Assembly: GCA_002378195.1 (NCBI GenBank) | Contig: DFRJ01000003.1 | Location: 32,879-96,878 of the forward strand | Length of the DNA: 64,000 bases | Direction: 5' to 3' | Source: Patescibacteria group bacterium UBA3466 | GTDB taxonomy: Bacteria; Patescibacteriota; Minisyncoccia; Phycocordibacterales; UBA918 | Shown: piece after piece, positions 1-64,000 of the stretch | How the letters are laid out: the number at the start of each line of letters is the position of its first letter | How positions within the stretch are numbered: the first letter of the stretch is position 1 | Translations under genes and position numbers: made by a program | Notes under the pieces: generated by a model | What the model was told of the DNA's origin: nothing | Database searches by the model: none | Seen by the model: only the letters and a program-made list of their open reading frames with translations

Positions 1-1
1 G

Positions 2-412
2 TATGAAGCGTCAGAAATTCCCCGAGAGGAATTGCTCCGTGAACGTTTAACGGCAAGTGCAAAAACAGCAAAAGAGACTTTTTTGCTCGCAGTTTCTGAC
101 CACGGTGATCTTTACGGCTATGTCTTGGTATTCAGTGGTCATTTGTCTCGGAATAGTGGTGTCGGGACCCTCGCACTTGGTGTCACTGAAATCGCTCAAG
201 GGTGTGGTGTTGGATCTGAGCTAATGGCAGAAGCTATCGCTTGGTCTAAGTACCATAACCTCTATAGGTTGCAGCTGCAGGTACAAACCAACAACACAAA
301 AGCTCTTCGTCTGTATCAGAAGTGTGGCTTTCAGATTGAAGGCATATTACGTCGTTGCGCACTGGTAAACGATGAGTATGTCGATAAGTACCAGATGGCA
401 CTTCTGTTGTAA
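2..412 (+). CDS. GNAT family N-acetyltransferase, 5' end cut by window edge
   Basis: Frame is open to the window start. C-terminal ...QTNNTKALRLYQKCGFQIEGILRR matches the GNAT acetyl-CoA binding fold. Confidence 0.6.
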   Translation, partial: YEASEIPREELLRERLTASAKTAKETFLLAVSDHGDLYGYVLVFSGHLSRNSGVGTLALGVTEIAQGCGVGSELMAEAIAWSKYHNLYRLQLQVQTNNTKALRLYQKCGFQIEGILRRCALVNDEYVDKYQMALLL

Positions 413-414
413 CT

Positions 415-455
415 GAAACCCTGTTTACGAATGTATTTCAGGGTTTCCTTTTTTA
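415..455 (+). terminator. intrinsic terminator hairpin (gaaaccctg...cagggtttc followed by a T run)
   Basis: Perfect 9-bp stem followed by TTTTTT immediately after the GNAT stop. Confidence 0.6.
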
Positions 456-484
456 TAAGCTTCTATACAATAATCTTTACTACT

Positions 485-1081
485 ATGAATGAACAACAAA
501 CAAAATGGGACGAGGGTTTTAAAGCCGGTCGGGACTATAATCCAATTAACGAAATTTTACTGGACAGTGTTCTAGCGTACGTCGATAATGAGAAAAAGGC
601 TGCAGTTGACTTAGGTTGTGGTACTGGCGATGCGGTCATAAAACTAGCTAAGAGAGGGCTGACTGTAACGGGTACAGACTGGTCACCAGAGGCACTACGC
701 AAGGCACAGATTCGAGCCGAAGAAGAAGGTGTTGCAGACAAAGTGAACTTTCAAGAAGTCGATCTTGATAAGTTGGCTGAAGCTAATTTAAAGGCAGGAG
801 AAGCAAATATTATTTTATGCAAGCTGGTTATTGCTTTTGTGTCTGACCGGAAAGCGTTCTGTGAAGTAGTTAAGGGACTACTTAGCGAGAACGGCGTATT
901 TGTGATTCAAACACCAGTATTACATGACGGGGTTGAGTATGTCCCCGAAGATAAGCCTAGAATTGCTGTTTCATATAAAGAGTTTAAAGCAACGCTAGAG
1001 GAGGTGTTTACAGAAGTAATTGAATTCGATCATTCTTACTACAGTGATCGCGGAGATTTGGTAACGTTTATTGTGAAGTAG
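485..1081 (+). CDS. class I SAM-dependent methyltransferase
   Basis: VDLGCGTGDAVIKLAKRG is the glycine-rich SAM-binding motif I. The ATG at 431 lies inside the upstream terminator, so the internal Met at 485 was chosen as start. Confidence 0.7.
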   Translation: MNEQQTKWDEGFKAGRDYNPINEILLDSVLAYVDNEKKAAVDLGCGTGDAVIKLAKRGLTVTGTDWSPEALRKAQIRAEEEGVADKVNFQEVDLDKLAEANLKAGEANIILCKLVIAFVSDRKAFCEVVKGLLSENGVFVIQTPVLHDGVEYVPEDKPRIAVSYKEFKATLEEVFTEVIEFDHSYYSDRGDLVTFIVK

Positions 1082-1202
1082 AATCAGTAGACAAATCTAA
1101 GGCGAAGACAATTTTCAGTGTTTGGGACAATAGGGTCTCGTGCGTAGGAACATTTTAGCTATTTTTTGGTTTGTTTTCCTTGAAATACAACACATTTTCA
1201 TT

Positions 1203-1270
1203 ACTCGGTTCGAATCCCATACTCTCCGCCGCCCCGAGCTAGCACGAGACATTACGCTTCGTGCTGGTTT
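1203..1270 (+). repeat. orphan tRNA 3'-end-like fragment (ggttcgaatcccatactctccgcc) followed by a hairpin
   Basis: TTCGAAT T-loop-like motif plus an acceptor-like tail with no upstream tRNA body. Followed by hairpin agcacgag...cttcgtgct and a T-rich tract. Confidence 0.3.
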
Positions 1271-1285
1271 TGTTATATTAAACTC

Positions 1286-2251
1286 ATGAAGTCAGAAAAG
1301 GAATTAATAAAGCTTGCAAGAAGATCTTCGTTTATTAAAAACCCCAAAGTATCTTTTTTGGCAGAAGGGTTCGGTAACGAAAACTACCTACTCGAAGAGA
1401 GTGGAGAGAGATATGTACTACGGCTAAAGAAATCGACCGAATCTCAGTTTTTTGATTCTTTAGAAAAAGAGAATTCATTTCTAAAGTACTTCGAACATCA
1501 AGGTGTAGACTTTTGTCCAAAAGCTCTCTATTTTGATCGTGACGAAAATTTTCTTATTGAAAACTATATCGAGGGTGATCTGGTGCCTCAAAGAGACTTT
1601 TCTGATGATCAAATTGATGTGTTTGCTCAACAGCTACATCAGTTATTTACGCTTAGTGTTCCTGGCTTCGCTATTTTCTGTGAAGAGAATAGTTTGAAGT
1701 GTTTTGATTACGTTGATCAGATTGAAGGCTTGAGGATATATGGATTTAATCGTTTTAATGAAGTAAAGAAAGAAAAACTACCAAAAGAAGTAGTTAATTG
1801 GATTGAGAAGACCTTAAGGGAAAATTTGAAATACCTAGAAAGTGAGAATGAAAATGAATTAGGTTTCACTTGGGGTGACATTCAGTCAAAACTAATTATA
1901 GATTCCAGTGGGAAGATGAATTTTTATGATTTTGAGCACGCTTGCATATCAAATTCGTTTGGACTTTCATATATAAAAATTCACGGAAGCTTTGCTTCAA
2001 AACAGATAGATTTTCTTATAGAAAGGTGCGCTCACTATTTTAAGCGAAGCAAAGAATCCTTAGTTGTTGACATGAATGCGAATGAAAAAATAGTCGGGAC
2101 AAATGATGCTGTGTGGGCTGCTATGAAATGGTCTGCTACTGGTAAGAGAGAATACGAAGACTTGATGTACGCACGAATAGATTTGGTAAAAAATATTAAC
2201 ACTAATAATTCGTTTGAGATACTATCGAACCCCAACCTGAAAAGTAGCTAA
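1286..2251 (+). CDS. phosphotransferase-family kinase (APH/choline-kinase-like)
   Basis: N-terminal FLAEGFGNENYLL...RYVLRLKK nucleotide-binding region and a D-F-E-H-A catalytic-loop-like segment typical of the APH fold. Confidence 0.5.
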   Translation: MKSEKELIKLARRSSFIKNPKVSFLAEGFGNENYLLEESGERYVLRLKKSTESQFFDSLEKENSFLKYFEHQGVDFCPKALYFDRDENFLIENYIEGDLVPQRDFSDDQIDVFAQQLHQLFTLSVPGFAIFCEENSLKCFDYVDQIEGLRIYGFNRFNEVKKEKLPKEVVNWIEKTLRENLKYLESENENELGFTWGDIQSKLIIDSSGKMNFYDFEHACISNSFGLSYIKIHGSFASKQIDFLIERCAHYFKRSKESLVVDMNANEKIVGTNDAVWAAMKWSATGKREYEDLMYARIDLVKNINTNNSFEILSNPNLKSS

Positions 2252-2342
2252 TCAGCCAAGCATGGCTTGGCATTACACGGTTCTCACCACAAGGTCATTA
2301 AAAATTAGGTCAACTCGAGACCGCCCGCAGTTTAGAGAGATG

Positions 2343-2380
2343 TTGTTACGTAGCATGTTACGTAGCATGCTACGTAACAA
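2343..2380. promoter_or_regulatory. 38-nt palindromic element TTGTTACGTAGCATG-TTACGTAG-CATGCTACGTAACAA
   Basis: Perfect 15-nt inverted arms. A related palindrome occurs at 50341-50381. Intergenic. Confidence 0.5.
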
Positions 2381-2384
2381 GGCA

Positions 2385-2425
2385 GGGTCGGAAAGCGAAG
2401 CTTTCCGACCCTTTGCTTTCATTTT
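2385..2425 (+). terminator. intrinsic terminator
   Basis: gggtcggaaagc gaa gctttccgaccc stem followed by a T-rich run. Confidence 0.6.
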
Positions 2426-2526
2426 TCCCAAATATACAGAAAGAGGATAACTATCATTGACGAAATTCAATAATGTTGCGCATAATATAAGCAGCAAACA
2501 ATGTACATTCGTAGAGGAGCATAGCC

Positions 2527-3207
2527 ATGGGCATAGTTCAACAGACTAACCCTTCACAGATGGTTAACTTGCTTGATGAAGTACAACGACTCAAGCAGGC
2601 AAATATCATCAGCGCTGCAATACTAGCGCAAAAAACAGCAGAAATGGTCAAGCTGCAGCGAGAGAACGAAGAACTTCGTAAACTCGTTCATACCGATCGG
2701 CTGACCGGCCTCAGAACTCGTGAGTTCTTTGAGCTCGAGTTTGAGCGGCACCGTCCGAAGGATCGGGTTCTGCCGTCTGAGCGAATTTCGTCTCAGAACA
2801 CCGGTCTCGGCCTCGCCTTTGTCGATGTCGATAAATTCAAATCCATCAATGACAACTACGGTCATCTGCATGGAGATAAGGTCTTGGTGGCAATTGCCAC
2901 ACTGCTTACTGAGAAGGTGCGGTCTACCGACTTGGTTGTCCGCTGGGGCGGTGACGAATTTTTGATTCTGTTTCCGCGCACCAGTATCGATGGTCTGAAT
3001 ATGGTGTCTGAGCAAATCCGGACTGCAGTGGAAGCACTGAAGTTTGGGTTTATGGATCGGTCTGTGGCGGTGAGTATCGGTCTTACCCACACACAGGTGG
3101 ATCATCCTGATTTGGCGAAAGCCATGATCAAATACGCTGATGACGCAATGTATGAGGCCAAAAGAACTGGTAGCAATCGAGTAGTCTTCGGACAAAAGAT
3201 TCCTTAA
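2527..3207 (+). CDS. diguanylate cyclase (GGDEF domain) with N-terminal coiled coil
   Basis: RWGGDEFLILF GGDEF active site, and FVDVDKFKSINDNYGH. Confidence 0.85.
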   Translation: MGIVQQTNPSQMVNLLDEVQRLKQANIISAAILAQKTAEMVKLQRENEELRKLVHTDRLTGLRTREFFELEFERHRPKDRVLPSERISSQNTGLGLAFVDVDKFKSINDNYGHLHGDKVLVAIATLLTEKVRSTDLVVRWGGDEFLILFPRTSIDGLNMVSEQIRTAVEALKFGFMDRSVAVSIGLTHTQVDHPDLAKAMIKYADDAMYEAKRTGSNRVVFGQKIP

Positions 3208-3212
3208 GGTTA

Positions 3213-3246
3213 GCGGGGCGCGCATTTATAATGCGCGCCCCTTTCG
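3213..3246. terminator. bidirectional terminator between convergent genes
   Basis: ggggcgcgcat ttata atgcgcgcccc perfect GC-rich hairpin. Confidence 0.7.
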
Positions 3247-3249
3247 CGT

Positions 3250-3843
3250 CTAGTGAGCGATGGCTAAACAGATTAGTGTAGTGTTGGTGGGAAGATGAGG
3301 CGCGAGCGTAGCTCGCGCCTCTTTTAGGGTGGTGCCAGTAGTCGAAACATCATCCACAATCACGACGGTGTCGTATTCGTTAAGATTGACGCCTAAGTTG
3401 TTGTATGAAAAAACTCCAGTTAAATTATTTAACCTGTCACTTCTGGCTAGAGTGGTTTGTGGAACAGTGTCACGCAGCTTGGTGAGTAGTTGGTATGAAG
3501 CAAGGTTGCCGATTATTCGTTCAACTTGATTGTATCCTCGTTGTCTTTTTCTTTCTTTGCCCAGCGGGATGGGTACAAATAAAATACGTTGAGCTTGCTG
3601 ATCTGACCATTTTTTTAATAAATACTGCAAGTGCTGGCTGGCTAGAGTGTTGTTGTGGAACTTATTTTCGGTAATGAGAGCCTGCGTGGAGGGGTGAGAG
3701 TATGGCGCGAGGTGGGTGATATGGTCGCGAGTTTGAATGCAGAAAAGTTTATCTAAATCATTTACATCAATATTTTGTATCAATCGCTCGCTTGGTCGCG
3801 GTGGAAATATAATATTGAGTAGTGTTGTGAGTAACTGCTTCAT
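3250..3843 (-). CDS. comF: ComF-family phosphoribosyltransferase-domain protein (competence protein F-like)
   Basis: C-terminal VVIVDDVSTTGTTLKEA PRTase motif characteristic of ComF/ComFC. No N-terminal zinc finger seen. Confidence 0.65.
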   Translation of the reverse strand: MKQLLTTLLNIIFPPRPSERLIQNIDVNDLDKLFCIQTRDHITHLAPYSHPSTQALITENKFHNNTLASQHLQYLLKKWSDQQAQRILFVPIPLGKERKRQRGYNQVERIIGNLASYQLLTKLRDTVPQTTLARSDRLNNLTGVFSYNNLGVNLNEYDTVVIVDDVSTTGTTLKEARATLAPHLPTNTTLICLAIAH

Positions 3844-3888
3844 TGCGACATATTAGCACTTTGCCACATGCTAAGATATTAGTAATAC

Positions 3889-4968
3889 ATGAGTTTTTTA
3901 GACACTATTATTTCATCTGTCAAAAATGGCGGTACACCCTCTGGTGTAGTGGGTATTGATATTGGTTCATCATCGATGAAGGTGGTGGAGCTACAGGAAA
4001 AGAAGGGGGTTATTACCATTGCTACTTATGGCGAGGTGCAGCTTGGTCCATATGCTGGTAAGGCCATTGGTGAATCAGTGTCGCTCGAAACCAAGCAAGA
4101 ACAAGAAGCTTTGGTAGATGTGATCAGGGAGTCGTCTGTGTCTGCTCGAAATGCCGTTTTTTCGATGCCGTTATCTTCTAGTTTTGTCACCAACGTTACC
4201 ATCAATGCTGACGAAGACGCCGATTTGTCATCCTTGGTCCGAGTGGAAGCCAGAAAAGTAATCCCGGCTTCTCTCAGCGAAGTTACTTTGGACTGGGCAG
4301 AAGTTGAGTCTAATACAGAAGAAGAGGTAAGTGATAAAAGAAATATATTAATTGCCTCGATTCAAAACGCCGCTCTCGAGCGCTTCAATGTGTTAATGCA
4401 GTTTGCTGGCATGAATAAGCCGCCAACCGAAATAGAATGTTTCAGCACTATCCGCAGTGTGCACTCAGATGATGAGGAGAATGTGGCTATTGTCGATATC
4501 GGAGCGGTGTCTTCGAAGCTATACATCTCGCGTAAGGGATTGCTTATGCGGATGTATAGAATCCGCGCCGGGGGGATGATTGCTACTGAGAATATCGCAG
4601 AGGAATTACACCTAAGTTTTGCTGAAGCCGAAGCAATGAAATGTTCGGCAGATAAAAATGACGATCGGTTTGCGACCATGAAAAAAGCCCATGATCACAG
4701 TTACGATCGAGCCTTTAGGGAGTTTAATCAAGTACTGACCGAATATGAAAACCGAACTGGCGTGAAGGTGAGTACCGTCTATTTGGCAGGTGGAGGAGCC
4801 TTGTTCCCGGGTATCGCTGGTCATCTACGCTCGGTTCTCGATAGAGAGGTGGTGGCAGCTGATCCTTTTTCGAAGGTCGCTTACCCAGCTTTTATGGAAG
4901 ACACAATGCGTTCGATTGGGCCATCGTTCACCGTTGCGGTTGGAGCTGCTTTGCGAGCCTTTGAATAA
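3889..4968 (+). CDS. pilM: type IV pilus assembly protein PilM
   Basis: GIDIGSSSMKVVEL actin-like ATPase N-terminus typical of PilM. First gene of the pilus operon. Confidence 0.85.
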   Translation: MSFLDTIISSVKNGGTPSGVVGIDIGSSSMKVVELQEKKGVITIATYGEVQLGPYAGKAIGESVSLETKQEQEALVDVIRESSVSARNAVFSMPLSSSFVTNVTINADEDADLSSLVRVEARKVIPASLSEVTLDWAEVESNTEEEVSDKRNILIASIQNAALERFNVLMQFAGMNKPPTEIECFSTIRSVHSDDEENVAIVDIGAVSSKLYISRKGLLMRMYRIRAGGMIATENIAEELHLSFAEAEAMKCSADKNDDRFATMKKAHDHSYDRAFREFNQVLTEYENRTGVKVSTVYLAGGGALFPGIAGHLRSVLDREVVAADPFSKVAYPAFMEDTMRSIGPSFTVAVGAALRAFE

Positions 4969-5019
4969 GTGTCCACAGCTATACATATAATTGAACATAC
5001 TGACCGGTATAATTAAGCC

Positions 5020-5760
5020 ATGGCTGATCTTTCGAACTCAAACAGTTCATTTATTCCTAAAAAAGGTCCGAGGAAGCGTAGACCAGGTGCTGGTACACGT
5101 CGGATTTACGTTTTTACGCTATTTGCTTACATTCTTTTGTTTGCAACGCTGCTCGCGACGGGCGCGCTATATTTTTACAATGACTACAATGTTTCGCTAC
5201 TAAATAATGAAGTGAAATTACTGCGCGATGAAGTAGCTGGTTTTACCGACTTTGATACTGACATAGTGGAAGTGGAAGTGTTTGATACTCGTTTGCAAAT
5301 GGTGTCCGATCGCCTAAATAACGCTGCCTCAATGGTTTCTGTTCTGAATCTATTCGAAGAGCAGACTGTACGAACGGTGAAAGTGGTTAGCTTAGATCTG
5401 GCTCGAGAAGGAGACGACCGGTTTACTATTGAAGCAAATGTGGAGACCGACTCATATGATTCAACTATCTTCCAGCGTGATGAGATTGTGGAACTGGTAG
5501 AAATGCAGAAAATTGACGGGGTAGAGATTGAAGATCTGCAGGCTAATAACGTTAACGGTCCTTCAGTGGTTAGTACTTTTGCACCCGCTGAAGATCAGGC
5601 GTCGGTTCGATTTAAGACTGTGTTAAGCGTGCCTTTGAGTGAGATGCGACCAATTATTACAGACGTGTTAGCAGAAGTCGAGGATACAGCGACCACTACT
5701 GAAGTGGAAGTTGAGAGTGATGCAGAGTCAGAATTAGAAGCTAACGAAAACAGCGTATGA
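5020..5760 (+). CDS. PilN-like inner-membrane pilus assembly protein
   Basis: Single N-terminal TM helix after a basic stretch. Position immediately after pilM. Overlaps the next gene by 4 nt. Confidence 0.45.
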   Translation: MADLSNSNSSFIPKKGPRKRRPGAGTRRIYVFTLFAYILLFATLLATGALYFYNDYNVSLLNNEVKLLRDEVAGFTDFDTDIVEVEVFDTRLQMVSDRLNNAASMVSVLNLFEEQTVRTVKVVSLDLAREGDDRFTIEANVETDSYDSTIFQRDEIVELVEMQKIDGVEIEDLQANNVNGPSVVSTFAPAEDQASVRFKTVLSVPLSEMRPIITDVLAEVEDTATTTEVEVESDAESELEANENSV

Positions 5761-6326
5761 TTCCAAATGGTTTATTTACACAAATCGCCATGGTCATACT
5801 GGCCTTTGCCATCATAGCAACCTATATCCAGCCAACCTTTCAAAATATTGGTGAAACTCAGGACGACATTGCTGTTTACAAAGAGCAAAGAGAAAAAGTC
5901 TCAGAGGTGACAGCCCAGTTGGGCCGATTGCAGGATCAGATTGGTACGGTTTCGCTAGCAGATCAGGCAAAGCTGCTAAAATATATGCCTGAAGAAATCG
6001 ACACTATTTCAGTCATCAGAGACATGCTACTAATCTCTAATGAGGCGGGGGTAGTGTTCTTAGATGCTACATCTAATCCTGACAGTGGCCAGGACAGGTC
6101 TACGAACAATGGACAAACGGATGATCAGCTTACCTCTCAAAAATTTGAGTTGAGGGTCGAAGGGACTTATTCCCAAATTAAAAACCTTTTTGCTTTAATG
6201 GACGCCAATGATTATCCGCTTGAGGTGCATGGCTTAAGTATGACCGAATTAGAAGGCGGCTTCTTGGCGGCAAATGTGACGGTTGTAACTTACGCATTTG
6301 GCGGAGCAGATAAAAACAGTAATTAA
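5757..6326 (+). CDS. PilO-like membrane protein
   Basis: N-terminal TM, coiled-coil region, operon position. Confidence 0.4.
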   Translation: MIPNGLFTQIAMVILAFAIIATYIQPTFQNIGETQDDIAVYKEQREKVSEVTAQLGRLQDQIGTVSLADQAKLLKYMPEEIDTISVIRDMLLISNEAGVVFLDATSNPDSGQDRSTNNGQTDDQLTSQKFELRVEGTYSQIKNLFALMDANDYPLEVHGLSMTELEGGFLAANVTVVTYAFGGADKNSN

Positions 6327-6332
6327 AATAGT

Positions 6333-6641
6333 ATGGGTGAAACAGCAAAAAACTTAATAACTGTCCTTGGTCTAATAACCATAGTTATTGGTGCTTACTA
6401 TTTATTTGTGCAGTACCAATCTGCCCAGTCTAATTCGATGAATAACGAGGTGCAAATTCAGGATGATCTTAATAAAGCCAACGCGTTTATTCAAAAACGA
6501 CAGGCGCTTGATGGAATAGAATTAGATTTTGCGGTCTTAAGTAATGATAATTTCAACAACCTAAGAAGTTTCACTACTCCAATTGAAGAGGTGGAAAAGG
6601 GGCGTGATAATCCTTTTTCAGACGTTGGTAATAATTTTTAA
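6333..6641 (+). CDS. small membrane protein (PilP-like position)
   Basis: N-terminal TM helix. Lies between the PilO-like gene and pilB. Confidence 0.3.
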   Translation: MGETAKNLITVLGLITIVIGAYYLFVQYQSAQSNSMNNEVQIQDDLNKANAFIQKRQALDGIELDFAVLSNDNFNNLRSFTTPIEEVEKGRDNPFSDVGNNF

Positions 6642-6646
6642 GGATT

Positions 6647-8485
6647 ATGGATCCACTGCAAGCATTAAAAGAGAGCGGTAAGGTCGACGATTCTTTGTTG
6701 GCTAAAGTCGAACAACAAATGGCGCATGAAGGCGTCTCGCTTGAAGTGGCTTTGCTTGATGCTGGTTTCCCGGCCGATGATTTGCGGAGTTTCATGGCCG
6801 AGTTTTATCAAGTTCCTGCTTTCGAAATTCCGGCTGGCTTTAGTGTCTCGCAAGAACTGCTCGATTACATCTCTGAAGATTCCGCAACTCACTACCGCAT
6901 GATGCCGCTTAAGGTAGACGACGAAGTGTTGATCATTGGAGTTAACAATCCAGACAATCTGCAAATGCGGGAAGCGCTAAACTTCATCAGCACTAAGCAC
7001 AATTTGCCGTACAAGTTGGTGTACATGCTGGATCGAGATATTGAGAAGGTGCAGGAGTTTTATTCCAACCTTGAAGGTGATGTTGGTCAGGCGCTCGAAA
7101 CATTAGAAACAGAACTAGACGCAGAAATTGCTGCCAGTCTCGAAGAGTCATCAGAAAACTCCAAAGAAGCCCTGGATCACATTGAGGAAGATGCGCCAGT
7201 AACAAAAATCGTAGCCACTATTTTGCGTTACGCAGTAGATGGTAAGGCATCAGATATTCATATTGAACCTAATCCAAAGATAGTAAATGTGCGCTTTCGA
7301 GTCGACGGCTCTTTGGCCAAGAGTCTTGAATTGCCCAAGAATGTCCATATGGCAGTGGTGGCGCGAGTAAAGATTCTGTCGTCAATGCGACTAGATGAAA
7401 GAAGAAAGCCGCAGGATGGTCGTTTTTCAGCTTCGTTTGACAATCATAAGATTGATTTTCGTGTCTCAGTTTTGCCGACCAATCACGGCGAGAAGGTGGT
7501 GATGCGTATTTTGGATACTAGTAAAGGGGTGTTGACGTTGGAGCAGAGTGGAATTTCCAGTGCTAATATGGACGTCATTAAACGGATCGTGCAAGAACCT
7601 TACGGTATTATCTTAATTTCTGGTCCTACCGGATCAGGTAAGTCGACAACTTTACGTGGGATGATTCAAGAAGTGGACACCCTGACAAAAAACGTGATGT
7701 CTCTAGAAGATCCGGTCGAATACAACATGACTGGCGTCAGTCAGTCGCAGGTACGGCCAGAGATTGGTTATACTTTCTCGAAGGGCTTGCGGGCGGCTCT
7801 CCGGCAAGACCCCGACATCATAATGGTGGGTGAGATCAGAGACAAAGAAACTGCCCAGTTGGCAATCCAAGCGGCGCTTACTGGTCACCTGGTACTGTCT
7901 ACCATCCACACCAATAACGCTATTGGAGTGATTCCGCGTTTGGTTGATATGGGAGTTGATCCATACCTAATTGCACCGACTCTAAAAATGGCGATTGCGC
8001 AAAGGTTGGCCAAGACTTTATGTGATGGTACCGGAAAAGAAGAGGATGTTGATGGGGCAACTCAAGCGCGGATTGATGCTGCATTTAAGACCTTGCCACA
8101 AAAGTTTCATGACCGCATTCCTGAGAGCCGAACCATCTTGCGTCCTGAAGTAACAGCCACCTGTCCGACTGGGTATAGTGGACGAACGGCTGTGACTGAG
8201 GTGTTGGAGGTTAACGAAGAGATGCAAGAGCTAATCTTGAAGGGAGCTTCCGAAGAAGAATTCTTTCAGTCAGCTCGTAAGAATGGTTTTGTGACCATGC
8301 AAGAAGATGCCATGATTAAAGCTTTACAGCACGAGATTCCGTATGAAGAAATGAATGTCTTTAGTACCAAGATCGGCTTAGATTCAATTGATGAAGCAGA
8401 GTATGAATCAGTCGATGTCGATAACCTCCAAGAGATAGAAATATCAGAGGCTATAATGGAAAGTGATGAAAGTACTACTAGTTGA
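6647..8485 (+). CDS. pilB: type IV pilus assembly ATPase PilB (GspE family)
   Basis: Walker A LISGPTGSGKSTTL, GspE N-terminal domain, acidic C-terminal tail. Confidence 0.9.
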   Translation: MDPLQALKESGKVDDSLLAKVEQQMAHEGVSLEVALLDAGFPADDLRSFMAEFYQVPAFEIPAGFSVSQELLDYISEDSATHYRMMPLKVDDEVLIIGVNNPDNLQMREALNFISTKHNLPYKLVYMLDRDIEKVQEFYSNLEGDVGQALETLETELDAEIAASLEESSENSKEALDHIEEDAPVTKIVATILRYAVDGKASDIHIEPNPKIVNVRFRVDGSLAKSLELPKNVHMAVVARVKILSSMRLDERRKPQDGRFSASFDNHKIDFRVSVLPTNHGEKVVMRILDTSKGVLTLEQSGISSANMDVIKRIVQEPYGIILISGPTGSGKSTTLRGMIQEVDTLTKNVMSLEDPVEYNMTGVSQSQVRPEIGYTFSKGLRAALRQDPDIIMVGEIRDKETAQLAIQAALTGHLVLSTIHTNNAIGVIPRLVDMGVDPYLIAPTLKMAIAQRLAKTLCDGTGKEEDVDGATQARIDAAFKTLPQKFHDRIPESRTILRPEVTATCPTGYSGRTAVTEVLEVNEEMQELILKGASEEEFFQSARKNGFVTMQEDAMIKALQHEIPYEEMNVFSTKIGLDSIDEAEYESVDVDNLQEIEISEAIMESDESTTS

Positions 8486-8831
8486 CGATGATGCGTTTTT
8501 GCGTGATATGTATGCCTTAAAGTTTAAGGGTAGCGGTCACGAAGTGGAGACGGCCGAAAGCGCCGCTTCGGCTTTTCGGTCTTTGGAAACAGAAGATGAT
8601 TTTGATGCAATAGTGCTCGATATGATCATGCCGTCAATGACTGGCGTCGAGATGATTCAGGAGATCAAGGTTAAGTTTCCGAATTCCAAAGCAAAATTTA
8701 TTGTTTTATCAAACCAAGGACAACAGGAAGACATTAATAAGGCTACCCAGGCGGGGGCGATTGGCTACATCATCAAAGCCGAATCGATCCCTAGTGATGT
8801 GGTGACAAAAGTAGAAGATCTTTGTAAATAA
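8466..8831 (+). CDS. receiver-only response regulator (CheY/PilH-like)
   Basis: MKVLLVDDD...D-x-IMP receiver fold. Overlaps the pilB 3' end. Confidence 0.75.
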   Translation: MKVLLVDDDAFLRDMYALKFKGSGHEVETAESAASAFRSLETEDDFDAIVLDMIMPSMTGVEMIQEIKVKFPNSKAKFIVLSNQGQQEDINKATQAGAIGYIIKAESIPSDVVTKVEDLCK

Positions 8832-8835
8832 TATT

Positions 8836-9903
8836 ATGGCAGTTGACTACAAAAAAGAACTAGGATCATTGATCGACATGATCATCAAGGAAAAGGCTTC
8901 AGACTTGCATCTCTCAGTAGGTGCACATCCGCTGATTCGCGTGTCGGGTACGCTGATTCCGCTGATCAAAAAACCGATCCTGACTGACAATGATGTCAAT
9001 TCTTTTGCAAAAGTGTTGATGCGGGAAGATCAGATGAAACGATTCGGTGATTATACCGAAGTAGATTTCTCATACGAAAATGCCGAAGGAGTGCGCTTTC
9101 GAGGTAACGCCTTTCACCAAAGAGGGAAGATGGGTATTGCACTCCGCCTCATCCCAAACGTTATCAGGACTTACGATGACCTAAATCTGCCGCCTATCTT
9201 GGAAAGTTTTACCAAGCGCACTCAAGGTTTCTTCCTGTGTGTAGGTCCAGTCGGACAAGGAAAGTCGACGACCCTAGCGGCTATGATCAATACGATCAAT
9301 AAGACTCGAGCCGAACATATTGTGACTATAGAAGACCCGATTGAGTACGTGTACGAGGAAGAAAAATCACTGATCGATCAACGAGAGGTGGGAATTGACA
9401 CTAAAGATTTTGAAACAGCCCTGACTGCTGCCCTTCGTCAGGACGTTGATGTGATATTGGTAGGAGAGATGAGAAATACCGAAACTATTTCTTCGGCCGT
9501 GACTGCGGCTGAGACGGGGCACTTAGTATATTCGACACTGCATACCAACGACGCTGCTCAAACCATCAACCGTATCGTAGACTCATTCCCAGGTGATCAA
9601 CAAGACCAGGTGCGGGTACAGTTGGCCGGCTCTCTGATTGCCATTTTCTCTCAGCGTTTGATCCCGCACATTGCCGGAGGTCTCGTGCCAGCGTACGAGC
9701 TGTTAATTAACAACAGTGCGGTTTCAAATCTAATTAGAGACAATCGTATTCATGAGATCCCGTCCGTGATCGAGACTGGTCTGGAGCAGGGTATGATCGA
9801 CATGAACCGCTCGCTTGCACGACTGGTACAAAATGGTGACATTACGGTAGAGAATGCTTTTACTTATTCAGTAAATCCAAAAGGACTGGAAAGAATTATT
9901 TAA
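8836..9903 (+). CDS. pilT: twitching motility ATPase PilT
   Basis: Walker A GPVGQGKSTTL. PilT-type retraction ATPase length and motifs. Confidence 0.9.
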   Translation: MAVDYKKELGSLIDMIIKEKASDLHLSVGAHPLIRVSGTLIPLIKKPILTDNDVNSFAKVLMREDQMKRFGDYTEVDFSYENAEGVRFRGNAFHQRGKMGIALRLIPNVIRTYDDLNLPPILESFTKRTQGFFLCVGPVGQGKSTTLAAMINTINKTRAEHIVTIEDPIEYVYEEEKSLIDQREVGIDTKDFETALTAALRQDVDVILVGEMRNTETISSAVTAAETGHLVYSTLHTNDAAQTINRIVDSFPGDQQDQVRVQLAGSLIAIFSQRLIPHIAGGLVPAYELLINNSAVSNLIRDNRIHEIPSVIETGLEQGMIDMNRSLARLVQNGDITVENAFTYSVNPKGLERII

Positions 9904-9912
9904 AATTAAACT

Positions 9913-11130
9913 ATGCTCTTTAACTACAAAGCTGTCGACGCCAATAAAATTCAACGCGAAGGTACGGTTGAGGCTGGTTCTGTAGATGCGGCAATCACCG
10001 CAGTCCAAAGAAGGGGATACACTATAGTGTCGATTGACGAGGTTGGGGCCGAGGGCGGCTTTTCCAATCTGCTGAATATTCAGTTCACGATGTTTCAATC
10101 TGTATCCAATAAAGAGTTGGTTATTTTGTCACGTCAGATTGCTACTCTTTTTCAGGCTCAAGTGTCACCACTAAGAATCTTCAGTCTACTATCGGCTGAG
10201 GTGGAAAATGATCAGCTCAAGAGTGTAATGAATCAAATTGTCGAAGACCTGCAGGGTGGTAGCTCAATCTCAAAAGCCCTGTCTGCTCACCCGGCTATCT
10301 TTTCTTCATTTTACGTAAACCTAGTGAAGTCTGGTGAGGAGTCTGGTTCGCTAGAAAAATCTTTTGACTACTTGGCCGACTATCTCGACCGTCAGTATGA
10401 AGTGATTTCGAAGGCAAGGAACGCTCTCATTTACCCGGCGTTTGTGATCGCTATTTTCATTGGGGTAATGATTATGATGCTCACCTTGGTAATTCCTAAT
10501 ATTGCCAATATTCTGATTGATTCCGGACAAGAACTACCGATCTACACCAAGGTCGTCATTGGAATTTCTGATTTTCTAGTGAACTACATGGCGCTCCTTA
10601 TTATATTGGTGGCGGGGGCTGGCTTTGGCTACTGGCACTTCTCAAAGACCGATCTTGGTAAGCGAACGATTGATGAGTTTATGATTTCGGTACCGTATTT
10701 GGGCGACCTCAAGCGTAAGCTACTCCTGACCCGGATCTGTGACAACATGGCTACCATGCTGGGGAGCGGTATTTCAATTGTCCAAGCTCTAGAGGTGACA
10801 GCCGACGTGGTAGACAATGTAGTCTTTAAGGAAATTATTGAAGAGGCTCTGACTGAAGTGAAGGGTGGAAGATCTTTTGCTGACGCCATTTCTGAATATC
10901 CAGAAATTCCTGGAGTGCTAGCACAAATGGCCAAGGTGGGAGAGGAGACCGGTAGTCTAGGAAAAATCCTCACTACACTATCCAACTTTTACCGGCGCGA
11001 AGTTAATAACGCGGTCGACACCATGATTGGCCTTATCGAACCTGCCATGATTGTGGTGCTGGGTCTTGGGGTAGGGGTGTTACTCGCCTCAGTATTGATG
11101 CCGATCTACAACCTCTCAAGTTCGTTCTAG
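9913..11130 (+). CDS. pilC: type IV pilus platform protein PilC (GspF family)
   Basis: Duplicated GspF domains with three TM segments. Confidence 0.9.
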   Translation: MLFNYKAVDANKIQREGTVEAGSVDAAITAVQRRGYTIVSIDEVGAEGGFSNLLNIQFTMFQSVSNKELVILSRQIATLFQAQVSPLRIFSLLSAEVENDQLKSVMNQIVEDLQGGSSISKALSAHPAIFSSFYVNLVKSGEESGSLEKSFDYLADYLDRQYEVISKARNALIYPAFVIAIFIGVMIMMLTLVIPNIANILIDSGQELPIYTKVVIGISDFLVNYMALLIILVAGAGFGYWHFSKTDLGKRTIDEFMISVPYLGDLKRKLLLTRICDNMATMLGSGISIVQALEVTADVVDNVVFKEIIEEALTEVKGGRSFADAISEYPEIPGVLAQMAKVGEETGSLGKILTTLSNFYRREVNNAVDTMIGLIEPAMIVVLGLGVGVLLASVLMPIYNLSSSF

Positions 11131-11211
11131 GTTGAGTCGTTGTCCCCAACTAAACATACGTAAATAGTGGTATCACCGTATAATAAAGTCAGCCTTGTAC
11201 AACAAGAGCTG

Positions 11212-11246
11212 CTCATTTCAGATACACAGCTGATATCTGAAATGAG
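11212..11246 (+). promoter_or_regulatory. perfect 13-bp inverted repeat in the pilin 5' UTR (ctcatttcagata...tatctgaaatgag)
   Basis: Lies 28 nt upstream of the pilin ATG and downstream of a TATAAT box at 11179-11184. Confidence 0.5.
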
Positions 11247-11273
11247 TATTAACGAAATAATATTTAATCAAAT

Positions 11274-11750
11274 ATGAAAAAGACTCTACAACGAGGTTTC
11301 ACACTAATCGAACTTCTCGTAGTAATCGCTATTATCGGTATTTTGGCGGCAGTGGTACTCGCATCTCTTAACGACGCGCGAGACGGTGGTCAAGACGCTT
11401 CAATCAAGCAATCAATTGGAAACGCTCGTTCACAAGCTGAGCTCGTGTATAACCAAGATGGATTTACTTACGCAGGTGTATGTGCTAGTCAGCCAATTCA
11501 AGATTTGATGCAGGCGGCAGTTGACAACCGAGCTGAAACAACAGCCATCGAAGATGATGATGTTGGAACTGCTACAGAAGTGACTTGTGCTAACACTGCT
11601 GCAGGTTATGGTATTGAAGCTCCATTGAACATCCCTGCGCCAGATGCAAGTGTGCAGATGTGGTGTGTTGACTCAACTGGTTTTGCGGGAACGACAACTC
11701 CTGGATCAATTGATGCTACAGCAGCAGCTGAAGATGTAACGTGTAACTAA
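11274..11750 (+). CDS. pilA: type IV major pilin (class III signal peptide)
   Basis: KRGFTLIELLVVIAIIGILAAV prepilin leader with G/F cleavage site and Glu at mature position 5. Confidence 0.85.
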   Translation: MKKTLQRGFTLIELLVVIAIIGILAAVVLASLNDARDGGQDASIKQSIGNARSQAELVYNQDGFTYAGVCASQPIQDLMQAAVDNRAETTAIEDDDVGTATEVTCANTAAGYGIEAPLNIPAPDASVQMWCVDSTGFAGTTTPGSIDATAAAEDVTCN

Positions 11751-11770
11751 AGTATCACTTTTAGTTGACA

Positions 11771-11798
11771 AAAAAGCGCCTTGGGCGCTTTTTTTGTT
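11771..11798 (+). terminator. intrinsic terminator after pilin gene
   Basis: aaaaagcgcc ttg ggcgcttttttt. Confidence 0.75.
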
Positions 11799-11845
11799 TA
11801 TTAGTAATTATGAGAATAGTATTGTCGCGTTATAATAATGGAGAC

Positions 11846-12256
11846 ATGAAGCGACAAAAAGGATTTACTATTATTGAGCTATTGACCGTAATTACTATTA
11901 TCGGCATCTTGGCCGCAGTGATATTGGGTGCCTTAGGGGACGCTCGTAACGAGGGTATTGGGGCAAAAATTATTTCGGAGATGGATGCTATCTCCAAGCG
12001 AGCCGAGATAGAGAGTGTGACCACTGGTACCTACGATGCCGTGTGTGGCTCTAACGGCTTTGCTACCTCGACGGTGATCGCTGGTATTATTGATTCGATC
12101 AATTCTTTAGCTTCTAGTACGTTGGTATGCAACAGTACTACTTCTGAATATGCGATGTCGGCTCCAGTTCAGGCGGTGCACTGGTGTATAGACAGTACCG
12201 GGCAAAGAAAAGAGATTGGGGCCGAGTTGGGAGGAGGAGTGTTTGTGTGTCCGTAG
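11846..12256 (+). CDS. second type IV pilin
   Basis: MKRQKGFTIIELLTVITIIGILAAV. Start chosen downstream of the terminator. Own TATAAT at about 11825 and a GGAGA RBS. Confidence 0.75.
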   Translation: MKRQKGFTIIELLTVITIIGILAAVILGALGDARNEGIGAKIISEMDAISKRAEIESVTTGTYDAVCGSNGFATSTVIAGIIDSINSLASSTLVCNSTTSEYAMSAPVQAVHWCIDSTGQRKEIGAELGGGVFVCP

Positions 12257-12259
12257 TAT

Positions 12260-13093
12260 ATGATTTTGCTCGATCAGTTTTTACCGCTTGGCCCGATCAT
12301 GGGCGTTATTGCGTTTGGCTTTGGGGTCATTATCGGTAGTTTTCTCAATGTCTATATTTACCGGTTTCATACCGGCAAATCGCTGTCTGGGCACTCACAC
12401 TGTTTGTCGTGCGGAGGTAGACTCAAGTGGTATGACCTGTTTCCGCTATTGTCATTTTTAATTCTACGTGGACGTTGTCGGCACTGTAGTTGTCTGATTA
12501 CCACGCGGTACTTCTGGGTTGAGCTGGTGACAGGCTTATTATTTATGTTGACCCTACTTCTTACTACTGATCTACTGCTAGTTCTGTTGTGGTGGGTTGT
12601 CTTGTCTATTTTGGTGGTGATCACTGTCTATGATCTTAATCACTTTGTGATACCAGACGCACTGACGGCTGCATTGGTGGTTTTGGCTGGTGTGATGCTG
12701 GGGTATAAGTATTTTTATTATGTAGCTGACTGGCAGTACATTGCTCTTACGGTGCTTACGCCTTTACTGGGGGTTTTATTTTTCTTCGGCTTATGGTTTT
12801 TCTCCAAGGGAAAATGGATTGGTTTTGGGGATGTGAAGTTAGCGTTTCCGCTTGGTCTGCTGGTAGGGCCGGCGGCAGTTTTCTCTTTTGTAGTGTTGTC
12901 TTTCTGGATTGGAGCGGCCATCAGTTTACTTATCATTGCCTATACTAGATGGAGCAGGGGAAAATATCGCTTACATTTAGAAGGTCGAGCCCTTACAATG
13001 AAGAGTGAGGTGCCGTTCGCTCCTTTTTTGGTCCTGAGCTGCCTCATAATTCTTTTTACACACTTTGATGTTTTGGAAATTTTCCGTTTCTAA
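12260..13093 (+). CDS. pilD: prepilin peptidase PilD (A24 family)
   Basis: CLSCGGRLKWYDLFP...CRHC zinc-binding tetracysteine and GFGDVKL catalytic-Asp region. Confidence 0.85.
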   Translation: MILLDQFLPLGPIMGVIAFGFGVIIGSFLNVYIYRFHTGKSLSGHSHCLSCGGRLKWYDLFPLLSFLILRGRCRHCSCLITTRYFWVELVTGLLFMLTLLLTTDLLLVLLWWVVLSILVVITVYDLNHFVIPDALTAALVVLAGVMLGYKYFYYVADWQYIALTVLTPLLGVLFFFGLWFFSKGKWIGFGDVKLAFPLGLLVGPAAVFSFVVLSFWIGAAISLLIIAYTRWSRGKYRLHLEGRALTMKSEVPFAPFLVLSCLIILFTHFDVLEIFRF

Positions 13094-13658
13094 TAGAGCT
13101 AATCCGACCAAACAATCTGGCTTTGGCTTGATTGAGTTGATGGTGAGTATCAGCATCATGATTTTGGTGGTCAGTATTGTGGTAACAGGTCAAAGTTCCT
13201 TCAATAGTTCTGTGCTATTACGTAGTGAAGCCTACGATATCGCTCTTCGAATACGTGAGGTGCAGCTAAATGCGGTGAGTGCCAGTAGTGACGGTTCCAA
13301 CGATTTTCGCTCGGTTTTAGGAGTGCACTTTGATGAGACGACCAACAATCAGCGTTTTGCGGTCTTTAAAGATAGCGACGGAGATAATTATTACGACGGG
13401 GTTGGTGAACAGTTTGATATACAAGGAGTGATTAACCCTCGCTTCGTGGTGTCTGATATTAGAGAGGTCGGTGGCACGACGGCAACTCCAGACGAGTTGT
13501 CGATTGTGTTTGAGCGCCCTAACTTTGACGCCAAGTTTTTTGATAGTCCAGGAAACGAATTGACTGGTAGTGCAGTGCAGATTGATCTGCAAGAGATCGA
13601 TACGGGTGATGTGCGTACTATTGAAGTAACGGCTACTGGCCAGATCGGAGTTATATAA
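13065..13658 (+). CDS. minor pilin-like protein
   Basis: QSGFGLIELMVSISIMILVV prepilin-type N-terminus. Confidence 0.6.
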   Translation: MMFWKFSVSNRANPTKQSGFGLIELMVSISIMILVVSIVVTGQSSFNSSVLLRSEAYDIALRIREVQLNAVSASSDGSNDFRSVLGVHFDETTNNQRFAVFKDSDGDNYYDGVGEQFDIQGVINPRFVVSDIREVGGTTATPDELSIVFERPNFDAKFFDSPGNELTGSAVQIDLQEIDTGDVRTIEVTATGQIGVI

Positions 13659-13660
13659 AT

Positions 13661-14326
13661 ATGAAAAATTACCACTCAACACAAAAAGGATTTACTCTAA
13701 TCGAAATGATCGTATCTTTGGCGGTATTTTCCACTGTGATCACTATTGCGGTGGGAGCACTACTGATGCTTATCGGTACCAATCAAAGACTGCAGGACGA
13801 ACAAACAGTCATGACTAACTTGTCGTTTGCTTTAGACAGTATGACGCGTGAGATTCGAACCGGCACCAATTACTACTGTCTTTCAGATGATGATATTGAT
13901 GGAGGTGGTGCGGGCCAACGTATTTTTGAAGATGGAGAAGATTTGGATTTTTCACCAACTCAGGATTGCGTGGATGGAAATAATGACTCTTCCCCAAGAC
14001 GTTATCACGGTATGTCTTTTGTCGAGTCGGGGCAGAGTATTACTGAAGTCGCCAATACTAGGATTGCTTACTTTGTTGATTTAACGTCAGGAATTATGTA
14101 TCGCCGGATTAGCGGTCAGGCAGCCGAGCAAATTACTTCCTCAGGTTTGGAAGTGGTACACGCTGAATTTTTTGTCACTGGTAGTACTAGATTGGTAGAC
14201 GGCGGGGCCGGCGCAGACAAGCAGCCAACTGTTACAATTGTATTGGAGGCCAGAGACCGTACATCGGAGTCGGGTGAGACATATCATGTGCAAACCACCG
14301 TAACGCAACGATCCGCTGATTTATGA
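13661..14326 (+). CDS. minor pilin-like protein
   Basis: QKGFTLIEMIVSLAVFS prepilin-type N-terminus. Confidence 0.65.
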   Translation: MKNYHSTQKGFTLIEMIVSLAVFSTVITIAVGALLMLIGTNQRLQDEQTVMTNLSFALDSMTREIRTGTNYYCLSDDDIDGGGAGQRIFEDGEDLDFSPTQDCVDGNNDSSPRRYHGMSFVESGQSITEVANTRIAYFVDLTSGIMYRRISGQAAEQITSSGLEVVHAEFFVTGSTRLVDGGAGADKQPTVTIVLEARDRTSESGETYHVQTTVTQRSADL

Positions 14327-14905
14327 AATACTACACATCAACACAATCTGGTTTTAGTTTAGTCGAGACTCTGGTGGCGATCACGATTTTGTTGGTGGTG
14401 ATTGTTGGTCCAATGACTATCAGTACATCGACGGCACGCAGTACCAGTTTTGCTAGTGAAAAAGTGACTGCCTTTTTCTTGGCACAGGAGGGAGCGGAGC
14501 TCGTGCAGAAGGTGCGAGACGATTTAATACTTGAGGCTTTTAATACTGGCTCAGCACCCCAAGGTAACTGGGAAATATTCTCTGGCGTTATACCAGGTAG
14601 TCCAGTCTCTACTTGCTACAACGCCGATGGTTGCGGTATTCATCTCAATACAGATGCAGATGCGTCCATTAATGTCGTGTCGTGTGCCTCAGCAGCGAAC
14701 TGCCGACTTTATCTAGACGATTCTAGTACTAGAGCGCGTTTTACTCACTCTTCCCTGGGAGGCAATGAGTCTACTTTATACACCCGAGCAATCACTCTGA
14801 CGCGGTCAGGTAGTAATGATCAGGTTCAGGTTGTATCTACGGTGACTTGGCGGTCAGGTAATTTGGCGGAAGAGCAGCAAGTGTCGGTAGAAACTTTTTT
14901 ACATA

Positions 14906-14922
<17 letters not shown>
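14323..14922 (+). CDS. minor pilin-like protein
   Basis: QSGFSLVETLVAITILLVV prepilin-type N-terminus. Confidence 0.65.
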
Positions 14923-17559
<2,637 letters not shown>

Positions 17560-17575
17560 TATTAATTAGAGTGGT

Positions 17576-17881
17576 ATGCTAAGCACCATGAAAAAGGAAG
17601 ATATTGAGCATCTGGCCTCTCTAGCCAGAATAAAATTAACAGAAGAAGAAAAGGAGGGTTTGGTTGGAGATCTCTCTAGTATTGTGTCTTACGTTAGTGA
17701 GGTGAGCGAGATTGCTTCCGACGATATCGATAGTCAGCCGCAGGTTGGTCCGAGATTTAATGTGTTTCGGGCTGATGAGGTGACTAATGAAGCTGATGAG
17801 TATACTCAAGATGTCCTCAATGAAATGCCAGACACAGATGGTCGATTTATGAAAGTGAAGAAAATTCTTAAAGCTGAATAA
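17576..17881 (+). CDS. gatC: Asp/Glu-tRNA amidotransferase subunit C
   Basis: Small protein with EDIEHLASLARIKLTEEEKE GatC signature. Immediately upstream of gatA. Confidence 0.8.
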   Translation: MLSTMKKEDIEHLASLARIKLTEEEKEGLVGDLSSIVSYVSEVSEIASDDIDSQPQVGPRFNVFRADEVTNEADEYTQDVLNEMPDTDGRFMKVKKILKAE

Positions 17882-17883
17882 TC

Positions 17884-19299
17884 ATGCATACTGTTAAAGA
17901 ACTGAGAGAAAAGTATATTGCTGGTGAACTAACACCGTCTGGTGTGGTGGCAGAAGCGCTCGACAACATCAAGAAGCTCAATCCAGAAATAAATGCGTAC
18001 TTGCATATTTACGATGATGCCGTCGAAGCCGCCAAAGAAGCGGATGCTCTATATAAAGAAAAAGGGGCTGATACACCGAGCTTATTGGGTGTGCCGGTGG
18101 CTGTCAAAAATAATATTTTGATCAAGGGCAAAAAAGCGACCGGAGCATCAAAGATTCTTGAAAATTATACCGCTGTCTATGACGCAACTATTATTGAAAA
18201 GCTGCGCGCGGAAGGTGCTATTTTTGTCGGTTCAACCAACTTAGATGAGTTTGCGATGGGAGGTTCAACCGAGAATTCTGCCTTCGGTATTACTAAAAAT
18301 CCGGTTGATCCAGAGCGAGTGCCTGGTGGTTCGTCTGGTGGGTCTGCAGCAGCTGTGGCCATGGGTTCAGTGCCGGTAGCTATTGGTACTGATACAGGAG
18401 GCTCGGTGCGGCAACCAGCTAGCTACTGTGGAGTAGTGGGATATAAGCCGACCTACGGGGCAGTGTCTCGTTATGGTCTGATGGCAATGGGTTCTTCACT
18501 GGATCAGGCTGGTCCACTCACAAATACCGTGGCTGATGCAGAGATGGTTCACAATATTATGTCTGGACTGGATAAGATGGATGGGACCACAATTGCGGAT
18601 GATACTTATCCAAAGCTAGAGACCAAAGATAAATATACTTTTGGGGTGCCAAAAGATTTTCTAAAAGAGGGTGTCGACGAAGATGTCTTGAGTGCATTTA
18701 ATGCACACGTCGAAAGTCTAAAAGCGGCCGGACACGAGGTGGTAGAAGTAGAGTTACCTTTGTTTGAAAAAGGCTTAGCCGCCTATTACATTGTAATGCC
18801 AGCTGAAGTGTCTTCTAATCTGGCTCGTTATGATGGAATCCGTTACGGCTTGTCAGCTGAGGGTGATGATTTGCTGGATGTGTACGAGCAGTCTAGAGCT
18901 GAAGGATTTGGTCCTGAGGTGAAGCGTAGAATCTTGCTCGGTACCCACGTGTTGTCGTCGGGCTACTATGATGCCTATTATGGTAAAGCAGAGCTGGCTC
19001 GTAAGAAAATGCGAGAGGAACTGGCAGAAGTGTTTGCTGGAGTCGATTTTATCATTACTCCAACCGCTCCAACTCCGGCCTTTAAGATTGGGGAGAATGA
19101 AGATCCGTTATCTATCTACAAACAAGATATCTTTACTGTACCAGTTAATCTAACTGGTGTGCCAGCTATTTCATTCCCGATGGGAACAGTGGAACGAGAC
19201 GGAAAGGAATTGCCGGTTGGGGTACAATATATTGGACCACACGGTGGTGACGCTCGATTGTTTGATGTTGGTAAAGCAGTATACGACGAGCAGAAATAG
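17884..19299 (+). CDS. gatA: Asp/Glu-tRNA amidotransferase subunit A (amidase)
   Basis: Amidase signature GGSSGGSAAAVA and Ser-cisSer-Lys triad context. Confidence 0.9.
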   Translation: MHTVKELREKYIAGELTPSGVVAEALDNIKKLNPEINAYLHIYDDAVEAAKEADALYKEKGADTPSLLGVPVAVKNNILIKGKKATGASKILENYTAVYDATIIEKLRAEGAIFVGSTNLDEFAMGGSTENSAFGITKNPVDPERVPGGSSGGSAAAVAMGSVPVAIGTDTGGSVRQPASYCGVVGYKPTYGAVSRYGLMAMGSSLDQAGPLTNTVADAEMVHNIMSGLDKMDGTTIADDTYPKLETKDKYTFGVPKDFLKEGVDEDVLSAFNAHVESLKAAGHEVVEVELPLFEKGLAAYYIVMPAEVSSNLARYDGIRYGLSAEGDDLLDVYEQSRAEGFGPEVKRRILLGTHVLSSGYYDAYYGKAELARKKMREELAEVFAGVDFIITPTAPTPAFKIGENEDPLSIYKQDIFTVPVNLTGVPAISFPMGTVERDGKELPVGVQYIGPHGGDARLFDVGKAVYDEQK

Positions 19300-19335
19300 G
19301 AGCTGATCAAACTAAGAAGGTCAGTTTCAGAAACT

Positions 19336-19986
19336 ATGGAACCTGATCCAATTGAAATTTCTACTGAAGGGAGCTCGCTTGTAGCTACCACTAGTCCACT
19401 ACCTGAGGTGGGTGGGTTTGATATCTTTGCTTATCTGGGTTCATTGTTTGGAAATAGTGAGACATTTGCTAGTTTGACCACCGGCAGTGGTTTTATGAGT
19501 TTTTTAGCTAGTCTGTGGTTGACTGTTGCGATCATTTCTTCCATCTTTTCAATCTTTTTTTTGGTTATTTACGTTTTTGCTTCCATGCGACGAACACTTT
19601 ATCTGGGACTCTTGGCTCAAGAGACAGTTGACCAAGAAGAATTGTGGGCGCAGTTGTACGGACAGCGGTCAGAAAATAATCGTATTAAGAGTGTTTTGGC
19701 AAACGCAGCTTCGAGTAACCCGAATGATTGGAAATTGGCGATTATTGAAGCTGATATAATTTTAGATGAGACGCTGAAAGAGAGGGGTTTCGTGGGGGAT
19801 TCATTGGGTGAGAGGTTGAAGTCGGTATCGGCTAACCAGCTTGCATCAATCGGCGATGCTTGGGAAGCGCACAAGGTTAGAAATAATATTGCGCACAAAG
19901 GCGCAGACTTTGTTCTCACTAAGAGACTGGTAGACGAAACAATCGGTCGTTACCAAAGAGTTTTTAAAGAGTTTGGATTGATGTAG
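19336..19986 (+). CDS. hypothetical membrane protein
   Basis: Long ORF, one strong TM helix (LWLTVAIISSIFSIFFLVIYVF). No recognisable motif. Confidence 0.35.
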   Translation: MEPDPIEISTEGSSLVATTSPLPEVGGFDIFAYLGSLFGNSETFASLTTGSGFMSFLASLWLTVAIISSIFSIFFLVIYVFASMRRTLYLGLLAQETVDQEELWAQLYGQRSENNRIKSVLANAASSNPNDWKLAIIEADIILDETLKERGFVGDSLGERLKSVSANQLASIGDAWEAHKVRNNIAHKGADFVLTKRLVDETIGRYQRVFKEFGLM

Positions 19987-20041
19987 TTGCTAATCTGAGC
20001 TAAATAGTGTATTTTCTATACCTACTGATTCGCTCAGAAAC

Positions 20042-20096
20042 AGCGGGGTGGAGGAGAGGTACCGAGCGGAAAGATTATCTGACTCATAACCTCCCG
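20042..20096 (+). repeat. partial 5' copy of tRNA-Met (acceptor-5' and D-arm 22/22 nt identical, then a degenerate anticodon-arm)
   Basis: agcggggtggaggagaggtacc is identical to the first 22 nt of the tRNA at 20138. ctcataacctcc recurs. Confidence 0.5.
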
Positions 20097-20137
20097 GGGT
20101 TTCGCTAAAGAGGGAGTAGAAGTAAAAAATAATATCC

Positions 20138-20208
20138 AGCGGGGTGGAGGAGAGGTACCTCGGGAGGCTCATAACCTCCAGACCCCGGTTCGATTCCGGG
20201 CCCCGCAA
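20138..20208 (+). tRNA. tRNA-Met (anticodon CAT)
   Basis: Manual cloverleaf fold. D-stem gagg/cctc, anticodon stem ggagg/cctcc with loop ctCATaa, T-arm cccgg-ttcgatt-ccggg, A73. Position 1:72 is an A:A mismatch. Confidence 0.8.
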
Positions 20209-20210
20209 CA

Positions 20211-20250
20211 AATACAAATAAGACCAGCTTCGGCTGGTCTTATTTGTATT
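20211..20250 (+). terminator. terminator hairpin after tRNA
   Basis: aaatacaaataagaccagc ttcg gctggtcttatttgtatt. Confidence 0.7.
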
Positions 20251-20408
20251 ATGAATGCGGAGGCTAGAGAGCCAACTGCTTGGCTCTCGTCGGAATCGAA
20301 CGGTCGGAGCGGTGTGAGTTTACGAACGAGCGAGACGGGGTCGAGAGTACTTACTAGAATTAGAGCGAAGCGAATTATTATAGTTAGTAACTCGTGACTC
20401 GATTCCGG
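20251..20408 (+). repeat. tRNA-associated structured repeat, copy A
   Basis: About 90% identical over about 97 nt to 23967-24070. Hairpin at 20266-20287. Left part cggaatcgaac is the reverse complement of the tRNA-Met T-loop. Ends with tcgattccgg (20399-20408), a direct copy of that T-arm. Confidence 0.55.
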
Positions 20409-20549
20409 TTGCTACAGAACCAGTACACCTTTTGGAAATTGAAATTTCTCAAAAGGTTTTACAAAAACTTCCCAAGTTTTTTCACCCCGCAACAAGTTAA
20501 CAAAAGGTCGCGAGCAAAGCTCGCGACCTTTTGCTATAATCCAAGCCAT

Positions 20550-21278
20550 ATGCAATGTGTAATTCTAGCGGCCGGAAAAGGAAGTCGCCTAAAACCTTTA
20601 ACAGAAAATACTCCAAAGCCACTAGTAAAAGTAGCTGACAAATCTTTGCTCGACCACATCGTTGAAGCGCTTCCGAGCGCTGTCGATAGCCTCATTATCG
20701 TGACTGGCTACTTAGAAGACCAAATTCGTGACCATTGTGGCGATGAATTTCATGGTCGTAAAGTAACTTACGTGCACCAGGAAGAGCAGAAAGGTACAGC
20801 TCACGCACTCTGGCTGTGTAAGGAGCACTTGATCGGTAAAGGACGTTTTTTGTTTATGTATGCCGATGATCTTCATGGTGCTCAAGATATAGCGAGAGCT
20901 ACTTCGTACTCTCGTTCTATGCTAACGCTGACTACCAATAATCCAGAAAAGTTTGGTATTGTAGTGCGTCATCCTGACGGTACCCTAGCAGAAATGATAG
21001 AAAAACCAGAACATCCGCCTTCAAACCTAGCGTCGACCGGAGTGATGGTGCTTGATGATAATATCTTTAAGTTTGACCCTTACGCAAAGATGACCAAGGG
21101 AGAGTACTACCTAACCGACGTGATTGCTGAGTATGCTCGAGAATATCCGATTGCGGTGGTAGAGCAGGGGTTGTGGATTCCGATAGCTTATCCGGAAGAC
21201 ATTGAAAGAGCGGAAGAGATTTTAGAATCTTTCAAAGGTACTATTGGAGGAAATGTATTGAAGCAAACGACAAAATAG
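20550..21278 (+). CDS. sugar-phosphate nucleotidyltransferase
   Basis: MQCVILAAGKGSRLKPLT...KPLV motif. Start chosen at the ATG preceded by a TATAAT box. The ORF track extension 20394-20549 overlaps the repeat. Confidence 0.7.
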   Translation: MQCVILAAGKGSRLKPLTENTPKPLVKVADKSLLDHIVEALPSAVDSLIIVTGYLEDQIRDHCGDEFHGRKVTYVHQEEQKGTAHALWLCKEHLIGKGRFLFMYADDLHGAQDIARATSYSRSMLTLTTNNPEKFGIVVRHPDGTLAEMIEKPEHPPSNLASTGVMVLDDNIFKFDPYAKMTKGEYYLTDVIAEYAREYPIAVVEQGLWIPIAYPEDIERAEEILESFKGTIGGNVLKQTTK

Positions 21279-21306
21279 TGTACTCTAGCGCCACACAGAG
21301 GAAATA

Positions 21307-21330
21307 ACTTTCCTCATTTGCTGATGTAAG
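21307..21330 (+). repeat. upstream partial copy of tRNA 5' flank (tcctcatttgctgatgtaag)
   Basis: Near-identical to 21391-21410, which spans the promoter-proximal sequence and the first nucleotides of the tRNA at 21400. Confidence 0.4.
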
Positions 21331-21399
21331 CAAAGCTTGCCTCAGCGGCATTCGGAACTAGAATATAAAAGTTAACTTTGATATTCTGATTCCTCATTT

Positions 21400-21473
21400 G
21401 CTGACGTAGCTCAGTTGGTTAGAGCGTAGGACTCATAAACCTAAGGTCGGAGGTTCAATTCCTCCCGTCAGCA
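21400..21473 (+). tRNA. tRNA with CAT anticodon (Met, or Ile2 if lysidinylated)
   Basis: Manual fold. gctgacg acceptor, D-arm gctc/gagc, loop ctCATaa, T-arm ggagg-ttcaatt-cctcc, 3' acceptor cgtcagc, A73. Confidence 0.8.
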
Positions 21474-21506
21474 CAAGAAAATCCCTCCGGGGATTTTTTG
21501 TTGACG
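21474..21506 (+). terminator. terminator hairpin
   Basis: aaaatccctccggggatttttt. Confidence 0.7.
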
Positions 21507-21605
21507 GAGTAAGTGCTGGGAGCACTTACGTGGGGAGTTGAAAAGGTTGCCAGTTAGTTTTGAACGAAGTGAGAAAACTAACGACAACCTGTACTGAACC
21601 TGTAA

Positions 21606-21656
21606 GGTTCAATTCCTCCCGTCAGCACAAGAAAATCCCTTCGGGGATTTTTTGCT
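21606..21656 (+). repeat. direct duplicate of the tRNA 3' half plus its terminator
   Basis: ggttcaattcctcccgtcagcacaagaaaatccc(t)tcggggattttttg matches 21451-21500 with one change. Separated from the tRNA by a 100-nt spacer that contains its own hairpins. Confidence 0.6.
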
Positions 21657-21677
21657 GACTGTTGGTATAATAATCTT

Positions 21678-21905
21678 ATGAATGCAACAACCATTATCGG
21701 AATTATCGGAGCATCTCTTATCCTTGTAGCATTTATTTTAAATCAAACAGGGGAGTGGTCGAAAGACTCGTTCTCATATGACCTTGTGAATGCTGTCGGG
21801 TCAGCTGTATTAATTTACTACGCCTACTTACTTACCAGCTACCCGTTTATGGTTTTAAACGGAGTGTGGTTCGTAATTTCATTTAAAGATTTGCTGAGAA
21901 GGTAG
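21678..21905 (+). CDS. small membrane protein
   Basis: 75 aa with two predicted TM helices. Confidence 0.3.
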   Translation: MNATTIIGIIGASLILVAFILNQTGEWSKDSFSYDLVNAVGSAVLIYYAYLLTSYPFMVLNGVWFVISFKDLLRR

Positions 21906-21968
21906 ATACAATTAATACACATAAAAATGACAAAGCCGCTGTTAAGCGGCTGTAGAAAGTTGTCCCGG

Positions 21969-22808
21969 TTATACACCAGGAGTGAATCCGATGAGTACCT
22001 TCTTGCGATTTGGGTCACCGAGGGATTGTGCTATGAGAGAGGTGTATTTACTCTCCAGTTGTCCAGCAGCGGCTTGGGCTTCAAGCATGCGGATCGTTCT
22101 CTCGAGCGGTATTCCAGCTTTGTACGGTCGGAAGGCCATCAAAGCTTCAAGTACATCAATTACGGCAAAGAATTTACCAGCAAAAGATATCTCTGAAGCT
22201 TTGAGTCCTCTTGGATATCCGCTCCCGTCGAGTCTTTCGTGATGTTCTAGGGCGCAGTCAGACAAAAATCTCACTAAAGGGTTGAAGTCAATTACAGACA
22301 AACCGTTTATTTGATCAATGAAGATGCTGCCACGATTCTCGATAATTTGGCTGGATAGGGTGGTGTGGGCTTGCTGCTCGATCATTTCCTCCTGGGTTAA
22401 TCGGCGATCAAGCTCATAGATCTTGTTCCACTTTGGTTTAGCTATATCGTGCAAGTATGCCGCTAGACCAAATAAAGACCTGCCACATGGGTTTAAGACA
22501 AATCCATCAGGTGTTTCTTCAAAAAAAATACCCTTCAGGATTACATTCTGCAGATATGCGTCAGAAAAAGAATCAACCTCCTCTTCAGACCAGATCAACC
22601 AGCCTGCTACATTTTTTGCAATGAGAGACGTGTTGTGCGAATGATTTCGCATTGAAGTAATCATTTCGACCATATCTACTTCTGCTTGGTCTTTAAACCA
22701 GAGCAAAAATCTAGATAAGTCGGAACATACTTCGTTGACGTCTCGGTTACTTACGGCAACGTTCAAGCATAGACTTATCAGATCTTTAGACATGGTGTTT
22801 AACCTCAT
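21969..22808 (-). CDS. HD-GYP domain c-di-GMP phosphodiesterase
   Basis: HD...HHERLDGSGYP signature. Confidence 0.75.
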   Translation of the reverse strand: MRLNTMSKDLISLCLNVAVSNRDVNEVCSDLSRFLLWFKDQAEVDMVEMITSMRNHSHNTSLIAKNVAGWLIWSEEEVDSFSDAYLQNVILKGIFFEETPDGFVLNPCGRSLFGLAAYLHDIAKPKWNKIYELDRRLTQEEMIEQQAHTTLSSQIIENRGSIFIDQINGLSVIDFNPLVRFLSDCALEHHERLDGSGYPRGLKASEISFAGKFFAVIDVLEALMAFRPYKAGIPLERTIRMLEAQAAAGQLESKYTSLIAQSLGDPNRKKVLIGFTPGV

Positions 22809-22892
22809 GCTGGGTTATTTGTGAAAGATCTACCGCTATAAAAACACTACATTTAAAATCAGGTATCGTCAATAGTAATTTCAAGAGTATTC

Positions 22893-22921
22893 TTTTGTGT
22901 GCGATTGAAGGGATTCGAAAC
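22893..22921 (-). repeat. degenerate copy of tRNA-Asp 3' end (T-arm and acceptor)
   Basis: gcgattgaagggattcgaaac versus gcggtcgaagggattcgaaccc at 23005-23026. Confidence 0.45.
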
Positions 22922-22965
22922 TTACAGTTTCAGTACCTCAAATGTGTGTCCCGCACACAATTTCA

Positions 22966-22999
22966 ATCGACCACAAAAAAATCCCTAACGGGATTTTTT
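22966..22999 (-). terminator. terminator for tRNA-Asp (minus strand)
   Basis: aaaaaatcccgttagggattttttt on the minus strand. Confidence 0.6.
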
Positions 23000-23003
23000 A
23001 CTG

Positions 23004-23077
23004 CGCGGTCGAAGGGATTCGAACCCTCGGCCTTCCGCGTGACAGGCGGATGCTCTAACCAGCTGAGCTACGACCGC
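23004..23077 (-). tRNA. tRNA-Asp (anticodon GTC)
   Basis: Reverse complement folds as gcggtcg acceptor, D-arm gctc/gagc, anticodon arm tccgc-ctGTCac-gcgga, T-arm gaggg-ttcgaat-ccctt. Confidence 0.85.
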
Positions 23078-23141
23078 AAAGAGTGGCAAGAGTATAGCTG
23101 GTTTGCGTAATTTTTGCAATAACTATTGCTATAATTTAAAT

Positions 23142-23741
23142 ATGAAATTAAATCGCATTCAAAAAGGGTTGCTGCTAGTAAATATCGCTGTTGTGGTTGG
23201 GTTTAGTTGGTATTACTTGCAGGCGGCAGATTATGAGTTTCTAGCTTATGCGGGCACGATAGCAGTTGTGACAGCTCTTTTATTCGGTACTCTTAAATGG
23301 TCGCGGTTTTCAAATGGAATTATTCTCGGGGTGACTATTTGGGGACTGTTGCATATGCTCGGAGGTAGTGTGATGACGGCCGACGGAGTATTGTATGCAT
23401 GGCGGATCTTCCCATTTTTTGATGGTGGCGGAGAGTTTTATATTCTGAAGTTTGATCAAGTAGTACACGCGTTCTTGTACGGTATTGTCGGTTTGATGTT
23501 TTATCACCTGTTGCGTGAAGTGGTTGGAGTTAAAACTCACACACTACTAGTAGCAGCGGTAGCTATCTTTGCTGGAGCTGGCTTTAGTATTATCAACGAG
23601 ATCATCGAATTTCTGGCGGCGGTAAATATTCCAAATACTGGAGTAGGGGGCTATCACAATACCGTGCTTGATATGATTTTCAATTTAGCTGGAGCATTGA
23701 TAGCTGTGGTTATTAAGGTGGGTATCGATAAACGTAACTAG
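23142..23741 (+). CDS. hypothetical multi-pass membrane protein
   Basis: Five or six hydrophobic helices. No motif recognised. Confidence 0.35.
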   Translation: MKLNRIQKGLLLVNIAVVVGFSWYYLQAADYEFLAYAGTIAVVTALLFGTLKWSRFSNGIILGVTIWGLLHMLGGSVMTADGVLYAWRIFPFFDGGGEFYILKFDQVVHAFLYGIVGLMFYHLLREVVGVKTHTLLVAAVAIFAGAGFSIINEIIEFLAAVNIPNTGVGGYHNTVLDMIFNLAGALIAVVIKVGIDKRN

Positions 23742-23812
23742 CAAAAGATTTCTCGATTTGTTATGCTATCACGGCTTGTAATACCGAGCGGTAGTTTTGC
23801 TTATTATTACTT

Positions 23813-23885
23813 GCCAACGTAGCTCAGTCGGTAGAGCGCATCCATGGTAAGGATGAGGTCCGCGGTTCAATCCCGCGCGTTGGCT
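23813..23885 (+). tRNA. tRNA-Thr (anticodon GGT)
   Basis: Manual fold. gccaacg acceptor, D-arm gctc/gagc, anticodon arm catcc-atGGTaa-ggatg, T-arm cgcgg-ttcaatc-ccgcg, 3' acceptor cgttggc. Confidence 0.85.
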
Positions 23886-23887
23886 CA

Positions 23888-23926
23888 GCAGCAAAATTCC
23901 CTAGCATCCGCTAGGGAATTTTGCTG
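23888..23926 (+). terminator. terminator hairpin
   Basis: gcagcaaaattccctagc atcc gctagggaattttgctgc, a perfect 18-bp stem. Confidence 0.7.
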
Positions 23927-23930
23927 CCTG

Positions 23931-24091
23931 GCAACGCAGGAAGCAAACTGCTTTGCTTCCGGTAGGGATTGAAGGTCGCAGCGATGTGAGTTTGCGAACA
24001 AGCGAGACGGGGTCGAGAGTACTTACTAGAATTGGAGCGTAGCGAACAATTATAGTTAGTAACTCGTGACCAATCCCGCGCGTTGGCTCAG
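23931..24091 (+). repeat. tRNA-associated structured repeat, copy B, ending in a 21-nt direct copy of the tRNA-Thr 3' end
   Basis: Hairpin at 23939-23960 covaries with the copy A hairpin. gggattgaa is the inverted tRNA-Thr T-loop. caatcccgcgcgttggctcag (24071-24091) equals 23867-23887. Confidence 0.55.
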
Positions 24092-24093
24092 CT

Positions 24094-24124
24094 AAATGCC
24101 TAGCTTCTTGCTAGGCATTTTTGT
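24094..24124 (+). terminator. second terminator-like hairpin after the partial tRNA copy
   Basis: aaatgcctagc ttctt gctaggcattttt. Confidence 0.5.
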
Positions 24125-24140
24125 ATACTCAACTATCACT

Positions 24141-25019
24141 ATGAGTACTGAATTTCAATCTTCAGAAAATCGCATAGCCTCCATTGAGGCAGCCATGCTT
24201 CAGCCAGATTTTTGGAATGATCCGCAAAAGGCACAAGAGTTGATCAAAGAACTGCAAGAGTTAAAGGATTTGGCGGATGGCAAAGGCAAGTATCATCGCA
24301 ATGATGCAATTTTTTCGATTGTAGCAGGGGCTGGAGGTGATGATGCGGAAGACTTCGCGCGTATGCTAGTGGAGATGTATCAGAAGTATGCTGAGAGCAA
24401 GAGTTGGGATGTGGTGATAATCGACAGTAATGCCAACGACCATAATGGTTACCGCAATATCACTTTCGAAGTCCAAGGGAAGGATGCCTACGGCACACTG
24501 ATGCACGAGTCCGGGGTGCATCGTTTGGTGCGTATCTCACCTTTTAATAGTAACGGAAAGAGACAGACTTCTTTTGTCTTGGTCGAAGTGTCGCCGAAGC
24601 TCGAAGATCTGAGTTCAGTGGAGCTGAGTGAAGAAGATTTAGATATTTCTTTTGCGCGCTCTGGCGGCGCTGGTGGGCAGAATGTAAACAAGCGAGAGAC
24701 GGCGGTGCGAATTGTGCATAAGCCAACCAATATCTCCGTCAATATTTCATCTGAACGCTCACAAATGCAAAATCGGGAGAAGGGGATGAATTTGTTGGCC
24801 GGTAAGATATATGCTTTCAATGAAGCGCAGCGCGAACGTGAACTGCAAGGGCTAGCGGTTGAGAAGACTCTTAAAATTGAATGGGGGAGCCAGATTCGTT
24901 CGTACGTTTTGCACCCATATCAGATGGTGAAAGATCATCGTCATGATCTAGAAGTGAGAAATGTAGATAAAGTATTAGACGGTGATATACAACCGTTTAT
25001 AGACATTTATAATAATTAA
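24141..25019 (+). CDS. prfB: peptide chain release factor 2, short form with no evident frameshift site
   Basis: SPF tripeptide (RISPFNS) and GGQ motif ([11 protein letters not shown]). Confidence 0.8.
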
Positions 25020-25043
25020 TCAGCTCATGATATACTGTTAATC

Positions 25044-25727
25044 ATGATTTATTTTGATAACGTTTCGAAGCTGTATAGCGACGGTCGCTCAGCTGCCCTC
25101 CAAGAAGTCACGTTTCAAGTTGCCCCCAAAGAGTTTGTATCAATTGTTGGACACTCAGGGGCTGGTAAAACCACTCTACTCAAGATGATTATTGCTGAAG
25201 ATCAGCCATCAAATGGTCAGGTTTTTTTCGAGTCACTTGATGTGCATCGTATTCCCAAGGCAAAGTTGCCAAGCTACCGTCGCAAGATCGGAACTATCTT
25301 CCAGGATTTCAAATTACTCTCACACAAGACTGCTTATGAAAACGTCGCCTTTGCAATGGAAGCAAATGGTCGTACCGACGCTGAGATTGCCGAGAACGTA
25401 CCACACGCATTGGCTTTGGTAGACCTAGAGGACAAGGCATGGAATTTCCCGGGTGAACTGTCAGGAGGTGAGAAGCAGCGGGTAGCCATCGCCAGAGCGA
25501 TTGTAAATCAACCAGATATTATCATCGCAGATGAGCCGACTGGAAATTTGGATCCGATTGCTACGTACGAAGTAGTACAGATTTTAAGAAAGATTAACGA
25601 TCTTGGCACTACCGTCATCATGACCACTCACAACAAAGGGGTGATTGATGAGATAGAGCGCCGGGTCATCACTATGGATGATGGTCGGATAGTGCGTGAT
25701 GATGCTAGTGGTAAGTACGTTTTGTAA
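25044..25727 (+). CDS. ftsE: cell division ATP-binding protein FtsE
   Basis: Walker A GHSGAGKTTLL and ABC signature LSGGEKQR. Confidence 0.85.
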   Translation: MIYFDNVSKLYSDGRSAALQEVTFQVAPKEFVSIVGHSGAGKTTLLKMIIAEDQPSNGQVFFESLDVHRIPKAKLPSYRRKIGTIFQDFKLLSHKTAYENVAFAMEANGRTDAEIAENVPHALALVDLEDKAWNFPGELSGGEKQRVAIARAIVNQPDIIIADEPTGNLDPIATYEVVQILRKINDLGTTVIMTTHNKGVIDEIERRVITMDDGRIVRDDASGKYVL

Positions 25728-25734
25728 TTAATTT

Positions 25735-26658
25735 ATGATAACTGGATTAAGAAGAGTAGTTAAAGCAGGGTTTGTTGGTTTTTGGCGTAATGCCTACGTA
25801 TCGTTGGCTTCAATTTTTGTACTTACTATCGCACTGTTTGTGATCGGTGTGACAATGTTTTTGAATCAGCTCTTGGAGACTTCACTGGTCAACCTACAGT
25901 CTCAGGTTGATATTAACGTTTACTTTGTTCCCGAAGCTCCTGATGATGAGGTGCAGAGTTTGGTTACTGCTGTGGAGGCTTTGCCTGACGTTGTGTCGGT
26001 CAAATTTACCTCACGGGAACAGGCACTTGAAGAGTATCGACAGCGTAATCAAAATAATGAGATTTCCCTCCAAGCCCTTGAAGAGCTAGATGAAAATCCA
26101 CTTGGCGCCAACATTGCTATTTTGGCTGGAGAGACATCACAATACGAAAACATCTCGCGGTTTATTGAGGAGCAGAGAGATTTGGCGCAATCGCCAATAA
26201 TCAGCAGTGTAACTTATGCCGATGACGAAACGACCCGCGATTCAATCGATCGTTTGACCAGTATTATTAATGCAACCGAACGCGCTAGTTTGATCATTAT
26301 GGGCATCCTGCTACTAGCTGCTGTACTTATCACTTTCAATACCATTCGATTGGCTATTTACACTTCACGGGAAGAAATTTCTATCATGCGTTTAGTTGGC
26401 GCGGGCAATATGTTTATTCGCGGGCCTTTCATGTTGCAGGGGATTATGTACGGCTTTATCTCTGGCTGTTTGGCTCTCTTAATCTTTTACCCGCTCTTGG
26501 TTTGGCTTGGTCCACGCACACAGGAATTCTTCGAATTAAATTTATTCGATTACTACATGGCAAACCTCGGTGACATCTTCGGTATTCTAGTCGGGATTGG
26601 AATTGCTCTCGGCCTTATCTCAAGTACTTTTGCAGTAGCACGATATTTACGAACTTAA
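25735..26658 (+). CDS. ftsX: cell division permease FtsX
   Basis: Four-TM FtsX topology with a periplasmic loop. Follows ftsE. Confidence 0.8.
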   Translation: MITGLRRVVKAGFVGFWRNAYVSLASIFVLTIALFVIGVTMFLNQLLETSLVNLQSQVDINVYFVPEAPDDEVQSLVTAVEALPDVVSVKFTSREQALEEYRQRNQNNEISLQALEELDENPLGANIAILAGETSQYENISRFIEEQRDLAQSPIISSVTYADDETTRDSIDRLTSIINATERASLIIMGILLLAAVLITFNTIRLAIYTSREEISIMRLVGAGNMFIRGPFMLQGIMYGFISGCLALLIFYPLLVWLGPRTQEFFELNLFDYYMANLGDIFGILVGIGIALGLISSTFAVARYLRT

Positions 26659-26669
26659 CTCTCTGATTT

Positions 26670-28343
26670 ATGGCAACAAAAGCAAACAACAAAAGAGCGA
26701 CTAAAAAGAAGTCGACTACTAAGTATATTTTTGTGGTTGGGGGAGTGATGAGTGGAGTCGGGAAAGGGGTCGCTTCTTCGTCAATCGCTACACTCCTAGA
26801 ATCACGCGGACATAATGTGACCGCCATGAAAATCGACCCGTACATTAATGTTGATGCTGGTACCATGAACCCAACTGAACACGGTGAGGTGTTTGTTTTG
26901 AAAGACGGTTTAGAGACCGACCAAGACATGGGTAACTATGAACGCTTTCTCAATAAAGATCTCCCGGCCATAAACTACATGACTACTGGTAGCGTCTATC
27001 AATCGGTGATTAGAAAAGAACGAAACCTGGAGTATAAAGGAAAAAATGTAGAGGTGGTGCCGGACATCCCTCTTGAAGTAATTCGCCGCATTAAAGCAGC
27101 CGGAGAAAATGCTGATGCTGACATTGTACAGGTAGAAGTGGGAGGTACGGTTGGGGAGTATCAAAATGTACTTTTCCTTGAGGCAATCCGTATGATGAAG
27201 ACAGAAGAGCCAGATAATGTAGCAGTGGTGATGGTGAGCTATTTACCAGTGCCTGGTTCAATCGGAGAGATGAAGACCAAACCCACTCAGACAGCAGTCC
27301 GTATGCTCAACAGCGCCGGAGTATTTGCTGACATGATTGTATGTCGGAGTAAAATTTCTGTTGACCAAAAGCGTAAAGAAAAAATTGCAAAGTTTTGTAA
27401 TGTGAAAGTAGAAAATGTTATCTCTGCTCCAGATGTCGACAGTATTTACGATATTCCACTACACTATGAAAAAGACGGCCTTTCCGAAGGCTTGCTTAAA
27501 ACACTTGGTCTGTCTACTAGAAAGGTGGCCGACCTAAAGAACTGGAAACGGTTTGTTAAAAGCTCCAAGAACGAAGGCGACACGGTGAAGATTGCGGTGG
27601 TCGGTAAGTACTTCAATTCAGGTGATTTTGTTTTGTCAGACGTCTATATCTCGATTCTCGAAGCGATTAAGTTTTCTGCCTATAAACTGCGGCTAAACCC
27701 AGAAATTGACTACCTATCAGCCGAAGATTTTGCTGATAAGAAAAACCTGCGTAAATTGAATCAATATGACGGTGTGTTGGTGCCGGGCGGTTTTGGCACT
27801 ACTGGCATTGAGGGGAAATTAAATGTGATCGAGTATGTGCGCAAGAAACGGATACCGTACTTTGGTATCTGCTACGGGATGCAGTTGGCGGTACTGGAAT
27901 ACGCCAAGAACGTAGCAAAAATTAAGAACGCTAGTACCGAAGAGATTGACCCGAAAGCCGACCATTTAGTAATTGGTGTAATGGACGAGCAGAAAGAGAA
28001 GATTGCAAAAGGAGATATGGGCGGCACGATGCGGCTGGGGCAGTATGAGGCCAAGCTGAAGAAAGGTTCGGTGGCCGCTAAGGCATACAAAGCACAATCG
28101 ATAGTGGAGAGACATCGTCATCGTTATGAAGTTAATCCTGAGTATATCAATCGATTGACCGATAAAGGTTTAGTCTTTTCCGGTACCTCTCCTGACGGCA
28201 TGTTGATGGAGATTGCTGAATTGCCACAAGAAGACCATCCATTTTTTGTTGGAGTACAGTTTCATCCTGAGCTACAAGCGAGGCCGCTTGACCCGCATCC
28301 ACTTTTCACAGCTTTCATCAAAGCGGCGTATGAGAGTGATTAG
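26670..28343 (+). CDS. pyrG: CTP synthase
   Basis: VVGGVMSGVGKG synthetase N-terminus and glutamine amidotransferase GICYGMQ motif. Confidence 0.95.
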   Translation: MATKANNKRATKKKSTTKYIFVVGGVMSGVGKGVASSSIATLLESRGHNVTAMKIDPYINVDAGTMNPTEHGEVFVLKDGLETDQDMGNYERFLNKDLPAINYMTTGSVYQSVIRKERNLEYKGKNVEVVPDIPLEVIRRIKAAGENADADIVQVEVGGTVGEYQNVLFLEAIRMMKTEEPDNVAVVMVSYLPVPGSIGEMKTKPTQTAVRMLNSAGVFADMIVCRSKISVDQKRKEKIAKFCNVKVENVISAPDVDSIYDIPLHYEKDGLSEGLLKTLGLSTRKVADLKNWKRFVKSSKNEGDTVKIAVVGKYFNSGDFVLSDVYISILEAIKFSAYKLRLNPEIDYLSAEDFADKKNLRKLNQYDGVLVPGGFGTTGIEGKLNVIEYVRKKRIPYFGICYGMQLAVLEYAKNVAKIKNASTEEIDPKADHLVIGVMDEQKEKIAKGDMGGTMRLGQYEAKLKKGSVAAKAYKAQSIVERHRHRYEVNPEYINRLTDKGLVFSGTSPDGMLMEIAELPQEDHPFFVGVQFHPELQARPLDPHPLFTAFIKAAYESD

Positions 28344-28387
28344 GGCACTGTCTCTCTAGAGAATCCTGAAGAAATGTGATAAGGTAG

Positions 28388-28430
28388 TGGCCACAAAAGA
28401 TGATCAATTACCCGAAAAGTCTAATGGTAA
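28388..28430 (+). repeat. upstream partial copy of tRNA-Gln 5' region including 10 nt of flank
   Basis: gatgatcaattacccga..gtctaatggta matches 28561-28590. Confidence 0.5.
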
Positions 28431-28570
28431 GAAATCGAAGATTTCTTCCTTGGCCGGCACTCAGAAGTAATGAGTAAGTAAACTTTCTCATCTTCCTCGC
28501 TTGGCCAAGTAGGACACCTCGTGTCCTCTATAGACAATCGTGTATAGATATTAAAATTAAGATGATCAAT

Positions 28571-28641
28571 TACCCGATCGTCTAATGGTAGGACACTTGG
28601 TTTTGGTCCAAGTAATCGGGGTTCGAGTCCCTGTCGGGTAG
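28571..28641 (+). tRNA. tRNA-Gln (anticodon TTG)
   Basis: Manual fold. tacccga acceptor, D-arm gtct/ggac, anticodon arm cttgg-ttTTGgt-ccaag, T-arm cgggg-ttcgagt-ccctg, 3' acceptor tcgggta, G73. Confidence 0.85.
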
Positions 28642-28795
28642 CCTGCAAGAAAACACCCTTTTGGGTGTTTTCTGTTTGAGCAGGCTACCCGACAAGAAAT
28701 AATCTGGGGGATTATTTCGTGGGACTCGAAAAGCGGTTTGAGATATTTTGGAGCTAGCGAACAAAATATCCAAACGCTGCACAGAATCTGTAAGA
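28642..28795 (+). repeat. repeat R1, copy a: long hairpin that pairs the tRNA-Gln 3' end, plus a conserved core of about 80 nt
   Basis: tagcctgcaagaaaacaccc tttt gggtgttttctgtttgagcaggctacccgac. About 85% identical to 49152-49285. Confidence 0.5.
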
Positions 28796-28814
28796 TTCGA
28801 GTCCCTGTCGGGTA
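28796..28814 (+). repeat. direct copy of tRNA-Gln 3' end (ttcgagtccctgtcgggta)
   Basis: 19/19 nt identical to 28622-28640. Confidence 0.55.
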
Positions 28815-29002
28815 AACAAGCACTTGGACCCAGGTTTATTTTTTCTTGTGCGAGAACATTTATTCAGTGATCGACAAGTTTTGACTTATATACAAATTAT
28901 TCACAGTTTATGCACAAAAAATTATTGTTGTAGTGTGTTCACATAAAAGCTAATGTTAAAGGGTCTTTTACGCTAGAAAGTTTATACAACTAAAAGTCCA
29001 TC

Positions 29003-32000
29003 ATGTTGCATAAAAATATATGTCGATCTGAATTTATTCGATCTCGTCGTACGCTATTTAAAGCCACATCTCTTCTGATTGTGGTTTCTGTTTTATTAGC
29101 TCCTATAGCTCATGTGTATGGTTTCCATCCAGATAATGATTCCAGCTTAGTGAACAACGACCTGTTAATTTCGAAGAATGTCTCATCATTATCAGATAAT
29201 GGCGTTCAGGTTAATTCTTTTGATGGGTCTCTTTCTTATTCTTACCCTGTCCTTTATCCGTCAGGAGTTAATGGATTCGGCCCTAGTCATAATCTAAGTT
29301 ACAGCTCTAATTCCAAAGAGGAATATTCAATTCTTGGTATTCATGGATGGAATCTCGACATTCCATCCATTAAACTCATTAATAAAACGGGTATAGAAAA
29401 CCTGTATTCAGATCCAGTTTATTATTCTTCAATTTCTGGGGAGTTAGTTCAAGTTGGGGTGAGTTCAGAGTATATTTCAAAGAACGAATCAGGAGATTTT
29501 CATTCGTATACTTTAAGTAATGGTGTTTGGACAATAAGTACAAAATCAGGAGATGTTTATACGCTTGGCAGTACAAGTGCTAGTAGGATAGTTAATCCAA
29601 ATGATAGTAGTGAGATATATGCATGGTATACAAACGAGATAGTTGATACTAATGGAAATTCGATAGATTACTCATACTACAAAGATAACGAATCGTTACT
29701 TATAGATACCATTGAGTATGGCGGTATATACGAAATTGATTTTGAAAGAGTTTCAAAGAATTCAACCTCTACTACCCACGAAGCGACCTTTGAAATCAAT
29801 CAGACGAAGGCGGTTGATAGAATACAAGTCATAGTAGATGGTCAAGATGAGTACTACTATGATCTTACTCTGACTTCAGCAGTGAATCCTAATCATGTAC
29901 TTTTAACTCAAATTGACATGGTAGGTGGTAGTGACCAGCTGACAACCGAATTTACATACAATGATAATTCGCTCATGCCATTTTCTGCTGATCAAGATGA
30001 TGATGGTGCAAACGGTAAATGGGACATTGGAAACGGTAAATGGCTTTATGAAAAAGGCGCTTCAAACAAATGGAGGTTTGTAGATGTGAATGGAGACGGG
30101 TTAGCAGATTTCGTGGGTGATGGAGATGTATACCTCAATGACGGCGAGGAATTTGTTTTTAATTTAACATGGTCAACAGCATTGATTGATTTTATCTACG
30201 ACGATACATTGTCACTACGATTTCCAGATATTAATGGCGATGGCTTGGTCGACATAATCTATTCTACTGACGAAGCATATAATACTGGTTGGTTTAGTGA
30301 CGTTTATTTAAATAATGGATCTGGTTGGACTTATGACGCATCGTTTGACGAGAGCCTTGCAACTAATAGCGCCAGGTTTGCATTTGTTGACACAGATGGA
30401 GTGGATGATCTTGGGTGGAGAGTGATTGACGTAAACGGAGATGGTTTGGCAGATCTAATTCATGATAATGATTTAAATTATCCGGACAACACTAATGCTG
30501 TGTATATTAATGACGGTAGCGAGTGGACTCTGAGTAGTGATTTCATAATACCTGCTGATAACGGATTTGCATTACACAACGCGTATGGATTTATTATAGA
30601 CATAAATGGTGACGATCTACCGGATTTGGTCAGTTCATATGAAGTGAATAGTTCTTGGGTAAAGAGAGTTTATGTGAATACTGGTACTGGTTGGGTTGAT
30701 CATGATGGATTTAAGAATAGTCTACCAGCTGCATTCGTTGACGATCCTGGCAGTAGTTCTAATTTCATAGATCACGGTTATCGTCTTGTTGATATCAATA
30801 ATGATGGATTAGCTGATATCGCTTGGCAAACAGATAGTGGGTCAAATCGCCTGAGATATTATCTCAACTTAGGTGATAGTTGGGACACAACTTTTACAGA
30901 AACTGCATGCTGTAATCCCGGCTGGGGCCAAAAGTTACAATACGGAGCTACAGCTTTTGTAGATATTAATGGTGACTCATTAATCGATATATTGTCGGCA
31001 CATAAAATTAGTAGTAGTAACAAACTTGATTCAATTCATATTGCAGCTGGTGGAAAGCCCGATGTTCTGACAGAGGTGGTAAATCAACATGGTGGAACAA
31101 CAAAAGTTTTCTACAAAGGAAGTCAGGAAACAGTTTCAGGATCACAACGTAACGTAGATCTACCAATTGCATTATATGTTGTGGCGTCAACTACCAAAGA
31201 TAATGGCTTCGGACAGGTTATCGAGACCCTTTATGATTATGATTATGGTGAGATATATTTTGATACCGCAGACTTACGAGATCGACGGTTTGGTGGTTTT
31301 GGTGAGTTTACGGAAGAGGTTGTGGGTCTTAACAAAACCATCGTTAATTTTCACCAAGGTAACGACTTAGATTCTAGCTCAGAAGAAGAAAGTGATGGAG
31401 AGCATTTAATTGGTAGAATGTATCAGACTAAGATAACCAATAACTCCGACAGTCTTTATCTTCTAAATCGAGTTAACTATTCTACAACTAGTCTAGGAGA
31501 CGGAAGTGTATTTACTAAGACTGATAGTGTTGTAGAGCTTGCTTATGATGGAGACGTAGACGAAAGGGCTAAAGCTGTTTCGTATACGTACGATGATACT
31601 CATGGTTCAGTATTGTCTATGGTTGAATATGGAGAAGTAAACGGAAACTCAGACGGTACTTATACAGATTCAGGGACTGATAAGAGGACAAGTCTTTATG
31701 AATATGCGACAAGTTCGGATGGATTGGTAGCTGTAACAAAAGAAACCCTTAATGATAATAGTAATACCAAAATTCAAGAATCAGTCTATTATTATGACGA
31801 TTTAACTTATGGATCTGCTGCTCTTGGCAACCTAACAAAAAGAGAAGATTGGGTTACCGGGGCCACTTTTGTTGACACTGAATGGGACTATAACAGCAAC
31901 GGACTAGTAACTACAGAAACTGACCCAAAAGGAAATGCTATTAATTATGATTACGATACCTATAATTTGTATCTAGCTTCTTCTACAAATGCTGAAGGTC

Positions 32001-35000
32001 ATAGCTCGCTTTATGAATATGATTATGTATTTGGGAATCTTTCAACGACAACCAATCCTAATGGTGAGTTATTTGTAACCGAGTTCGATGATCTTGGCAG
32101 ACCTATCACTATCGTTGGTCCAGACCCGCAAACCGGAAGTCCTGTTGTAATAACTGAATATGAATATACAGATACAGTTGGTGCAGTGAGTACTAAACAA
32201 ATAAATCATTTGGACGAAACTATAAGCAATGATGTTTATTCGTATTTTGATGGATTTGGTCGGATAATTCAGGAGAGAGTTGAAGCGGAGGATAGTAACG
32301 AATATGTGGTCCGAGATATTGTGTATGGAGATAATGGTTTGGTAAGTAAGGAATCGTTACCTTTTTACGATATGGGATCAGCTAGATCCTCCGCGCAGAC
32401 CGATACTGATTTACTCAGTCAGTACACATATGATGCCCTTGGTAGAGTCACTGCTTTAACTACAGCTGTTGGCACATCCAACACTTCGTATGATCAGTGG
32501 AAGGAAACTCATACAGATACAGAGAATAATGATGTAAGCTTTGAATATGATGCGTATGATCAAATCAGTATTGTCACTGAAAATGAAGGTCTAAATAGCT
32601 ATACAACCGAATATGACTGGAACCCAAGAGGAGATCTTGTAACTATTACAGATGCGGAAGGGAATGAGCGAAACATTGTTTATGATGGGTTATCTCGTCG
32701 GACAAGCTTAGAAGATCTTCATGATACTTCAGATACAAGCTTCGGAACTTGGTCGTTTGTGTATGATGATGCTGGTAACTTAACTCAAAAAACTGATCCT
32801 GAGTCCCATGTTGTTAATTACACCTACGATGACATTAATCGTATCCTGACTGAGGACTATACTGGCGAATCTGGAACAGAGATCACTTATTCATACGATT
32901 CATGTACGAATGGTATTGGATATATTTGTTCAATTACTGATACTGATATGACAACTTCTTACGCTTATACTGCAAATGGTCTTACTGAATCAGAAACTAG
33001 ATTATTAAACAGTACTTCATACGTAACAAGTTACGACTATAATCGACAAGGCGATCAAACTGAAGTTACATACCCAGACAGTTCAGTTGTGAAATACACA
33101 TATCATAAGGGTAGAAATGTAGACAAGATTGAACAAAAAGAAGACGGCGATAGCTTCGCAGAGATAATATCTGACCTGAACTATGGACCACACGGGTTAG
33201 TAGAATTCATGGAGCATAGTAATGGTATTGAGACTACAAGGACATATCGTGCCGATGAACTTTATCGATTATCAAACATTGTAAGTGTCGCTACGAGTTC
33301 AGGTACTGGTTCAGGAGGTGATGCTCACCGTACTTTAGAAGCAGAACTTTTCGAGTTAACTGAAGCAATGGTAACTGAGGAGGCTGTTGAGACAGTGGAA
33401 GAATTAGTTCTAGAAGAGCGGGCAGAAGAGAGGATAGTAACTTCAGAAATTGTAGAAGAGGTAGTTGAAGAGATAGAACCAGTTGAACAATCAGCAACCA
33501 TATCTTCTTCTACTGAAGAAATACAGATACAAGATGACATACAAAATGTTGAAACTTCCACTTCGACAGAAAATCTTGAACAAAGCTCTTTCGATAATGT
33601 GATTGAAGAGCCTGTTCTATTGCCTACTCAATCTGATTCAACTGAAGAAATGATAAAAACTGAAAGTAAAGACAAGAAGATATTAGGAAAACAGGAAAAA
33701 GCTAGATTAATTTACGAAAAGACAAAGCGGAAATCACACGATCGAGATAAATACAAAATCGATATTGTAGATATGAATGAGGTGGAAGATGGTGTGGCAG
33801 TCTTTGCAAGAGTTTGGGATAGAGGTGAGCAAATTGGCTTTGGACAGGATGGAACAGTTGATATCGAAAGGTTTATCTTTAAGAATCCGCCGATTAGTGT
33901 GCCAGATAAGAGCGTCACTTATACCTATGAATTAGATGGAGAGACCTTTAGCGCCTATGGTTTCAAAGAGGATCCGGAGGAGGCTCTTCTGCAATCTCTA
34001 GAGCATGTAATTGAAGCAAAAAAACTTAAATTCAATGACGAAAAAATCAAACAAGGAAAGGTCGGGAATACCACTACAACATTCTATCCATCAGCTGGTC
34101 AGAGTAGTCCGGTAGATGGAGGGTTGATACAGTGGTTTGCTGGAGGGACCTCATGGTCATCAATCCGTAACGACACAACTAGTTCGTGGGTTCATGATGA
34201 TATTGATGGAGTTGGAGCATTCAATACTGCTCAGATCTACGACGGATACAATGGAGCATGGAATGGTATGTCCCGAGGGGTATTCGGCTTTGATACCTCG
34301 TCATTAGGCTCCGATACCATAGATGCTGTGACTTTATCAATCCATGGAAGCGCAAAGACTGATGGATACTCAGGTGCAGATGTTGTGGTTGATAGAGTTG
34401 TTCCAGCTAGCAATAGTTCATTGGCAGTAGGTGATTTCGATCTCACTAATTGGGATGAGACACTACAGTCAGACACGAGAATAACAATATCTGCTTGGGA
34501 TAATACTGATTACAATGACTTTGTATTAAATAGTATTGGAGAAGGGAACATTAATTCTTCGGGTATCTCTTGGTATGGAGTCCGTCATGGTATGGACTTT
34601 GATGATGCTGAGCCAACTAGAATCAGTACGAATAGTAGAATTATTACTCGGTACGCAGATGCAAACGGAACTTCAGAAGATCCTAAGTTAATAGTAGAGC
34701 ACACCGGTTCAGCGGCTGGCAGTAGCGGATCAGGTATACAGAGCTTAGAGTACGAGTATGATTCAGTTGGTAACATCACAAAGATTACCGACACTTCGAG
34801 TACAACTCTCTTAGGTGAAGTAGACTATATCTACGATGATTTGTATCGATTAGCTTCTGCATCGACTACAAATTCTGCAACAAGCTCTTATCTCAGAAAC
34901 TTCACTTATAACTCAATTGGTAACATACTGACAAAGACAGGTGGGGGTACCTATGTGTATGCTGGTGACACAGGAACTAATTATGCGAATCCTCATGCAG

Positions 35001-36208
35001 CTACTTCAATCGGAGGAGTGTCAGTTAGTTATGATGACAATGGAAACGTGACAGCTTTCGGTTCTGATTCTTATACCTGGAACTATCGAAATGAGTTAAT
35101 TGAATCAGATGTGAATGGGGCGACTACTACCTATGCTTACGATCATAATGGTGATCGAGTGAGTAAATCATCTGATGGAAATACCACATACTATGTTTCA
35201 AGTATGTATGAAGTAGAGGACAGTGATATTACTAAGCATGTGTACCTTGGAGATATGCTGGTAGCAACCATTGAGTCTGACGGTTCTGCTGATGAGATCC
35301 ATCATAATCACCTTGATCATCTCAATTCAACCAATGTGGTCACTAATGCTTCGGGAACAGTTGATCAACTACTCAGCTACTATCCATTTGGATCGATGAG
35401 GGTAGATCAGAAGTTAGGGACGGTGGATCAGAGCAAGCGCCATACCGGCCATGATTATGATGAAGAAACGGATCTAAACTATATGGGTGCAAGGTATTAC
35501 GCCGGCGACACTGGACGCTTTACCTCTCAGGATCCGGTATCCCTAGCTCTGGGAGATTGGAAAACAGTTCAGGACAAGACTGGAGGTAATTTAGCCTTTT
35601 ATCTTCAAAATCCGCAAACCCACAACTCCTACAGCTACACAGCAAATAATCCGCTGAAGTATGTTGATAAGAATGGTGAATTTATCTGGTTTGCCCCTGC
35701 TGTCATATATGCTCCTCAAATATTGGCTGGTCTAGCAGCTTTGTCGACACCATTAGGTGTGGCTATGTTGGTGGATGATTATCAAACCCTGACTAATAAC
35801 CCTGATGGTCTAGATCTTGCTCTCATTGCTGTACCAGGAGTCTTAGGTAAGGCTGGAGATGTAGCGAAAGTCTCGATGAACAGAAATGCTTGGTCTGCAG
35901 GACGAGCAGGTAATGCTCAGAATAGCTTAACTAATCACTTTAAGGATCATGGGGAATTGTTAGGTGCTAAGTCAGCTCAGGAGTATTACGACAGAGCTAA
36001 TGACGCTATGAAACCAGGTAGTGGTTTTACGAGATTGGAGAATGCTGATGGAAAGGTCGATTATTACAATCCAAGTAACAGAGAGTTGGTTGGCTTAAAT
36101 GAAAAAGGTCAAATATCTACGTATCATAAAGTTACGAATACAAACAAAGCTGAAGGACTTGATTATCGGGTTAAGAAGAAGCAAAATGAAAAGAATGGAG
36201 GAGGATAA
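29003..36208 (+). CDS. giant RHS/YD-repeat polymorphic toxin with SpvB-like N-domain and FG-GAP repeats (fused TcB/TcC-like)
   Basis: Signal peptide/TM. SpvB-like motif at YPVLYPSGVNGFGPSHNLSYSSNS. At least six VDVNGDGLAD-type FG-GAP repeats. Many YDYD/YEYD YD repeats. RHS core ending YMGARYYAGDTGRFTSQDP. C-terminal variable domain of about 230 aa. Confidence 0.85.
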   Translation: MLHKNICRSEFIRSRRTLFKATSLLIVVSVLLAPIAHVYGFHPDNDSSLVNNDLLISKNVSSLSDNGVQVNSFDGSLSYSYPVLYPSGVNGFGPSHNLSYSSNSKEEYSILGIHGWNLDIPSIKLINKTGIENLYSDPVYYSSISGELVQVGVSSEYISKNESGDFHSYTLSNGVWTISTKSGDVYTLGSTSASRIVNPNDSSEIYAWYTNEIVDTNGNSIDYSYYKDNESLLIDTIEYGGIYEIDFERVSKNSTSTTHEATFEINQTKAVDRIQVIVDGQDEYYYDLTLTSAVNPNHVLLTQIDMVGGSDQLTTEFTYNDNSLMPFSADQDDDGANGKWDIGNGKWLYEKGASNKWRFVDVNGDGLADFVGDGDVYLNDGEEFVFNLTWSTALIDFIYDDTLSLRFPDINGDGLVDIIYSTDEAYNTGWFSDVYLNNGSGWTYDASFDESLATNSARFAFVDTDGVDDLGWRVIDVNGDGLADLIHDNDLNYPDNTNAVYINDGSEWTLSSDFIIPADNGFALHNAYGFIIDINGDDLPDLVSSYEVNSSWVKRVYVNTGTGWVDHDGFKNSLPAAFVDDPGSSSNFIDHGYRLVDINNDGLADIAWQTDSGSNRLRYYLNLGDSWDTTFTETACCNPGWGQKLQYGATAFVDINGDSLIDILSAHKISSSNKLDSIHIAAGGKPDVLTEVVNQHGGTTKVFYKGSQETVSGSQRNVDLPIALYVVASTTKDNGFGQVIETLYDYDYGEIYFDTADLRDRRFGGFGEFTEEVVGLNKTIVNFHQGNDLDSSSEEESDGEHLIGRMYQTKITNNSDSLYLLNRVNYSTTSLGDGSVFTKTDSVVELAYDGDVDERAKAVSYTYDDTHGSVLSMVEYGEVNGNSDGTYTDSGTDKRTSLYEYATSSDGLVAVTKETLNDNSNTKIQESVYYYDDLTYGSAALGNLTKREDWVTGATFVDTEWDYNSNGLVTTETDPKGNAINYDYDTYNLYLASSTNAEGHSSLYEYDYVFGNLSTTTNPNGELFVTEFDDLGRPITIVGPDPQTGSPVVITEYEYTDTVGAVSTKQINHLDETISNDVYSYFDGFGRIIQERVEAEDSNEYVVRDIVYGDNGLVSKESLPFYDMGSARSSAQTDTDLLSQYTYDALGRVTALTTAVGTSNTSYDQWKETHTDTENNDVSFEYDAYDQISIVTENEGLNSYTTEYDWNPRGDLVTITDAEGNERNIVYDGLSRRTSLEDLHDTSDTSFGTWSFVYDDAGNLTQKTDPESHVVNYTYDDINRILTEDYTGESGTEITYSYDSCTNGIGYICSITDTDMTTSYAYTANGLTESETRLLNSTSYVTSYDYNRQGDQTEVTYPDSSVVKYTYHKGRNVDKIEQKEDGDSFAEIISDLNYGPHGLVEFMEHSNGIETTRTYRADELYRLSNIVSVATSSGTGSGGDAHRTLEAELFELTEAMVTEEAVETVEELVLEERAEERIVTSEIVEEVVEEIEPVEQSATISSSTEEIQIQDDIQNVETSTSTENLEQSSFDNVIEEPVLLPTQSDSTEEMIKTESKDKKILGKQEKARLIYEKTKRKSHDRDKYKIDIVDMNEVEDGVAVFARVWDRGEQIGFGQDGTVDIERFIFKNPPISVPDKSVTYTYELDGETFSAYGFKEDPEEALLQSLEHVIEAKKLKFNDEKIKQGKVGNTTTTFYPSAGQSSPVDGGLIQWFAGGTSWSSIRNDTTSSWVHDDIDGVGAFNTAQIYDGYNGAWNGMSRGVFGFDTSSLGSDTIDAVTLSIHGSAKTDGYSGADVVVDRVVPASNSSLAVGDFDLTNWDETLQSDTRITISAWDNTDYNDFVLNSIGEGNINSSGISWYGVRHGMDFDDAEPTRISTNSRIITRYADANGTSEDPKLIVEHTGSAAGSSGSGIQSLEYEYDSVGNITKITDTSSTTLLGEVDYIYDDLYRLASASTTNSATSSYLRNFTYNSIGNILTKTGGGTYVYAGDTGTNYANPHAATSIGGVSVSYDDNGNVTAFGSDSYTWNYRNELIESDVNGATTTYAYDHNGDRVSKSSDGNTTYYVSSMYEVEDSDITKHVYLGDMLVATIESDGSADEIHHNHLDHLNSTNVVTNASGTVDQLLSYYPFGSMRVDQKLGTVDQSKRHTGHDYDEETDLNYMGARYYAGDTGRFTSQDPVSLALGDWKTVQDKTGGNLAFYLQNPQTHNSYSYTANNPLKYVDKNGEFIWFAPAVIYAPQILAGLAALSTPLGVAMLVDDYQTLTNNPDGLDLALIAVPGVLGKAGDVAKVSMNRNAWSAGRAGNAQNSLTNHFKDHGELLGAKSAQEYYDRANDAMKPGSGFTRLENADGKVDYYNPSNRELVGLNEKGQISTYHKVTNTNKAEGLDYRVKKKQNEKNGGG

Positions 36209-36509
36209 AACAAAAATAATAGAAAAATACAAAGATGTTCATCTCGGATACTATGATTATAAAGATGATAAGTATCGAATTGAGGATTTCTTAAATGAAG
36301 ATTTTCTTGTGGAATGGATTATAGGTATCGCAGATAAATATGATCAAGGTGTTACTCATCAAGGTCTAGACTTTATCAATGAATACTATGGTATTAAAAA
36401 TATTATTGATAAAGTGCTTGAGAAAAGTCCCCAATTCCCATTCGACGGTGGCGATCCTTACAAATTTCTTGAAGGTCAGAGAGAGCGGAGCTATTCCGCA
36501 AAGGACTAA
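36186..36509 (+). CDS. putative cognate immunity protein (overlaps toxin stop)
   Basis: ATG overlaps the last codons of the toxin gene. Small acidic protein. Position follows the toxin-then-immunity rule of RHS loci. No motif. Confidence 0.4.
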   Translation: MKRMEEDKTKIIEKYKDVHLGYYDYKDDKYRIEDFLNEDFLVEWIIGIADKYDQGVTHQGLDFINEYYGIKNIIDKVLEKSPQFPFDGGDPYKFLEGQRERSYSAKD

Positions 36510-36673
36510 TTGACCTTTCTCAAGAGAGTCAAATCCAAAACTATTAAGGTAGCTTACGTTCAATAAATTCATCGCTACCTTTTGTCAAAACCGACAGATA
36601 GAACGACTGATTGTTTGCTGTCTGGGTAATGATATAGTTTGAAAAATAACAATTAATATGAAATAGTTCCTGT

Positions 36674-38632
36674 ATGAAGGCAGTGCCAACCTCAATCAAG
36701 TTTCTGGTTTTGTATATGGTCATAGTGATTGGCTATATTTTATACGAGATTACTTTAGGAGATAATCAAGCAAAAGAAGCATTCGATCTTTATAACCTCG
36801 GTCTTGTTTATGATGGAATAAACTTTATTGCGGTTGCAGGGGCAGTTTTGTTACTTGTTTTGCTTTGGTTTAAAGAAAAGAATTTTTATCCCGTGGCAAT
36901 GGGTTGGTTGACTATAGATTTCTTCAGCACACTTTTGTTTTGCGTACTCTATTTCATCAATCTAGATGTCTTAATTAGTGCTGAAAATGATCCTGCTCTA
37001 CAGGAATATATGAGTTCTACAGCTGGACTGGTTGCGTGGGGGGTTCAGATATCGCTTTATTTGGCACTTATTCTATATTTCATTTACGCTGTCCATAAAC
37101 ATAAGCTTGTGCTTACTGGAAATGGTCCGATTAGCATAGAAGAAAAAAAGGAGTACAAAAGTTTTGGAATCAAGGTCCTTATAGCTTGCTTAGTGATTGC
37201 TGCTGCAGGTGCAGGAGTGTACATGGGAGTAGCTGATAAGAAAGCTATGAATGAGAGTTTTTATATGAAAGAAAACTCTAATGTTCGCGCTGGAGGAAGC
37301 TTTGCCAGCACTTCTGAAAGTCTTACTGATGAACAACTTAGGGAGTTGTTGGAGAATCCGGAAAGAAATACTCTGGTTATTAGTCTTAATAGTATTGGAT
37401 CAACGATTGTACTTGTTGAAGAAGATTGGATGGGAGACGACCTGTATGTACTTGACCAAGAGCTTACTGTTTATGAGCAAACAAAAAAGGAACAATACCA
37501 GTCATTGAAGGATGAAGTCGAGGGTATTTTTGCTGATGCGGACTTGAAACAAGAAACAATCTCGAACTATCAGTATGACCTGGAGTATTTTAATGATCAG
37601 ATTGTTTTAACAGATTCATTGAACAATGCAAAAAAACAGATAGATGCTGTTGCGGAAAGCTTGGGTGTTCCAAGTGATGATGAGTCTCAGGGAGGTAGCA
37701 ATTGGTGGGAAACAGATGAAGAGTACGTAAATAATCTCAAACTAGCCACCAGTATCACTGAGGATATAAATGCAATATATAAGACCAGTACCAAACTTCG
37801 TGAAGCAATGATCGAGAAGTTAAAAGCTGATGATGTTGAGGGTTCAATTGCTGTCTATAATGATATTCAGGTGATTGATTACATCCTAAACTGGCACAAT
37901 ACAGCATACGAAACACTTGCTAAATCACTGTATGCCACAGAACAAAAGTACGCTGAGCAGGGATTGGCTTCTGAAGATGCACCATCCCACAAACCAACTA
38001 GTCTTATTGATATAAAAGATCAGGTACAGGATATTGTTCAAGATGTTGCAGACATTAGTGAGAACTTGGATGCAGACACTCTTTACTTCAGAGCTCAGGA
38101 CTTTGAAGATGCCGAAGATATAGAAAATGCTGTTAAGTATTATCGTTTAGCTGCTGAAAAATATCCTGAAGACAATGGAGAAAGATATGAAGCACTGGCA
38201 CAGGCTGAGTGGGAGCTTGAGAACCCAGACGGAATCTTGAAATATCTAGAGCAAGGGTATGTAGTAGATCCAACAAACGATTATTTACTCCATACATACG
38301 GACATTTCTTAAACGGTATCTCATTGAGTTCTGCCTATCGTCAAGATCTAGACTTGGCCTTGAAAATCAATCTAGAGTTAGTGAGCTTACTTCCTGATGA
38401 CGAAAACTTAGATAACCTTGCTTACACTTACTTATTGCGTGGTGAGGAAGATAAGTTTGAGGAAACAGTTGGAAGAATGAGCGTTTACGATGAGTCAGAA
38501 CATTATGGTTGGTACGCTAAAATCTATCACCGCCGTGGAAATCAGGAGATGGCAGAAAAGTATAAAAACTTAGCGATTGGTGTTGATGACTGGAATGATG
38601 AGCGTGAACAGTATCTAAGCCTCAGCTTCTAG
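36674..38632 (+). CDS. hypothetical membrane protein with C-terminal TPR-like region
   Basis: About 190-aa multi-TM N-terminus. C-terminal helical repeats (YYRLAAEKYPED...). Confidence 0.3.
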   Translation: MKAVPTSIKFLVLYMVIVIGYILYEITLGDNQAKEAFDLYNLGLVYDGINFIAVAGAVLLLVLLWFKEKNFYPVAMGWLTIDFFSTLLFCVLYFINLDVLISAENDPALQEYMSSTAGLVAWGVQISLYLALILYFIYAVHKHKLVLTGNGPISIEEKKEYKSFGIKVLIACLVIAAAGAGVYMGVADKKAMNESFYMKENSNVRAGGSFASTSESLTDEQLRELLENPERNTLVISLNSIGSTIVLVEEDWMGDDLYVLDQELTVYEQTKKEQYQSLKDEVEGIFADADLKQETISNYQYDLEYFNDQIVLTDSLNNAKKQIDAVAESLGVPSDDESQGGSNWWETDEEYVNNLKLATSITEDINAIYKTSTKLREAMIEKLKADDVEGSIAVYNDIQVIDYILNWHNTAYETLAKSLYATEQKYAEQGLASEDAPSHKPTSLIDIKDQVQDIVQDVADISENLDADTLYFRAQDFEDAEDIENAVKYYRLAAEKYPEDNGERYEALAQAEWELENPDGILKYLEQGYVVDPTNDYLLHTYGHFLNGISLSSAYRQDLDLALKINLELVSLLPDDENLDNLAYTYLLRGEEDKFEETVGRMSVYDESEHYGWYAKIYHRRGNQEMAEKYKNLAIGVDDWNDEREQYLSLSF

Positions 38633-39064
38633 TGGTAAGACAACCTCCTTTTGTCTTTTCCTTTCATTTTCTACTTGTAGAGCTCTATAAAGATATATAG
38701 ACACAAGTCCCCAAAAGATGAGGCTCGTAATGACACTACCCGTAAAAGCCATTATGTACCACTTATCGAATGTGTAGAGGGTCAATAAACCTACGATGCC
38801 CCACCGGTGTCCAAAGTACGTGAATACCATGAAGGGAACGTACATAAGTATTGAAACAAGCATGTCAGCGAGAGTAAAAAGTTCAGGGTAGAACTGAGTT
38901 AATCCGAAGCTCCACGCGAACATAGCAACTAGTATCAATAGAGGTATGCCACGAGCTGATTCGTATACTTTCAAAGTCTTATAATCAGCAACTTGCCTCT
39001 CAAGCTCTTCCTTAGTTAAAGACAGGGAGCTGAATAATTTTTTCTTGTTTGCAGTTTCTTCCAC
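38615..39064 (-). CDS. hypothetical membrane protein
   Basis: Three or four TM helices. No motif. Confidence 0.3.
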   Translation of the reverse strand: MEETANKKKLFSSLSLTKEELERQVADYKTLKVYESARGIPLLILVAMFAWSFGLTQFYPELFTLADMLVSILMYVPFMVFTYFGHRWGIVGLLTLYTFDKWYIMAFTGSVITSLIFWGLVSIYLYRALQVENERKRQKEVVLPLEAEA

Positions 39065-39067
39065 AAG

Positions 39068-40813
39068 CTATTTATAGCATGGTTCTTCTGATTTTTCTGA
39101 GAAGGTGTCAAATTCTTTCCTATTAACCGGAATTGATCCACCGATTGGTCCTTTTGGCTTCTTAAGTCGTTCAGAATAAGGAATTTTATCTTTGATACAA
39201 TACTCGATGTTAGTTGTCTCGATTTTTTTGTTTACTTCAACTTCTACTGGTACCGAGCCGTGGTATTCAACTTTATCATTGTAGTAAACAACCTTGTTTG
39301 TAAAATCAAGGAGAAATTTACGTCTAGTGTCAAAGTCATAGCATTTCCTGTATCTAGCTTTAGCCTCAGTACAGTACTTCTTCACTGCGATATCAACGAT
39401 ATCTTTTTTGTGCAAGAGTGGAATCTTTTTCAGCAACTCTTGTTTCTCCAGTTTTAACTTATTAATCGTATTATCAAGTTCTAGACTCTTATCTACGTAT
39501 TCATTTCTATCAATTTCGCTGGAAGTATAAATATCAATCAGTCGCTTTTTTGTTAGCTCAATCTTCCTCATCTTCTCTTCGTTTGACTTTATTTTCTTGT
39601 TGAACCGTATCTCATTTGCTTGTACTCGACGCTTGAAATGGCTCATGCACGCCTTCAGTTTCCTGTCACTAAACAGATGACTCTCAATCATAGTGAAGAC
39701 TTTCTCCTCAAGAACCGATCCCTTAATAGCAATATTGTCACAAGGTTTCATTTTCGGCCTGTTCTTCTCAGCATGCATATATTTGCTGAATTTATAATTG
39801 CATTTATATGAAAGCTTGTAGTACGCCTTGGGTTTTTTCATACGTTTATCTACGTAGTAACGCCGATTAGCAAAGATGCTCCCGTCACAGCACCCGCATC
39901 GCACTAGGGAAGAAAGCATTTGTGGGACTCTCGGGTTCCTATATCTTTTTCGATTATGTTCTAGTTTCGTTTGAGCCTTATTGAATAGTTCTTTTGAGAT
40001 AATTGATGGTACTGGTACTCCAATCCATTCACTACGATCTCGCTTAACTACCTTGGTTTTATGTTCTGAACTAGTTAAACTTTTCTTTTTCATTGTGTTG
40101 TAGTAACGGACTCCGGTATACATTTCTTGGTTTAGCATGGCTTTGATAAGCGATACTCTCCACAGTCCTCGACCTTGTTTTGTTGGGGCGTTCATTTCTT
40201 CTAATTGCTGACACATTTTGTTCATACCAATTTCACCATTGGTGTAGGTTTCAAATATCCAGCGGACTATCTTTGCTTCTGTTTCATTTATAGTATATGA
40301 AGGAGGTGACGTTTGGGTTCTGCGGTGATGATCATAACCATACACCTGGCATCCATTTCCAGAGAGAGTACCTTGGCTAATACGAAGCTGTTTCGACCGC
40401 ATCACTCGTTCTACAATCTTTGCTCTTTCTAGTTCCGCGACGGCCCCTAGGACAGTAAGAGTAAATTTGTTTTCAGGATTATGAACGTAGTCTTTCCCGT
40501 TGATGATTATCTGTTTTTTGTATTTAAGAATCTCAGCAATAATAATCGTTTGATAGGTCACTTCTCGGGCTATACGATCTGTATTTAGAAAATAGATGGT
40601 ATCAAATTGCTTCGTTTTTAGATCCTCACGAAGCTTATTCATGGCAGGCCTGTCTAACTCAGCTCCACTATAACCATCATCAATGTATTCCTTGACTAAG
40701 ATGTGGCCAGCTTCAGCTATTTGTCTTTTTAATGCTTCAATCTGGCTTTCAATGGTTTTATCCCTTCTTTGCAAGGACGAACTCACCCTTGCATATAATG
40801 TTGCTCGTTTCAT
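39068..40813 (-). CDS. large serine recombinase
   Basis: N-terminal resolvase catalytic domain (LYARVSSSLQ with the Ser nucleophile), recombinase domain, CGCCDG...C zinc ribbon. 581 aa. Confidence 0.85.
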   Translation of the reverse strand: MKRATLYARVSSSLQRRDKTIESQIEALKRQIAEAGHILVKEYIDDGYSGAELDRPAMNKLREDLKTKQFDTIYFLNTDRIAREVTYQTIIIAEILKYKKQIIINGKDYVHNPENKFTLTVLGAVAELERAKIVERVMRSKQLRISQGTLSGNGCQVYGYDHHRRTQTSPPSYTINETEAKIVRWIFETYTNGEIGMNKMCQQLEEMNAPTKQGRGLWRVSLIKAMLNQEMYTGVRYYNTMKKKSLTSSEHKTKVVKRDRSEWIGVPVPSIISKELFNKAQTKLEHNRKRYRNPRVPQMLSSLVRCGCCDGSIFANRRYYVDKRMKKPKAYYKLSYKCNYKFSKYMHAEKNRPKMKPCDNIAIKGSVLEEKVFTMIESHLFSDRKLKACMSHFKRRVQANEIRFNKKIKSNEEKMRKIELTKKRLIDIYTSSEIDRNEYVDKSLELDNTINKLKLEKQELLKKIPLLHKKDIVDIAVKKYCTEAKARYRKCYDFDTRRKFLLDFTNKVVYYNDKVEYHGSVPVEVEVNKKIETTNIEYCIKDKIPYSERLKKPKGPIGGSIPVNRKEFDTFSEKSEEPCYK

Positions 40814-41007
40814 ACATACTTTTAATTTATTAATGCCAGACCAGTATCTGGTGCATAGCTATGCAGAGCAACCGATACGTCACATACTAGGCACAAAGTC
40901 TTAGCAAGATTGAGTGTCAGCGATAGAATTTTATTTGATAGCAGTATTTTGCTATTATGTTCATTACAACTTGACCTAAACCGAGCAACTCCGTTGGCGG
41001 CATGGTC

Positions 41008-41165
41008 CAATACAAAACCGCTACAGTATAGAAGACTCTCCGTCAGAGTCACTGTAGCGGTCGTGTCTGGGAAACCAGATATGGGTCCTCCGGGATCGCG
41101 ATGGCGGGGAGCCTTCTGTCTGAGAGACTCTAGGTTCACCACACTAAATTAAATCCGCTACAGTG
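41008..41165. promoter_or_regulatory. cluster of CCGCTACAGT motifs (two direct, one inverted) in the divergent region upstream of the recombinase
   Basis: 41008-41017, 41041-41050 (inverted) and 41155-41164. The first two flank the palindrome gactctccgtcagagtc. Confidence 0.35.
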
Positions 41166-41169
41166 CATT

Positions 41170-41904
41170 ATGAATACAACAGTAGCTCCCGACTGGGAGC
41201 ATTTTAAGATATTGATACAAGAGCGTATCAAGAACTTTTGGGGTTACGGCAACCTCAACGGCCCATACTGGTTCATCGGTATGGAAGAAGGTTATAACGA
41301 AACAAACGAAATATTACTAGACCGCTTCACCGCTACTGCTCATCAGCAAGTCTGTGATATCTATGATGATCTAAAAGTAGACCCTGGTCATGTTTATTGG
41401 TTTGAAGATGGAGCACCAATACAGCCGACGTATCGTCGGCTGATTGAAATGATGCTCTACTCTCAAAGCAAGGTTCATCCGGATAAGGAAGAAATTAGAC
41501 AGTTTCAAATTGAAAAACTGGGTCGAAAGCAAAGTAACCATGCGCTACTTGAACTCATGCCACTGCCATCAAAGTCTATTGCAGAAAAAGATTGGCTCTA
41601 CGCTGATTCAGGTGTCGAGGGTTTATCCTCTCGAAAAGACTATTTAGAAACATACAAAAGTGAGCGAATTGAGGCATTACGAAACCTAATTCATAAACAT
41701 AAACCTAAGTACGTGATCTGTTACTCACTGTCATACCAAGAAGATTGGCAACAACTAACGGATAAACCGTTTATAGAAGTGAACCCACGTCGGCTCTATC
41801 TAGCGAGAGATACTGACACCACATTCGCTATTACTCCACATTCAGTTGCTCAAGGTCTCTCCAATAATGATTGGAAAATGATTATCGAAGAGCTATTTCT
41901 TTGA
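41170..41904 (+). CDS. hypothetical protein
   Basis: 244-aa ORF with no recognised motif. Confidence 0.3.
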   Translation: MNTTVAPDWEHFKILIQERIKNFWGYGNLNGPYWFIGMEEGYNETNEILLDRFTATAHQQVCDIYDDLKVDPGHVYWFEDGAPIQPTYRRLIEMMLYSQSKVHPDKEEIRQFQIEKLGRKQSNHALLELMPLPSKSIAEKDWLYADSGVEGLSSRKDYLETYKSERIEALRNLIHKHKPKYVICYSLSYQEDWQQLTDKPFIEVNPRRLYLARDTDTTFAITPHSVAQGLSNNDWKMIIEELFL

Positions 41905-42282
41905 GCCCTTCTTGTTCTTTGACACTTTAGCGGTGTGATTCTTGGGAGCGACGATTTCAATCTTCGTTACTGGAGAGAACGTCGGTTGTTCCACCTTTGG
42001 TCTCGGCTTGATGTACGTCTTCTTGTTGTTATCAAGCCAGTACTGAATCGCCCGCAGATTGCCGTTGTTGATATGCGAAATCAGCTTGCTTTCAGCAAGG
42101 TCGTTCACAGACTGAGTGCCGCACGATAGTGCTGTATCCATTCTCGCTTTGAAGTCGGGATCCTCGTTACACCATCGATAGACAGTGTTACGAGCAATCC
42201 CAACTCGTTCACAAGCGAGTGATACGTTAGGTACCTTTTCGAGTTGTTCGAGGAACGGTAGTTCCTTTCGCTTTCGTTTCAT
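41893..42282 (-). CDS. HTH-domain protein (phage small-terminase / transposase-HTH-like)
   Basis: VSLACERVGIARNTVYRWC helix-turn-helix. Small basic C-terminal tail. Confidence 0.4.
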   Translation of the reverse strand: MKRKRKELPFLEQLEKVPNVSLACERVGIARNTVYRWCNEDPDFKARMDTALSCGTQSVNDLAESKLISHINNGNLRAIQYWLDNNKKTYIKPRPKVEQPTFSPVTKIEIVAPKNHTAKVSKNKKGSKK

Positions 42283-43549
42283 GGCGGATTACCTTTGCCT
42301 TGATGCCTGTTTCAGCTTCAAAGCGTTTAATGGTGAGGTCGCAGAAGATTGGTTCAATCTCCACCGCGAACACTCGGCGCCCTAGCTTCTCGGCGGCTAT
42401 CAGGTTACTTCCTGAGCCGTTGAAGCTATCGAGGATGATATCGTCGGTGTAGGTACAGCGACGAATCGCTTTCTCGTAGAGCAAAACTGGCTTCATCGTG
42501 CTGTGTTCGTACTCTTTGGATGAGAGACGAGCTTCAGGCCAGATGGTGAAATGGTCGTGTACTTGGTCAATGAGTGCGTTACCAGTGGTCATATCGTTAT
42601 TCATGATTTCGTTCAGCGAGTTCACCCCTTTGACCAATTTCGGCTTACCACGAGTGCCGTAGGTACACGGTTCGTAGCATTTGTTGAATGCTACCCCTGG
42701 GGTAGGGTTCTGTCCGTTCTTCAGCCACAAGCAGACACGCTTGTTGGTGATACCTAGCTCTCGGTAGAGCGTCTGGATGAGCCAGATGTATGTTTCGTCG
42801 CTCCAGTAGAAGACGTGGGCGTCTGGCTTGGTGACTGCGAGCGCTGCTTCCATGCTGGACTTGAGGAACTGCTTGTATTCAGCGTCTGACTTGCTGTCGT
42901 CTACCGTTCCTCCGTACGCCTGTTTGCCCCCGATACCTTTGTTGTAGTCAACGGCGATGTTATAGATCGGGTCAGACATAATCATGTCCGCTCGTTCGTC
43001 GCCAAACAGGCGTTCAAGCGTCTCAACCTTGGTGGAATCACCGCAGATAAGGCGGTGCTTGCCAAGCTCAATGATGTCACCTGGTTGTGTCGTCGCTTTC
43101 TTAATCTTCTTGAGCTCCTTCTCGGGTTCAAAGTCCTCTCCGACTTTTCCGTTCCAGAGATCGTCCACTATCTTCTGGTCGAATCCTAAATCTAGGAGTA
43201 TCTCAGTACTGAAATTCTTCAGTATCGGGAAGTCCCACTCACCGTCGATAGCGTTACTGGCGATAAGGTAGCGTTTGGCTTCCTCCTCGGTCAGCTTGCG
43301 GTTTGGCACACGGACGTCGATCTTCTCTTCACCGTGCCCGGTATCCTTCAGCACCTTAATACGTTGGTGTCCGGCGAGAATCGTGCCGTCGATGTCGATG
43401 GCGGGAATTTCTACCAGACTGAAGTCGCTGAGGCTCTGCTTCAAGCGCTCTGCCTGTTCCTTGCTAATCTTGCGTGGCGTATCTTTGTGGGGAGTGAGGC
43501 TGTTTACCACTCGCTCCTCGGTGTGCCACTGTAATTGTGTTGTTTGCAT
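42227..43549 (-). CDS. ParB-like nuclease domain fused to an N6/N4 DNA methyltransferase
   Basis: N-terminal ParB/Srx-like region. SDPIYN (DPPY-type motif IV) and DSFNGSGSN (motif I). Start chosen at MQTTQ. Confidence 0.75.
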   Translation of the reverse strand: MQTTQLQWHTEERVVNSLTPHKDTPRKISKEQAERLKQSLSDFSLVEIPAIDIDGTILAGHQRIKVLKDTGHGEEKIDVRVPNRKLTEEEAKRYLIASNAIDGEWDFPILKNFSTEILLDLGFDQKIVDDLWNGKVGEDFEPEKELKKIKKATTQPGDIIELGKHRLICGDSTKVETLERLFGDERADMIMSDPIYNIAVDYNKGIGGKQAYGGTVDDSKSDAEYKQFLKSSMEAALAVTKPDAHVFYWSDETYIWLIQTLYRELGITNKRVCLWLKNGQNPTPGVAFNKCYEPCTYGTRGKPKLVKGVNSLNEIMNNDMTTGNALIDQVHDHFTIWPEARLSSKEYEHSTMKPVLLYEKAIRRCTYTDDIILDSFNGSGSNLIAAEKLGRRVFAVEIEPIFCDLTIKRFEAETGIKAKVIRHETKAKGTTVPRTTRKGT

Positions 43550-43584
43550 ACTATTGTATTGCTTATTTACTAAACAAACGAAAA

Positions 43585-43622
43585 GGGCCCCGCACACCGA
43601 AAATATCGGTTGTGCGGGGCCC
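43585..43622. terminator. GC-rich hairpin between the methylase gene and the upstream minus-strand ORF
   Basis: gggccccgcacaccga aaat atcggttgtgcggggccc. Confidence 0.5.
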
Positions 43623-43832
43623 TTATTTAAAAGGTTACCCAGCGTGGATAGTCACTTTTATTCGTTTATACATCTATTATAACAGGGTGGTTTTTCGTGC
43701 AAATATCCTTATTTTAAGCCATATCCGTTTTTCAAAATCGTTTTAAAATGAGTTGAGAATCGCTTATTCACGGCATTTAAATCACCAAAAAGAAAAAGCA
43801 CGCTCGTCCGACGGTGCTTTTTCAGGGTAGTT

Positions 43833-44114
43833 TTAAAGGTTGTTTTGGATCCATGAACCGACATTGTTTGACAAATTCCACCACGCTGCACTATCGTCAG
43901 TTACGTTAATGACAAGGAGCTTATCGTTCCGGTCGATATACGCACCGACGTCATCTCGAAATTGTTCGGCAGAACGAGCGGTTTTGATTAAGTAGACAGA
44001 GCGTACAGGCTTCGCCCAACTTGAATGCGATTCAAGAAAACCGTGTAGACGTGAGTAGTCCTTTCCGGGAGCCATCAAGTCATATGTCACCAGTAGGGTA
44101 TTCATATTACACAT
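43833..44114 (-). CDS. hypothetical small protein, divergent from the repressor-like gene
   Basis: ORF (start MCNMNTLLVTYDL). Loose resemblance to the Cas2/VapD-type beta-alpha pattern only. No firm motif. Confidence 0.3.
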   Translation of the reverse strand: MCNMNTLLVTYDLMAPGKDYSRLHGFLESHSSWAKPVRSVYLIKTARSAEQFRDDVGAYIDRNDKLLVINVTDDSAAWWNLSNNVGSWIQNNL

Positions 44115-44244
44115 TTTCTTATGCTTGTAATGGAGAACTATTGCTGACCCTATGATACTCCCGTTTGCTAGGGTGTCAAGAGTGTAAAATAACTTGACGA
44201 TATAGGTTACTTTTTTCCTCAAAATATGATACAATAAGGGGGTT

Positions 44245-44886
44245 ATGCATCAACTACAAGAACAATTATTACTTTTGGCGAAGGGTCAGGACTTGGGTCC
44301 TTTAAGCCTCCGTCAGATTGCCAAGCTTATCGGTGCAGACGGTAAGCCACAGATTGTTAAACATCACCTGCTACAGCTCGATAAGCAGGGTCTTTTGCAG
44401 GTGAATCTTGATGAGAATGTAATAAAGCCGATTAAGCGTGGCTTCAATATGCCACAGGCAAAGCGACTATTCTTCTCGCTCCCGATTGTTGGTATGGCAA
44501 ACTGTGGTCCGCAGACTGTATTTGCCGATGAACGTGTTGAGGGGTACCTCAAAGTTTCAGCAAAGATGTTGCCTCGACGAAAACAAGATCTCTATATCTT
44601 GGTCGCTGATGGTCCGTCTATGAACAAAGCAGAGGTTCGTGAGGGAGTGACGATCGAAGATGGTGATTACGTGGTGGTAGACAGTAAAGACGTTACGCCG
44701 AAGGATGGTGAGATTGTCGTAGCTGTGATTGATGGTCTAGCGACCATCAAGCGTTTCCGTAAGGACAATAAGAACAATCGTATTGTTCTCGAAGCTGACT
44801 CTACAGAGAACTACCATCCAATCTACATCTCTGAAGATGATGAGTTCCAGATAAGCGGAAAAGTAGTTGATGTGATTAAAAAATAA
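44245..44886 (+). CDS. LexA/CI-like repressor (winged helix plus S24 peptidase domain)
   Basis: N-terminal wHTH. C-terminal S24 Ser-Lys dyad context GPSMNKA ... ATIKRF. Upstream TTGACG/-10 promoter-like sequence. Confidence 0.8.
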   Translation: MHQLQEQLLLLAKGQDLGPLSLRQIAKLIGADGKPQIVKHHLLQLDKQGLLQVNLDENVIKPIKRGFNMPQAKRLFFSLPIVGMANCGPQTVFADERVEGYLKVSAKMLPRRKQDLYILVADGPSMNKAEVREGVTIEDGDYVVVDSKDVTPKDGEIVVAVIDGLATIKRFRKDNKNNRIVLEADSTENYHPIYISEDDEFQISGKVVDVIKK

Positions 44887-44897
44887 GTAATAAAATC

Positions 44898-45269
44898 ATG
44901 AAAAGAGTATTTATCAGTTTTGCAATGGAAGACAAGACGTATCGAGACTTTTTAGTAGGTCAGTCAAAGAACGAGAACTCTCCATTCACGTTTGTTGATA
45001 TGTCTGTAAAAGAACCTTGGAAGTCAGAATGGAAGACAAAATGTCGTACTAAGATTAAAGGTTGTGATGGTGTAATTGGTTTGATTAGTAAAAATACACC
45101 CGCAGCTGACGGAGAAATTTTTGAGCTCAAGTGTGCATACGAAGAAGATGTGCCAGTAATGCTTATGTACATAAATGATGACCGTCCAGTGTTGCCTGCA
45201 TTTCTAAAAAATAAGCGAATTAATGTGTGGAGTTGGGCAAATATAAAAGCATTTATTTCAAAACTCTAA
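44898..45269 (+). CDS. TIR-like domain protein (MTH538/DUF1863, ThsB-like)
   Basis: MKRVFISFAMEDK N-terminus, about 120 aa, and a conserved Trp/acidic pattern typical of the bacterial TIR-like fold. Confidence 0.5.
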   Translation: MKRVFISFAMEDKTYRDFLVGQSKNENSPFTFVDMSVKEPWKSEWKTKCRTKIKGCDGVIGLISKNTPAADGEIFELKCAYEEDVPVMLMYINDDRPVLPAFLKNKRINVWSWANIKAFISKL

Positions 45270-45271
45270 TT

Positions 45272-46216
45272 ATGAAAAAAGCACTTGCAGTAGGAATTGA
45301 TGAATATCCGACAGCACCTCTGAATGGTTGCATAAATGATGCTTCTGCGTTAGCAAATACTCTCGAAAAGAATGGTGATGGGTCTCCGAATTTTGATGTC
45401 CGTCTCTTAACCAATGTCTCTACCAAATCTGAGTTTATGACAGCCATTACAGAGCTGTTTGAGGGAGATTCTGATATTGCGCTACTTTATTTTTCTGGGC
45501 ATGGGCACTTAGATTCAAAGGGTGGTTTTTTGGTGACACCCGATCATCAAAAGAATGACGAAGGGGTGTCAATGAACACAATTCTTGGGCTGGCTAACAA
45601 ATCTAAAGCAAAAGATAAGATAATCATCTTGGACTGCTGTCATTCTGGGCAATTTGGTTCTCCAGATGTCGCTGGTGAACAAACAGTGACACAAATTGCT
45701 GAAGGGGTAGTTGTTTTGACAGCCAGCAAGAATGACGAGGCGTCTGTCGAAGTTAACGGCCACGGAATCTTTACCAGTTTACTTATTGATGCCTTGCAAG
45801 GTGGTGCCGCTGATTTACGTGGAGAAATCACTCCGGGAAGTGTATACGCATATATCGATCAAGCATTAGGACCTTGGGATCAGCGGCCAGTATTTAAAAC
45901 AAATGTCTCTCGCTTTACTTCGTTAAGAAAAATTAACCCCCAAGTTCCTGCGGAAAAACTGAGAATGATTGTTGAATATTTTGAAAAGCCAGAGTCGGAA
46001 CATAAACTAGATCCAAGTTATGAATTCGATAATAAGGATATTGCTGATCCAGATAAGGTAGAGATTATGAAGGATTTACAAAAATTTGTGAGCGTAGGTC
46101 TAGTTGTTCCTGTTGGCGAAGAGCATATGTATTATGCTGCTCAAAATTCTAAATCATGTAGACTGACTGCACTTGGATATCACTACTGGCGTTTGGTTAA
46201 AGAGAAGAAGCTTTGA
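45272..46216 (+). CDS. caspase-like (peptidase C14) protein with extra C-terminal domain
   Basis: His-Cys dyad contexts YFSGHGH and ILDCCHSGQ in the canonical order and spacing. Start codon overlaps the upstream stop. Confidence 0.75.
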   Translation: MKKALAVGIDEYPTAPLNGCINDASALANTLEKNGDGSPNFDVRLLTNVSTKSEFMTAITELFEGDSDIALLYFSGHGHLDSKGGFLVTPDHQKNDEGVSMNTILGLANKSKAKDKIIILDCCHSGQFGSPDVAGEQTVTQIAEGVVVLTASKNDEASVEVNGHGIFTSLLIDALQGGAADLRGEITPGSVYAYIDQALGPWDQRPVFKTNVSRFTSLRKINPQVPAEKLRMIVEYFEKPESEHKLDPSYEFDNKDIADPDKVEIMKDLQKFVSVGLVVPVGEEHMYYAAQNSKSCRLTALGYHYWRLVKEKKL

Positions 46217-46219
46217 TTT

Positions 46220-46681
46220 ATGAAAACAGTCAAGACAATTTCAGGTGAGATACTTTTGTATTTTTATTTATTACAGAGACAAGATGTGGGACAGCTAAAA
46301 GATGCTCGTGTGAGCTTTGGTTTTTGGCAGTCACGTCAAGATAATAATGTGTCAGGCGTGCAACTTGATAGGCGATCAGAATCAATTTTTGGAGTCGATG
46401 ACTTTAAAGAATATACAGACAATGATTTGTACAATGCAATCGTATACCTAAGTGATTCAGGCTTGATTGATTTTAAGGATTCCCCAGATAATACTGGTTC
46501 AAATTTATTTAATTTCAAAGTTTCGGCATACGGTATTGATATAGTGGAAGGTATCGAGAGAGGTGAAGAAGAAAAGAAAGTTTTTAATATGACTTTCAAT
46601 TTCAATATTAACAATGATGTAACTGTCGAAAGTTTACTTAAAGCAGAATTCGGAGCTTTGTTTAAAGCTTCAGTGCTTTAA
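46220..46681 (+). CDS. hypothetical protein (operonic with the caspase-like gene)
   Basis: 3-nt gap to the upstream gene. No motif. Confidence 0.35.
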   Translation: MKTVKTISGEILLYFYLLQRQDVGQLKDARVSFGFWQSRQDNNVSGVQLDRRSESIFGVDDFKEYTDNDLYNAIVYLSDSGLIDFKDSPDNTGSNLFNFKVSAYGIDIVEGIERGEEEKKVFNMTFNFNINNDVTVESLLKAEFGALFKASVL

Positions 46682-46691
46682 ACTCTGTGGT

Positions 46692-47267
46692 ATGTCTGAA
46701 AACAACGCACACCTCGGGGAAACGTATGAGCAAAGACTGAAGCGGTTTAACGAAAACCACCCAATTGAAGTTATTGAGACGGTCATAAACTCAATGGCGA
46801 ATCATTTTGTAAATGAACTAAGAGCTGTTTTTGATAATCCACCGAATCGTCAGACCACATTGATGTTTCTGGGCACTCACTCAATTGCGCTTACTATCTC
46901 ACATGGAATCTTCGGTGAGGATGGACTGAAGGGTTACAGGTTATTTCTTCAGAATTTTATCGATGGTAAAACCCCCGATACTCAATTCTCTGAAATAGCG
47001 GCGGAGATACATGAGTGGCGTAACGTACTTGCACATAGATGGATAAATGTAGCAGGACATAGTATTAGCTATAACTTTGATATGTCCGAAGGATGGGTTC
47101 GTGATGGAGAATTCTTGATATTGAACCCGCAAGTATATTTGAATCAATATCTGAAAGCTTTTGGTGCAGGTGGAAGAATTTATCGCTACGACCAAATCCT
47201 TACTACTGAGGAGGAATATGAAGCAGCAAAACAAAGGTTCATTTCAAAGTACGAAGACAAAGCGTAA
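46692..47267 (+). CDS. hypothetical protein with HEPN-like R-x4-H motif
   Basis: EWRNVLAHRW contains R-N-x-x-A-H, as in Abi-type HEPN domains. Confidence 0.35.
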   Translation: MSENNAHLGETYEQRLKRFNENHPIEVIETVINSMANHFVNELRAVFDNPPNRQTTLMFLGTHSIALTISHGIFGEDGLKGYRLFLQNFIDGKTPDTQFSEIAAEIHEWRNVLAHRWINVAGHSISYNFDMSEGWVRDGEFLILNPQVYLNQYLKAFGAGGRIYRYDQILTTEEEYEAAKQRFISKYEDKA

Positions 47268-47505
47268 AAACTGTCACTTTTGTCACTTTTTGAGCTAAAA
47301 TAGCTATAGAACAGCTGTCCGTTTCTTGAAAAAAGCACTACGAATTTGTAAAACAATTGACCATTAAGAATTGTGGTGGGTGAGGTGTTTTTTAATGATC
47401 TGCTTCCTGATACTTGTAGTGGTCAAATAGGACAAGCCACAGCTAGTACTTTCTATAATATAGCCACGAGTACAAAATCAACCGGCTGGTGTCGTTCATG
47501 CTGTT

Positions 47506-48174
47506 ATGGGTGCAAGGTATTACGCCGGCGATACTGGACGCTTCACTTCGCAGGATCCGGTAGCATTAGCTCTAGGAGATTGGAAAACAGTTCAGGACAA
47601 GACTGGAGACAGGCTAGGCTTTTATCTTCAAAATCCCCAAACACACAACTCCTACAGTTACACAGCAAATAATCCGCTCAAGTATGTAGATAAGAATGGT
47701 GAATATATTGAGTCTGCAATTGATATAGGGTTCATTGCCTACGACCTCTACAAGATTGGAGAGGCTGTGGTAACAGGTGGTGATGTAAAAGCTGAGATTG
47801 GATACCTAGGACTTGATCTGGCTGGTTTAGCTGCACCGGGTGGTACAGGGTTTGGACTGGCGGCACGAATGGCTCTTAAGAATGGAGATAATTTCTATCA
47901 AGCTGGAAAGATTATAGAAAATATCTCCAGCTCAGATTTGAAGTCGCTCAAGTCGCTAGATAAGCAAATTCAAAATCACCAGAAAAAGCTAAATGATTAC
48001 GTCAAAAATCCAGATAAGTTTGACAACGATGGACGACTTAAAGCTGCCGGAAATAACACTGAATTACGAAATCAAATAATTAATGGTAGAGTTGATAAAC
48101 TAAATCGAGAGATTAAAACCTTTGAGGGTAATGCCGAGAAGATTATTAAAAAGTATGACAAAAAAAATGACTAA
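47506..48174 (+). CDS. orphan RHS C-terminal toxin cassette
   Basis: First about 65 aa (MGARYYAGDTGRFTSQDP...NNPLKYVDKNGE) are near-identical to residues of the giant RHS protein at 35480-35690. The tail diverges. Confidence 0.8.
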   Translation: MGARYYAGDTGRFTSQDPVALALGDWKTVQDKTGDRLGFYLQNPQTHNSYSYTANNPLKYVDKNGEYIESAIDIGFIAYDLYKIGEAVVTGGDVKAEIGYLGLDLAGLAAPGGTGFGLAARMALKNGDNFYQAGKIIENISSSDLKSLKSLDKQIQNHQKKLNDYVKNPDKFDNDGRLKAAGNNTELRNQIINGRVDKLNREIKTFEGNAEKIIKKYDKKND

Positions 48175-48478
48175 AACACTCACAATCAAAGGAGATGAAC
48201 TCAAGAAAGTCCTCGACAGACTTGTGATGGATGGTGATACATTTGAACTTGAAGTCGATTCTTTTTGGGAGATTAACGATGATGAAGTATACAACATTGA
48301 AGAATCTCCAAAGAATTTCAGTATTGGTCAAGTGACAGAAGAATGGGAAATGCTGAATAAGAGCTTAGAGGATGAAGACTACTATCCACTCAATACTGAC
48401 CTGAGAAATCTAGGGAGGATTTTGAAGGCGATTGGGGACACTGTCGATCAGTCAAAGACTAACGAGCAAAGAGATTAA
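48167..48478 (+). CDS. putative immunity protein for the orphan toxin
   Basis: ATG overlaps the toxin stop. Small acidic protein. Confidence 0.4.
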   Translation: MTKTLTIKGDELKKVLDRLVMDGDTFELEVDSFWEINDDEVYNIEESPKNFSIGQVTEEWEMLNKSLEDEDYYPLNTDLRNLGRILKAIGDTVDQSKTNEQRD

Positions 48479-48487
48479 TCTCTCGCC

Positions 48488-48573
48488 TCAGCTCTTAATC
48501 ATTGAGTCATATTCTTTTCTACCAATTTGGACCGATCCACCGATCGGTCCTTTTGGTCTTTTGATTCTGTCTG
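48488..48573 (-). pseudogene. 3' fragment of a second serine recombinase gene
   Basis: Minus-strand translation RIKRPKGPIGGSVQIGRKEYDSMIKS* parallels the C-terminus RLKKPKGPIGGSIPVNRKEFDTFSE of the recombinase at 39068-40813. The upstream body is absent. Confidence 0.55.
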
Positions 48574-48597
48574 CGTAGCGAATTAGAAAAAGCGGGA

Positions 48598-48615
48598 CGA
48601 GTCCCTGTCGGGTAG
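48598..48615 (+). repeat. direct copy of tRNA-Gln 3' end (cgagtccctgtcgggtag), right border of island
   Basis: 18/18 nt identical to 28624-28641. Confidence 0.55.
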
Positions 48616-48706
48616 CAAAGTATTGACATAAAGTACATAATATGTTATGATAAAAAAGTTAGTGAATTCTCACTGACGACGATGACGATGATGATAGGGG
48701 AAAAAG

Positions 48707-49063
48707 ATGAATCATATTCTTGTTGTTAAAGATCGTGTTACAAAGAATGTTCACGTCCGTACCGCTCTGACTGAGGGTACTAGGGAGGTAGATTTCTACT
48801 TACCGCTGACAAGCAAGTCTGAGCAATATCTCAAGAATTTGTCAGATATTGGGCAGAAGCTTGTCAGGGGTGTGGCTTCAATCGAAGGCGTTACGAGTGT
48901 TCGGGTCGACCTTTACTCGATTAAGGTCATAGTGGCACCTCTCTTTGATTGGGATACTGAAATTTCGCACCAAGTCATCAGTGTAGTAAAAGACGCGTGT
49001 TACCCTCACCAAGAAGTGAGTATCACCGAGATGACATTTGATGAATTTAAAGCCGCTAGCTAG
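48707..49063 (+). CDS. hypothetical protein
   Basis: 118-aa ORF preceded by an AT-rich region. No motif. Confidence 0.3.
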   Translation: MNHILVVKDRVTKNVHVRTALTEGTREVDFYLPLTSKSEQYLKNLSDIGQKLVRGVASIEGVTSVRVDLYSIKVIVAPLFDWDTEISHQVISVVKDACYPHQEVSITEMTFDEFKAAS

Positions 49064-49139
49064 AGAATAGCCATACTCGTAAATAAAGCCCCGTGAGTTT
49101 AAATAAAGGGGCTTTTCTTTTTATATAGTAAAAAAGTTC

Positions 49140-49285
49140 TAACGTCGTTTCAGACTCGTAGCCTGCTCAAACAGAAAACACCCAATAGGGTGTTTTCTGT
49201 TTGAGCAGGCTACTCGATAAAAAATAATCTGGAGGATTATTCCACGGGGATCGAAAAGCGGTTTGATATTTTAGTTTTACTACTT
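49140..49285 (+). repeat. repeat R1, copy b: perfect 26-bp hairpin plus conserved core
   Basis: gtagcctgctcaaacagaaaacaccc aata gggtgttttctgtttgagcaggctac. Core aataatctggRggattatt...tcgaaaagcggtttga is shared with 28642-28790. Confidence 0.5.
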
Positions 49286-49352
49286 CAGTTAATAAGAAAT
49301 ACCACTTTTCTTAGTGGCATTTCTTACGCTCTATACTGTAGGTATGTTTACT

Positions 49353-50093
49353 TTAGTAAGGGGCGATACCTATCAAAGCAAGACCCAAATCATTTGTTTG
49401 GTTAGATGTTGACCAGCCCAGTGTATGATTTCCTGCTGTTGAAGCTTCCTTATAACCAAATCCGTAAATACCGTAGCTATAAGTACCGTCTTGAATTGAT
49501 GTATGGTCAGTACCTGTGACTGTAGGATTATTTCCTGTGGTAGCTCCTAATACGTCCAAGATCAAGACATTGTCCTGAGTCGTCGTAATAGTCGTATCAA
49601 TACTATTGTCTGAAGCGCTGTCATATCTTGCTAGACTATCTATCGGATTGTCTAAATCAGCTCCTGTAATAGTGATAGCGGTAGCAATCACAGGTCTTCC
49701 AGCTGCGTATGCTGCCGGAAGAATATCAAGAGACACGGTTTGTGTGCCTGTAGGTGCATCTGCAAGGTAATAAATGTACGCTAACCCTTCGCCGGTTGTA
49801 GATGCAAGTGTCATAGTCTCGCCGCCGTATGTGACGCTTTCAACACTGCCCAACGCATCATATCTGTGTGAAACGAGTACAACTGCGAGTAAGTTTTCTC
49901 CAGAACTATCACCTGTATGAGAAAATGAGAAATCGTTTGTATATATGTTGCTGGTTGTTGTATTGTCGATTTCAGGCATTGCTGATGCCGATGCTTGATT
50001 AGGTAGAAGTGCAGATGCTACTAATACTCCCGATAGTAATGAGAAGAAAATACACGCTCTCTTAATGTAAAACTTTAAAAATAAATGACTCAT
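49353..50093 (-). CDS. secreted Thr/Ser-rich protein
   Basis: N-terminal signal peptide. Thr/Gly-rich body. No catalytic motif. Confidence 0.35.
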   Translation of the reverse strand: MSHLFLKFYIKRACIFFSLLSGVLVASALLPNQASASAMPEIDNTTTSNIYTNDFSFSHTGDSSGENLLAVVLVSHRYDALGSVESVTYGGETMTLASTTGEGLAYIYYLADAPTGTQTVSLDILPAAYAAGRPVIATAITITGADLDNPIDSLARYDSASDNSIDTTITTTQDNVLILDVLGATTGNNPTVTGTDHTSIQDGTYSYGIYGFGYKEASTAGNHTLGWSTSNQTNDLGLALIGIAPY

Positions 50094-50340
50094 AAATGAA
50101 AATAAACTTTATTTAATAAACCTCAGGTAATTACATATTTTTTTCTTAACTATTAAACGGTGTGGCTGCTAAGCGGTTAAAATTACGTTTCAACAATTGC
50201 ATATTTATAAAAACAGTTTTGGCCAGAATATTCAATTGTTAATAATGTGTTAATACTAGAAAAATTGGGAAAATTTAACATGTTACTTATGTATCACTAG
50301 ATTTGAGTAAATATGAAGTGTATAAAGAGTGTCTTTACAC

Positions 50341-50381
50341 TGTTACGTAGCATCATGTTACGTAACATGCTACGTAACAAG
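50341..50381. promoter_or_regulatory. palindromic element TGTTACGTAGCAT-CATGTTACGTAACATG-CTACGTAACA
   Basis: Related to the palindrome at 2343-2380. Sits in a divergent intergenic region. Confidence 0.5.
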
Positions 50382-50476
50382 AATAGGTAACCTAGTTTTG
50401 ATAGCTGTTTAGGGGGTTGATTTATTTAATTTAATATTTATAATGCGATCCCACCAACGGCAGACAAGGAAGAGGC

Positions 50477-50719
50477 ATGGCAGGGGTAGCAGTACAAGAG
50501 TGTGTCCCTAGACCGTTTACGGTTATCTGGAACGATAAGCCTAAGCGGGTAAAAGATATCCCAGGAGGACGCGAGGTGATATGGGGGATAACAAAAGCTC
50601 AAGCATTTTCAGCTAGATTCGGTAAGTTATACTGGATCATCGAGGAAATGGAGATTGTTGATGGTATTCAGCTTGAAGAAGATTCTGAGCCATACGACAT
50701 TCTCGCTGTAGCAGTCTGA
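50477..50719 (+). CDS. hypothetical small protein
   Basis: 80-aa ORF. No motif. Confidence 0.25.
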   Translation: MAGVAVQECVPRPFTVIWNDKPKRVKDIPGGREVIWGITKAQAFSARFGKLYWIIEEMEIVDGIQLEEDSEPYDILAVAV

Positions 50720-50765
50720 TTACCAGAACAGTGACAGCAAAGCCGGCAACTGCCGGCTTTTTTAT

Positions 50766-51158
50766 TTAGCTCATCATCGAACTTCTTACTTTGTTGAGAA
50801 GTTCTTTGTTGGTGGTGTGAGCTTTGATGATATATTCATCGCCACCTTCTTCTACCGCCTTAAATACACTTTCAGCATCGTCGCGATTGGTGAGAAATAT
50901 TACAGTGGCGGTTTTGCCCCAGTTGTCTAGGCGTAGTTTTTGTACTGCCTCGTGACCAGAGATGTCAGGCAACATTACATCCATCAAAATGACGTCGGGC
51001 TTGTGTTCAAGGGCAAGCGCAACTCCTTCTTGGCCGGAAGTGGCCGTGATAGTTTCTATGCCAGCTCCTTCTATTACCGTAGCGTACATTTCACGCAACG
51101 CTTCCTCATCCTCAACTATAAGTATTTTTCGATCGGTCATATAAAAATCATAGCACAA
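50766..51158 (-). CDS. receiver-only response regulator
   Basis: KILIVEDEEALREMY ... DVILMDVMLPDISG ... receiver fold. No output domain. Confidence 0.75.
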   Translation of the reverse strand: MCYDFYMTDRKILIVEDEEALREMYATVIEGAGIETITATSGQEGVALALEHKPDVILMDVMLPDISGHEAVQKLRLDNWGKTATVIFLTNRDDAESVFKAVEEGGDEYIIKAHTTNKELLNKVRSSMMS

Positions 51159-51670
51159 AACAAAACAGGCTCACTGGGAGCCTGTAAGTCGGAGAAAAAT
51201 TCGTTCTCTTTAAGGTGAGACCGGCTTAAGCCGGTCTGAAGTACTTAGAAAAAGTTGACGCGTGTCGCTCGCTCCAAGTAAGGGCTATCTGATTTCTGCT
51301 GGGGTGCAGGGTGTGATTTTCGTAGCAACATTCAATGAAGTTGTGAGAGAAACACATCAGCAATACCTGAAGGTAGTTGTAGAGACCGTATGGTAGCGGA
51401 ATCTGATGAACGATATTTGTCTGTTTAAGAACGGGTTGAGTGTGCATAACCATGACCTCCTATACGCTGTACACTCGTAATACTAATATAGCTTTGTTTG
51501 GTATGGCTGAAAAGCATAACCTGTGAATAGTCCACATAATACTAAGGCAAAAATCACGCGTTTTTTACAGCTAAATGCATATGTTTTCAACAGGTTTTCC
51601 ACAGTTTTTCTGGTTAGTTTGGTCTAAAAATGGCTGTTAGAATGCACTCGAACAGTTAATTAAATTTGTT

Positions 51671-52030
51671 ATGACTACAAAAGAAGTGGCTGAACGCTTT
51701 GTGGAGTTGAATCGAGTCAATCCAGAAGGTAGCTCGCAAGTGTATGAAGAGTTGTATAGTCCAGAGATAGTTAGTATTGAAAACTGGGGTGACCGTGAAG
51801 AGTATCAGGGCATGGAGGCTCTGATGGAAAAGGGGAAGCAGTGGGAGTCGATGCTGGAAGAGATGCATGACTACAAGATTAGCGATCCGTTGGTGGCTGA
51901 TAAGAGCTTTGCTGTGACACACTATATGGACGTTACTATGAAAGAAGGTGGGAGGATGCAAATGACTGAACTTGGCACCTACTGGGTTAATGATGAGGGG
52001 AAGATCGTGAGGGAAGAGTATTGTGCGTAA
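51671..52030 (+). CDS. NTF2/SnoaL-like small protein
   Basis: Length and hydrophobic pattern only. Confidence 0.35.
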   Translation: MTTKEVAERFVELNRVNPEGSSQVYEELYSPEIVSIENWGDREEYQGMEALMEKGKQWESMLEEMHDYKISDPLVADKSFAVTHYMDVTMKEGGRMQMTELGTYWVNDEGKIVREEYCA

Positions 52031-52033
52031 ATT

Positions 52034-52068
52034 AAAAGGCCGCGAGCTTCGCTCGCGGCCTTTTGCTT
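52034..52068 (+). terminator. intrinsic terminator
   Basis: aaaaggccgcgagc ttc gctcgcggcctttt. Confidence 0.75.
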
Positions 52069-52150
52069 GCTTCACGAAATAAAGCGCAAATACAGTAGTA
52101 CTATTTAGTGAAGTCGTGCATTATAAAAAAGTAAAAGCATTAACTTAAAT

Positions 52151-52648
52151 ATGAATGAGACCAGTAAGACAATGGTAGTAGCTGGTGGATGCTTCTGGGG
52201 TCTTGAAGACTTACTGCGTACCCAGTCGGGAGTCCTCGATACTGAAGCTGGTTACTGTGGAGGAGAGAATGACAATCCAACTTATGAAAACCATCCGGGT
52301 CATGCGGAAGCGGTTGAAATAGAATATGATCCACAGGTGACTGACTATAAGAAGTTGCTCGACTTCTTTTTTCAGATCCATAATCCAACCACCCTCAACC
52401 AGCAAGGTAACGACCGAGGAACGTCATACCGGTCAGCGATTTTCTTTGCAAACGACGAAGAGAAGCGAGTTGCAGAAGAAATGATCTTGATTGTGAATGA
52501 GTCTGGACGCTGGGATGATCCCGTCGTCACTTCGCTCGAGCCGCTTACCAGATTCTGGCCTGCTGAAGAATATCATCAAGATTATCTGCAAAAGAACCCA
52601 CGTGGTTATACTTGCCATGCAGTTTATTTTGACTCTTATCTAGATTAA
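52151..52648 (+). CDS. msrA: peptide methionine sulfoxide reductase MsrA
   Basis: GGCFWGLE active-site motif. Confidence 0.9.
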
Positions 52649-52650
52649 TA

Positions 52651-52690
52651 AGAAAAGGCCGGCGCGAAGCGCCGGCCTTTTCTTATTGTT
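52651..52690. terminator. bidirectional terminator
   Basis: aaaaggccggcgc gaa gcgccggcctttt. Confidence 0.75.
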
Positions 52691-53948
52691 TTGGTACAAA
52701 GGTGAGTGCTTCTCCTTTGTTCACCCCGCGTCCAGTTCGACCAATTCGGTGTACGTAATCTTCAAACGTACTTGGTAGGTCGTAATTGATCACATGAGTT
52801 ACGTTGTCGACGTGGATACCGCGAGCAGCGACATCGGTGGCCACAAGCACTCGAGCGTTACCGCTCTTGAAGGCATTTAGAGAACGTTGTCTTTGCCCGT
52901 GCGATTTGTTGCCGTGAATTGATTCAGCTTTGACTCCGTGTTGACACAGTTCGTTAGCTAACTTTTCTACACTGTGTTTCATGGCGCCGAATATCACTAC
53001 TCTCTTCAGATTATCTTTGGCCAAGAGAGCTAGTAGAGTGTCAAACTTATGAGTGTGCTCGTAAGGCACAACATCTTGGGTGATGCTGTTGGTCACATCC
53101 TTCTTTTTAACTGAGACTGTCTCAGGATTGACCATAAAATCATTCACTAGTCTCTCAGCTTCTTTGGTCATGGTGGCAGAGAAGAAAAGCGTTTGACGAT
53201 CTTTTCGCACGTCTTCCAGGATTTTTCTCATGTCATGAATGAAGCCCATGTCGAGCATACGGTCAGCCTCGTCTAAGACTACGTTCGTAATCTTGTGAGT
53301 CTTGATTTCGCCTCGATCTATGAGGTCTAAGACACGTCCGGGGGTACCGATAATAAATTGGTTATGTCGCTTGAGAGCTCTGATTTGCGGACGAATGCTG
53401 GTACCACCAACACAGGTGGTGGCAAACATCTTGAAGTCACCCTTAAACTTACGAAATTCCTGTTCGGCTTGAATCGCTAATTCTCTCGTAGGAGCAAGGA
53501 TTAGTGTTACCTCTTGCTTATTGCTAAGAGTTTTTTGAATAAGGGGAAGTAGGAAGGCTGCAGTCTTACCAGAACCAGTTTCAGCCAGACCAATCACGTC
53601 TTTACCTTTAGCGATAAGAGGAATGATTTGGTCTTGAATAGGGGAAGGGGTCTCAATACCCTGACTGGTCACCGCTTTAACGATTTTGGGATGAAAACCA
53701 AAGTCATTAAAAGTATTTTTGGCCACATACTCTACCTCTTCCACTTCAACCGGATTCTTGTTTATGAATTGTGATGGGTTGAAAGTCGGTTGCTTTCGGC
53801 CACCACCACTTCGTCCTCTACTATTTCGCTGGCGGTGTGAAAAACTGCGACCTGGTCGCTTACGATTAAAAGAATTATTGGCTGGTCCTCTAGAACCAGA
53901 ATAGTTTCGACGTCGTCTTTGCGGACGTCTTGAAGTTTCCGTTGTCAT
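52683..53948 (-). CDS. DEAD-box ATP-dependent RNA helicase
   Basis: AETGSGKT, DEAD and SAT motifs. Arg/Gly-rich N-terminal tail. Confidence 0.9.
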   Translation of the reverse strand: MTTETSRRPQRRRRNYSGSRGPANNSFNRKRPGRSFSHRQRNSRGRSGGGRKQPTFNPSQFINKNPVEVEEVEYVAKNTFNDFGFHPKIVKAVTSQGIETPSPIQDQIIPLIAKGKDVIGLAETGSGKTAAFLLPLIQKTLSNKQEVTLILAPTRELAIQAEQEFRKFKGDFKMFATTCVGGTSIRPQIRALKRHNQFIIGTPGRVLDLIDRGEIKTHKITNVVLDEADRMLDMGFIHDMRKILEDVRKDRQTLFFSATMTKEAERLVNDFMVNPETVSVKKKDVTNSITQDVVPYEHTHKFDTLLALLAKDNLKRVVIFGAMKHSVEKLANELCQHGVKAESIHGNKSHGQRQRSLNAFKSGNARVLVATDVAARGIHVDNVTHVINYDLPSTFEDYVHRIGRTGRGVNKGEALTFVPKQ

Positions 53949-54129
53949 TTAGTTTTTAGTTGAGACTTGTGTCTCAGGCGTGCAGGCGGGTTATTTATAG
54001 AAGCCAATGCAGCCAGCACAAGTACAAAAGCGTTGAGATACAATAATATAAATTAGGAAAGTGTCAAGTTTTAAGTTGTTCACTGCTTAACTTAGCAGTT
54101 CCCTTAAATCACTCTTGTATACTATTTTT

Positions 54130-55521
54130 ATGACACTCAAATTACAGGCAGATTACAACCGCGCCTTTAAGGCGGCAGATATTCGAGGTATTTACCCAAC
54201 AGAAATAGATGATGAGTTAGTTTACTTTATTGGTAGAGCCTTTGTGGAGGAGTTTGGTTATAAGAGGTTGGTGGTGGCTAGAGATATGCGAATACATAGC
54301 GATGGTTTGTATGAAGCTTTTGTTAAAGGAGCAACAGACTCCGGCGCGTCAATTGTAGATGTTGGAATGGTGCATTCTCCGGCACTTTATTACGCTTCAG
54401 GCACGCTCGATCTGCCAGGAGTAATGATTACAGCGTCTCATAGTCCCAAGGATTATCATGGTCTCAAGCTGGTGCACGCTCAAGCGATTCCGCTAACCGA
54501 AAAGACCGGCTTAAATAAAATTCGCCGACGCATCGAGAGAGGGCAGTTTATTGATGCGAAAAAGCGCGGCCGGATCACCAAGAAGAACGTTCTGAAGGGT
54601 TATCAAAAGTTTGTGCTGAAGGGCTTTAAGGCCAAGCAAGTGGCTGGCATGAAAATTGCGTGCGATGCTGGTAATGGTATGGCCGGAGTACTTTTGCCTT
54701 TGCTGCAAGAAAAACTCCCAGCTAAATTTGATGTTATGTTCGGTAAGCTTGATGGGCGGTTTCCCAACCGAGATTCTGATCCCACTTTGAGTAAAAACCA
54801 ACGTCAGCTGAAGGATCGCCTGAAGAAAAAGAAATATGATTTTGGTATCTCTTTTGACGGTGACGGTGACCGAATTGCCTTTTTGGATGAAACTGGCAAG
54901 TATGTAAATAGCGCAGATATTGGAGCGTTGATTGCGGGTAGACTGTTGGCTAAAGAGCCTAAGGCTAAGCTGGGGTATACAATGCTGACTAGTCGATCTT
55001 ATGAAGAAGCAATTAAAGCTGATGGAGGTAAGCCGGTGATTATGCGGGTTGGACACGCTTTCATTAAAGACAGTATGCGAAAAAAGGATGTGATTTTTGC
55101 TTGTGAGCACTCAGGTCATTTTTACTTCAAAGATTACTTCTTTACAGATTCGGTCACTCTGACTTTATTGGCGGTAATGGAAGCTTACGCTGAGGCAAAA
55201 GCTGAGGGTAAGACCTTTGGTCAGATGGTTAAACCTTGTCAAAAGTACAAACAAACTGAGGATGTGATTGTGTTGGTTAAAGATAAAAAGTTGGCCCTAG
55301 CCAAGACCGAAAAATTTATCACCACAAAATTAAAACCAAAGAGCATCAAGAGATTTGATGGCTTAGTGGTAGATTGCGGTGACGTCTGGGGAGGGGTGAA
55401 GGTTAGTGTGACCGAATATGCGCTTAAGGTGATGTTTGAGTCGGCGAACAAAAAGTTGGCCAAGGAGACTCAGGACAAGATCGTCGCCTACATCAAAAGC
55501 ATCGCAAACGCTACCAAATAA
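54130..55521 (+). CDS. phosphomannomutase/phosphoglucomutase
   Basis: TASHSPKDYHG active-site serine loop and FDGDGDR metal-binding loop. Confidence 0.75.
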   Translation: MTLKLQADYNRAFKAADIRGIYPTEIDDELVYFIGRAFVEEFGYKRLVVARDMRIHSDGLYEAFVKGATDSGASIVDVGMVHSPALYYASGTLDLPGVMITASHSPKDYHGLKLVHAQAIPLTEKTGLNKIRRRIERGQFIDAKKRGRITKKNVLKGYQKFVLKGFKAKQVAGMKIACDAGNGMAGVLLPLLQEKLPAKFDVMFGKLDGRFPNRDSDPTLSKNQRQLKDRLKKKKYDFGISFDGDGDRIAFLDETGKYVNSADIGALIAGRLLAKEPKAKLGYTMLTSRSYEEAIKADGGKPVIMRVGHAFIKDSMRKKDVIFACEHSGHFYFKDYFFTDSVTLTLLAVMEAYAEAKAEGKTFGQMVKPCQKYKQTEDVIVLVKDKKLALAKTEKFITTKLKPKSIKRFDGLVVDCGDVWGGVKVSVTEYALKVMFESANKKLAKETQDKIVAYIKSIANATK

Positions 55522-55545
55522 ACACAAACGTGCTAGGATGCCGCT

Positions 55546-56295
55546 ATGAAAAAAGGAACCGAATACATATTTGGTAAACATGCCGCCAAAGAGGTTTTGG
55601 AAACAAGGCCGGATATTGTCGTCGAGGTAGTGTTGGCGGCGGATTTTTCGGATGAGGACATTTTGCGCTTGGTAGATCAGGCCAAAATCCCAGTCAAGGT
55701 CCTAAATCCGAAAAATCCGCCGCGCGGAATTTCTTCTAACGCCGCTCATCAGGGGGTGGTAATCGGGCTTCATCCTGACAAGCTGACTGTGCCGTATAAA
55801 GAGTTTAAAGAATCTTTGTCGGTGGGGGAACATACTGCTTTGTTGGTGTTGGGGGAAGTGCAGGATCCACATAATGTAGGAGCAGTGATTCGCTCAGCGG
55901 CTGCCTTTGGTATTAAAGGGGTGCTGATTCCACCGCATAATCAGGCACCAGTTACTGGAACCGTAGTAAAGGTTTCGGCAGGAATGGCTTTTAAGATTCC
56001 GTTGGTTACCATTCCAAATGTCAACTCAACTATTCGTGACCTGCAAGACAGTGGGTTTTGGGTGTATGGCCTGGAGGGGAAGGGTTCAACTAATTCCGTA
56101 GATGAAAAATTCACTAAGCCGTCAGTCTTTGTGCTTGGTAACGAAGGTTCAGGCTTGCGTGAAAAAACGAAAGAGGTGTGTGACGAATTAATTTCCATTC
56201 CTATTCATTCCCAGTGCGAGTCGCTGAATGCTGCGGCAGCCACCGCCATTGTGCTAGCTAGTTGGAGTGCTCAACACCAAATAGCTTTGTCTTAA
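55546..56295 (+). CDS. SpoU/TrmH-family RNA 2'-O-methyltransferase (RlmB-like)
   Basis: N-terminal substrate-binding domain and C-terminal SPOUT knot motifs (LVLGNEGSGL, IPIHS...SLNAA). Confidence 0.7.
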   Translation: MKKGTEYIFGKHAAKEVLETRPDIVVEVVLAADFSDEDILRLVDQAKIPVKVLNPKNPPRGISSNAAHQGVVIGLHPDKLTVPYKEFKESLSVGEHTALLVLGEVQDPHNVGAVIRSAAAFGIKGVLIPPHNQAPVTGTVVKVSAGMAFKIPLVTIPNVNSTIRDLQDSGFWVYGLEGKGSTNSVDEKFTKPSVFVLGNEGSGLREKTKEVCDELISIPIHSQCESLNAAAATAIVLASWSAQHQIALS

Positions 56296-56370
56296 TAAGG
56301 AGGCTAGTGTAATATTCTAGTTAATGTGATTCGCTGTTACTTAATTGGCGGACTCTTTTAAATAAAACTT

Positions 56371-57165
56371 ATGAATGAGAACGAAACAAAAACCACTACG
56401 CCAGAAGTAACTGCGGTACCAGAACAAGCATCGGTGGCTGCAACTGAGGCGGTGGTTAAAAAATCTAATATTAAATTATACGTAGGGACATTTTTGATCG
56501 TTGGTGTAATTTTCTTCGGGGTACTTTACTTATTGGAAAAAGAAGGCCGGTCTTCGACTAGTATCTTCAGCTCGGTAATCGAAGCGCAAGAAGCCAAAAA
56601 GGTGGTGGCAGTAGTGAATGGAGAAGAGATTATAAACGCTGATTTACAGACCAGTGTAGATCAGTTTAGCCAGATGGCAGCTGCTCAGGGAGTAGATATC
56701 ACCAATCCTTCAGCTCAAGCAGAAATTCGTAGTCAGTCTTTGGAAGTACTAATTAATACTGAGCTATTGTTACAGGAGGCTGATAATCGTCAAATCGAGA
56801 TAGCTCAATCGGAACTTGATGCTCGACTCGATGACATCGTTGAACAAATGGGTGGCCAAGACGCGCTTGATACGAGAATGGTCGAGCTGGGTATCGATGC
56901 AGAAACTCTTCGCGTCGATATTGAAGAGGAGCTTTTGATTCAAGAGCTACTCGACCAAGTTTTTGTAGAGGCAAGTATTGAAGTGACAGAGGAAGAAATT
57001 TTGGAGGTGTACGATACGGCTGGAGGAGAAGAGGGTGGTTTGCCAGCTCTAGAGGAAGTGAGAGAACAGGTTCAGGCACAGATTATTACTTCAAAGGAAC
57101 AATCAGCCATAGATGCGTTCATTGTTGATCTAAAAGAAGGTTCAGACATTGAGATTATTGAGTAG
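56371..57165 (+). CDS. membrane-anchored SurA-N-like chaperone domain protein
   Basis: Single TM. Acidic helical domain with VNGEEIINADL, resembling the SurA/PpiD N-terminal region. Confidence 0.3.
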   Translation: MNENETKTTTPEVTAVPEQASVAATEAVVKKSNIKLYVGTFLIVGVIFFGVLYLLEKEGRSSTSIFSSVIEAQEAKKVVAVVNGEEIINADLQTSVDQFSQMAAAQGVDITNPSAQAEIRSQSLEVLINTELLLQEADNRQIEIAQSELDARLDDIVEQMGGQDALDTRMVELGIDAETLRVDIEEELLIQELLDQVFVEASIEVTEEEILEVYDTAGGEEGGLPALEEVREQVQAQIITSKEQSAIDAFIVDLKEGSDIEIIE

Positions 57166-57173
57166 GTAGTTTC

Positions 57174-57212
57174 AAAAAAGGCCGGCGCCCGGAGGGCGCC
57201 GGCCTTTTTTGA
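57174..57212 (+). terminator. intrinsic terminator
   Basis: aaaaaaggccggcgccc ggag ggcgccggcctttttt. Confidence 0.8.
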
Positions 57213-57257
57213 ATAACCCATAATTAAACCGTGTCACACTTGTTATACTTGAGGCAC

Positions 57258-58511
57258 ATGTCAAAGAAAGAAGTCGATTACGTGAAGTTACTTACATACA
57301 AACCGCAAGAACGAATGCAGATTCTGCGCGGCATGAGTTTGCCTGAGAAAAGTGCGACTTTTGAAAAGTTGTCTCCGTACGTCCAACAATCAATCTTAAA
57401 ACAACTAGCCACTCATGAGATTGTTGATATGTTGGATCATCTCGATATGCAGCAAGCACAACGCATCATCGCGCGTATTAGTAGCGGTAAACGGCGGGAC
57501 AAAATTGTGCAGCGGTTAAAAGGTGATGTAAAAGAAAAAATCGAGTACTTTTTACGTTTCCATCCTAAGGCGACGCTTTCTTTAATTAATTTTAATTATC
57601 TCTTTTTAGATAGTAATCTGACCATCAAGCAAGCGGCTGAAATTATCGGCGAACATTATGAAGAGACCGCTCGTTATCCCGAAGTGCTGGTCCATAAAAA
57701 TGGTGAACTGCTTGGCGAGGTTCAGTTATCGTCAGTGGTGCGAGAGCGTTCTACTAGTAAGTTGGCTAAGTTTGCTAAGCCGGTGCAGACCATGACTTAT
57801 CAATCCGAGGTGAACGAGATTATCGATAATCTGGTTAGTACGAATAGTAAAAAGATGGTCGTGTTGGATCATGATACTAGCGTGCTCGGCATTATTTATG
57901 CTGATTCAGCCCGGATGCTGTTTGGGCATTTACCAGCCGAATCGCTTTATGATTTTGCTGGAGTAGATGATAGTGAAAAACCGTTCGATAGTATTGGTAA
58001 AAAAGTTAAGAACCGGTATCGCTGGTTAATCTTAAACCTAGCCACGTCATTTTTGGCTGGTTCAGTAGTGCTGGCTTTTCAAGACACGCTTGATGTTTTG
58101 ACTATTCTGGCTGTGTATATCCCGATCATTGCCGGTATGGGAGGAAATGCTGCTACCCAATCTTTTGCTATTATGATGCGAGGCCTTACTCTCGGTACCA
58201 TAACTCTGCAGACTTCTCTGCCAGCGATTCTAAAAGAGTTGGTCGCTGGCGTTATCAACGGCTTTATCATCGGTGGTATTGTTGCTCTGATTTCAGCTGT
58301 CTGGAACGGTGAACCACTATTGGGTCTAGTGGTAGGTGCCGCGTTAATTGGCGCGCACACCGTAGCAGCGATTGCTGGTACGTTCGTGCCGTTGTTTATG
58401 AAGCATATTGGAAAAGATCCGGCAGCCACTTCTACGATTTTTATTACCACCATTACTGATGTGCTTGGTTTGCTATTCTTGCTAGGTTTGTCAACGATTG
58501 TTTTACTCTAG
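57258..58511 (+). CDS. mgtE: magnesium transporter MgtE
   Basis: MgtE N-domain, CBS pair, five-TM C-terminal domain. Confidence 0.8.
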   Translation: MSKKEVDYVKLLTYKPQERMQILRGMSLPEKSATFEKLSPYVQQSILKQLATHEIVDMLDHLDMQQAQRIIARISSGKRRDKIVQRLKGDVKEKIEYFLRFHPKATLSLINFNYLFLDSNLTIKQAAEIIGEHYEETARYPEVLVHKNGELLGEVQLSSVVRERSTSKLAKFAKPVQTMTYQSEVNEIIDNLVSTNSKKMVVLDHDTSVLGIIYADSARMLFGHLPAESLYDFAGVDDSEKPFDSIGKKVKNRYRWLILNLATSFLAGSVVLAFQDTLDVLTILAVYIPIIAGMGGNAATQSFAIMMRGLTLGTITLQTSLPAILKELVAGVINGFIIGGIVALISAVWNGEPLLGLVVGAALIGAHTVAAIAGTFVPLFMKHIGKDPAATSTIFITTITDVLGLLFLLGLSTIVLL

Positions 58512-58532
58512 AATGTTATAATCGATACTGAT

Positions 58533-59084
58533 ATGAAAACTGCTGAAAGAGTAGTGATGGTTTTGATTGTGCTGTGCTTTATTTTTGGCATCGCCTATAT
58601 TTTTTATGCGGTTGAGCATGATCGGCAAGAGGTGCGTGATGCTGTAGCCCGTGGTGAATACGAGATACCACTCGATCGAGATGAGGATGATCTTGGCCAA
58701 GAAGCTTGGCGTGAAATTTATCCAAATACTGTTCCATTACAGATAGGGAGGACACGAGTGCGGGCTTCGGTGGCGGATGAATTATCAGAACGTATCCAAG
58801 GTTTGTCCGATACACCCTTTCTGCCCGATGATGTAGTAAAGCTGTTTGTATTCGGAGCGCTCGGCGACCACGCTATTTGGATGAAGGATATGAATTATTC
58901 TATTGATATCATGTGGGCTTCAAAGGAGGGAGACATATTACACATCATTGAAAATGTGTCGCCAGATACTTACCCGGCCTCATTTGGCTCGCCGGTCCCG
59001 TCTTGGTACGTAATAGAAGCGGCTGCCGGATTTGTTGATGCTAACGAAATCGAGGTGGGTGACAAAATTACGCTGATAGACTAG
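58533..59084 (+). CDS. DUF192-family protein
   Basis: N-terminal TM. HAIWMKDMNYSIDIMW ... SWYVIEAAAGF matches the DUF192/COG1430 pattern. Confidence 0.5.
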   Translation: MKTAERVVMVLIVLCFIFGIAYIFYAVEHDRQEVRDAVARGEYEIPLDRDEDDLGQEAWREIYPNTVPLQIGRTRVRASVADELSERIQGLSDTPFLPDDVVKLFVFGALGDHAIWMKDMNYSIDIMWASKEGDILHIIENVSPDTYPASFGSPVPSWYVIEAAAGFVDANEIEVGDKITLID

Positions 59085-59132
59085 TCAGACTATAATATAT
59101 TGCATAAAATCAATATCATTGTATAATATTTT

Positions 59133-59472
59133 CCGCACGATGATCGCCTCATTTCGATGAGGAGGAAAGTCCGGACACGCCCTTTTTATAAGGAGGACGG
59201 TAGCGGGTAACACCCGTCGAACGTAAGTTAGAGATGCGAGCAGAGACGTCGAAAGCGAAAGCGGACGAATTCCTTCGGGAATAGCCAAATAGGTAACTAT
59301 TTGGGTGAAACGGCTAAATTCTTACCTGCGTGCAAGACCGTGTCCCACTGCTCTTTATCCCAATTTGGGATAAAGAGCAGTGGGGAGAGTCGCAAGAGTT
59401 GGTCAGCAATGGCCAGCCTAGGTAAATGATCATCCAGGCTTCGGTCTGACAGAATCCGGCTTATGTGCTGAA
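59133..59472 (+). ncRNA. rnpB: RNase P RNA (bacterial type A-like)
   Basis: GAGGAAAGUCCGG P4 5' strand and ACAGAAUCCGGCUUA P4 3' strand. Upstream TATAAT at 59122. Extended hairpin cccactgctctttatccc..gggataaagagcagtggg. Confidence 0.75.
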
Positions 59473-59502
59473 AAACACCCGTAAGGGTGTTTTTTGCTTG
59501 TG
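59468..59502 (+). terminator. intrinsic terminator after rnpB
   Basis: aaaaacacccgtaagggtgtttttt. Confidence 0.7.
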
Positions 59503-59544
59503 TTAAAATATATCTAATCTTTACAAGAGGGGTATTATTTTTTT

Positions 59545-62079
59545 ATGTCAACTAACCAATTTATTCCAAATTTGCAGTCTGAGACCAATGAGTCTGATAT
59601 GTCAGCAAAATCTTCGGAAGACTCGCTAGTGAGTGCGCTTACTAATTTCGCACAATACATCGTGATGAGTCTATTTGTCTTGATACCGCTCTTCTTCACT
59701 CCAGGTCTATTGGCGTCATTAGGGTTTGATAAAGTTTTACTAGCTGTTGTGTCTACTTTTTCCGTTGTGATCACAGCCTCCTTTATGTCGCTGCGCAAGA
59801 CCAAGGTGATGACAGTTCTACCATTATCTCTCGGCTTCTACTGGCTGATGGTGCTGGCGGCTTTTGTGTCAGCCTTGTACTCGGGTGATGCTCAAGATGC
59901 TTTGCGAGGCAGTGTGTTTGAGGTGCAGACTGTTGGTTTTCTGGCGGTGACCGGACTAGTTATGACGGTACCGCTGGTAATGCAGAATGCCAAGAGAATC
60001 GCTTTAAGGGCAGTTGGCTTATTTTTCTTTTCAGCTTCATTGCTATTGCTTTATGTGTTCTCAAGAATTTGGCTAGGAGCAAGCTTCCTATCCTTCGGCG
60101 CCTTCACAGCTGTGACGGTGTCTCCAGTTGGTAACTTCAATGATCTGGCCATGTTGTCCGGTCTCGTGGTGGTAGCTAGTTTAATTTCGATGTCGGCCTT
60201 GCCACTCCGTACTTGGATGCAGGCGGTAATGGGGGTGGTTGTACTGATTGCACTGCTGCTGTTGTCAGTGGTTAATTTCTTCAATATCTGGGTGATTGTT
60301 GGTTTCTTCGGATTGCTGATGCTTATCTACATTCTGACACAAGACACTTTGTTTGGTCAGCAGCAAGAGAGTGCAAGGGAAGGTTCTCGAGCATTGATAG
60401 TCGTGACTACATTAGTCTGTTTAGTCAGTGCAGTATTTATTGTGGCAGGAGATTATGCCGGTAATTTTGTTAGAAACATTACCACTGTTGAATATGCTGA
60501 AGTGATTCCTTCTAATGAAGGTACGCTAGGGATTGCGCGAGCAGTCTTCGAAGATAGTGCATTGTTGGGAGTGGGTCCAAATCGCTTTGCTGATGCTTGG
60601 CGGTTGCATAAAGATCCGGCTATTAACGAAACTATTTTCTGGGATACAGATTTTAATACTGGTAGCGGATTTATCACTACATTATTTATTAATACCGGTT
60701 TACTAGGTGGACTGGTCTTCCTGGCATTCCATCTGGCGTTCCTGTATTTGGGGTACAAGATTTTGGTCAAGAGTCAAAGTTCAGACCGTAATTGGCGTTT
60801 TATTGGATCAGTATCTTTTGCAATTGCTACGTTTGTCTGGACGATGACTTATGTGTACGAGCCGGGGACGGTGATTATTCTGATCGGTGCCTTATTTACT
60901 GGGCTGACCTTTGTAGCGGCCGGTGCTTTGATGCCTAATTCGGTCAGAAAAGTGTCGCTGGTAACTAGTCGACAGCGCGGATTCGTAATGATGGCAGTGG
61001 TGATTGTACTGGTATCAAATTTAGTGATGTCATTATTGAATGTGAGTAAGCAGTACGTGGCCCAAGCTAATTTCACTCAAGCGCAAAATGAAGCTGCTTC
61101 AATTGATGAGTTTGAAGTGGCTGCTTCAGAAGCTTTTGAGCTTTATCAAGATGACCGGTTTGTAATTGCTCGAGCGCAAATAAAACTAGCTGAATTGAAT
61201 GCTTTACTTAACCTTGAGTCACCAACCGAAGCAGATCAGCAGCAGTTTTTGAGTCTTGTGGAGCAGGCAAGAATCTTTGCTGACCAGGCGATAGAGCAGG
61301 ATGATACCAACCCAAACAGTCACGCTATCATGGCTAGTGTCTATAGTGGGCTAGCGATTGCTGGTATCAACGGCGCTAGTGACCTGGCTCTGGAATCACT
61401 CGAAAAAGCCAAAGCGCTTGATCCAATGAATCCAGGCTACAACATGATGGCTGCTCAAATGGCCGCCAGAATTGGTGATTTAGAACTGGCCCGTGCCGAA
61501 ATTGCGCAATCACTCAACCTGAAGCCAAACTACACCGAAGCTTTGTTCCTCTTAGCACAACTAGATATAAGTGAAGGAAATACAGAATCTGCCATTGAGA
61601 CGACTAGAGCCATCATCACCTTAGAGCCAACCAATCCAACTCGTTACTTCCAGTTGGGTATGTTGGAGGCTTCGGTAGGCAACACCGAGTCGGCTATCGC
61701 CGCTCTTGAAATGGCCATTAGGATTGATCCACAATATGCAAATGCTAGGTTCATGTTGGCTCGTGCTTATGTTGTTACAGGTCGAAACGAGGAAGCGCTC
61801 GATCAACTTGATTTGGTGTCCCAAACGAATCCAGGTAACCCAGCTGTGGAAAGTTTTGTTGAGCAAATTAAATCAGGTGAATTGTCAGACTTGCCAGAAT
61901 TGGGTCTAGATGTGCCATTGCCGGAAGAGTCAGCTGATGAAGAGGATACCGATATCGATGTGAGTAGAGAGACAGGTAGCACTGATTTGGTTTCACCAGT
62001 GAACGCTGTGTCGGATGCGGAAGAGGAGGCCATAGAGCAGGATGAGGAAGCTGTAACGCAACCCGAAACCGAAGAGTAA
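59545..62079 (+). CDS. O-antigen ligase/polymerase-like polytopic membrane protein with C-terminal TPR repeats
   Basis: More than ten TM helices over about 480 aa. Then a TPR-like repeat region (NPNSHAIMASVY..., KPNYTEALFLLAQ...) and an acidic tail. Confidence 0.5.
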   Translation: MSTNQFIPNLQSETNESDMSAKSSEDSLVSALTNFAQYIVMSLFVLIPLFFTPGLLASLGFDKVLLAVVSTFSVVITASFMSLRKTKVMTVLPLSLGFYWLMVLAAFVSALYSGDAQDALRGSVFEVQTVGFLAVTGLVMTVPLVMQNAKRIALRAVGLFFFSASLLLLYVFSRIWLGASFLSFGAFTAVTVSPVGNFNDLAMLSGLVVVASLISMSALPLRTWMQAVMGVVVLIALLLLSVVNFFNIWVIVGFFGLLMLIYILTQDTLFGQQQESAREGSRALIVVTTLVCLVSAVFIVAGDYAGNFVRNITTVEYAEVIPSNEGTLGIARAVFEDSALLGVGPNRFADAWRLHKDPAINETIFWDTDFNTGSGFITTLFINTGLLGGLVFLAFHLAFLYLGYKILVKSQSSDRNWRFIGSVSFAIATFVWTMTYVYEPGTVIILIGALFTGLTFVAAGALMPNSVRKVSLVTSRQRGFVMMAVVIVLVSNLVMSLLNVSKQYVAQANFTQAQNEAASIDEFEVAASEAFELYQDDRFVIARAQIKLAELNALLNLESPTEADQQQFLSLVEQARIFADQAIEQDDTNPNSHAIMASVYSGLAIAGINGASDLALESLEKAKALDPMNPGYNMMAAQMAARIGDLELARAEIAQSLNLKPNYTEALFLLAQLDISEGNTESAIETTRAIITLEPTNPTRYFQLGMLEASVGNTESAIAALEMAIRIDPQYANARFMLARAYVVTGRNEEALDQLDLVSQTNPGNPAVESFVEQIKSGELSDLPELGLDVPLPEESADEEDTDIDVSRETGSTDLVSPVNAVSDAEEEAIEQDEEAVTQPETEE

Positions 62080-62132
62080 TATAATAAATGGTAAAGCGGG
62101 TATTTAATTTTGTATACCGAGAGGTAAGAGGG

Positions 62133-63758
62133 ATGCATCAAGCGGCGTATGTGATCGCGCTATTCTCGGTTGGCTCGCAGATACTAGCTATCGTAAGAGA
62201 CAGACTGTTGGCTCATAGTTTTGGTGCAGGATCAGAGCTGGACTTATATTATGCAGCTTTCAGAGTGCCAGATTTACTGTTTGTGCTGTTTGCCTCGGTT
62301 TTATCGATTTACGTATTGTTACCCTTTGTAAATAAATTTACCGAGGAAGGAGGGGCCGCAGCTGGTGCAAATATTTTGTCGCAAGTTTTCTCGGTGTTTT
62401 TGGTGGTCTATGTGGCTGTGGCTGGAGTGCTGGCTCTCGCAGCGCCTCTTTACGTGCCGCACATGTTCCCAGGTTTTGCTGGTGAAAACGATACCTTGAT
62501 TATGCTAATGCGCATACTGCTCCTACAGCCGTTTTTACTTGGTTTGTCGAGTTTGTGTGGAGTGGTGACGCAAATGAATCACCGGTTTATTTTGTACGCT
62601 CTTAGTCCGCTTTTGTATAACCTCGGTATCATACTAGGAATTATTTTGTTTTACCCTGTATTTGGTTTGTCAGGTTTGGCGTTGGGAGTGGTGGTCGGAG
62701 CAATTGGTCATTTGGCAGTGCAATTGCCGTTCGTGATTAATAGCGAATATAAATTTAATTTACTAAAGAATGTTAATTGGCCAATCATCAAAGATGTATT
62801 GTCTGTATCAATTCCGCGGGCGCTTACGCTGTCAGTTAATCAAATCGTTCTGCTGGTTTTGGTGGGAATTGCCTCAGCCATGTCAGTTGGCTCGGTGTCG
62901 GTTTTTCAGTTTGCGTTTAATCTACAATCAGTACCACTTGCCATTATCGGTATGAGTTATTCGGTCGCCGCTTTTCCAACCTTGTCACATTTATATGCTA
63001 AGAGTGATCAAAACGGTTTCAATAATCAGCTGATTACCGCCTTAAGACATATTATATTTTGGTCGGTACCGGTGATTGGGTTGGTGATCGTACTGCGTGC
63101 TCAAATAGTGCGAGTGTTGCTCGGTAGTGGTGAATTCGATTGGGGAGATACTAGACTGACCGCTGCGATGTTAGCCATTTTTGTACTATCTTTGGTGGCT
63201 CAAGCAGTGTTGCTGCTACTTATTCGGGCCTTTTATGCCGGTGGAAAAACCAAACTGCCATTGTATGTAGCAGCGTTAGGAGCTTCGGTTTCGATTGTGT
63301 CAGCTTTTATTTTGCAGCAGGTATACATCGCCTCAGACACTTTCAAGGTTTGGCTTGATTACATTTTTAGACTATCCGATGTAGCCGGGGCAGAAATTCT
63401 GGTTCTAGCTATTGCTTTCTTGATCGGCCAATTTTGTCAGCTGTTTGTCTTGATGGCAGTATCTCGTAAAGCCTTTGCCGTTAGTTATCGGTCATTATGG
63501 CGTATCACCATTCAGTCAGTTTCAGCCACTATTTTTGGTGCAGTAGCTGCATACGCAACGCTAGTGTTTGTGGTGAGTGGTGTAAATCAGGATACCTTTG
63601 TGGGGATTATGTTGCAGGGTGTGTCGGCTACGGCCGTTGGGGTAGTTGGGGTAGTGTTGGCCTATTTGGCAGTTGGTTCTAATGAGGTGGTGGAAATTTA
63701 CCGCTCTTTTCATAGTCGAATCTTCAAAACAGATGTTATTGCTCCACAAAAGCACTAG
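62133..63758 (+). CDS. murJ: lipid II flippase MurJ
   Basis: 14-TM MviN/MurJ pattern. N-terminus AAYVIALFSVGSQILAIVRDRLLAHSFGAG. Start chosen after a GAGGTAAGAGGG RBS. Confidence 0.8.
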   Translation: MHQAAYVIALFSVGSQILAIVRDRLLAHSFGAGSELDLYYAAFRVPDLLFVLFASVLSIYVLLPFVNKFTEEGGAAAGANILSQVFSVFLVVYVAVAGVLALAAPLYVPHMFPGFAGENDTLIMLMRILLLQPFLLGLSSLCGVVTQMNHRFILYALSPLLYNLGIILGIILFYPVFGLSGLALGVVVGAIGHLAVQLPFVINSEYKFNLLKNVNWPIIKDVLSVSIPRALTLSVNQIVLLVLVGIASAMSVGSVSVFQFAFNLQSVPLAIIGMSYSVAAFPTLSHLYAKSDQNGFNNQLITALRHIIFWSVPVIGLVIVLRAQIVRVLLGSGEFDWGDTRLTAAMLAIFVLSLVAQAVLLLLIRAFYAGGKTKLPLYVAALGASVSIVSAFILQQVYIASDTFKVWLDYIFRLSDVAGAEILVLAIAFLIGQFCQLFVLMAVSRKAFAVSYRSLWRITIQSVSATIFGAVAAYATLVFVVSGVNQDTFVGIMLQGVSATAVGVVGVVLAYLAVGSNEVVEIYRSFHSRIFKTDVIAPQKH

Positions 63759-63794
63759 TTTTTTTACCTATTTGCTGTAGAGTAGTGCCACATT

Positions 63795-64000
63795 ATGCAG
63801 ATTAGAAACTTTAGTATTATCGCCCATATTGATCATGGTAAATCGACCTTGGCTGATCGTATGCTAGAAGCAACCCAAACTGTCGAAGCGCGTAAGATGA
63901 AAGAGCAGGTGCTAGATTCGATGGATCTTGAGCGTGAGCGCGGTATCACTATCAAGATGCAGCCGGTTAGAATGGAGTACCAGTCTGAAGGGGAGACATA
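63795..64000 (+). CDS. lepA: elongation factor 4 (LepA), 3' end truncated by window
   Basis: [21 protein letters not shown]1 motif. Confidence 0.9.

Follow-up and report, generated by a model that had tools for sequence, protein, structure and literature searches.

The lambda genes cI-rexA-rexB form a prophage repressor-plus-defence operon, and P2/P4-like elements have defence hotspots. Type IV Thoeris is a two-gene operon in which a short TIR protein (ThsB) is paired with a caspase-like protease (ThsE); the TIR produces N7-cADPR, which leads to activation of an Arg-specific protease, and the proposed sensor is the C-terminal domain of the caspase (Rousset et al. 2024/2025, bioRxiv 10.1101/2024.10.24.620036). 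In the published systems the TIR-caspase pair alone is sufficient for defence, and the published detection rule looks for a PF08937 or PF13676 TIR within one gene of the caspase at an i-Evalue <= 0.1 (bioRxiv 10.1101/2024.10.24.620036).

In the window, the 64,000-nucleotide stretch of DNA analysed here, we found five ORFs read on the plus strand between positions 44245 and 47267: an S24 gene, a TIR gene, a caspase gene and two small genes, ORF4 and ORF5. The spacers between them are, in order, 11, 2, 3 and 10 nt. The initial annotation had described five co-directional genes almost without spacers, which holds, and a stop/start overlap of the second and third genes, which does not. The overlap arises only when an upstream GTG at 45227 is taken as the caspase start; because all caspase homologues begin MRKAL or MKKAL, we place the start at an ATG that follows the TIR stop codon after a 2-nt spacer (TAA TT ATG). 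The motifs cited in that annotation are all present: MKRVFISFAMEDK in the second gene, FSGHGH and DCCHSGQ in the third and WRNVLAHRW in the fifth. When we scanned the region for promoters and terminators, the counts equalled those of shuffled sequence, so it is the gene spacing that carries the single-operon reading. Since the spacers are only 2–11 nt, the defence genes are probably co-transcribed with the S24 repressor gene, a prediction made by analogy with rexAB and lambda cI. A nucleotide search of the region against a phage collection returned a single weak match, 162 nt long, in a Salmonella caspase gene.

The second gene (44898..45269, plus strand) encodes a short TIR protein of 123 aa that resembles ThsB and is the predicted type IV Thoeris signal generator. 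The window protein matches PADLOC ThsB (1.7e-4) and TIR_2 (PF13676, E 4e-3), and it scores 20.7 bits against ThsB_TIR PF08937 (E 5.5e-4), 0.5 bit short of the gathering score of 21.2. Across the family, 27 of 30 members match PF08937 (best E 3.8e-14), and the family profile matches the solved structures PDB 8fz9 at 6.7e-7 and ThsB 8wcf at 1e-4, which bears out the earlier description of a small ThsB-like TIR. E76 is invariant in 30 homologues and coincides in alignments with the Glu found in both solved TIRs, 8fz9 and 8wcf. The third gene (45272..46216, plus strand) encodes a caspase-like protease of the ThsE type, 314 aa when counted from the ATG and the predicted type IV Thoeris effector, with a caspase domain at approximately residues 1–200 and a conserved C-terminal domain at approximately residues 200–314. 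It matches Peptidase_C14 PF00656 (E 8.2e-22), phrog_18397 over its full length (4.7e-87) and the NCBIfam model caspase_w_EACC1 (3.4e-34, 118 bits, below the cut-off of 140 bits); a PDB search with the single caspase sequence gave no match. H77, C122 and C123 are invariant across 16 homologues and, together with the PF00656 match, they confirm the caspase His/Cys dyad that had been noted. The C-terminal 115 residues are strongly conserved in the homologue alignment, and the suggestion that this extra domain is a likely signal sensor is in line with the role proposed by Rousset et al.

To the published detection rule, the window pair presents both TIR profiles, at the E-values given above, in a gene 2 nt upstream of the caspase gene; the effector is a Peptidase_C14 protein with its His/Cys dyad, and the TIR has its catalytic Glu (E76). 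We found that the window caspase is 62% identical over its full length to a protein of Legionella nautarum ATCC 49506; with the A. faecimaris DSM 23095 and P. ganghwense caspases, the full-length identity is 64–65%. Table S1 of Rousset et al. (bioRxiv 10.1101/2024.10.24.620036) lists all three species as carrying type IV Thoeris, and the homology link runs via these listed genomes, not via the tested PsTIR/PsCaspase or E. coli 328 proteins. At related loci in many bacterial phyla and archaea, a TIR-profile ORF adjoins the caspase in 75 of 80 cases, with gaps mostly of 1–20 nt. Taken together, these domain identities, conserved catalytic residues, homologies to listed systems and co-occurrence statistics make it very probable that the TIR and caspase genes form a new instance of the already described type IV Thoeris, occupying the cargo slot in a small integrated element, and that the other three genes are the element repressor and two independent passengers. 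The cluster is anti-phage defence cargo, as had been proposed. The proposal that the TIR-caspase combination is undescribed has been overtaken, as the pairing was published in 2024-25 under the type IV Thoeris name.

In the window copy, the TIR (123 aa, Glu76) would sense phage infection and turn NAD+ into the cyclic signal N7-cADPR, which would bind to the ThsE caspase-like protease (His77/Cys123) at its C-terminal domain. The signal-bound protease would then be switched on for promiscuous, arginine-specific proteolysis, and this proteolysis would abort the infection; both the signal chemistry and the protease specificity are predictions for this pair. The locus is like type IV Thoeris of Rousset et al. 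in the 62–65% identity of its caspase to those of species in the list of detected systems and in the retained catalytic Glu of its TIR. Unlike the system as published, the window copy sits behind an S24 repressor in a Patescibacteria-type lineage, within a serine-recombinase element, and is trailed by two unrelated small genes. Literature searches that combined type IV Thoeris with LexA or Patescibacteria turned up no relevant paper.

The region forms the cargo-carrying end of an integrative element of approximately 8–9.5 kb that runs from a recombinase gene at 39.07 kb to approximately 47.3–48.6 kb, and related elements are found in Patescibacteria-type MAGs. The element had already been suspected, and it is supported by a large serine recombinase at its left end (39068..40813, minus strand; Pfam Resolvase 4.6e-25, Recombinase 9.4e-19) and by a 79-nt direct repeat, D1, found by a repeat search. 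The left copy (39107..39185) lies within the 3' end of the recombinase gene and is a candidate att site or element boundary; the right copy (48506..48584) is a recombinase C-terminus remnant, 58% identical to recombinase residues 545–570 by tblastn, and a possible right boundary. The copies are 71% identical with a spacing of 9399 nt, and they share the core GATCCACCGATyGGTCCTTTTGG. An orphan rhs toxin cassette separates ORF5 from the right copy. On the right, the element could end either at approximately 47.3 kb or at 48.58 kb.

The proposed backbone order is serine recombinase, 244-aa gene, small HTH gene, N6/N4 methyltransferase gene and divergent wHTH-S24 repressor gene. The 244-aa gene (41170..41904, plus strand) has no match in Pfam, PADLOC or PHROG, and a 60% identical homologue occupies the same backbone position in a relative of the element (locus L090). 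The HTH protein (41893..42282, minus strand; 129 aa) resembles small terminases and transposase HTH proteins (Pfam HTH_Tnp_1_2 4.6e-7, Sf6_terminase 1.6e-3), and its homologues, with 38–77% identity, adjoin a methylase in L005-L009, L016, L017, L019, L030, L090 and L091. The methyltransferase gene (42227..43597, minus strand; 440 aa with an end near 43549 in the public gene call) matches Pfam N6_N4_Mtase (1.1e-23) and PADLOC MTase_II (5e-54) and has homologues with 41–70% identity in the same position at 12 related loci. Between it and the S24 gene, the public-contig gene call has a 90-aa phage-family protein (43833..44105, minus strand; phrog_1090, 4.1e-23) with a weak Cas2-like signal (PADLOC Cas2b, 8e-4). 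The HTH gene, the methylase gene and the divergent S24 gene recur together in L005, L008, L009, L016, L017, L019, L030, L090 and L091; in L006 and L007, the HTH-methylase part is present and an S24 homologue was not detected. We detected no capsid or tail genes among the element genes examined.

ORF5 (46692..47267, plus strand) encodes a HEPN-like protein of 191 aa with an Rx4HxW motif, which we read as an independent passenger and a candidate RNase toxin or abortive-infection gene. R110-N-V-L-A-H115 fits the HEPN pattern Rx4-6H, and R110, N111, A114 and H115 are invariant across 33 ORF5 homologues, so at the motif level the earlier HEPN-like assignment appears sound. ORF5 has no sequence-profile match, a Foldseek search against the PDB gave nothing significant, a Pfam scan of 10 distant relatives found no bridge to a known HEPN family, and a scan of viral contigs found no relatives. 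It is possible, if not the reading we favour, that ORF5 is no HEPN nuclease and is instead an unrelated helical protein, for instance the product of a structural or backbone gene of the element, in which the R-N-x-x-A-H motif serves a different purpose. ORF5 relatives follow SMODS-AGS_C+SLATT_4, Shedu or a 1265-aa protein, or adjoin R-M systems and recombinases; in the window, the neighbours are the wHTH gene and the rhs cassette. The most likely role of ORF5 is that of a HepT-like RNase toxin or abortive-infection gene that works on its own, and it is also found with other defence systems. Unlike the HepT/MntA HEPN toxins (PDB 7ae2, 5yep), ORF5 lacks an MNT partner (we found no NTase domain in the cluster or in the recorded Pfam matches around ORF5 homologues), its aromatic residue is Trp and not the AMPylated Tyr, and it has an additional beta-hairpin and a helical C-terminal part. 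TIR, caspase and ORF4 are absent from all six distinct ORF5 contexts. We rejected ORF5 as a second Thoeris effector on the grounds that its relatives follow SMODS-SLATT, Shedu and other systems.

The cargo slot would lie downstream of the S24 repressor and be bounded on the right by the winged-helix ORF4, with type IV Thoeris filling it in the window copy. In L091/L092, the same backbone with a 59% identical S24 carries PDC-M48A/B in place of Thoeris, and in L164 a CD-NTase+Cap15 pair precedes an ORF4 homologue 89.5% identical to the ORF4 of L090. The arrangement is like lambda cI-rexA-rexB in that a CI/LexA-type S24 gene is followed on the same strand, almost without spacers, by abortive-infection cargo, and it is like P2/P4-like hotspots in that the cargo between conserved flank genes (type IV Thoeris, PDC-M48, CBASS-Cap15) is swapped among related elements. 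Unlike these systems, the window backbone is small, approximately 9 kb, and has a serine recombinase. In Patescibacteria-type genomes, type IV Thoeris travels on a small integrative element, in a slot whose cargo can be swapped. Should repressor and cargo share a transcript, the abortive-infection system (type IV Thoeris here, PDC-M48 or CBASS at other loci) would be linked both to the repressed state of the element and to DNA damage. A wider generalisation is that, in a family of small serine-recombinase elements of Patescibacteria-type genomes, the space from an autocleaving S24 repressor gene to a winged-helix gene is maintained as a defence hotspot, and that the 191-aa gene represents a novel and very small HEPN toxin family, HepT-like but without an MNT antitoxin, that acts as a stand-alone defence behind diverse systems; we offer this combined claim as a tentative and rather doubtful one.

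The first gene of the cluster (44245..44886, plus strand) encodes a wHTH-S24 protein of 213 aa, an autocleaving repressor of the LexA/CI/UmuD type. It matches Peptidase_S24 PF00717 (E 4.3e-23) and the phrog_4 transcriptional repressor (7e-23), and the NCBIfam lexA model TIGR00498 aligns to residues 19–213, the N-terminal part included, at 86.4 bits (cut-off 110.95). The C87-G88 cleavage site, S125 and K169 are invariant in 9 S24 homologues, so that the protein has the S24 domain, the intact Ser/Lys dyad, the cleavage site and the predicted N-terminal DNA-binding part of an S24 autocleaving repressor. We rejected the gene as the host LexA, as its score for the lexA equivalog model is below the cut-off and the gene is part of the element backbone. 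Of the two roles raised in the initial annotation, a repressor of the element or a source of damage inducibility for the cluster, the evidence favours a CI/LexA-like repressor of the element, with the 59% identical homologue preceding PDC-M48 on the same backbone. A dedicated regulator of the Thoeris operon, which would hold the toxic protease off until self-cleavage triggered by damage or infection, would be consistent with the intact cleavage site and dyad, with the distance of only 11 nt to the TIR gene and with an S24 homologue directly upstream of TIR-caspase in approximately 10 Patescibacteria-type loci. It is nevertheless unlikely: the S24 gene is followed by a different defence system in the PDC-M48 elements, is always divergently paired with the backbone methylase and is not a neighbour of TIR-caspase loci outside the element family, whereas L006 and L007 have the backbone and TIR-caspase without a detectable S24 homologue. 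The roles of element repressor and dedicated Thoeris regulator are compatible in one S24 protein.

ORF4 (46220..46681, plus strand) encodes a 153-aa protein with a wHTH fold and a conserved C-terminal helical tail, which we read as the right flank gene of the cargo slot and not as part of Thoeris. Winged-helix regulators such as BrxR/CapW-type or PadR/MarR-like proteins are embedded in defence loci, and ORF4 is like them in being a small wHTH protein near varied defence systems (its relatives recur beside R-M, CBASS, Thoeris and PDC-M48). Unlike these regulators, ORF4 has no WYL or other sensor domain, carries the helical tail and lies downstream of the cargo instead of upstream and divergent; we detected no sequence relationship to either group of families. 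Among 64 metagenome ORF4 loci, none has a TIR, caspase or ORF5. ORF4 most likely acts as a DNA-binding regulator or a flank gene and is a separate unit that also travels with other defence systems. Because at least one diverged relative (L090, 72% identity, same element family; two further cases are suggested) also has ORF4 behind the TIR-caspase pair, the gene may have a clade-specific accessory role.

The adjacency of ORF4 and ORF5, with a 10-nt spacer, and the usual requirement of HEPN toxins for a neutralising partner, with no MNT-type partner found, would fit a toxin-antitoxin or abortive-infection pair of their own, in which the wHTH protein is both antitoxin and repressor and the HEPN protein the toxin. 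We consider this very improbable and rejected it, as the two do not co-occur outside the element: the six ORF5 contexts lack ORF4, ORF4 contexts lack ORF5, and in L164 the gene that follows a 73% identical ORF4 homologue is unrelated to ORF5.

The initial annotation had read the cluster as a candidate for one new four- or five-gene system. In such a system, a TIR signal would activate both the caspase and a HEPN RNase, the 153-aa protein would be an accessory and the S24 protein would give damage induction; five co-directional genes 2–11 nt apart, the recurrence of ORF4 behind TIR-caspase in L090 and the HEPN-like ORF5 speak for it, but we give it next to no credence, as it is largely refuted by co-occurrence, with ORF4 or ORF5 relatives in 0 of 80 TIR-caspase loci even by HMM at E<=1 and the ORF4 and ORF5 contexts described above equally empty of the proposed partners, while ORF4 has a wHTH fold and is not an effector enzyme, and the TIR-caspase pair is enough for defence in published systems (bioRxiv 10.1101/2024.10.24.620036). 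The predicted co-occurrence in other genomes is absent for ORF5 and, for ORF4 with TIR-caspase, is confined to the same element family (L090). ORF4 and ORF5 relatives are found beside CBASS, PDC-M48, type I R-M, SMODS-SLATT and Shedu, never together outside the element; because they adjoin these unrelated defence systems without TIR-caspase, the HEPN protein is not the Thoeris effector partner that had been suggested. Thus, the defence cargo, the TIR-caspase pairing and the HEPN-like fifth gene of the original interpretation stand, while its novelty and its module do not. A false lead is thereby removed, in that the TIR-caspase pairing already has a name and what looked like a five-gene module has accreted from independent units. 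Two uncharacterised families, one of wHTH proteins in defence islands and a tiny one of HEPN-like proteins, emerge as candidate regulators or single-gene defences.

The caspase is 60–79% identical among Patescibacteria-type MAGs, Bacteroidota, Bacillota, Proteobacteria and archaea, and this similarity across distant lineages points to frequent horizontal transfer of the gene.

The window carries an already described defence system, type IV Thoeris, in a mobile-element hotspot. We found that the five genes of the cluster are real open reading frames on the forward strand: gene 1 (S24; 44245-44886, 213 aa), gene 2 (TIR; 44898-45269, 123 aa), gene 3 (caspase; 45272-46216, 314 aa counted from the ATG common to all homologues), ORF4 (46220-46681, 153 aa) and ORF5 (46692-47267, 191 aa). 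The spacers are, in order, 11, 2, 3 and 10 nt, which bears out the co-directional, tight packing described in the initial annotation; the stop/start overlap it placed between genes 2 and 3 exists only with an upstream GTG start and disappears, leaving the 2-nt spacer, with the homologues' ATG. The window is part of a marine metagenome contig, and its genes recur on a JGI contig of 152 kb as well as on TARA scaffolds.

In Pfam profile searches, the gene 2 protein itself falls just short of the ThsB_TIR gathering score (20.7 against 21.2 bits), but 27 of 30 homologues match that model (best E = 3.8e-14), which supports the proposed TIR-like assignment. The family profile reaches solved TIR and ThsB structures (8fz9, 6.7e-7; 8wcf, 1e-4), and Glu76, which is invariant among homologues, aligns with the Glu of solved TIR/ThsB structures. 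Gene 3 encodes a caspase (PF00656, E = 8e-22) whose C-terminal domain, about 115 residues long, is strongly conserved, and H77 and C122/C123 are invariant in its homologues. A short TIR with a caspase-like protease forms an abundant, phage-protective two-gene operon in which the TIR product N7-cADPR switches on a promiscuous, arginine-specific protease, a system named type IV Thoeris (ThsB/ThsE) (Rousset et al., bioRxiv 10.1101/2024.10.24.620036). Relatives of the window caspase number more than 7500, and many of them are 65-79% identical to it along the full length. When we scanned for the caspase with one genome per species, we obtained 80 loci from Patescibacteria-type MAGs, Bacteroidota, Bacillota, Proteobacteria and archaea; a TIR adjoins the caspase in 66 of the 80 by tblastn and in 75 by HMM, usually at a distance of 1-20 nt, and a second TIR is frequent. 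Three of these loci come from species (Legionella nautarum ATCC 49506, Algoriphagus faecimaris DSM 23095 and Photobacterium ganghwense) in Table S1 of Rousset et al., which lists detected type IV Thoeris systems. Because the caspases of these three species are 62-65% identical to the window caspase, and because the detection rule of Rousset et al. captures genes 2 and 3, the pair is, as judged from sequence, a type IV Thoeris system. The initial annotation read the sequence accurately; its view of an undescribed system falls with the published TIR-caspase combination, and the accompanying idea of a TIR signal acting on a protease with a C-terminal sensor agrees with the published mechanism. 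Loci L009 and L011, the closest Patescibacteria-type relatives, carry a second, divergent ThsB TIR directly 3' of the caspase (6946-7353; PF08937, 1e-15 in L009), in the place held by ORF4 in the window.

Mostly by homology, we propose that the S24 repressor would maintain the element and probably drive the cluster. The TIR protein would sense infection and make N7-cADPR from NAD+, and this signal would be bound by the caspase C-terminal domain; the activated protease would then cut cellular proteins after arginine and so abort infection. ORF4 probably encodes a DNA-binding protein, as a regulator or flank gene, and ORF5 probably a stand-alone HepT-like RNase.

ORF4 and ORF5 had been grouped with genes 2 and 3, and perhaps gene 1, as one module, but neither tblastn nor family HMMs, even at E<=1, detected relatives of either in the 80 caspase loci, and TIR, caspase and ORF5 are all absent from 64 metagenome ORF4 loci. 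On sequence evidence, ORF4 and ORF5 are not part of the type IV Thoeris system. A toxin-antitoxin pairing of the two was also rejected, since we found no case of ORF4 and ORF5 together outside the window element.

Relatives of ORF4 lie 3' of a TIR-caspase pair in L090 (same element family as the window), 3' of PDC-M48A/B in L091/L092 (same backbone), 3' of CD-NTase + Cap15 in L164 (89.5% identity to the L090 ORF4) and within type I R-M operons in L093 and L094. Neighbours of the closer ORF4 clade include HsdS, HsdM, SMODS, ThsA_Macro, GmrSD and RhuM. A distant ORF4-like wHTH clade from metagenomes (L124-L159, 24-34% identity) adjoins glycoside hydrolase family 3 and OmdA-family genes, not defence genes, so the full ORF4 family extends beyond defence islands.

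ORF5 belongs to a very small family, which forms 113 clusters at 90% identity and has 129 representatives at 50% identity in a set of 1.84 billion proteins. Its members lie 3' of a 226-aa protein gene beside a recombinase and a type I R-M system (L084), 3' of a 1265-aa protein gene on the same methylase backbone as the window element (L085), next to a Bsp6I R-M system (L087), and 3' of a 207-aa protein gene (L089), of SMODS-AGS_C + SLATT_4 (L160) or of a Shedu SduA_C protein gene (L162). In the four loci whose upstream partners were compared (L084, L085, L087, L089), these partners showed no kinship to one another or to ORF4. In Ca. Microsyncoccus archaeolyticus, the Bsp6I-type restriction enzyme and ORF5 relative adjoin a 523-aa LexA_DNA_bind + Peptidase_S24 + C5 DNA methylase fusion (6137-7708 in L087 and 1257-2828 in L088; reverse strand), an unusual architecture that joins a methyltransferase to an autocleaving repressor.

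Between the S24 gene and ORF4 lies a slot that acts like a defence hotspot. In L091 (3519-4992) and L092, which have the same backbone, it holds the PADLOC candidate system PDC-M48A/B (1.9e-61 and 1.7e-40). In L164 a CD-NTase + Cap15 CBASS (143-1656) lies directly 5' of an ORF4 near-identical to the L090 copy. The presence of PDC-M48A/B or CBASS where the window has type IV Thoeris is evidence of recent cargo swapping. The tight gene spacing suggests that cargo is co-transcribed with the S24 repressor, on which promoter and terminator scans were uninformative; such an arrangement would resemble lambda cI-rexAB, where defence cargo is co-transcribed with the repressor.

Gene 1 matches Peptidase_S24 (E = 4e-23) and the phage repressor family phrog_4, and its residues 19-213 align to the LexA model at 86 bits, below the equivalog cut-off of 111. 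Self-cleavage of its product is plausible because a Cys-Gly site (C87-G88) is invariant, together with Ser125 and Lys169, across nine homologues. The backbone of a small HTH gene, an N6/N4 methyltransferase and a divergent S24 gene recurs in L005-L009, L016, L017, L019, L030, L090 and L091, although we detected no S24 homologue in L006 and L007, where the HTH-methyltransferase backbone is present. Because gene 1 sits on this conserved backbone, an S24 protein 59% identical to it heads different cargo in L091/L092, and no S24 neighbour was found at TIR-caspase loci outside the window element family (among the 80), gene 1 is best interpreted as encoding the CI/LexA-type repressor of the element, which favours this one of the two roles initially suggested. 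Between the methylase and S24 genes lies a 90-aa gene (43833-44105, reverse strand) that matches the phage family phrog_1090 (4e-23) and, weakly, Cas2-like PADLOC models (8e-4).

The large serine recombinase gene (39068-40813) contains, within its 3' end, the left copy of a 79-nt direct repeat (39107-39185); the right copy (48506-48584) encodes what is left of a recombinase C-terminus, similar to residues 545-570. The copies are 71% identical, share the partly palindromic core GATCCACCGATyGGTCCTTTTGG, and may represent an att site or a scar left by a tandem or older element. Because an orphan rhs C-terminal toxin cassette (47506-48478) sits between ORF5 and the right repeat, the element ends either at about 47.3-47.5 kb or at 48.58 kb. 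Over 204 nt, this cassette has 90% nucleotide identity to part (35482-35685) of an RHS toxin gene upstream of the element (29003-36208; 2401 aa; SpvB, FG-GAP and RHS repeats), so either the element lies inside an rhs locus or it carries an rhs cassette. A 118-aa ORF overlapping the cassette may be an immunity gene. Downstream of the element, intergenic positions 49158-49213 form a perfect 26-nt inverted repeat with a 4-nt loop.

Follow-up and report, generated by a model that had tools for sequence, protein, structure and literature searches.

The question raised by this locus is whether a short coding sequence that begins with a near copy of part of a giant RHS gene, and lies downstream of that gene, is a stored toxin tip, and whether such a tip could be moved onto the main RHS body. 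An earlier note on this DNA had read it as an orphan toxin-tip cassette in the classic arrangement for swapping tips by homologous recombination. [quoted passage not shown] Swapping of the tip onto the main RHS body is plausible. The features on which this reading depends are collected in Table 1.

Table 1. Coordinates of the features of the tRNA-Gln island within the window
Feature	Coordinates	Strand	Basis or remark
tRNA-Gln, left bound of island	28571-28643	+	
First direct copy of tRNA-Gln 3' end	28796-28817	+	20/22 nt; 186 nt upstream of RHS start codon
Main RHS gene, 2401 aa	29003-36208	+	ORF list, Pfam, TIGR03696
Homology copy 1	35482-35685	+	last 68 codons of RHS core in main gene, MGARYY...NNPLKYVDKNGEFI
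Main C-terminal tip (hydrophobic linker and toxin domain)	35681-36208	+	alignments; unrelated to orphan tip
Putative immunity gene of main tip, 104-107 aa	36195-36509	+	overlaps RHS stop codon; function inferred from position
Intervening module	36638-41883		652-aa TPR membrane protein, 149-aa membrane protein, serine recombinase, LOOT RNA, 244-aa protein
Large serine recombinase	39068-40813	-	Pfam Resolvase and Recombinase
LOOT RNA	40973-41097		Rfam
Intervening defence-like block	41884-47267		Pfam, PADLOC
Homology copy 2	47505-47708	+	orphan 5' end, 90.2% identical to copy 1
Orphan rhs-CT ORF, 222 aa	47506-48174	+	core end, linker, toxin domain
Orphan rhsI-like immunity gene, 103 aa	48167-48478	+	overlaps toxin stop codon
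Intrinsic-terminator-like hairpin ending cassette	48529-48550	+	
Second direct copy of tRNA-Gln 3' end	48596-48617	+	19/22 nt; 118 nt past orphan immunity gene

The main RHS gene and the repeat of its core end

The main protein consists of an N-terminal signal/TM segment, SpvB and FG-GAP domains, an RHS/YD shell, an Rhs-associated core and its own C-terminal tip, with Pfam matches to SpvB, FG-GAP_3, RHS_repeat and TEN_YD-shell. Positions 1-75 of the 76 of TIGR03696 are matched within its last 349 aa (63 bits, E 2e-17). With repeats and a core domain ahead of a variable C-terminus, the predicted product has the make-up of an RHS/YD-repeat polymorphic toxin. PAAR is absent among its Pfam matches, so that it does not qualify as a T6SS-delivered Rhs effector, and no type VI secretion genes were found among the genes examined between 26.7 and 50 kb of the window. 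The N-terminus resembles a signal/TM segment and the neighbours are pyrG and the tRNA-Gln. The C-terminal tip has no Pfam match, and the small ORF that follows it is called in public assemblies as 104 or 107 aa.

The second copy of the tRNA-Gln 3' end is att-like and marks the right edge of an island of 19.8 kb in which the orphan lies together with the main RHS gene. The GC content is about 0.39 in the 29-51 kb region versus 0.43-0.46 in the flanks.

The end of the main RHS core and the 5' end of the orphan constitute an ungapped direct repeat in which 184 of 204 nt are identical (90.2%, blastn E 5e-72; 88.7% when measured across 213 nt), with longest perfect runs of 34 and 27 nt. The earlier note had put the similarity at about 200 nt and 93% identity; its length and position agree with the measurement, and its identity was slightly high. 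Both copies encode, in frame, MGARYYAGDTGRFTSQDP...NNPLKYVDKNGE(Y/F)I, with 63 of 68 residues identical, and the columns P57, D62, G65 and E66 are invariant across the 15 homologues aligned. The 5' edge of the repeat is sharp. It lies one base ahead of the orphan ATG (47506), which encodes the Met of the YMGARYY motif, and core similarity to the main gene is absent upstream of 47505. The 3' edge lies two codons past the conserved ...DKNGE boundary (NNPLKYVDKNGE); from there on the main and orphan tips are unrelated in alignments, as expected from the claim that the sequence diverges into a different C-terminal domain. Besides these two, no core-end copies were found within the window by tblastn with the core-end peptide.

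The idea that the repeat results from chance, low complexity or misassembly deserves practically no credence. The E value and the in-frame coding of a conserved protein motif speak against the first two, in keeping with the assertion that the similarity is not low-complexity. In several metagenome assemblies made independently of one another (L018, L019 and L020), one contig spans both copies, which excludes misassembly as the source of the repeat. On the E value and this co-occurrence, that explanation was rejected.

Over the shared 68 codons, dS is 0.44 and dN is 0.039. The resulting dN/dS of 0.09 shows that the orphan core end evolved as coding sequence, and the dS argues against recent exchange or gene conversion between copy 1 and copy 2. 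The two are therefore old.

The orphan tip and its probable immunity gene

The orphan product has neither the N-terminal delivery region nor the RHS shell. It comprises a core end (aa 1-66), a pre-toxin linker (aa 67-125) and a toxin domain of about 75 aa (aa ~140-214, nt ~47923-48147). It matches positions 33-75 of 76 of TIGR03696 (37 bits, cut-off 32.5), so that of the Rhs-associated core only the 3' half remains. The 66 residues of the core end include the RYY..GRF..DP and P....D..GE motifs, which we take to be the counterparts of the RHS/Tc autoproteolytic release site. The linker of about 60 aa is shared with other RHS tips (P0001, P0002, P0003, P0005, P0006, P0009 and P0013).

The toxin domain belongs to a family of 612 cluster representatives and is C-terminal in all of them. 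The carriers include RHS proteins of 2497 and 3217 aa, RHS-core proteins, an eCIS_core protein, a subtilase and PT-HINT proteins, and the same-family domain stands at the C-terminus of the RHS proteins P0177, P0178, P0167, P0091 and P0058. The orphan keeps all invariant and near-invariant residues of the family, for which the consensus is ...EHxxKLxxYxxNPxxFDNxGxLxNA...RxxIIxGRIxHLxxEIxxF. Beyond coiled-coil noise, no Pfam or NCBIfam match was found for the orphan tip and 38-45 family members, and comparison of the toxin domain with the PDB gave neither a sequence match nor a significant fold match. The AlphaFold model of the toxin domain is a helical hairpin (pLDDT 86.9); the model of the whole 222-aa protein is poor (pLDDT 54), such that the usable model is that of the C-terminal domain only.

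The small overlapping ORF is present as the note had described it, with its ATG 5 nt ahead of the toxin TAA (48172-48174). Its product is about 35% identical (E ~1.5e-15) to ORFs directly 3' of same-family toxins in L033/L034 and L035/L036, two unrelated metagenomic lineages. Therefore, the ORF is most likely the cognate immunity gene of the orphan toxin.

The reading as an orphan toxin-tip cassette is thus borne out by the shared strand, the downstream position, the 3' half of the core, the end of the nucleotide homology at the core/CT boundary, the unrelated C-terminal domain that occurs on full-length RHS proteins elsewhere, and the overlapping small ORF. Counted against the module are the 11.3-kb gap to the main gene, the short and 10% diverged homology, the failure to find recombinants in the collections examined, and the position of the ORF ATG at the start of the homology. 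All but the last of these points also qualify the description as a classic arrangement for recombination, for which the features of the module hold, but adjacency does not, and the homology is shorter and more diverged than in Salmonella.

The position of the ATG also bears on the proposal that the 222-aa protein has a translation start of its own at 47506 and acts in the producing cell, as one half of an internal toxin-antitoxin-like pair. The exact coincidence of ATG and homology start would fit this proposal, as would the database homologues P0004, P0006, P0012 and P0017, which likewise begin at MGARYY, and there is a precedent in Salmonella, in which main and orphan Rhs-CTs are reported to act inside the producing cell (PMC7043789). 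A missing Shine-Dalgarno sequence is no obstacle, given that nearly all genes here are without one, which makes such an analysis of the orphan uninformative. However, full-length proteins conserve this Met as part of the RHS core motif, so that nothing special is needed to explain it at the edge. In two related loci, L009 (JAWKSP010000001, a Candidatus Paceibacterota MAG) and L051 (a Tara contig), the orphan homology reaches well upstream of this Met, and so the boundary is not conserved. Further, no sigma-70-like promoter was found in 47200-47505, although such a scan is weak evidence in this genome. Taken with these points, an internal pair is unlikely.

For the orphan rhs-CT/rhsI module, a mode of action can be proposed. 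The immunity gene would guard the cell against neighbours that deploy the same toxin. The tip itself would not be deliverable alone, because it is without a shell and without a signal peptide. RecA-type recombination over the 204-bp homology could fuse it to the main RHS body and so make it deliverable. A simple crossover would remove 12 kb, and with it the main tip, the immunity gene of that tip, and the recombinase and defence genes inserted there, so that prior duplication would probably be needed, as in Salmonella. In origin, the cassette is most likely a diverged 3' end of an RHS gene that was horizontally acquired or else lost its place to a newer tip, and later insertion of mobile and defence DNA probably split it from the main gene.

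The intervening DNA and the search for recombinants

The main gene and the orphan, both on the + strand, are separated by 11.3 kb that hold 13 unrelated genes. The defence-like block encodes an HTH protein, a ParB/N6_N4 methyltransferase, a Cas2-like protein, a LexA-like S24 peptidase, a TIR-like protein, a caspase, and two proteins of 153 and 191 aa without assigned function. Parts of the intervening module recur in other genomic contexts. In the contigs L016 and L017, homology to the window starts at 36638, adjoining a MOSC gene, and the 652-aa gene is present without an RHS tip alongside. The contig L022 is identical to the window up to 41883 and is then joined to a mur/dcw cluster. The junctions at 36.5, 41.9 and 47.4 kb were searched for att-like repeats, and none was found.

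The large serine recombinase between the two copies suggests another course of events, in which an element with its own copy of the core end, a new tip and an immunity gene integrated into the RHS 3' end at 35482/47505. The gene would thereby have been rebuilt with the new tip, and the old one, displaced downstream, would be the orphan. The razor-sharp 5' edge of the homology would agree with this, as would the recurrence of part of the intervening DNA elsewhere and the divergence of the copies, which is expected if they came from different donors. The breakpoints at 36638 and 41883, however, differ from 35482/47505, the recombinase is 3.4 kb away from one putative end and 6.7 kb from the other, and att-like repeats are missing from the junctions listed above. 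In addition, the same continuous arrangement is shared by about 20 contigs, and the 652-aa gene of L016 and L017 has no adjoining RHS tip. Tip replacement by such an element is, therefore, very unlikely.

Recombinants were sought by exact look-ups of the orphan, 652-aa, 118-aa and HTH proteins, by cluster listings and by a homologue search. Among the public contigs and proteins examined, no main body fused to the orphan tip was found, and so the population variants that had been suggested as a check did not appear. The contigs are 100% identical to the window and represent one essentially clonal population, which makes this search a weak test.

Several apparent variants were seen in the course of these comparisons. 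L014 carries 99 foreign nt at its contig end (3.6x coverage). P0004, from a contig of 1861 nt, is 100% identical over the first ~67 residues and then continues as sulfatase-like sequence. L015 and L019 each have a main gene that is broken within its Glu-rich linker. Some of these variants, among which L022 is also counted, look like assembly chimeras, and others are unexplained.

The same observations bear on whether the toxin fragment is still of use. It may instead be an unused relic, either a displaced RHS 3' end or an acquired fragment, with the immunity gene alone functional against the toxins of neighbours, and with the 204-bp similarity a mark of ancestry rather than a working recombination substrate. 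The dS between the copies, the shortness of the perfect runs (34 nt at most) and the lack of apparent homogenisation are consistent with a relic, as are the build-up of 11.3 kb of unrelated DNA between the genes, the failure to find recombinants in the public assemblies examined and the result of the promoter scan. Against it, the 222-codon ORF is intact and every conserved residue of the toxin family is kept, and the toxin and immunity genes retain the overlap and coupling of active loci. The reported minimum for RecA-dependent recombination in E. coli is roughly 25 nt, and the perfect runs of 27-34 nt are near to it. On balance, a relic is somewhat improbable, and the module, with a tip that could be open to recombination, is the preferred reading.

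Comparison with known systems

The arrangement itself is well known in bacteria, and what sets this case apart is the unusual host and the uncharacterised toxin type. Polymorphic-toxin loci keep and trade their weapons as orphan toxin/immunity cassettes, as is well established in Proteobacteria. The host of this locus looks like a marine Paceibacteria-type CPR bacterium, and the principle is thereby extended to an ultra-small organism, in which interbacterial or host-directed toxins are poorly studied. We tentatively propose that the orphan tip and its partner define a widespread, undescribed toxin/immunity pair (a helical hairpin of about 75 residues, on RHS, PT-HINT, eCIS-core and subtilase scaffolds), and that the main gene and the spare tip of the tRNA-Gln island were split by a serine-recombinase element, in which case such elements might also move or replace the RHS tips of CPR bacteria. 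The work flags a large unannotated toxin/immunity family that is open to direct testing, and indicates that an RHS locus can be split by mobile and defence DNA with both cassettes intact. The current understanding of RHS systems is unchanged.

The locus resembles WapA/WapI of Bacillus subtilis and its wall-associated Gram-positive and CPR kin, which have a large YD/RHS protein with a Sec-type N-terminus and no type VI secretion genes. In those loci, a C-terminal polymorphic toxin is followed by a small downstream immunity gene and then by more tip/immunity cassettes. The orphan immunity protein faintly resembles DUF2691 (E 0.018, below the cut-off). In contrast, the toxin domain is unrelated to the WapA tRNase, and the main protein has, in addition, SpvB and FG-GAP domains of the kind found in Tc toxins and teneurins.

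Orphan rhs-CT/rhsI modules have been defined, and their behaviour described, in Enterobacteriaceae, including STM0292 of Salmonella Typhimurium, the rhsC orphans of Dickeya dadantii and modules of Yersinia (PMC3150448, PMC3967940). As in those, a 3' fragment of the rhs core is joined to a distinct tip, a cognate immunity ORF follows, and the whole lies downstream of a full-length rhs in the same orientation; nucleotide homology to the main gene stops at the core/CT demarcation motif; and the orphan tip is also found on full-length Rhs proteins of other bacteria. The differences are the Paceibacteria-like CPR host, the lack of PAAR in the main protein and the demarcation motif, which is P....D..GE (PLKYVDKNGE) rather than PxxxxDPxGL. 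Homology extends over 204 bp at 90%, whereas the Salmonella pair that recombines experimentally shares 522 bp at 95% (PMC3967940). It begins here exactly at an in-frame ATG, 11.3 kb of recombinase and defence genes separate the orphan from the main gene, and no recombinants were observed. The orphan cdiA-CT/cdiI modules similarly store a tip and an immunity gene with a short conserved pre-toxin stretch in common with the main gene (PMC3150448), but the carrier there is CdiA with a VENN motif rather than an RHS shell, and CdiB/CdiA are absent here.

The main-plus-orphan layout recurs in two other Paceibacteria-type contigs, L009 and L051. In L009, the core 3' end is repeated three times downstream (374 nt at 89%, 151 nt at 99% and 134 nt at 79%), and in L051 once (127 nt at 97.6%). 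Between the 3' end of the main gene and these orphans there are 0.7-7 kb, in which no recombinase/defence block was seen. The orphans usually keep core sequence upstream of the Met, and carry other toxin domains (GIY-YIG-like by sequence reading, Ntox44 and others). Nevertheless, they share with the window a core end of one sequence family (46-81% amino-acid identity) and the same two linker types, which are swapped: the linker type of the window orphan is on the main gene of L009, and that of the window main gene is on an L009 orphan.

The orphan tip and its toxin domain

Part of the 2401-aa RHS gene is repeated, in direct orientation and without gaps, at the start of a 222-aa orphan ORF on the same strand, 11.3 kb further downstream. 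By blastn, 184 of the 204 nucleotides are identical (90.2%, E 5e-72); the earlier note gave a slightly high 93% over about 200 nt, and its description otherwise holds. It is in frame in each gene and encodes MGARYYAGDTGRFTSQDP...NNPLKYVDKNGE(F/Y)I, 63 of whose 68 residues are shared. Its 5' edge is abrupt, one base upstream of the orphan ATG, and its 3' edge falls two codons past the conserved ...DKNGE motif, beyond which the main and orphan sequences are unrelated, in agreement with the divergence into a different C-terminal domain that had been proposed. Both copies lie on one contig in several independent assemblies, and therefore the repeat is not a misassembly; chance or artefact is excluded as its origin. 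The window holds no third copy of the RHS core end. P0004, a database entry from a 1861-nt ENA contig, matches the orphan at 100% identity over its core end (residues 1 to ~67), goes on as sulfatase-like sequence, and is probably chimeric with its junction at the repeat end.

Residues 1-65 of the orphan match positions 33-75 of TIGR03696, the 76-position model of the RHS repeat-associated core (37 bits, cut-off 32.5). The main gene matches positions 1-75, so the first half of the core end is missing from the orphan. The half that it retains carries the motifs RYY..GRF..DP and P....D..GE, which correspond to the autoproteolytic release site in RHS/Tc proteins; in the second motif P, D, G and E are invariant across 15 aligned homologues. 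Residues 67-125 form a linker (YIESAIDIGFIAYDLYKIGEAVVTGGDVKAEIGYLGLDLAG...) common to seven other RHS tips, in which the toxin domains after the linker are unrelated.

A word-indexed search finds no relatives of the last ~100 residues, and Pfam, NCBIfam and PDB sequence searches with the C-terminal domain give no match. An exhaustive HMMER scan detects 612 cluster representatives at E<=1e-3, 68 of them at E<=1e-10, and in each of the 150 best hits listed the match is C-terminal. Besides full-length RHS proteins (2497 and 3217 aa), carriers of the domain include shorter proteins that have RHS repeats or an Rhs core domain, one eCIS_core protein, one subtilase and three PT-HINT proteins. In the family consensus, SIxSLEKQIxEHxxKLxxYxxNPDAFDNKGFLKNAPxxExRxxIIxGRIxHLExEIxxF, the invariant and near-invariant positions (H, K, L, Y, P, D, N, L, R, I, I, R, L, I) are all conserved in the orphan. 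A confident AlphaFold model (pLDDT 86.9), built from the family alignment, consists of two long helices forming a hairpin, for which Foldseek finds no significant neighbour in the PDB. The domain belongs to the genuine C-terminal modules of polymorphic toxins.

The probable immunity gene

The 103-aa ORF starts 5 nt before the toxin stop codon and overlaps it, an overlap that the earlier note had seen, and a terminator-like hairpin lies downstream. Same-family toxins are followed by a small ORF in two unrelated metagenomic lineages, where the carrier is a 2497-aa RHS protein (contigs L033 and L034) or a 206-aa protein from activated sludge (L035 and L036). These small ORFs are 35% identical to that of the window (pairwise E ~1.5e-15). 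Since toxin-partner linkage is conserved across lineages, which is standard comparative evidence, the 103-aa ORF is read as the cognate immunity gene. In L035 and L036 the match begins at residue 1 and the small ORF overlaps the toxin stop codon, which fixes the start codon of the immunity gene at 48167.

The best-supported reading of 47506-48478 is that established for orphan rhs-CT/rhsI modules, in which a toxin tip is kept in store together with its immunity gene (PMC3150448, PMC3967940); the orphan RHS toxin-tip module of the earlier note was real and correctly read. The immunity protein would protect from neighbours armed with the same toxin. The tip would not be delivered unless fused to an RHS body, because alone it has neither signal peptide nor shell. 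Internal expression as a toxin-antitoxin-like pair has a precedent (PMC7043789) and is unlikely here. Almost no Shine-Dalgarno sequence is recognisable upstream of 18 gene starts at 26.6-50.1 kb, so ribosome-binding-site arguments are not usable for judging expression in this genome.

The tRNA-Gln island and its host

Features of the island and its surroundings, in window positions
Feature	Position	Strand	Remark
tRNA-Gln	28571-28643		just upstream of RHS gene
100-nt repeat	28648-28747		after tRNA-Gln
tRNA-Gln 3'-end copy	28796-28817	direct	20/22 nt
Main RHS gene	29003-36208	+	2401 aa
Repeat, main copy	35482-35685	+
Main immunity gene (putative)	36195-36509
TPR membrane protein			652 aa
Membrane protein			149 aa
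Large serine recombinase	39068-40813	-
LOOT RNA (RF03000)	40973-41097	+	Rfam match, 55.3 bits, above gathering score
Protein			244 aa
HTH protein
ParB-type N6/N4 methyltransferase
Cas2-like protein
LexA-like S24 peptidase
TIR-like (ThsB-like) protein
Caspase (Peptidase_C14)
Two proteins without assigned function
Repeat, orphan copy	47505-47708	+
Orphan tip	47506-48174	+	222 aa
Orphan immunity gene	48167-48478		103 aa
Terminator-like hairpin	48529-48550
tRNA-Gln 3'-end copy	48596-48617	direct	19/22 nt; 118 nt past orphan immunity gene
100-nt repeat	49173-49272
Secreted protein	49353-50093	-	246 aa

Two direct copies of the tRNA-Gln 3' end are observed, with none expected by chance. With these fragments at both sides, the main gene and the orphan lie at the two ends of a 19.8-kb island with att-like bounds. 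The 100-nt repeats are 86% identical, with a long palindromic hairpin inside, and GC is ~0.39 at 29-51 kb against 0.43-0.46 in the flanks. The tRNA-Gln copies and 100-nt repeats bracket this low-GC 20-kb region in a pattern that resembles islands added in tandem at a tRNA-Gln hot spot. A relative with an 83% identical PyrG keeps the order prfB-ftsE-ftsX-pyrG-tRNA-Gln and has no RHS gene downstream. A history in which mobile and defence genes invaded an initially compact RHS element would fit. In some contigs (e.g., L006) the secreted-protein gene has a 624-nt tandem duplication (49360-49983) giving a 455-aa product, and several contigs terminate within this repeat.

The LOOT RNA sits in the divergent intergenic region between the recombinase gene and the 244-aa gene. 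A compact same-strand run at 43833-47267 encodes the S24 peptidase, the TIR-like protein, the caspase and two unannotated proteins, with the Cas2-like ORF and the methyltransferase upstream on the opposite strand; in this CPR genome they make up a candidate block for anti-phage defence. Parts of the DNA between the main gene and the orphan are also present in other surroundings. In contigs L016 and L017, from a lineage ~87% identical, homology to the window begins at 36638, beside a MOSC gene. Contig L022 (ERZ840367 NODE_7421, 51x coverage) is 100% identical to the window over 36318-41883, a segment reaching from the main immunity gene past the recombinase to the 244-aa gene, and then enters a murC-murG-ftsW-murD-mraY (mur/dcw) cluster absent from the window. 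Since some 20 further contigs run through 41883 without a break, L022 is either a rare variant or a chimera; its junction could come from rearrangement in a strain, from mobility mediated by the recombinase or from chimeric assembly. It is very improbable that the serine-recombinase element replaced the tip, given that none of the breakpoints seen coincides with an edge of the repeat.

Contigs with exact matches to the window, the longest of 155 kb, come from marine metagenomes, those of Tara Oceans among them. No other protein in the collection is more than 84% identical to the flanking CTP synthase, whose best named matches are in Candidatus Nomurabacteria, Kaiserbacteria and Paceibacteria. 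The host is therefore a marine, Paceibacteria-like bacterium of the Patescibacteria (CPR), and the GTDB representatives scanned do not include its species. In two contigs of one sample's assembly (L015 and L019), the main RHS gene is broken in its Glu-rich linker (33144-33304, residues ~1381-1456). One runs on into a TPR-containing C-terminus (1675-aa product) and the other begins at residue 1456 behind unrelated metabolic genes, which is either an RHS structural variant or an assembly break at low-complexity sequence.

Possible exchange between main and orphan tips

The 68 shared codons contain 21 nucleotide differences in 18 codons, of which 13 differ synonymously (dS 0.44, dN 0.039). The dN/dS of 0.09 indicates that the orphan core end evolved as translated sequence. 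The module may possibly be a relic in which the immunity gene alone still matters, a tentative alternative that is partly compatible with a stored tip. The longest perfect runs of the repeat are 34 and 27 nt, which together with the dS argues against any recent exchange that would have made the copies alike. Population variants with the orphan tip on the main body, which the earlier note suggested seeking, are not found in the assemblies and protein clusters examined, a weak negative in a population clonal at 100% identity.

Related loci occur in other contigs. In L009 (JAWKSP010000001, a Candidatus Paceibacterota MAG), a 2608-aa RHS gene is followed by three core-3'-region repeats (374 nt at 89%, 151 nt at 99% and 134 nt at 79%). 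On the Tara contig L051, the 3' end of an RHS gene is accompanied by an immunity-like ORF, by an orphan that has 127 nt in common with its main gene at 97.6%, and by an additional Ntox44 cassette. In both contigs the homology reaches upstream of the Met, so its start at the ATG in the window is not a conserved feature. The linker type of the window orphan is on the L009 main gene, and that of the window main gene on an L009 orphan; thus both tip kinds hold main and orphan positions in this bacterial group.

For a stored tip, fusion to the RHS body through homologous recombination over the 204 bp would be possible and probably rare. A simple crossover would remove 11 kb of other genes along with the main tip and its immunity gene, and duplication would be expected beforehand, as in Salmonella. 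The module is of a known kind, with modest added interest from its CPR host, unannotated toxin/immunity family and split, island-borne locus. The earlier note saw the classic arrangement for tip swapping, and the orphan module itself stands; unlike the textbook orphan rhs-CT/rhsI arrangement, however, the cassette does not adjoin the main gene but lies 11.3 kb away. Its repeat, 204 bp at 90.2%, compares with 522 bp shared at 95% in the Salmonella pair for which recombination is seen in the laboratory (PMC3967940).
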